From Azolla caroliniana (taxonomy: Eukaryota; Plantae; Polypodiophyta), in the NCBI GenBank assembly GCA_043228905.1, contig JBHGNT010000340.1:1-33140 (forward strand): DNA of 33,140 nt, read 5' to 3'. Shown in pieces: positions 1 to 33,140 of this stretch; the stretch's first letter is position 1, and the number at the start of each line of letters is the position of its first letter. The notes beneath the pieces are model-generated. The model was not told the DNA's origin. It ran no database searches and worked only from the letters and a program-made list of their open reading frames with translations. The translations under genes were made by a program, and so were the position numbers.

Positions 1-20
1 AACTTTTCTGTCTATTGATT

Positions 21-80
21 ATCTTGTGTATTGTTGTGTCTAATCTTGTGTATTGTGGAATATTTTTGTGTATTGTTGTT
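21..80 (+). repeat. Three imperfect copies of (ATC)TTGTGTATTGTTG, ~22-bp period
   Basis: Seen directly. It is followed by a T-rich tract and TTTAG at 121-125, which may be the acceptor of an upstream intron. Confidence 0.55.
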
Positions 81-134
81 GCCCATAGCCATCTTTAATA
101 CTTGTTTTTTTTTCTGGAAATTTAGGGTTTTAAC

Positions 135-3100
135 ATGTCCAGCCAAATGGAAGGGGAAGAAGGGTGTTTAGAATTACCCCTCAATGATCATAAGGATAGG
201 GATGATGCTATCAGGACACAACAAGCCATACGAAACTATTGGGCAGAAAAAAAAAGGAAACATCGTCAATTGTTGAAGGATACGAAAGCCACACTCAATA
301 AAGGTAAGGATAGTTTAGTTGAGAATGTAAGTAATGCGACTACCATCATAGAGAGAAAGGTTGTAGACTATTTCAATTTTCAAACCAAGCACATCAGCAA
401 TGAAGAAAAGAAGGTAGTACTTTATGGAATATGTAATGATCCATCGATAAAGGACTTAGTTGATTGTGATGGTCTTAATGCAAATATATCATCTATTTTA
501 GTAAATAATCTTCGTAATAGTTTCGTATCCATGAGCAGGTCAGAAGATGATCTTGTCTTAAAAAGGTCTAGTCTAATGATGTTACTTAATAGTGATGTTG
601 ACGATATAAACATCAGTGAGCTATCTAAGGTAATTGGTGTTAGTAGAAAAACAGTGTACAATACAATGAACCGTATAATTTCCTCGGGTGAAGGAACTAG
701 TCTACTAAAGCTAACTACAAGATGTAAGCCAATGACACCCATAACATTTGAAATCAAGGATGTAATCACAATGTTTTGGACTAATGAGAGTAGGGTTTCA
801 CCCAATAAAAAGGATTTATGCAAGAAACGTGTTGGAAGAAATCAATACGAGGAGCATCCCATTCATCTTCTTGATGTACCTCAGGTATTTACATTTATCT
901 CAACATTTGTTTTGACTCTACTCGGAAAGTTAATTAGCTCAGTTAGTAGAAAAGCTAATTAGCTTATCAGTTACATTTACCTCAGTTAGCTACTAGGATA
1001 GCTACTACATAGGTAACTGGCTACTCTCAATAGCTACTACCATGATAGCTAATTAGCTATTCTCAATAGCTAATTTAGGTACTACCAGATAATTAGCTGT
1101 ACTGGTAGCTAGTTAGCTATCATGGTAGCTAGTTAGCTATTTCGTTATTACCAGCTAATTAGCTACTAGGAAAGCTAATTAGCTACTAGGAAAGCTAATT
1201 AGCTACCATGATAGCTAATTAGCTACTAGGATAGCTACTACATAGGTAACTAGCTACTCTCAATAGCTACTACCATGATAGCTAATTAGCTATTCTCAAT
1301 AGCTAATTTAGGTACTACCAGATAATTAGCTGTACTGGTAGCTAGTTAGCTATCATGGTAGCTAGTTTGCTATTTCGTTATTACCAGCTAATTAGCTACT
1401 AGGAAAGCTAATTAGCTACCATGATAACTAATTAGCTTACTAGGATAGCTAATTAGCCACCGTGATAGCTAATTAGCTACTAGACCAGCTAATTTGCTAC
1501 CATGATAGCTAATTAGTTAGGACAACTAATTAGCCACCATTATAGCTAATTCGCTACTAGACCAGCTAATTAGCTACCATGATAGCTAATTAGCTACTAG
1601 ACCAGCTAATTAGCCACCATGATAGCTAATTAGTTACTAGGACAGCTAATTAGCCACCATGATAGCTAATTAGCTACTAGACCCACTAATTAGCTACCAT
1701 GATAGCTAATTAGCTACTAGACTAGCTAATTAGCTACCATGATAGCTAATTAGTTACTAGGAAAGCTAATTAGCCACCATGATAGCTAATTAGCTACTAG
1801 AGCAACTAATTAGCTACTAGAGCAGCTAATTAGCTACCATGATAGCTAATTAGCTACTAGAATAGCTAATAAGCTACTAGAATAGCTAATTAGCTACTAG
1901 GATAGTTAGCTAGTTCCGAGAATAACTAATTCCCCTTTATTACGCAGGTCGATTTATTTATTAGGTTCAAACGAATGCATCCAACTATCAAAGTTCAACT
2001 ACGAACATTCGAGTCTCTTAAGCCACACTTTGTGAGATGCTTAAAGGATCGATACACATGTTGTTGCATTTACCATGTACAGATGGGTTTTCTGAAGGAC
2101 TCTGTTAATCTACTACGTCACCATAGCGCATCCCTAACTAATATAGTTTGCACATGTGGGTGCCCAATCTGTCGATCAAGCCCGCAAGAGGAGTGTAAAT
2201 TATCTGAGCACGTTATCTCTTCCATGAGTTATTTATTAGATTCAATATTGTGTCTGAGAGAAACTGACGCTATCTTCCATATTCATAACTGTGTCATGGG
2301 TTTATGTCAAGATTGTGGCCCTACTAGATTTAGGTGGTGTCCAAATGAATTGAGTAGTGAAATATTGATCTCTGTGAAGTTATTTGAGTCAGTGAACACC
2401 AATTTCGAAGGAAAGGTGTGTAAAAGAAAGGATCTAGTTCGAAAGATGCTTAAACCAAGGGATTTGGTGTCTCTGTTTGTAGTATCTCTAGGAAAGTTCA
2501 TTAAACACAACTTCATTTATTCATGGCAGGCCCATCAGTTTAAGACTTGCATATCTGATTTCCCAAATGATGTAGTAGTCTCAATAGTAGATTTCGCAGA
2601 GAATTATACTTTCAAGCAGCAGAATGAAATTCAATCTATGCATTGGTGTTCAGTTCAGGTAACCATTTTTGTGCACATAACATATTTTCGAGCTTCAGGT
2701 GATGTTAAAAAAGTAATTCATTTCTTTATTTTCGATGATAAGAAGCATGATACCTTGTTCGTCCAACACTGTTTTAAGTTACATTGGCAGTGGTTATTAG
2801 CTCAACGTTTGGAGCTTACTCAACATTGGCTCTGGTCTGACGGAGTTGCGTCACAATTCAAAGCTCGACGTCCATTTTATTTTGTGGGGAGGTATCCTGC
2901 TATAACAGGTTTGGAGATGAGATGGAATTTTTTTGGGTCTGGCCATGGTAAAGGTGAACATGATGGTGCAGGGGCTGTTATAAAGCGGGCACTTACCCAT
3001 GAACAACTAAAGATAGATGGTGTGCACATGAATTGTGCATCACATGTAGTTGAATTTTTAAGAACAAATATGTCAACGAGTGCCACATGTGTTTATTCCT

Positions 3101-3789
3101 CGCAAGTCCGAGATATCAAACGTGAATTTTGGGAAGTGATGATAGATGAAGTAAATAGGGAGAAGACCTGGGAGTGCCAAGGAATTCCCGAATTGCAATC
3201 TCTGCATGTTGTTCGCAGTTATTCCAGGTTGGATGGTCATTGTATTGCGATTAGAGAATTGACTTGTTTTTGCTTCCATTGTGTGCATGGAAATTGGAGA
3301 TATTGTCTAAACAAAGCATACATTCAGAATTGGGAGTATCACGCTCTGAATGATAAGGAAGCAGTCGATGGAGAAACAGGGCAGAATGTTGACTTCACAT
3401 ATGAGGGACTTGGAGATACTTTGAGTGATGTCCTGAACGTTGGGGATAACTTCGCTGTAAATGCTGAAGAAGGCAATTCAGAGGGTGTCGATTTCTATAT
3501 ATTAAAGTGCACGGTTAGTAAACAGTGTGCAAGGCCGAATATTGTAGATGCTTGGGGAAATTTTGTATCTGCCGGGACATTCTACATCGAAGGCATTTTT
3601 TATGCAAAACTAGATGACTATGAATATGTGTACAGGCTGTTAGAAGACAAACCAGCGGCGTACATGTACTCTCATTTGGTCAGGTGCATCAATGTCCCAA
3701 TGTCAGAATACAATAGCTGCTCAGGTTTATACACTGTTGGTGCTAATGTGTATGAATGTATTTACAATAGTATGCCATGGAATTTGTAG
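135..3789 (+). CDS. Spliced DDD transposase, Sola (probably Sola2)-like; exons 135-884 and 1948-3789, 863 aa
   Basis: Donor CAG|GTATTT at 884/885, branch-like ACTAAT near 1925 and acceptor TACGCAG|GTC at 1947/1948 join the two ORFs in phase 0. Exon 1 has an HTH (ISELSKVIGVSRKTVYNT). Exon 2 has Cys/His clusters (CCCIYH, CTCGCPIC, CVMGLCQDC), catalytic motifs DFAENY, WSDGVASQFK and GHGKGEHDGAGAVIKR, and a C-terminal CFCFHC. The subfamily call is from recalled motifs. Confidence 0.8.
930..1930 (+). repeat. Intronic satellite of ~20-bp units built on the palindrome TAGCTAATTAGCTA, with 40-bp dimers and a 233-bp-offset duplication
   Basis: Units AGCTAATTAGCTACTAGACC and AGCTAATTAGCTACCATGAT alternate over ~1440-1900. 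Block ~986-1187 is repeated at ~1219-1420. The array fills intron 885-1947. Confidence 0.95.
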
Positions 3790-3964
3790 CTACAAGTAGC
3801 ACTTACCATGTTCTCTTGTAAAACAAACATGTATTTCGCGAAAACAGTTAAATAAATTCGTTTGGAATCAATTTCTTGTATACAGTCTGCTTTCTGTGCT
3901 TCTTTCTCAATAAAATCATGTCTTTTTTGTTAAGTTTTAAGTTATAAGTTATAGCGAAATAGTC

Positions 3965-4025
3965 ATCAGTAGCTAATTAGCTGTACAAATGCAGCTAATT
4001 AGCTGTCAATAGCTAAATAGTCATC
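3965..4025. repeat. Short cluster of AGCTAATTAGCT motifs between convergent 3' ends
   Basis: GTAGCTAATTAGCTG and GCAGCTAATTAGCTG are seen directly. Confidence 0.8.
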
Positions 4026-4235
4026 AATAGCATGAAATCAACAATCTACAACATATTCCTCAAATTACACAGTAGATAAGTACAATGGGAACAAGTAATT
4101 AAATTCTTCACTGAATAATGTCATCTCTTTACATATTTATAAATTACCATTGGAAATGTCTACAAATCTCCTATAAACAGCTAAGCTCTTGCTAGTCAGT
4201 GGAACGAGTCTACATATATTATCCGCATATCGAGC

Positions 4236-5192
4236 TCAGTATGGAGTCCACAACCATGCACCTAGTTGGCAGCTCACTGTTTGCACCAGGTACTGTTCAG
4301 GCATTTCCTCGGGTAGAATGAGACAGCATCTCCGAATATTGAAGTAGTGCTGAAAATGTTCTGTATCCAAAATCAATGTATTGTCGGCATTATATTCAGG
4401 CCAAGTAGCCCAAAAATCAGAAAGTCTCTTGAATCTTGCAGCTTCCATTTGCTCACAATTTTCTTGTGCCCATTGACGTTTAAAACGACTTCGCCATTTT
4501 GGGAAGAATCTTGCCAAACACTTCCACACATCTGATTTTGGTTTTTCACTCCAAATAAACAAATCAAAGTATTGCACAACCCACTCTAGAAATTGATTCG
4601 CGTCCCTCCTTGGCTGCATATATCTCACACTCATCAAGACTTTATCAAGCTCCAAGATCAAGGCTCTTCTTTCGACTTCTAGTGGTTTAGGTTTCCATTC
4701 CTGAAATTGAGCCGCTGTTACACCATTTTCTGGTAGAATACGATCAATCTCAATCAGCTCAGGTTCGGCCGACACAACTGGCGTCCTTTTCCTCTTCAAA
4801 CCCCTAGTCGACTGTGTTGGGCTTGGCTTCACATTCTGGTGCTCTTGTTTTGTCGACTTAGTTATCAATCCTTGGATTACCTCGGTGCATGTAGCTACTG
4901 ATCTGCTCGATATCAGTCCACTGGTATCACATGCTGCATCTACCTGCAACACCAAGTCATCCGTGCAACATGCTTGATCAACTTGTGTGACCAGATCACT
5001 TGTGTCAGTTGCTACATCTACTTTCAAGATGGGGCCCTTTAAACATGCCGCAACATCAACAGTATCCACACTGCCATTGGCCTTACGAGCAATAGAATCA
5101 AACCCTTTAGACTCTGCAACATCAGAAAACACCATCATATTCACACACACAAAGTAACTAACAGTCTCACAAAACAATATCCTGAACATCAA
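4236..5192 (-). CDS. FCP1/NIF (CTD phosphatase-like HAD) domain protein with degenerate catalytic motif and N-terminal 13-aa repeats
   Basis: ALILELDKVL (cf. LVLDLDETL), FLEWVVQYFDLFIWS, WAQENC and FKRLSDFW..PEYNADNTLILD match the NIF/FCP1 pattern. KRKR is a likely NLS. A probable acceptor TTGCAG|AG at 5114/5113 means the true 5' exon is unresolved. The TGA at 4236-4238 may be a CGA>TGA change, since the frame stays open to 4137. Confidence 0.7.
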   Translation of the reverse strand: MMFRILFCETVSYFVCVNMMVFSDVAESKGFDSIARKANGSVDTVDVAACLKGPILKVDVATDTSDLVTQVDQACCTDDLVLQVDAACDTSGLISSRSVATCTEVIQGLITKSTKQEHQNVKPSPTQSTRGLKRKRTPVVSAEPELIEIDRILPENGVTAAQFQEWKPKPLEVERRALILELDKVLMSVRYMQPRRDANQFLEWVVQYFDLFIWSEKPKSDVWKCLARFFPKWRSRFKRQWAQENCEQMEAARFKRLSDFWATWPEYNADNTLILDTEHFQHYFNIRRCCLILPEEMPEQYLVQTVSCQLGAWLWTPY

Positions 5193-5362
5193 AGAGTTTC
5201 AGTCATAGAACAACACTCTTCAAATTATTTTGGAAAAACATCATAGAGTTCCATTACATAATGTGGATCAAGCAACAACCAATCTGAGGTTTTACTTGTC
5301 CAATAGGATAGTAAAACTTCATAAAACCCTAGCAAAATCCCTAAGCTAAAAATCATATCCAA

Positions 5363-8300
5363 CTAAACAATATTTCGCTCCACTACGTCTGGGCCCCTTG
5401 ACCGAGTAACTGGTCTTGTTCCCGATCGTGGCCCCTTCTTCAGCCTTTTTCTGGTTGGTTCCCCATTTAGCCTTGCTTCTTTCACCCAATGCGCAAGTGT
5501 GTCCTCCTCCGACAACCTTCCCATCGCCTCAGTAGCTAATTGCACATCAGCCGTTTCTTGAACTAGCTTTTCAAGTACAGAGGGATCTGTTTGGACATTT
5601 TCAGTAATTGGGCTCGGTGGGGTGGAATCAAGGTCTTGAGATTCGAAGAAATGTTGCATCAAGTGTTCATAAACACTGTTGTTGTGAACCTCAGTTTTAC
5701 ATGTTGTTTCCACTATTTCATGGCATTTCACATCGTTGCCTAATTCAGTACACTGTTCCAAAAGAATAGGGTGGAACTGATCTGAAGGAGATGTGATAGC
5801 AGGACTCTTACTTTCAGCCACGTTGGCAGCAGTATCCTCATCTGTTGCAGCGTCATCAGCACCAGACACATCATGTGCCGTCCTTAATCCACAAGATTCT
5901 ACAATAACATGGCAGCTATTTAGGATAGCTAATTAGCTACTTTACTAAACTATGGTAGAAGCTAGGATAGCTAATTAGCTAGTACGATAGCTAATTAGGA
6001 TAGCTAATTAGCTAGTACGATAGCTAATTAGCTACTTTACTCAACTATGGTAGTAGCTAGGATAGATAATTAGCTACTATGGTAGCTAATTAGCTACTTG
6101 ACTCAACTATGGTAGTAGCTAGGATAACTAATTAATTAGCTACTTTACTCAACTATGGTAGTAGCTAGGATAACTAATTAGCTACTATGGTAGCTAATTA
6201 GCTACTTTACTCAACTATGGTAGTAGCTAGGATAGCTAATTAGCTACTTTACTCAACTATGGTAGTAGCTAGGATAGCTAATTAGCTACTATGGTAGCTA
6301 ATTAGCTACTTTACTCAACTATGGTAGTAGCTAGGATAGCTAATTAGCTACTTTCTCAACTATGTAGTAGCTAGGATAGCTAATTAATTAGCTACTTTAC
6401 TCAACTATGGTAGTAGCTAGGATAGCTAATTAGCTACTATGGTAGCTAATTAGCTACTTTACTCAACTATGGTAGTAGCTAGGATAGCTAATTAGCTACT
6501 TTACTAACTATGGTAGTAGCTAGGATAGCTAATTAGCTACTAGGATAGCTAATTAGCTACAATGAAAGCTAATTAGCTACTTTCTCAACTATGTAGTAGC
6601 TAGGATAGCTTATTAGCTACTAGGATAGCTAATTAGCTGCTAGTAGCTAATTAGCTACTAGGATAGCTTATTAGCTACTTTACACAACTATGGCAGTAGC
6701 TAATTAGCTACTATGATAGCTAATTAGCTAGTAGGATAGCTAATTAGTTGCCAGTAGCTAATTAGCTACTAGGATAGCTAATTAGCTAGTAGGATAACTA
6801 ATTAGTTGCTAGTAGCTAATTAGCTAGTAGGATAGCTAATTAGCTTTTTTACACAACTATGGTACTAGCTAATTAGCTAGTACCATAGCTAATTAGCTAC
6901 TAGGATAGCTAATTAGCTACTAGGATAGCTTATTAGCTACTTTACACAACTATGGCAGTAGCTAATTAGTTACTAGGATAACTAATTAGTTGCCAGTAGC
7001 TAATTAGCTAGTAGGATAGCTAATTAGCTTTTTTACACAACTATGGTACTAGCTAATTAGCTAGTACCATAGCTAATTAGCTACTAGGATAGCTAATTAG
7101 CTAGTAGCTCATTAGCTGCCAGTAGCTAATTAGCTAGTAGGATAGCTAATTAGAAAAGACTTAGCTTATTAGCTACAGTATGGTATACCTGTTAGTTTTC
7201 TCCACTCATTTGGTAGAGATGTACTGCAATCTCCCAAACAGAATGCAGCAATTCGACAGGCATGTTGAAAACAAAGCAGATGGTATGTGTGGTTGCAAGG
7301 TTGTAGGTGAACCAACAAAGACGCAGTTTTGTCCTCCACACCTAACCCGCAAGCGATGCAACGTGCTTGAACTGTCAATAAATCATTTTCTGGTTCTGCT
7401 TCATTTGGTAAGGGACCAAGAATGTTCAGGTCCAAATCTTGTCTGGTCCTTACCATTCCCTCCACAAAATGTAGCTGCTTCTTAAGGCAGCTAACTACCT
7501 GTTCTTGATGAATGTATTGTTCCTTCAACGCAACAGAGAAATTTACTGATTAATTATTCTTGTTGTTGAAAGATACACCAACTTTGCTCAGGAATCATTT
7601 ACTTACTTGAAGCTTATCCAAATTGTAATCTGCAACAGTATTTACACCTAGAAGGTCCAGGTTCATTGAAAGAACCTGGATCTCTATTTGCAGTTCTATT
7701 TTACGTTGGGGATCCAGTGGCCCCTCTAATTCAAGCTCCTGTTGCGCAACCTATTCCAGATAATGCTTGATTAGCACATTTTACCCTTAAATTTATTTAT
7801 AACACAATCACATACCAGCAAAACAATAGTTACCTGAATCTTATTTCTAATTGTTGTAACAACGGAAGTAACTTTGCTCTCCATTGCAGAAGCCATTGTG
7901 GCTTTCTCTAAATCAGTCTTAAAAAATGCCAATGTCTCACAGGCTTCATGGACATTTTTTAGCATATAGCTAACCAATGTCTCACCTGTATCATCGACAT
8001 TGGCTTTCCTTGGGTGTTGGTGTGGTGTATGACCCCGGTCTTGCTGGGAGTCGATAGTTGCATCAACAACTGCCATGCTCCAAAATCTATCTACTTTTTG
8101 TGCCAAGGTCCCCATCTTTCGGCATCTTTTTACCGATGCCTCACCATAGACTGCCCAAGCTACCCTATACATTTCAGGGTCTCTGGATTCCTTCGTTGTT
8201 TTGCAGTACTCATATGCAAATGCTCTAGCAAATGAGACTGGCAACTCATTGTTGACTGGGATCTCCTGATGAACTTTCTGGTGCAGTCTCATGCAGTCAT

Positions 8301-9170
8301 CGTACAAGTCGGCTCGTACATGCTTCAGCTTGACCTTGCCTTTGACTCTAGGCACTGTATATACTGTCATCCAGTCTACATCACTGATCAATTTATCACT
8401 TAGGATAGCAGGGTCAACACCCTCGAGTGACAGACCATAGGTGTTGTGGAAGTCCTCCTTTGTCTTGCAAAATTTTGCGAAGTTTAGCACTCTCATATAC
8501 GGAGGAACGAGCCATTTGAAATATCATTTCAGAAATCAGAAATAGTGCAAAATCAGAATATGTGAGAATCAGAAACCCCAATCAACAACAACAAAAATGG
8601 TGCAAAATCTTTAACTTAGCAAATCAGAAACCCTAATCATAATTTGTATTCAGAAATTTGAAATCAGAAACCCTAATCAAAATCTGTAATTAGAAGTTTG
8701 AAATCAGAAACCCTAATCAAAATCTGTAATCAGAAGATTGTAACCAGAAACCTTATTAAGAAATTCTAATCAGAAATTTATAATAAAAAAACCTAATCGG
8801 AAATTTCAATTAGAAACCCTAATAAAAAATTTCTATCACAAACCCTAATCAGAAATCCTAAACAGAAATTTATAAACAAAAACCCTATTCAGAAATTCTA
8901 ATCTGTAATCAAAATTTGTAACCAAAAACCCTATTCAGAAATTCTAATCAGAAATTTATAATCAAAAACCCTAATCAGAAATTTCAATCAGAAACCCTAA
9001 TCAGAAATTTCAATCACAAACACTAATCAGAAATTCTAATCAGAAATTTATAAACAAAAACCCTAATCAGAAATTTCAATCAGAAACCCCAATCATCACT
9101 AAAGACAAGATTAACCACAAAAAAAAGTAATATAAACACACCTGTTGCTACTCCCCGATTTGCGAGACAT
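5363..9170 (-). CDS. Multi-exon RING-H2 / coiled-coil protein; exons (9170-9142), 8515 or 8496-7834, 7750-7607, 7522-7189, 5898-5363
   Basis: GT-AG introns 7833-7751 (83 bp, phase 0), 7606-7523 (84 bp, phase 0) and 7188-5899 (1290 bp, phase 1) join three listed ORFs plus a 48-codon exon into a 558-aa frame from ATG 8496. RING-H2 C-x2-C-x17-C-x-H-x2-H-x2-C-x10-C-x3-C lies at 7360-7226, and the basic NLS-like RKRLKK is near the C-terminus. The first micro-exon is tentative because its acceptor reads AA. Confidence 0.75.
5913..7175 (-). repeat. Second TAGCTAATTAGCTA satellite filling the 1290-bp intron of the RING gene
   Basis: Units GATAGCTAATTAGCTACTATGGTAGCTAATTAGCTACTTTACTCAACTATGGTAGTAGCTAG and shorter 17-20-bp variants are seen directly. 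Confidence 0.95.
8525..9095. repeat. Tandem array of ~13-bp subunits (AATCAGAAACCCT / AATCAGAAATTTC) containing telo-box AAACCCTA
   Basis: More than ten AAACCCTA(AT)-like copies are interleaved with CAGAAATTT units. The array lies within predicted intron 9141-8516. Confidence 0.9.
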
Positions 9171-9649
9171 CCTTATATGGGACTCCAAGGACTTCGCCCT
9201 ATTCGATTTTGGGGAAATATGAATCGGCACCAAAGTTCAAACAGTAGTAAAAAAGAAAAAACAAATGTTTGGGGTTTCTGTAATTGAAACATACCTGGAC
9301 GATGATCGAGCGGGTTCTGTGTTGTAGCTCTCAATCTGCAATGTCGATTTTCTGCTGTTGCGGGAGCTACGTCTACGTTCGTGCTCTGAGTACTCCATCT
9401 GCATTCAAAATCAGACTTAGGCAAAACAGGAAATTGATGACATTGAAGTCGACCTTAGATGATGGTGTTATTCCCCAAGTTCCACTACGTCTGAAACAGA
9501 AGTTCAAATATTTGAGTTTTTTCATAAATTAGTTTTTCAAATATTTGATTTTCCCACAAAAAAGACTAGCTAAAAAAATAGCTAATTAGCTATGGCCATT
9601 TTAGTAGCTAATTAGCTATAATAGTGTTTCCACTCACATGCTTTTACGC

Positions 9650-9917
9650 TAATTCGACTTTATCGGCTACTTAACAATAAGGCCTTCACTTAATACACAC
9701 GTAAGATATAACAATTAACACAGAACAGTAATCAATACGTGACGATAAAACAAGAAGCTTATATTAATTCTCCGTTAAAGTTTTACATTGTAACCGGGCC
9801 TTTATATAGGTCACCAGTGTTGTGTACAAAACGGTGCCAACCGGCACCTGTTCGGAACCGGTCCGGATCCGGATCGGCATACCGATTCCGGTCCGTCCGT
9901 TCACTACATAATTATAC
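9650..9917 (-). repeat. 3' LTR (shared portion; may extend to ~9965)
   Basis: 268-bp ungapped match to 17339-17606 with 13 mismatches by hand count (~95%). TATA-like CCTATATAAAGG on minus. Confidence 0.9.
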
Positions 9918-10175
9918 TCTACTCTACTTAATTAAAATATATTCCGAATAACCATCCCATTCACATTCTGGTCTTTACTCTTTTGCCGGCCGGGTAACAC
10001 ATGGCACGCCCGTGGGACAGTACCTTGTATGTCGAATCCCACTATTCGGCCCTTAGCCTTCATCCAAGATATCCAGAATACTCTGCTCCAGGGTATCCAA
10101 TGGTTGTTCAGAACTCTGTTGTTGTGGTTGTGGCTGCTGTTGGTGCAGTTGCGGCTGCTGTTGTGACTCCTTCGA

Positions 10176-12972
10176 CTATTGCTCCTTAGATGGCGTCTGT
10201 TCGGCTCCCGGTACCGGTGGTTGTGGCGGTGATTCCTCCGTTAGCTGCTCCGCCAGATTTGACTCTGGTTGACTCGCCCCAGCCTTGTCTTCGTTCGGTT
10301 CTTGCTCCGATGATGGCTCCTCATCGCTGAGGTTGACGGTCGCCGCCTGCTTTGCTTCTTCTCTCCGTAACCTGGTCTGTTCATAGCTTTCAAACTGGAT
10401 TTGAGCATCCAGTCGATCATCATCTAGCTGTGCTACAAGTTGTCGGACCACTGTTGACTGCTCCTCCGCCAGAGTTACAAAATCTTCGGCTAACTCATCT
10501 CTTACGGCGGTGAAGTGCTCCTTCGTTAGCATGTAGCAGTCGTCGCCATCCTTCTTCCGGTTTTCCGCATCCGCCCGTAGCAACTGGAGCTCGGTTCTGT
10601 GCTTTGCTCATTTGTCCCACCATTGTGCGGAGCTTTCGTCAATCAAGCGTTTGGTCTTGTTCCTCCATGCCTGGACAATGAACTAGATCCGCTCCAATCC
10701 CATATTCGATTTGTCCTCCGCGGCTTGCCGTTCGTCCTTCAACTGCTTGATCAGTGCCACCGTATCCACCTCCTGCTCCCGGTAATGTGACAATTGGGTT
10801 TGATAGGTGTTCTGCAGCCTTTGCAAGACCATCGTCGCTCTTTCCTTCTCTTCATAATGTTGCTTATGGAGCTCCATCCGTTCTTGTGCGGCTTCCTCCA
10901 GTAGCGTGGTTCTTTCAACCCGTTCCTCCGCTAGCCCCGTCTCAACTCGATGCACCTCCTGCCGGAGCTTTGCCATCTTCTCCTGTTGTTTCTAATGCTC
11001 CATATCCAAGTGCTTGTAGTCCCGGTGCAGGTGCTCAAAATCATCGGTCTTCTGCTTCAGCTTTTGGTTGAGTTGCCGGTGAGCGCGGTCTTCCCAATCC
11101 TTCTGTTGACGGAGTTCTTCTTTAAGTCTTTCGATCTCTGTTTCCGCCATCCGTCGAAGCTTCTCCTTTTCTTGCAGCGCCTTCTCTTTCTCCTCCTTCA
11201 GCCAGTCATAGGCCTGATGCCCTTTCCGCAGATTCTCTTCTGCCCGACGGAGATTCTCAACAGTCTTTTGTTGCTCTTCTTTTGCCGCTTTCTTCAAGTC
11301 CCACTCTCGGGTGCGTAATGCTTCCTGTGCGGCCAGTTCATCTCTCAATTTAGCAAGCTCTTTTGCTTGCGTCGCCACTATCTCCGGGACTGGGTCCGTC
11401 TTCGGGGTCTTATTGCTATGTACAGGTGTCAGGGTTTCTTTATTCTGTACATCGACCGGAGTCACCGGTGCTTGGAGCTGTGGTCCGGTTAAGGCCATTT
11501 TGGCCAATTCTTCTGTGGCCAGGTCCAAGTCTTGTTCTAGGCTCCGGATCCTTGACCGAGTCATTTCTAGTTCTCCGGTTGTGACGATCAACCGGTCCAT
11601 TTGCACTTTCTCTTCCACCTCTATGTAGTGTACCACTCCGGCAATCTGTTCTCCAATCCACCGGAGCCATTGGCTACCGGTGCCCTGTTGTTGCGTCTTC
11701 CCAGAGGGTTGGCTGTTGGTGTCGCTGGCCAGTGGTCGGTTTTGTCCGGTTGCGTCGAGCTGCAACTCTGGCTCTTGTTGGTGACCACTTTGCCTTTCTA
11801 GTTGCGGCTCCGTTGGCCGCTCTGCCTCTGAATGCTCTTGGCCTGCCGGTGGGGTAGGCAACTGTACTTCCGGCGCTTGCATTTCGGGTCTTGCCGTATC
11901 CTGACCCGCCGATAGAGGTTGTTGTGCAGGGAGCTCTGTGACCGGTTCTGTCCGAACCGGTTCCAGTTTCGTCCTTGGTGCGTGCTGCTCAGTGCGGGGT
12001 ACATGCGTTCTGGACATCCTTCTTTGGGTCCGAATGCTCCCCGGCCTATTCGGAGGTACTTGCCTTCTGGCGCCGCTAGAGGTGCTCTAACGGTTCCTCC
12101 TCTGCTTCCTCCTCCTGAGTCCCGATGTTGATTTTTGCTGCCAAGGGGTCTGACGCTTGTTGAACCGGTCGGTGAAGCCTGATCTTGATTGGCCGTACCG
12201 GTGGCTCCTCCTGCGTTTCCACCTGCCGCTTCCTATTGGGACGCTTCTTTGCCGCCAGGTCCGTTTCAGCCGCCTTCCCTTTGGTTGCCTTAGAAGCCAA
12301 CAACTGCTGCCGTTTCGAGGCCGTTTTCGGGGTGCCTTCGGTTGTTCTTCCCCGCTTCGTGGTCTTGATGGGTTCGATAGGTGGCGCCAATAGGGTGAGC
12401 CATTGCGCCACTGCCGTCCATATCTTCCGACCTTCCTTGCCTCTGACAGAGTCGATGGCCGCACAGAGGCCATCCGCAAACAGTACCGCCCAGTCCACCT
12501 TTACGCCTTCATATGTGGCTATGATTAAGCTGGCCCGGTTCTGAGGCATGCACGGGGGTCGAGGGTATACATGTCCAAATTCATGGAGCACCCGGGCAAT
12601 CTCTCGACAGAGTGGGTCTTCGCCGCCCTGTGTCCGGTAGGCCTTGCCCTTGCTGGCCAGAGAGTATTCCCTAAAATATTTTCGGAGCTGTTCCGGGGTA
12701 GGGTTGTCGATAGTGAAGATTCCCCCTTTCAGAAGGCCAATCAACACATGGATGGCCTCCTCAGTCATCAGCTCCGTATCGATTTCTTTGACTATCTTCT
12801 CCGCCTCCCGGTGCGGTGGCGCCTTCATGATTGTGAGGAAACCTTCTAACCCATGTTGCCTTAGCCACTTCTTGGCTGCTTCAGAGAGTGCTTGGCAGTC
12901 CATGGCTTCATCGAGGTCAGTGAGCACTGGTGAGGGTTGTGTGTGAGGAGGCTCTCGTCTGCTGATCTTCAA
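10176..12972 (-). pseudogene. Extra ORF of the Gypsy element: N-terminal globular domain, low-complexity linker, long coiled coil
   Basis: ORFs 12017-10992, 10976-10683 and 10583-10176 are one frame broken by TAG stops, and 12972-12076 is offset by one frameshift. E/K/Q/R heptad-rich. IATYEGVKVDWAVLFADGL is reminiscent of Athila-type extra ORFs. Confidence 0.7.
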
Positions 12973-13273
12973 TCGCCTGTCTGCGTTTGTGCTCCTCTAT
13001 TCGCAAAATGTGAGGGTTTCTATGTGGCGGGGGTCTTCTTGTTGCATGTTGGTGCCTGTTTTTTTTCTTATCTGCGCGTGGTGTACTAAAGTAGAATGTC
13101 CTGCCATGTGGTGGCGGTTTAATACCCTATTAATAGCCCACTATGTACCTTTACAAAGTGCCTGTTCACTCCTTGTTCTTGCATGTGTCCGTTCACCCCT
13201 CGCCCTTGCATGATTTACTTTGATTTGATTTGATTTTTTTAAATTTTTATTTTTAAAGATAACAATGGTTTTG

Positions 13274-16200
13274 TTAATTCGCATCTGGTCCTATTGGACC
13301 CCTATCCGGATTGTGGTCCTTGCCGGCCATTGGACTTCTTGCCGTCGCGTCATTCTTGTTGTTTACCGGCTCATGCTCCCTCTTACCGGCTTCGCGCTTG
13401 CCGATTGCTGAACATGTTGCCGTCTCTTCCGACTTACCAGTGTCCGGTTCTGTGTCGCCCTTTACTTGTTCAAATGGGTTTCTTGGCATGGGTCCATGGT
13501 ATGGTTTGAGTCGGAACCCATTGAACCATTTACCCAGAACCTCACCGGCGAGTGTCCCTAATTGGTAGGAACCGTTGAACTCACGCGTAATCCAGTATGG
13601 TCCGGTCCACCGAAACCGTAGCTTTCCCGGCATCTTACCCATCCGGGTCTGGACCACGAGTACCGGTTTACCGATTCCGAACATCTTTTCGTTCCCTTTT
13701 CGTTGACGATCCACGAACACTTTCCTTCGCCGCTGCTCTAGTTCTAGGTGCATGATGCTGGCTAGCTGGTGTTCTTCCAATTTGCACAACGGGTTTAACC
13801 GGATAGCTTCCGATTCCTTCTCATTTAGGCGTTCCCGAATCTGTATTCGTAAACTCGGTACCTGGAACTCTACCGGCATCACTGCTTCAAATCCGAATGC
13901 TAGGCGAAACAGTGTTGTGCGGATACTTGTCTTATATGCCGTTCGGTAGGTTCAGAGTGCATTGTGCAGCTTTGTATCCCAATCCGTCTGGTTCTCATTG
14001 TCGATTTTTCGCAGGATGTTCTGTAGTGTTTTATTTGTTGACTCTGTTTGTGCACCACCGCATAAAATGTCGTCAAACTTTCCACTACTTGCCCTAAGAA
14101 GTGCCCACCTTGGTCACTTATGAGCTCTATCAGACATCCATATCGGCACTAGATGCATTCATATAAAATTTTTGCTGTGGATGCCGCGGTGTTGTCGCGT
14201 AGTGCTTTGGCTTCCACCCATTTTGTGCAGTAATCCGTAGCGACGATCACGTACCGGTTGCCAGTTCTCATGGCCGGTGGTTTGAATGGACCGACAAAAC
14301 CTAGCCCCCATTTCTGAAATGGTTTTACCGGTAGCACGAGCTGGTGAGGCATTCTGGCTTGTTCGGTTGGTTGGCCCATTTGTTGACATAGGTCGCATTC
14401 TTTAGCGTACCGGATTGCATCCTTCAATGTTGTCGGCCACCATAGTCCACTCTGCCATATTTTCCTTGCCGTAGTGTCTCCGGCATAATGTCTTCCAGCC
14501 ACGCTGCAGTGTACTTCGCGCAATATTATTCCCTTTTCGTCGCTGCGCACTACACGACGCCATATGCCATCTGCGCCTTTGTGTTACAATGTGTCTTGTA
14601 ATAGACAGAAGTGCTGGCTTTGAACCGCTAAGCGTTTCCTTTCGTCTTTGTTCATCTCCTCCGGAGGTAAGCCGGTGCTCAGAAATTGGTGCATGTTGGT
14701 GAGCCACTTGTCTTCTTCTGCAACCGTACTATCGGATGTCATTTCTGCCATGACTCCAAACAGCTCTGCATCCAGAAAGTCGTCTGGGACTCCGTCATTG
14801 GTTTCGCCGGAATCTAACCGGCTTAAATAGTCTGCTACCGCATGTTGTATGTCGGGTCGGTGGAATATCTCGAACTCGAATTCTTGCAATAGTAACGTCC
14901 ACCGGGCCAGCTTACCAGTGAGTGATGCTTTGGACACAAAGTAGAGAAGCGCCGAATGATCTACGTGAAAGGAAAATTTCCTTCCCAACAGATAGTGTCT
15001 AAACTTGGTGACACTGTAGATCATACCCAAAGCCTCCCTTTCTATCGTGGAATAATTACGTTCCCCTTGGGACAGCTTCCGGTTGGCATAATAAACTGGC
15101 CGGTACCATTTCGGCTTTGTAAGTTGCATCAGCGCGCTTCCGATTGCGATGTCGGACGCGTCAACGAACACATGGAACTCGTTAGACCAATCCGGAGGTT
15201 GCCCCACCGGCGCTTGTGACAACAGTACTTTTAGTGCCCGGTAAGCCTGGTCTTCTGTGTCCGTCCATCGAAACGGTGTTCGATGTACCGTGGCATGCAG
15301 TGGTGTAGCCATGTCTGCTAGATACCGGAGCATTCGGCTATGCCACCGAATTTGTCCTAAGAACCGGCTTAGTGCCTTTGCCGTGGCTAGTGCCGATGCC
15401 TCCAGGATTGCTTTTACTTTGTCAGGATCCACTACGATACCGTCCTTGCTCACTATGTGGCCTAGTAATGCTCCGATGTTTACTCCGAACACACATTTTG
15501 CCGGGTTCAGGCTTAGTCGGTAACCCCACATTTCTCCAGACATAGTCGGAGGTGCTGAAGGTGATCCCCTTCCTGGCTATAAACAACGAAGTCGTCCAAG
15601 AACACCTACATGAATGCTGGAATGAATTCTCCGAAAATCTCCTTGATGATCCGTTGGAAGGTTGCCGACACCGTTTTCAGTCCGAACATCATCACTACGG
15701 CAACAAAGACTCCCCATTCGGTGACAAAAGCGGTTTTCTCCTGGTCGGCATCCGGATCTGATTATAGCTGCTGAAACCGTCCAGAAAACTGTAGACCTCA
15801 TGACCGGGGACCGCATCTAGGACTCCATCCGTGAATGGAAGTGGGAAGGCGTCCGTTACCATAGCCGCATTCAATTTCTGGTAGTCGACACACACTCTTA
15901 TCTTACCGGTCGGATGAAGCCCACTCTTAGCAACTTGTCGATTTTTTCTTTGACTTTTGCTGCGTAATTCGGGTTCAACCGGTAATGTTGTTGCGCTACC
16001 GGTTTGGCATCTTTAATCAGATGTATCTGGTGTTGATACAACTGAGGATCGAGTCCCGGCATGTCCTCGTAGGACCAGGTGAACACATCGTGAAATTCTT
16101 TTAGGAGTGTGATCATTGCCGTTTTGTTCTCCGGGGTCATTTCCTTGGCGATGTGCACCGGTCTTGTGTCCTCTGTGGTACCTAGGTTTACCTCTTCTAG

Positions 16201-17203
16201 TTGGGATGCTTTCACGCGTTGCAATACTGCCATTTCTTTTTCCAGTGCCTCCTGTGCTTGCCATAATTCCCGGATTGCTTCTTTATTCGGTTCCTCGTCG
16301 GTCCCGTCCGGTTGCAGTACGTACGGTGATACTGCTTCGGCTACATCAATCTCGAACAGAGGTACGATCTTCGGATTTTCCTATAAGTATTGATCGACCT
16401 CTTCGTCCGCCAATCCTTCCAGCATGTTGACACATTCCGCATACAACGGCATTGATTCCTTGCTAGTATCGGATCGTGGTTGAGTTGGTACTCGTACTTT
16501 CGTTTTTCCACGCCGGAACGTAATTATATTCTTCCTCCAGTTTTGCTTTATGTGTGTTGTTTTTAACCAAGGGCGTCCCAACAATAGTGGGTAAGCTCCC
16601 TGAGCCTGTAGCTAGAGAACTACTGCGGAAATGCGAAATGTGTGACCCCCGATGGTCACTTCTAGATCACGTATTAATCCGGTCGGCCGTACTGAGCTTG
16701 TGCGCCATCCAAAGCCAAAATGGGCACGGTTCCTAGTCCTGGATTCCTAGCGTGTTACATGTTCGGAGGTTGATCACGTTCACGCCGGATCCTCCATCGA
16801 TAATCATGCCCGGTAGCTCATTTCCTTTCACAATGGTTGTGATTGCCGGACTCCTCGTGTCCACCACTGTCGGTCCTTCCTCCGGATTCGAAAAGAATGC
16901 CGGAGCCGGTGGTGTGTTAGCTGCCGTCCTTCCGGTCTTCAGTCCTTTCGTGAAGCGTGGTACCAGTTGCAACAGCCAACCTAACGCTTGCCATGTTGGG
17001 TTTTCGGGTTGCCCCGGGCTGGTGAGCTCTTCGGCATTCTCCTGTTGTTGTTCGAGCTCTACTGCATTCTGCTCATTTGCCTTCTTCACCCATTCGGTTG
17101 CCTGCTTCCGGATGGCTTCTTGAGTTTCCCACTCCGTGGCTTTGCCTTTTGATCTTGTAGTGACTTGTTGTATGTCCGCGACTTCCGCGTCTACCATGTT
17201 CAC
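13274..17203 (-). pseudogene. pol: Gypsy pol (protease, RT, RNase H, integrase), disrupted
   Basis: IIDGGSGVNVI and LGRPWL (protease); CVDYQKLN, LDGFSSYNQI and VFLDD near 15590-15605 (RT); VFVDASD and NYSTIEREALG (RNase H); H..H..CDLC, WGLGFVGP with D>G, and RWTGPY (integrase). Multiple stops and frameshifts. Confidence 0.95.
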
Positions 17204-17306
17204 CTTTGGTCGCTTGTCGTAGCTCTTCGCCGAAAACCGTGTTAATCCTTAGGGCCGGACAATGGCCTAACACAAGGTGTCTCCGGAAGACACTTCACCA
17301 AAGGGG

Positions 17307-17606
17307 TGTTACAACGAGGTAACTTAAGACACAACGATTAATCCGACTTAATCAGCTACTTAACAATAAGGCCTTCACTTAATACACGCGTAAGATATAA
17401 CAATTAACACAGAACGGTAATCAATATGTGACGATAAAACAAGAAGCTTATATTAATTCTCTATTAAAGTTTTACATTGTAACCGGGCCTTTATATAGGT
17501 CACTGGTGTTGCGTACAAAACGGTGCCAACCGGCACCTGTTCGGAACCGGTCCGGATCCGGATCGGCATACCGATTCCAGTCCGTCCGTTCACTAAATAA
17601 TTATAC
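17307..17606 (-). repeat. 5' LTR (outer end truncated)
   Basis: Matches 9650-9917. It ends ...GTAACA on minus at 17307 and is followed by CCCCTT-TGGTGAAG, a possible PBS. Confidence 0.85.
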
Positions 17607-19514
17607 CAAATCTCTATCCATGAATCAAGAATTAGCCCCGGTATCTACGAGTGTTGGGACATGAATTGGATGGTTGCTCATAGTACTAACTTCTAGTTGA
17701 GCTGAGAACACCTTGCTAACTTGCGTAGAAGAAATGGAACCACTAATGGGTTGCATAGATCCAGAGCTGTCCAACAAACATATTCTATTTTGGCTAGATT
17801 TAATCGTTTAACTCTTCTTCTAATTGGCGTAGAACTTCAAATTTGTTTGATAAACTTGGACTACTAGGATTATTAGATACTCCTAATGGAATAGACTCAG
17901 GTTTATCAATAGCAACTACTTGATTTGCCTTTCGTCTTGGCCTAATTAGACAATTTATTGTAATATGCCCTAGCCCACCACAATATAAACATACACGGTT
18001 CACTTGACATTGTTGCTTTTCTTCTTCTGACAATGGTCCACGACGATGTGGTGTATCGATTTCCATTGGTGTTGGTGCATTTGTAGAAGATGTATTATAT
18101 GATTCCTTTGAGAAGGGTTTTGCTACGATTGAAGCGCACGTGGGCTCCGATATTGTCCTTGGCATTTGTTGTTGTCGTTCTAAACATTGCTCAAAAAACC
18201 TATTATGAGATCACAATGCTCGACTAATTGCCTCCGTGAGTGACTTTGGTTCTTCTGGAAATGTCAAGAATAAACCATTCACATCATTGCATAGTCCAAA
18301 CCGAAATTGCTCCATCAATGCTTGGTCTTCCTATGGAATATCAGTTGCAAGTAGACAAAAATCAATGTAATAAGCTCAGGTAAGACGATCTCCTTGATGC
18401 AATCTTTGGATTTGATTGATTTCTATTCAATGACGCGGAAATGACGTTCGGCCACAACCGAGTCATAAAACAACGAATGGAAGAGAGAAAACTGAAAATA
18501 AGATGACACAGAACGTTAACATGGAAAACCCTAAATGGGAAAAACCACAGGAGCCCATAGACTCCAACTATCACTATGAGGGGAGGAATACAATGTGAGA
18601 CTCAGAGGCAACGACCTCGAGCTCTATGTCTTCGCCAGTCGGCGGTTACAACAAAAACTAGTTCTGTATCTCTCTCTCTCTCTCTCGCTTTCTCACTCTC
18701 TGTGTATAAAGATGATACAACCACTACTACACCATATTCACACAAAGTGATTGCCCTATGTCATATTTATACTTATATGACTGTTGGGCTATTTACAAAT
18801 ATAACCTCAATAGGCTAACCATGAAACATATTTACATGTATTTCCTTTGATCCTGTTTGCACCGAATCCATCTGGATTCACTCGATCCAGTTTCCAAGGT
18901 TCATCAGGAACCCTTCCGGATCTGGTTCTTTCATCCGACTCGTCCAATCCGGCTCCTCCAGTTCTCATCCAGATCCCATCCAGAGGGACCGAATTTCTAA
19001 CATTCGAGCACTATCAATATATCCAAAACACACGTTGAACTCACTAATAAACTCCTCGAAATTATTTAACAAAGGAGATCCTTTTTCCAACAAAGGGGCA
19101 AACCATGCTAATGTTGTACCACTAAATAATGTGCCTATTAGCCCCACTTGTGATGCATCGGCTGGATATATCAAGAAGGATGCATTTGAATTACCAAACA
19201 TACTTAGTTGAGGAACCTCTCTAAACTATGATTGCATTCCATCAAATTTCATGGGAAGACCAATCTTAGGTTCTTTAGGGATCCCTAGAGTACTCAGTTC
19301 TTGTTTTTGTAATGACACGGTAGTTGCTTCCAATTGTTGTACTCGTAACACCAACTCCCCGTGTTGTTGTTGCGTTTGTTGCTTTTCTAGACCTGTAATT
19401 TGTTGAAGATCTCTCAACAAACATTGATTTTCTTGTTCTAATGCTACAAACTTTTCTCTCAAGCATTGAAGCTACGAAAAGACGGATTGGTATTCTTGTG
19501 CACCAACAGATGCC
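17607..19514 (-). pseudogene. gag: gag-protease pseudogene interrupted by a solo LTR
   Basis: Fragments 19462-19226, 19201-19003, 18430-18170 and 18165-17800. The reading ...DSAR|IEINQIQRLHQGDR is restored on removing 18431-19002 and one TSD copy. Confidence 0.85.
18431..19002. mobile_element. Solo LTR (572 bp) with 5-bp TSD
   Basis: Begins TGACG and ends CTAACA. Flanks are TTCAA (18426-18430) and TTCGA (19003-19007). It interrupts gag cleanly and has TATA-like TATAAATA on minus near 18765. Confidence 0.85.
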
Positions 19515-19557
19515 ATTAGTACTTGAGGAAGGATAAGAAGACAAATTTAGTTCAATA

Positions 19558-20073
19558 TGTCAAGAACAATACTGGAGAGAGGGAGGATTAATACTAGAGA
19601 TAGAGAGGAGGGAGAGACTTTGAGAGAATCATGAGAGAGATAGAGACAGGGACAGAGTGTGTAAGAGGGAAGTACGATAACAAGAAGTATATTATATGAA
19701 AGGATTAATACTAGAGATAAAGAGGAGGGAGAGACTGTGAGAGAATCACGAGAGAGATAGAGAGAGAGACAAAGACAGAGACAGAGTGTGTAAGAGGGAA
19801 GTACGATAACAAGAAGTATATTATATGAAAGGAAGGCTTAATACTGGTGTTGAACAGAATTGGTTTTGAGTAATACAATATGCCTCAATTTATAGGATTT
19901 TCAGGAGTATTCCTGAAGTTTCTAGAATGTTCCAAAGTATTCTAGAGTATTACATGAGATTTCTGTAATGAAATAAATATTTTTTATATTAAGATAGTTG
20001 TCTTAATGGTAATACCTCCACTTGCCTATTATAAGGTCACAAGCTCAATTTGTTTTGAGGCCATATCATGACA
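19558..20073 (-). repeat. 5' LTR of the chromovirus-like element, with internal ~120-bp tandem duplication
   Basis: TGTCA...TGACA termini, TATAAA on minus at 19894-19889, and GA-rich duplicated blocks at ~19583-19700 and ~19701-19832. Confidence 0.8.
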
Positions 20074-20140
20074 ACATCCATGTTCGTGCATCGTGTGCAC
20101 TATACATGATCTCTCTAGTCAACGAATCTTCAAGTGAGAG

Positions 20141-20319
20141 TGTTGAAAATCAAACCCAACTTCCCCAATGAAATGGCTTTCACACTAGCAATGGTCACAC
20201 TAGGCTAGTTTTGTAAATAGCAAAAGGGCAGTTGCCCTAGGTTAGTTGGTATTTAAACCAACCTTTTGTAACTTAGTTATTGTTGGATGTAATTTATTTT
20301 TTGTTTAATATAGGTTCTT

Positions 20320-20379
<60 letters not shown>

Positions 20380-20490
20380 AAAGCTCTCTATAAGTTCACT
20401 TTGGCCATTGTTTTCAATGTTCTATAGCTCTTGGAAAGCTCTTTGAGAGAGCTTTCTAAAGAATGTTCATTTACTGAATTCTGTTACCGT
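20141..20490 (+). mobile_element. Probable Copia-type LTR portion
   Basis: Purine-rich AAGTGAGAG is followed by TGTTGAAAA, then TATTTAAA, TTGTAAC and a (CT)n tract. The right boundary is uncertain. Confidence 0.4.
20322..20376. repeat. (CT)n microsatellite
   Basis: About 27 consecutive TC units. Confidence 0.95.
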
Positions 20491-20679
20491 GGCGAGAAGT
20501 TATGAGCATTTTCATCCGCAGTCATCTTTGCCCTACGGTTCCTCAAACGGAAGGTAGATTTTGAAGCCCTAAATCGAGTGAAAGGTACATTCTCTCTCCT
20601 TCCCTCTCTGTCTCTCTCTTCCCGTAGGGTTTGTCCCTACAATGAGCCGAGATCACCAACAAATCTCGATTCTAATGCA

Positions 20680-21463
20680 ATGGACAAAATGCTGATGAGT
20701 CACTTGATTTCTCTTCAAGAAACAATAAACAAGCAAGGTGAAGAGATTAGGATGTTAATGAAAGAGAATGCTAAGCTCCAAAGTGTTGTCATTGAGAATG
20801 AAAGTCTTAAACAAGTGGTTGCAAAACTTCAAGAAGAGATTCAAGAATGTAAAAGAGCGTCTTTTGAAACAAATGAGCGCCTTAACAAGATTGAGTTAAA
20901 GGAAGCATTAAAAGAAGAAAAATTGGACACGATGAGGCGGGATGTAAGTGAGATGAAAAATGTATGTACAACGAAGTCATGGGCCGATGTATGTGGTGGG
21001 GATGTGCTAGCAAACTCATCTAATATGCATGTGATGCATCAAGAGAAGAATATAGAAAGCATAGATGTCCGAGAATTGAAAGAACGTGAACGACGATCAA
21101 AGAACATTGTCGTCCGTGGGATTAAAGAAGAGAGTATGGAAACACCAGCATCCCTTGGAAAGGCCATTGGTGAAATTTTTTAGCATGCATTATGGGATGT
21201 CAGATGTGAATGTATATGGGGCACACCGAGTTGGGAAACATGGTGTTACTCGCTCCGGAGAAAGGCCTATTGTATGCACAATGACAGATGATACAAAGCG
21301 GTGGATCATACTCGAAAATAGTTGGGTATACCTCAAAGGTACACAATGCTTTGTGAGTGAAGATCGTACAATCTCACAACAAAATGCTCGTCGTAAAGCA
21401 TATGAAGAAAGATTAAAAAATAAGGTTAAGGATGTGCCTAAAGATGGAAATGTAGCCAAATAG
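20680..21463 (+). pseudogene. LINE ORF1 (coiled coil + RRM-type), frameshifted at a T-run near 21176-21181
   Basis: A coiled coil followed by SWADV and RERRSKNIVVRGIKE continues in the next frame as AHRVGK..RPIV..FVSEDRT..RRK. Confidence 0.85.
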
Positions 21464-21469
21464 GGACAC

Positions 21470-24400
21470 GTGATCTATGAGACTAACCCACGCCTTTTAC
21501 GACTATGCTTTTGGAATTGCAATGGATACCCATGGAATGCGGGATTTGGCATAGATGAGTTCACCGATGACTCAGATATCACACTTCTTGTTGAAACATG
21601 GGAGCATGATACTCAAAGGATTCAAGGTTTAGGAAACTATAATGTACACTCTTTGATATGGAAGAAAAATCCAAGACAAAGAAGAGGACAAGGAGGGGTG
21701 ACATGTTTGATTAAGAAGGAAATAGAGAAATATGTGTCAATCATAAAAAATGATGAAAATAAATGCTACATATGGCTCAAAATAGAAACACCTAATGATT
21801 TGCCCACTTTTGTAGTTGGATGTTACATTCCTCATCAAGATTCTAACTTTTATGCTTGTTTGGATAAAGATAAACCGTTTGCCAATCTAGAAGATGATAT
21901 TGCTTATTTCAAATCCAAAGGGGAAGTTATTGTCTTTGGTGACATGAATGCTCGTACAAGAAGTTTCCAACTTGATTCACAAGAATCGTTCATGCCACAT
22001 ATCTCAAGGATGCAAGAGGATATGCAAATGTATAACCGCTCTTCTAGCGATGAAAAAGATCCGGACCAATTTGGGAAGTTACTCCTACAAATGTGCAATA
22101 GTACCGGATTGCTTATTGCAAATGGTATTTCCTTATGGCCCAACACTAATGGTTTTACATGTAGAAAACACAACGGAAATAGTGTGATTGACTATGTGCT
22201 ACTTTCCGAAGGTATTTTGGATCGTATACATAAATTCTCACTTGGTGAATGGACACCGGAATCCAATCATAGGCCTTTATGTATTGATCTCAAATGTATG
22301 CATAGGTTTGATTGTGAGAAGGCTATTGAAGATAATAAACAACCACACTTGAGCATGAACCTTAAGCGAGCACCCATGTATTCCAAGATGGTTGAGGATA
22401 TGTTACAAATGACAAAGATACAACATGGTGCCACACTAGAATGCAAATGGGAAGCTTTCAAGAAAGTCATTCTCTCATGTACAAACAAATGTTTTTCGAC
22501 CAACCGCACATCTTGGAAATGCACCAAGAAACTTAGGAAAAAATGGTTTGATAAAGAATGTCGTGAAGCTCGAAAGTGCCTTATGGTTTTGGATATAGTT
22601 AAGGATAAAGAGAATTACCAAAAACATTTTCATGAGTATAAAAGGCTTATTCAAAGAAAGAGAAGAATATGGGAAATTACTCAACAATTTATCCAAACGC
22701 AAGAGAAAGCACATGCATGTGCTAAATTTTGGGGAAATCTAAAGGGGAAACGTGTTGAGAGTTATGGTGACTTAACTCTTCACGACTTGTCTATGCATTG
22801 TAAGAATTTATATGAGTTATCTCTTGCCGGAAAGATGATGTGTTATGGTTCTCTTTCACATATGCCTCCCTTCTTTACAATTGAAGATATATGCATAGGA
22901 CTTAAGAAATTGGCCTCTCGAAAGGCAAGTGATCTTCAATGTATAAAGGCTGAAATGCTCAAATGGACAGGAAAGGAAGCACATATATGGATAAACGATA
23001 TGTTTAATGATGCATTGCAACATGGTATGCCGTACGATTGGACTACAAATTGGATCAAACCTTTACATAAAGGTGGAGATATAAATAATGTAAACAACTA
23101 TCAAACCATGATGGTTCGCTCATTAATGGCAAAACTATTTGGATGTATAATGGAATCAAAGATAAGTGTATGGGCTGAAAAAAGTGGTAAGAGAGCTTAT
23201 GGACAAGCTGGCTTTCGGAAACACCATAGCACCATTGATCACCTTATCACCCTTCGAGTATTAATGGAGGAAAGTCGCCTTAGAGGTAAAGGTTTATATT
23301 GTTGCTTTGTAGACTTCAAGAAAGCTTTTGATATGGTACCTAGTGAGCATCTTTGGAGGCGAATGGAAGAACTTGAGGTGCCAAGTGAATATATGCTTGC
23401 AATTTCCCGAATTTATGAGAAGGTTATATGTTGTGTGCACATGAGAGATAAACTTTCAGATTTTTTCAAAAGCACTATTGGTGTTAAGCAAGGATGCCCA
23501 CTCTCACCAACACTATTTGGTCTATGCATTGATGAATTGGAAGAAATGGTTACCAAGTTTGCAAAGGAAGAATGTGTTGAAGAAGTTGCCATTGGGAATG
23601 TTGTGGTTATGCTTTTGCTATATGCAGATGATGTAGTGCTTTTTGCAAATACTTTTGGAGATGCACAAAAGCTTATGAAGGCATTGGAAAAAATTTGCAT
23701 GCATACTAAATTAAGTGTCAATAGCACTAAAACAAAGATTATGCTTGTGAAGAGCCAAAAAAGAGATAAACCATGCATTATGTACAACAATGAGCCACTT
23801 GAATGTGTGGAAAGCTTCAAATATCTTGGCCTTGAAGTTCCTTCAAATCATAGATGGAATGAATGTGCTACACGCCACTTAGAGGCGGGTAAGCGAGCAT
23901 ACTATTCATTTGAGAACACATGCAATCTTGGAGATATTAAGTGTTGGGTCCTCAAGAAATATCTTTTCGACACTTTGGTGACACCGGTTCTTCTCTATGG
24001 GGTGGAAGTATGGGGCAGTAGCATCCCTAAATCTATGTGGAAAGAGTTTGAAAATGTCCAAAAGCATTTTCTTACCAAGTTTCTACAAGTTAAGAAACAA
24101 ACGCCCTACACCCTCCTCCTCCTTGAGACGGGATCACTTCCAATTGAGATCATGGCCATGGAAAGGGTTGTTGAATACATGCTTAAGGTTCAAAAAAGTC
24201 CCTCACATTGACTTCCTAGAATTGCGTGGGAAGCAAGCAAAAAGATCCAAAAGACGCATAAAAGCAAAATTTTGTGTTCCGGTTGGATGCAAGATATAGA
24301 AAAATGGTTTGGTAGATGGGATGCGAGACACTTGCTTCATGATGCATCATTAGATTCCTCTGTGAATGAGGCATTTTTGCAACGCCAATGTATCATGACA

Positions 24401-24844
24401 TGGGACAAATGTGGAGGCTCACGCTTCACACATTATGCTACACATGTTGCACTTAACTACAAAACCATATTCTTTGCGGAACGAGGAAATCATACACATC
24501 CATACATGTTAGAACCCATACCGTTATCTGCCATTCGAACCATTGCTTCCATGCGACTTAGCTCACATGCATTGCGATGTGAAAGAGGGCGTTGGGGCAC
24601 AAGTGATGAGAGTGGTCGGTTATGCACACTTTGCCCTAAACAAGTTCGCGAGTCTGAGTATCACACTTTGATACAATGCTCTACCTTTGATCATATTCGA
24701 CCACGCTTTCCACATCTCTTCGATCAAGCCCAATCTTTGCATGAATTCCTCTCACAACCATAATGTGCACTCTCGATTGCAACATTCATTGGTCAAGTTC
24801 TTGAACATCGAGAGTCACTAGTCACTTTCACACGTATCACGTGA
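21470..24844 (+). pseudogene. LINE ORF2: AP endonuclease, reverse transcriptase, C-terminal zinc knuckle; two in-frame stops
   Basis: FWNCNG, VETW, GDMNAR, SVIDY and SNHRP (APE); QAGFR, FVDFKKAFD, GVKQGCPLSP, LLYADD and KYLG (RT); RLSSHALRCERGRW..CTLC..EYHTLIQC. Stops at 24209-24211 and 24761-24763. Confidence 0.93.
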
Positions 24845-24967
24845 AATGTAATATTTTTTGTCTCATAGGTCATATTTGACCTCCGAAGACGATAATATAA
24901 TCTATCTATCTATCTATCTCGGCTTTACGCGCGCGCGCACACACACACACACACAAACTTCTTTACA

Positions 24968-24979
24968 TGGTATCAAAGC
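24968..24979 (+). promoter_or_regulatory. Primer-binding site for tRNA-iMet
   Basis: TGGTATCAAAGC directly after the LTR-terminal CA; the canonical plant PBS is TGGTATCAGAGC. Confidence 0.9.
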
Positions 24980-25071
24980 AAATGGCTGTCTGATTAAACT
25001 TGCTCAACTGTGTTGTGCCACACACCGACAATCAACAGAACCAGTTCGATAACAGAGAAGAAAACGATACT

Positions 25072-28023
25072 ATGAATACTCAGATGGGATGTGCTCTACC
25101 CATCGAGAAACTTGATAAAACAAACTTTGCATCTTGGGAATACAAGATGCACCAATACCTTGTCAGCCAAGGTTATTGGAGCTACATCGAAGGAGCTCAC
25201 GAAAACCAACCCAACCCAACAGATGCCGACTAACCAGCATGGGATCAAGCGGCCAATCGTGTGATTTACTGTCTTGCATCATGCGTTCATGGTCCCATGC
25301 TATATTCAAGAGGCAAAAACACCAAAAGAAGCTTGGGGCAATCTCAAGAAAATTTCCGTGGCCAATATGGTTTCGCGCAAACTTCAACTCCGACAAGAGT
25401 TGAACAATATACAACAAAGGGATATGCCGATCACCAGCTATACCTTGAAGAGAAAGGAGTTGTGTGATGCCCTCGGATCGATTAACGTCATCATTGATGA
25501 TGATGAAATAGTGCAAATATGCCTCGGCGGCCTAGCACCACGATTCGGCACGATCAGATCAACCATTCTTGTAAGGGAGAATCCTCCCTCCTTTTTCGAC
25601 CTTCAGCCGATATTGTTGATCAAGAAAATCATGTCCCTAAAAGGAGCAATGTGCCCAATGGTCAGATACTCTACTCCAAGTCGGATGAGGGAAGAGGATT
25701 CGGCCGAGGAAATAGAGGCCGATTCAGTTGAGGCCGACAGGGTTAGTTGACCAAAGAACACAATTCCTAGCATTGGCAGGAGGCCAAGTACACTCCTAGG
25801 GAGTTTGACAGAAGGGGGAGCCATCCTATCAGACCAAGCCACCAAAACAACCCAATCGAATGCGGGTACTGTGGAAAACTCGGCCACTAGGAAGAGGAGT
25901 GCCGAAAGAAGAAATGAGAGTCAACATCGACCAGCCGACAACTCATGAACTATGCCACGAATTCCGATTATAACGATCATGGTGGAATGTTCATAATGAG
26001 GCATAAAGTCCCATTCGAGAACGATGGCAAACAAACCTACCTCAAGAATGTTCTGCATGTCCCAACCATCATGAAACATCTCATCTTTGTCGACCAAATA
26101 GTAGAACAAGGCATGCAAATGCGATTCAACAATGAAGGTTGCTTCATTGAAAAAGACGATTAACTCGTAGCTCACGGTCGATGAGAAGGCTGAATGTTCA
26201 TCCTCGAGTCAAACGAGGTGTAGTCGGGCAGGTTTGCAAAAGGCCTCAAAGTTGACACCGACTTGAAATTGTGGCACAAGAGAACTGGCCACATCAATCT
26301 CCAGAAGCTCCAAAACATGCAATCAGAAGGAGTCGTCATCAGACTCCCGAATTTTACGGAAAGAGAGAGCACTGGCATATGTGAGGCATGCTAGTTCGGA
26401 AAATAACGCCGAGTTCCATTCCCGACAAAGAGGAATGTGAGCAAAGGAGTCTTGAACATAATCCACTCTAACATTTGAGGACCAACACAGACAACCACAT
26501 TCGGCAAATGCCGATATTATGTCACGTTCATCAACGACTTCTCCAGGCATACCTAGATCCACCCTATGCGGCAGAACAGTGAAGTGTTCGGACACTTCCA
26601 TAAATTTAAGAATGAAGTCGAAAAAGCCACAGGTCGGCATGTATGATTCCTTGGATGGGACGGGGGTAAAGAGTACTTTTGAGCTGAATTCACAGCTTAT
26701 CTCCGAAAGGAAGGAATTCGATGAGAGTTCTCATGCCGACACAGCCCTCAACAAAATGGAGTGGTCGAACGCAAGAATCAACACATATTAGAGGTGGCAA
26801 CAGTAATGATGAACAAGAAGAACACGCCAAAATCATACTGGGCTGAAGCGGCGAACACGGTCATATATTTAATGAATCATTGCACAACATCCGGAGTGCA
26901 CAATATTACCCCCCAGGAGAAGTTCTATGGAAAGAAACTGGATCTAGCCCATGTCAGGATATTCGGTTCGATCGCATATGTACATATTCTCGACGAGAAG
27001 CGATAGAAGCTCGATCCTAAGTCAGAGAAGTGTATCCTTGTGGGGTACTCACTCGAACAAAAGGGGTATAAGTGTTTCAACCCCTCTACCAAGAACGTAC
27101 AAGTAGAGATGTCGCATTCGACAAATCAGTCTCCTAATAGTCAGCTGAATCAACTCCATATGATCCGACCGAAACCAATTTCAACATAGACTCGGAGGAG
27201 ATTGATCATCTAAGGCTCACAACAGAGGAAAGTCCAATCCCAATTGGATTGAGTGGACCACAGGAGCCACCGAGCGACCACAACACATCTCGGCCAAGTC
27301 CAAAGATGGACAAAGGGAAGGCCAAAATGCCATAGTATGAAGATCTGGACAACAACGCATCGACTCACTCACTCGATAGTGAGTTTGAAGGTCTTGAAGC
27401 TCCTACTATCCATATGAATGGCATTAAGAAAGCCATAACCGCCACAAAAGGAAAACTCTGATGCTCCACCTGAGAGAAGAACTGGTTAGCCGATTCGGCT
27501 ACGGCAACTACATGGCATATCACTATGCCTTTATGATGAAGGTGGCAATTGTTCGAGAACCGGAAAATTTTTCTGAAGCAGCCGAGGATCCATGATGGGT
27601 CAAAGCCATGAATGAGGAAACGCAGGTGCTTTGAACAAACGAGACATGGGATCTCGCTCCCCACTCCACACACAAAAAAGGATCGGTTGCAGGTGGATCT
27701 ACAAGGTAAAATACAATGTTGACAGTTCGGTAAACCGCTACAAGGCACGACTCGTAGCTAAGGGATATGCTCAAACACACGACATCAACTATGAGGAGAC
27801 CTTTGCCTAGGTGGCAAAGATGAAGAAAATTTAGACAATCATTGCACTCGCAGTTGCTAAAGGGTGACACCTCCATCAAATGGATGTAAAGAACGCAGTT
27901 TTACAAGGCGAATTAGAAGAGGAGGTCTTCATGATTCAACCACTTGGTTTCGAATTAACCAAGCATCCGACCGCAGTCTGCCGACTCAAGAAGTCATTGT
28001 ATGAACTCAAGCAAGCACCACGT
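25072..28023 (+). pseudogene. Copia gag-pol pseudogene
   Basis: IEKLDKTNFASWEYKM (gag), CGYCGKLGH knuckle near 25861, LKNVLHVP (protease C-half), LWHKRTGH..CEAC, QQNGVVERKN and YWAEAANT (integrase), [18 protein letters not shown] and [11 protein letters not shown] (RT). Many stops and frameshifts. Confidence 0.92.
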
Positions 28024-28642
28024 TGTCAAGGTATTCCTCGCGGATGCGTGGAGTGAGGCGGAACCTCGGGGGCCCTGTAACAAAGAGCAAGAGAGGAAGG
28101 AGTAGAGACCCTCTACGTGCGTGCGTAGATCCACAGGGACATGGCCCTTCGACGCAAAGACGCAAGTGGGACAGCGACACAGAAAGACACGAATGTATGT
28201 ATGTATTAACAAGGACAAACAACAAGAACACGAAGATAACAAAACCACGAAGTCGGTTACAACCGAACAGGCCGGCGAACAGATGCCGATGCCTGTTCGT
28301 AAACGTACAGAAAGACAGGAGCAGGTTGGAGGTGCTGCCGGAAGCACTCGGGCATTCCTCAGAGCAACGCGAGCCTCCCGAAACCTGCACAGAAGGAAGC
28401 TATGGAGTTTGCGAACCAGAGAGAGAGAGAGAGAAGCCTTCGCACGCAAACCGACAGCACTTCGTCCTCGACTCTCCGCGATCCCTTTTCCCTCCTCGTC
28501 TCCCCCCTTTTATAGGCGAGGAAGGAGCCGTTTCCCCTTTACTTCCTACCCACCTAGGATCTTCTATGGACAACATTCGAGAAGAGCCGGTTCCTACGCT
28601 CCTCTGCACCGATTCCGCTTATGGACGGTTTTCTTCACGACA
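28024..28642 (-). repeat. 3' LTR (619 bp)
   Basis: TGTCAAG...CACGACA termini, a PPT immediately adjacent, and CCTATAAAAGG TATA on minus near 28506-28516. Confidence 0.8.
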
Positions 28643-28655
28643 TCCGCCCCCACCT
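28643..28655 (-). promoter_or_regulatory. Polypurine tract
   Basis: Minus strand AGGTGGGGGCGGA directly precedes TGTCGTG. Confidence 0.75.
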
Positions 28656-28715
28656 AACCGCGCATCCACCGGCATGCGCCAAATTGAGTTGGGATGGAGA
28701 AAACCGGTCCAGCCT

Positions 28716-31700
28716 TCATTCCCCGCCCGTCGGTTCTTCCTCGGTTTCGGATCGTTCGTCGTCGCGGTCCAAGCTAACCGGATCCGGCTCGTCGTCGTGA
28801 CGCTTCTTGAACGCTTTGATCCGCTTCCCCGCTACCGGTATCGCCATTCTCGTACCGTCGAGTTCCGCCAGATGGTACGTCCCGTTGTCGTTGGCGATTT
28901 GTACCACGTAAGGCCCGAACCACCTTCTTGCGAACTTCCGTGTCGCTCGGTGCTGGTTGTCAAGGCTGTTGTCGTAGACTAGCACCCAGTCGCCTTCCTC
29001 GATCTTCTTCGGTCGGAGCCGGTGCGTTCGGTCGAACCGGGCTTTGTTCCTCATCCTTGCTTCCTGAAGCTTTTCCGCAGCCTGCTCCACGTCCTCCGGT
29101 CTTCGCTCGAGTTGTGGTATACGCGCCGCCAGCAGTTCCTCCCGGCTCATCTCGTCTCCCCAGTCCACGGTTGCCCACGAGGAGATCGTACGTTCCATCG
29201 GCATGACCGGCTTCTGCCCAAACATGAGTTCTGCCGGCATGAATCCGGTTACCGAACTGTGCGTAGTTCGGTCCGCCCACAACGCGTAAGGCAATAGCCG
29301 CGACCAATTCCCGACTTGACCTCCGCATGCCCGAACTAACGCCTTGGCGATCGGTCCGTGACCACGCTCCACCTTCCCATTCGCCTCCGGATTATACGCA
29401 GTGGTAAGCGAGAGCTTGACTCCTAGCCGATCGAACAGCTACTCGGCCTCTTCGGCGTCCAACTCCCCGCGATCAGCCATTATCTTCCCGACGCACCCGT
29501 ACTGGCATATCACATCCTCGATCAGGAACCGACATACGGCCACGGTCGTTTTGTTCTGAAGGGCCCGGCCTTCTACCTAGTTCGTCAGATCTTCCCGAGC
29601 CAGGACCAGATACCGCATCTGTCCTACTCCCATCGGCATCGTCACCAAGTCTACCATCCATTTGAAGTGGATGGTCAGAGGGTACGTAGGGTGAAGCCCG
29701 TCCCGATGCCGGACTATGGAGTGCATCTGACAGCTCTCACAAGTTGTCACGAACCGATGCACGTCCCGGTACAGTCCCGGCCACCAGTACTTCCCCTTTA
29801 TCTTCTCGAACGTGGCCCACGTTCCACGGTGTCCAGCCCAAGGGCTGTCGTGGTAGGCCGTCAGCAGCTCCTCCTGTTCTTCCTTCATCGCCACCACCCA
29901 GAGCGGGACGTCGTTCCTCTTCTTCGGGTGCTTCCATAAGTATCCGTCCCAGAGAAAGAATCGGTATGCTTTCTTCCGGATCCGATTGGCCTCGTCCTTC
30001 GTCCATGACGCATCCGGCGTCATTGTCCTCAAAAATCCACCGATCTGTAGCCACTCGCCTTCGTACTTGCTCTCGTCGAAGCCGTTAAGTGTCGGAGTGC
30101 TCGCCCCGTCGGTCTTCACGTACGCCGCCTCAAAGAAGTCCACGCCGACTTCTTCGTCCTCCGAAACCATGCCGCCCTCGTCATCAAACCTCGCCCTCGA
30201 AAGCATGTCGGCCATGGCGTTGTCTTTTCCGGAAATGTGTCGTATTTCCGGGTCCAGGGACTTTATGTACGCTATCCACCTGAGCATCGCCAGGTCCGGT
30301 GTTGCGCATCCGGAAACCATGCCGAGAATTGGCAGGCAATCCGTCTCGATAATCACTTCTGTCCCGATCAGGTAGTCTTTGTCGGCCTTTACTGCCGAAA
30401 CGATACCCCAGAGTTCGCGTTTAACCTAGGCGTACCCTCGCTGTCGCTCACTGAGAACCTTCGCGCCGAATCGGATCGGGAACCGAATGCCGTCCTCGTC
30501 TTCTTGGTTGACGACCCATCCGATCCCGGTTGGACTCGTATCCACCGTTATGTATACCGGGGTACCCTTCCGGTAGACAGCCTTCCGGAGCGCCGGTGCT
30601 ACCGCAAGAGCTTCCTTCAGCTTCCGGACTGACTCCGTGTGCTCGTCTCGCCACTCGAATTTTCGCCCTTTCTTCAGTAACCCATATAGCGGCTCCGCAA
30701 CGTGGGCGTAATGCGGGATCCATATGTGGTAAAATGCGCATGCCCCCAGGAACCTCCGAACTTCCGTAACCGAGCTACAGTCGGTCTTCATCGCGGAGAT
30801 GGCTTCTACCTTTGCCGGAGACGGCTTCCAGCCATATGGCCCACATAGGTGTCCGACTACCAGGATTTCCGATTGCCCGAAGGCCGATTTCTCCCCGGAG
30901 AAGGTGAGCCTCGCATCCTCTAGCCTTTGTAGCACCTTCTCGCAGTCGTCGATGTGTTTCGCCACGAATCGCCGGCATCCGTCCAGCCCGACCGTCTCGT
31001 CCTTCTCCTCCACCGGGCACCCCTTTATCGGGATGTCGTCTAGAAACGGCATGGTGATGTCTGGAATGCAATCCCTCAGTACCTTGTTCATTGCATTCAC
31101 CATGTGGGCCACCGAGTTGGTCCCTCCTTGTGGCAGGGTACACATTCGCACTAGGCCGAGGGGAGTTCGCATCGTCGTAATGTCTCTGCTCTCCACGGCT
31201 AGCTGGAACTGGTCGTACCCCGAGTATAGATCACCGACCGAGTAAATCGACCTTCCGGCGAAGGCCTCCGCGAACTCGTCTATGGTCGGTCCGATTCCTG
31301 CATTCCGAATGGTCACTCTGTTGACCGGCTGCAGGTCTTGAATGAAGCGCATCATTCCGTTTTTCTTTGGTACGGTAAACCATCAGTTCGAGTATGGGGC
31401 ACTCGACGGTTCGAGAATGCCCATATCTACTTTCTGCCTCAATAGCTCCATCAACTTCGGGATGTGAGCTCTCGGTACTAGAATCGGCTTGAGATTCCAC
31501 GCCACATGCGGTACCGTGAATATCACCATCGGCTCCACGATCGTCGGGTCCGCGCACCCGATCTCGTCCGGTGAGAATGCGAAGGCTTTCCCGTGCCTTC
31601 CGAGCATTCTCCGAAACCGGTCTTCCTCCGCCGGCAGTAGGAACCCGCCCCCACCGATCTTGAGCTCTCGGAGCGTCCCGTCGGTGAAGGTGTGTCCTAT

Positions 31701-32270
31701 GCAGGCCAGATCTTGTAAACTGGGGTCCGACGGCACCCCTCTGATTCGGGACTCGCTGCCCTCCGGTAAGGGTGCCGCGACTGGCCTTACCTTCCGGCCC
31801 ACAGTCTTGTACTTCGTGCTAACTCGGGCTGTCCGATCCGACCCAAGCCCCTGACTGAAGTCCGCGATGACTCCGTACATCTCTTCGGATCATACCGGTA
31901 TCGTCCGGTCTTCATTAAGGTCTTCTCCAACTACCTTCCTCAGCATCCCCAAGGTGTCATCGAAGGAGACCGCCTCCACAGCCCCGCTGATTTCCTCGTC
32001 CGGGCCGAGAACTCCGCACGCTCGAAGTCGCTCCTCCGCCCTTGCCCTTTCTCGGCCAACAATGCCAACTATCATACACCCTCCGTTGCCGGAGAAGCTG
32101 AATTTTCTACCTATCGTACAAGGTTTCTTCGGTTTCGGTTCTATCGTACAGCTGTGGGGTCTTTCCCGAGTGTCTGGACTGTCTCGGCCCCACGCCTTGG
32201 CAGCCCTCTCTAAAACTCCTCCCGGTTCTCGCCACAGAGGGATTCGCGGTTCCGCTCGTGGTTCGGCCAC
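28716..32270 (-). pseudogene. pol: Gypsy RT-RNase H-integrase, single frame with at least five in-frame stops
   Basis: ORFs starting at 32270, 31880, 31355, 30356 and 29372 are all in one frame. Motifs DLYSGYDQ, PQGGTNS, PFLDD, VDTSPTG, ETDCLP, H..GH..CESC, WMVDLV, ADRGE and RWFGPY. Confidence 0.93.
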
Positions 32271-33140
32271 ACCGTCAGAAATTGGACCGAATGGCGCCCG
32301 TCCTAGCTTTTGACCCTCGCGTAGGCCGAACCGTTGTCCAGCACTTTGGTCTCCATCCGCGCCGCCGTGATGTATGGTTCACCTAATATGACCGGGTGCG
32401 AGGACGTCTCCTGTACGAAGAAGTGCTGGTCAATCTCGACGTCGCTGATCTTGACTCGCACGTTCGGGCAGGCCCCATGCAGTTCCTCGGTGGCGCGCGT
32501 CGCCGCCCGTATCTTCCACCCGTGCTTGGTGTTGATCGACCACTTCCCCTTCTTATAGAAGTCCATGGACATCAGGTTTATTTCCGAACCGTGGTCCACC
32601 AATGCCACCACCGGTTCCTGAACATCTCCAATCTTTACCGGGGTCTCCGTGGTCGCTCGGGCCCAGTGTGGTCTCGAATAGTGGCTCTCCGCCCACTCAT
32701 CTGCCAGCGCCGAGTCGTCGATGTGCGTCGTCCGCACCTCTACCGGTCTTTCCGGCTCCGTCTCCGTCGACAGCCTCTTCCGTTTCACCAAGTCTACAAT
32801 GGAGTCGTGGAACTCCTTCTTGGCGATCCCTAGCACCTCCCGCAATGACAGCTCCACTTTGCTGTCGAGGATCCGCTCTTCTAGGACCTTTCGTAGGTCC
32901 GTAGTCCTTTCTATTTCCGTCCCCAATCGGTATCCGCCCTTCCTGGGGTTATCTTGCGAGCTGGACCCGCCGGCATCGTTCCGTCGTTGCCCGAATCGGG
33001 TCTCGTATCGTTGTGAGGGCCCGGCCGCTCCGGCTTTCCCCACTCGTTTGTCTTCTACCAGAGCCTCGTAGTTCCGGCAGGCGGCTTCTACGAAGCCCGT
33101 CTTCTCCTCGACCAGATCGCTCCACCCAGTTATTTCCCGG
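32210..33140 (-). pseudogene. Gag C-terminus and aspartic protease
   Basis: VVALVDHGSEINLMS and VILGEPY. One internal TAG at 32303-32305, after which the frame continues DGRHSVQFLTV...REEF to a TAG at 32212-32210. Confidence 0.85.

What the first reader, a model, noticed from the sequence alone, without database searches (positions are those of the whole stretch)
135..9635. Composite Sola-like DNA transposon with RING-H2 and FCP1-like cargo and motif-packed introns: candidate TE-encoded anti-silencing system
Seen: a stop-free spliced transposase, two convergent cargo units with NLS-like basic stretches, and one palindromic motif arrayed in introns of both the transposase and RING genes, between the 3' ends and near the putative terminus. 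The motif marks 1-9620 as one unit. Known: Arabidopsis VANDAL (Mutator) elements carry VANC proteins that bind short motifs amplified as tandem arrays in the element's non-coding DNA and relieve silencing. Sola elements, as I know them, are described as transposase-only. Inference: this may be an analogous system in another superfamily, using a ubiquitin ligase and a CTD-phosphatase mimic. These genes are also far less decayed than the neighbouring retroelements, though that could simply reflect younger age.
Basis: partly seen in the sequence, partly recalled or inferred. Interest (0 to 1): 0.85.

Follow-up and report, generated by a model that had tools for sequence, protein, structure and literature searches.

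The report
Sola2 transposon with conserved RING partner
This is a many-copy cut-and-paste transposon, likely from a fern, whose relatives also carry a second gene for an unnamed domain plus a RING finger and often their own repeated DNA motif; that protein likely binds the motif and would help the element resist host silencing.

Summary
The observation largely holds. The spliced transposase (863 aa, no stops) carries the motifs of the published Sola2 alignment. All 42 copies of TAGCTAATTAGCTA lie in non-coding DNA of the element. The right end is at 9649, not 9635: the element cuts a Gypsy LTR there, so it is younger than that neighbour. The left end and target duplication are outside the window.

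The RING is the end of a four-exon gene (unnamed helical domain X, coiled coil, RING, basic tail) that is collinear with a bracken transcript. A related convergent gene follows the transposase in 8 of 15 distinct related loci with enough flank. The FCP1-like module lacks its catalytic motif, has a premature stop in this copy and is optional across relatives.

Six close families each have their own motif, arrayed in the transposase intron and usually also downstream. This layout parallels VANDAL/VANC, but no homology to VANC was found, the transposase is a rival binder, and Sola elements with passenger genes are already known. Identity about 0.9; anti-silencing mechanism about 0.35.

The parts
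135..884 (+). Transposase exon 1 (250 codons; basic stretch, weak HTH)
   Evidence: Pfam HTH_11 E 7e-5, under cutoff; 95% identical in L001
885..1947 (+). Transposase intron with 20-bp-period palindrome array (986-1905)
   Evidence: GT..AG phase 0; TRF; same intron and array in L001
1948..3789 (+). Transposase exon 2, Sola2 catalytic core (DFAENY, SDG..QFK, HGKG..DG) with Cys-rich parts
   Evidence: invariant columns in 36 homologues; motifs match published Sola2 alignment
3960..4030 (.). Short motif cluster between the convergent 3' ends
   Evidence: many loose ends here in other copies
4236..5113 (-). NIF/FCP1-like exon, predicted pseudo-phosphatase (ELDKV for DxDxT), basic stretch KRKR, premature stop at 4236-4238 in this copy
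   Evidence: Pfam NIF E 3e-7; alignment A4; base at 4238 differs from about 99% of laid depth
5363..5898 (-). Gene A exon 4: low-complexity tail ending in a basic NLS-like stretch
   Evidence: spliced model; similar tail seen by eye in L003 and L002
5899..7188 (-). Gene A intron 3 with the second palindrome array (29 exact copies)
7189..7522 (-). Gene A exon 3: end of coiled coil and C3H2C3 RING variant
7607..7750 (-). Gene A exon 2: coiled coil
   Evidence: long helices in the model of homologue P0093
7834..8523 (-). Gene A exon 1: domain X (about 140 aa, mostly helical, net basic, no Pfam family); true start uncertain, first in-frame ATG at 8496
   Evidence: 137 homologues; model pLDDT 95.9; conservation
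8533..9095 (.). Second, unrelated array (AAACCCTAATCAG-rich, 13/40-bp period) in the 5' region of gene A
9579..9618 (.). Two subterminal motif copies, 31 and 57 nt inside the end
9637..9649 (-). Right terminus, GCGTAAAAGCATG on the minus strand, like GGGTGAAAGCATG ends of related families
   Evidence: matrix rank 2 of 66,256; LTR breakpoint; depth fall
9650..9653 (+). Predicted 4-bp target duplication TAAT (left copy outside the window)
   Evidence: present once at the uninterrupted sister LTR, 17339-17342; inference

Best explanation
This is a high-copy Sola2 cut-and-paste transposon whose relatives also carry a second, convergent gene (domain X, coiled coil, RING); that protein likely binds the element's own palindromic motif and would keep the family's copies active against host silencing. 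Shown: Sola2 motifs, right end, gene A structure, its presence beside distantly related transposases, and family-specific arrays in non-coding DNA. Inferred, step by step: domain X is the DNA reader (folded, basic, conserved); the coiled coil makes a dimer or oligomer suited to a palindrome repeated every 20 bp; the RING recruits ubiquitin machinery to remove or modify silencing factors at bound copies; the arrays expand in introns because more sites mean stronger protection; the NIF module is an optional, catalytically dead add-on. Identity about 0.9; this mechanism about 0.35.
For: Sola2 motifs. Gene A: 567 codons without a stop over three GT..AG introns, 30% identical over 421 aa to a Pteridium transcript protein, E 6e-48. 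X or RING hits on the opposite strand downstream in 11 of the 21 loci with at least 3 kb of flank, 8 of 15 after merging near-duplicates, 5 of them not used as profile seeds; their transposases are 36-45% identical to the window's and lie in other supported clades. L011 shows transposase, RING, coiled coil, X-like domain and terminus in the window's order. Each close family has its own motif: L002 ACCATTAA 12 intron + 18 downstream, L003 GGTAATTA 21 + 4, L007 AGTACCAA 10 + 8, L005 6 + 1, L006 19 + 0; cross-family counts are 0-2 apart from 8 for the overlapping L003 8-mer in the window. VANC target motifs likewise lie in tandem repeats in introns and differ between related copies (PMC5735166). 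Summed depth is similarly high over transposase and cargo bins in two DNA runs.
Against: No Pfam hit to DUF1985 or PMD for the window's domain X, nor among the 25 families listed for 57 homologues. Arrays do not track gene A strictly: L011 has the whole gene but its transposase intron has no 8-mer above 3 copies, and L012, L051, L052, L060, L070 share no intron motif with downstream DNA. The family motif also sits 56-74 nt inside the left end in L002, L006, L022, L023, L065, as transposase sites would, and a transposase alone can activate and demethylate its copies (10.64898/2026.08.24.746577). The element's coding parts have CpG observed/expected 0.3-0.6 against 0.93-1.17 in the Gypsy neighbours, and 30 of 81 differences from L001 are C>T or G>A, so the lineage has been methylated. 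7 of 15 distinct loci show no cargo within the flank held. No listed contig bridges transposase and cargo within this family. The RING has C-x3-C at its last pair (C-x4-C in homologues), not the usual C-x2-C.
Confidence: 0.35

Rival explanations
1. The palindrome is the transposase's own subterminal binding site, amplified inside introns; gene A is a transposition helper (nuclear import, synapsis, target choice or turnover of the transposase) rather than an anti-silencer.
For: Family motif 56-74 nt inside the left end in five loci and 31/57 nt inside the window's right end; the L006 motif AGGTGAAA resembles its terminus GGGTGAAAG. Weak HTH in transposase exon 1; exon 1 changes faster than exon 2 (dN/dS 0.82 on 19 changes against 0.28). 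Transposases can regulate their own copies.
Against: 40 of 42 exact copies are 2.5 kb or more from the right end, in introns; the largest array is inside gene A, and the L002 downstream array lies just upstream of a similar last exon.
Confidence: 0.3
2. Gene A is a selected accessory factor acting on host chromatin or repair without reading the motif; the arrays are passive satellites that grow by slippage in the only places where they do no harm.
For: L011 has gene A without a clear intron array; many loci hold unrelated tandem repeats of 40-260 bp; a second unrelated array lies at 8533-9095.
Against: The same motif recurs in places kilobases apart within a family and changes as a set between families, which independent slippage does not predict.
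Confidence: 0.25
3. The RING and NIF parts are captured host gene fragments carried passively (Pack-type), or separate repeats nested by chance.
For: The NIF module was found in only 2 of 80 loci and is broken in this copy; no contig bridges transposase and cargo within this family.
Against: Same order and orientation beside transposases 36-47% identical; intact four-exon frame; X + RING + NIF order also in two Adiantum gene models.
Confidence: 0.1

Closest known systems
Sola2 DNA transposons (PMC3627910: passages, Additional file 10 part 1 of 2, Additional file 11)
   Same: Catalytic-core motifs, N-terminal F..SR..P.KKD and CxCxxH motifs; short imperfect ends; predicted AT-rich 4-bp duplication; can carry a passenger gene (Fanzor1)
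   Different: Intron in the transposase, a conserved X-coiled coil-RING gene, optional NIF module and family-specific internal palindrome arrays; plant lineage
VANDAL/VANC anti-silencing MULEs (PMC5735166: abstract and section 9; PMC13547354: passages)
   Same: Accessory gene with globular domain plus coiled coil; short motif amplified in tandem arrays in introns; motif differs between families
   Different: Sola2, not Mutator, transposase; no DUF1985 hit; RING and pseudo-phosphatase absent from VANC as described; binding and demethylation untested here
PMD proteins MAIN/MAIL1 with PP7L (10.1101/2024.09.27.615353: passages)
   Same: Transposon-linked helical domain paired with a DNA motif and a phosphatase-like partner
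   Different: No PMD hit in Pfam; the phosphatase-like part here is HAD/NIF type; PMD-C genes studied are host genes
Spm TnpA and AtMu1 transposase as self-activators (10.64898/2026.08.24.746577: abstract, section 7)
   Same: Element-encoded protein that binds family-specific motifs and activates cognate copies
   Different: There the sites are terminal and the binder is the transposase or derived from one; gene A shows no transposase similarity
Sola1-1_Ec32 of Ectocarpus (PMC12477816: passages)
   Same: Sola element with an opposite-strand accessory gene proposed to act on chromatin
   Different: Sola1; cargo is a ParB-like DNA methyltransferase

Membership tests
Sola2 | Transposase core motifs (DFAENY..QDEIQS.HW; SDG..QFK; W.FF..HGK..DG.G..K) | tested here: met
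   Compared by eye with Additional file 10 of PMC3627910; invariant in alignment A1. No profile or tree against Sola1/Sola3 was run.
Sola2 | Short terminal inverted repeats | tested here: inconclusive
   Right end at 9649 resembles left ends of nine related sites and the right end of L011; the left end is outside the window, and no locus gave both ends with a duplication. GRG start for Sola2 is recalled, not from a call.
Sola2 | 4-bp AT-rich target-site duplication | tested here: inconclusive
   TAAT follows the end and occurs once at the sister LTR; 4-mers beside related ends are AT-rich; the left copy cannot be seen.
VANDAL/VANC | Mutator-type transposase | tested here: not met
   No Pfam transposase family in 36 homologues; motifs are Sola2.
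VANDAL/VANC | Accessory protein with DUF1985 domain | tested here: inconclusive
   No Pfam hit; fold searches list no VANC, but I could not check that entry 9LNK is in the libraries.
VANDAL/VANC | Family-specific short motifs in tandem arrays in non-coding DNA | tested here: met
   Window and L002, L003, L005, L006, L007, L008; not seen in L011 and several distant loci.
VANDAL/VANC | Protein binds the motif and demethylates cognate copies | not testable with these tools
   Needs binding and methylome assays.
RING-H2 E3 ligase | C3H2C3 zinc ligands | tested here: met
   Eight ligands present, last pair C-x3-C (C-x4-C in most homologues); Pfam scores under cutoff.
RING-H2 E3 ligase | E2-dependent ubiquitin transfer | not testable with these tools
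   Needs an in vitro assay.
FCP1/SCP (NIF) phosphatase | NIF domain | tested here: met
   30.6 bits against cutoff 21.8.
FCP1/SCP (NIF) phosphatase | Catalytic DxDx(T/V) motif (recalled) | tested here: not met
   ELDKV in the window and E[LI]DKV in all 4 close homologues that cover the site; DLNG in L005, L006, P0179, P0240.
Plant mobile domain (PMD) | PMD domain | tested here: inconclusive
   No Pfam hit; no PMD sequence or model was available for a direct comparison.

The most novel reading that the evidence does not exclude
Sola2 transposons of ferns and probably mosses carry an old, independently evolved self-protection system: a DNA-binding domain of unmatched fold, joined to a coiled coil and a RING ligase, reads family-specific palindromes that the element amplifies in its own introns and strips silencing from its copies by ubiquitination, with motif and reader changing together between families.
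Probability: 0.3. Interest if true: 0.85.

Novelty: new variant of a known kind. Interest (0 to 1): 0.62.

Why it matters
Sequence-specific anti-silencing by transposons is worked out in Arabidopsis (VANC, TnpA, AtMu1). A conserved accessory gene with an unnamed domain, in another superfamily and in seed-free plants, with a ready set of family-specific motifs, gives a direct test of whether such systems evolved repeatedly. Each family offers a matched protein-motif pair for swap experiments. If domain X reads the motifs it is a new DNA-binding family and a possible tool for targeted chromatin change. Even if the mechanism fails, it explains many 'hypothetical' fern gene models as transposon genes.

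Tried and rejected
No assembly is held for this window, so no copy census and no left end. No RNA holder was listed; two guessed-RNA runs gave only scattered short pieces and no splice joint, which says nothing on expression. The complex job for domain X with the NIF domain gave no answer (score 0.00, alignments not used). Fold searches of the X model found nothing clear: Foldseek PDB no E under 0.001, VIA best Z 2.4, viral none; the full-length homologue model gave only coiled-coil hits; this does not show a new fold. The protein atlas could not read two queries and gave no usable hit for P0123. PDB sequence searches gave nothing or only coiled-coil matches. A search for TIR plus duplication in 20 long loci gave only chance-like pairs. 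Viral and prokaryote collections held no transposase relative or terminus pattern. Terminus 9635 was rejected (matrix rank 25 against 2 for 9649). The cargo label is not significantly clustered on the quick transposase tree (49 of 500 shuffles as low; careful tree unfinished; 30 of 80 loci used). The original Sola paper was not held, and Repbase entries could not be seen; they may already note second genes. Paper searches (listings only) showed no Sola element with a RING accessory gene. bioRxiv supplements were not opened and may bear on the PMD/VANC comparison.
Full report
Observation. The transposase gene runs 135-884 and 1948-3789 and splices in phase 0 at GT..AG to 863 codons without a stop. 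The palindrome TAGCTAATTAGCTA occurs 42 times against 0.00 expected: 11 in the transposase intron, 29 in the RING-gene intron and 2 near the right end, with none beyond 9618. None of 74 core 8-mers lies in a modelled exon. It occurs in 1 of 80 related loci, L001, which belongs to the same family.

Family. Pfam has no model for the transposase. Its 92 homologues include proteins of Ceratodon, Calypogeia, Cryptomeria, Taxus, Klebsormidium and animals. Its invariant motifs match by eye the Sola2 alignment in Additional file 10 of PMC3627910 (part 1 of 2 read). That paper gives 4-bp AT-rich duplications and short inverted repeats for Sola2 and shows Sola2 elements carrying Fanzor1 (passages); Ectocarpus Sola1 carries a ParB-methyltransferase (passages). 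Sola elements are therefore not transposase-only. The host is likely a fern: named homologues of the cargo are from Pteridium and Adiantum.

Ends and age. The neighbouring Gypsy element has LTR copies at 9650-9917 and 17339-17606, 95% identical. The second copy goes on for 32 more bases to TGTTACA at 17307, so the first is cut at 9649/9650. Read inwards from 9649 the sequence is GCGTAAAAGCATG. A matrix from ten ends in related loci (consensus near GGGTGAAAGCATG) ranks 9649 second of 66,256 positions and 9635 twenty-fifth; those ends were picked with a pattern partly seeded on the 9635 site, so any bias favoured 9635. The L003 end cuts a LINE frame at the same motif. Summed depth falls from the bin 9603-9645 to 9646-9688 in all four DNA runs (194,459 to 8,477; 60,889 to 2,016; 80,673 to 3,026; 57,938 to 446). 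The predicted duplication is TAAT. The left end is outside the window. The element is younger than the LTR it cuts, which accounts for its better preservation.

Copy number. In two DNA runs 3,674 and 4,667 contigs lay on 1930-5915, with summed depth of 18,500-96,000 and 10,600-32,400 in all 30 bins, against about 30-60 and 7-16 for single listed contigs. The tool warns that this is no copy number and that the runs were found with this stretch; I take it only as many copies with cargo about as abundant as transposase. No listed contig bridges the two.

Gene A. Four exons (8523-7834, 7750-7607, 7522-7189, 5898-5363) join at GT..AG to 567 codons without a stop and align over 421 aa (30%, E 6e-48) with a Pteridium transcript protein. 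The order is domain X, coiled coil, RING, tail. Domain X has 137 relatives, folds with pLDDT 95.9 as a mostly helical unit, has 24 basic and 18 acidic residues with several conserved basic positions and no Pfam family. The RING has eight ligands with a non-standard last pair. The 5' end is uncertain, because homology extends upstream of the first ATG.

NIF module. It passes the Pfam cutoff but reads ELDKV where DxDx(T/V) is expected (motif recalled), as do the four close homologues covering the site; more distant ones read DLNG. This copy stops early at 4236-4238, where about 99% of laid depth has another base and homologues read on. The RING exon can splice in frame to the NIF exon, giving 681 codons in the order of two Adiantum gene models; a separate gene with its own ATG near 5140 is also possible. 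NIF follows the transposase in L005 and L006 only; L002 and L003 go straight to a gene-A-like tail (seen by eye).

Co-occurrence. Of 80 loci (best 80 of 299), 21 hold at least 3 kb after the transposase. Eleven show X or RING on the opposite strand; after merging near-duplicates 8 of 15, of which L011, L012 and L017 were profile seeds and L013, L041, L070, L072, L073 were not. The seed profile links back to the window's X family (best E 1e-7), while the window-family profile alone hits those three only at E 0.3-0.8. L011 repeats the window's layout up to the terminus. L045 has a RING gene on the same strand. On a quick tree cargo-bearing elements fall in several supported clades, which fits an old gene with losses or incomplete flanks.

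Motifs. In the window's clade each family has its own motif in the transposase intron, usually again downstream: L002, L003, L005, L006, L007, L008. In five loci one copy also lies 56-74 nt inside the left end. In distant loci the pattern is weak or absent, and L011 has gene A without a clear intron array.

Mechanism. The layout parallels VANDAL, where target motifs form changing tandem repeats in introns (PMC5735166) and VANC has coiled coils and resembles MAIN (PMC13547354; 10.1101/2024.09.27.615353). I therefore favour domain X as motif reader, the coiled coil as oligomeriser and the RING as effector against silencing (0.35). The transposase is a close rival binder, given the subterminal copies and the AtMu1 result. 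CpG depletion and C>T/G>A bias show that the lineage has been methylated. No step of the mechanism was shown here.

Verdict. A real, many-copy Sola2 family with a conserved, undescribed (in the searches named) accessory gene and family-specific palindrome arrays. It works like VANDAL/VANC in layout but is not a member. An unreviewed AI note on another piece of the same genome reads a similar element the same way; it is a lead, not support. Novelty: new variant of a known kind; interest 0.62.

Noticed in passing
window 9650-17606: Gypsy retroelement on the minus strand with LTRs 95% identical; its left LTR is cut by the Sola2 element. ORF 12076-12996 has a VDWAVLF stretch recalling the end of domain X, but the X profiles did not hit it.
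   Followed up: partly
window 8533-9095: Array rich in AAACCCTAAT (telobox-like; name recalled) in the 5' region of gene A, unrelated to the palindrome.
   Followed up: no
window 20500-24800: LINE with a 915-codon endonuclease/reverse transcriptase frame (21464-24211) and strong CHG depletion (0.31).
   Followed up: no
window 25100-33140: Copia-like gag remnant (25265-25750) and a second, GC-rich Gypsy element running off the right end.
   Followed up: no
window 3111 (run X19): A contig joins sequence like the transposase 5' end (near 200) to position 3111: an internally deleted derivative in a related organism.
   Followed up: no
L060:3000-4250, L062:5390-6850: A distant family has its array (GCCACATGGC) upstream of the transposase rather than in the intron.
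   Followed up: no
L003:7600-8892: Downstream gene made of repeated short exon-intron units, unlike the window's single array intron.
   Followed up: no
P0146, P0147, P0155, P0163, P0164, P0243: Many host gene models fuse domain X to retroelement or unrelated domains; likely mis-joined annotations of nested transposons.
   Followed up: partly
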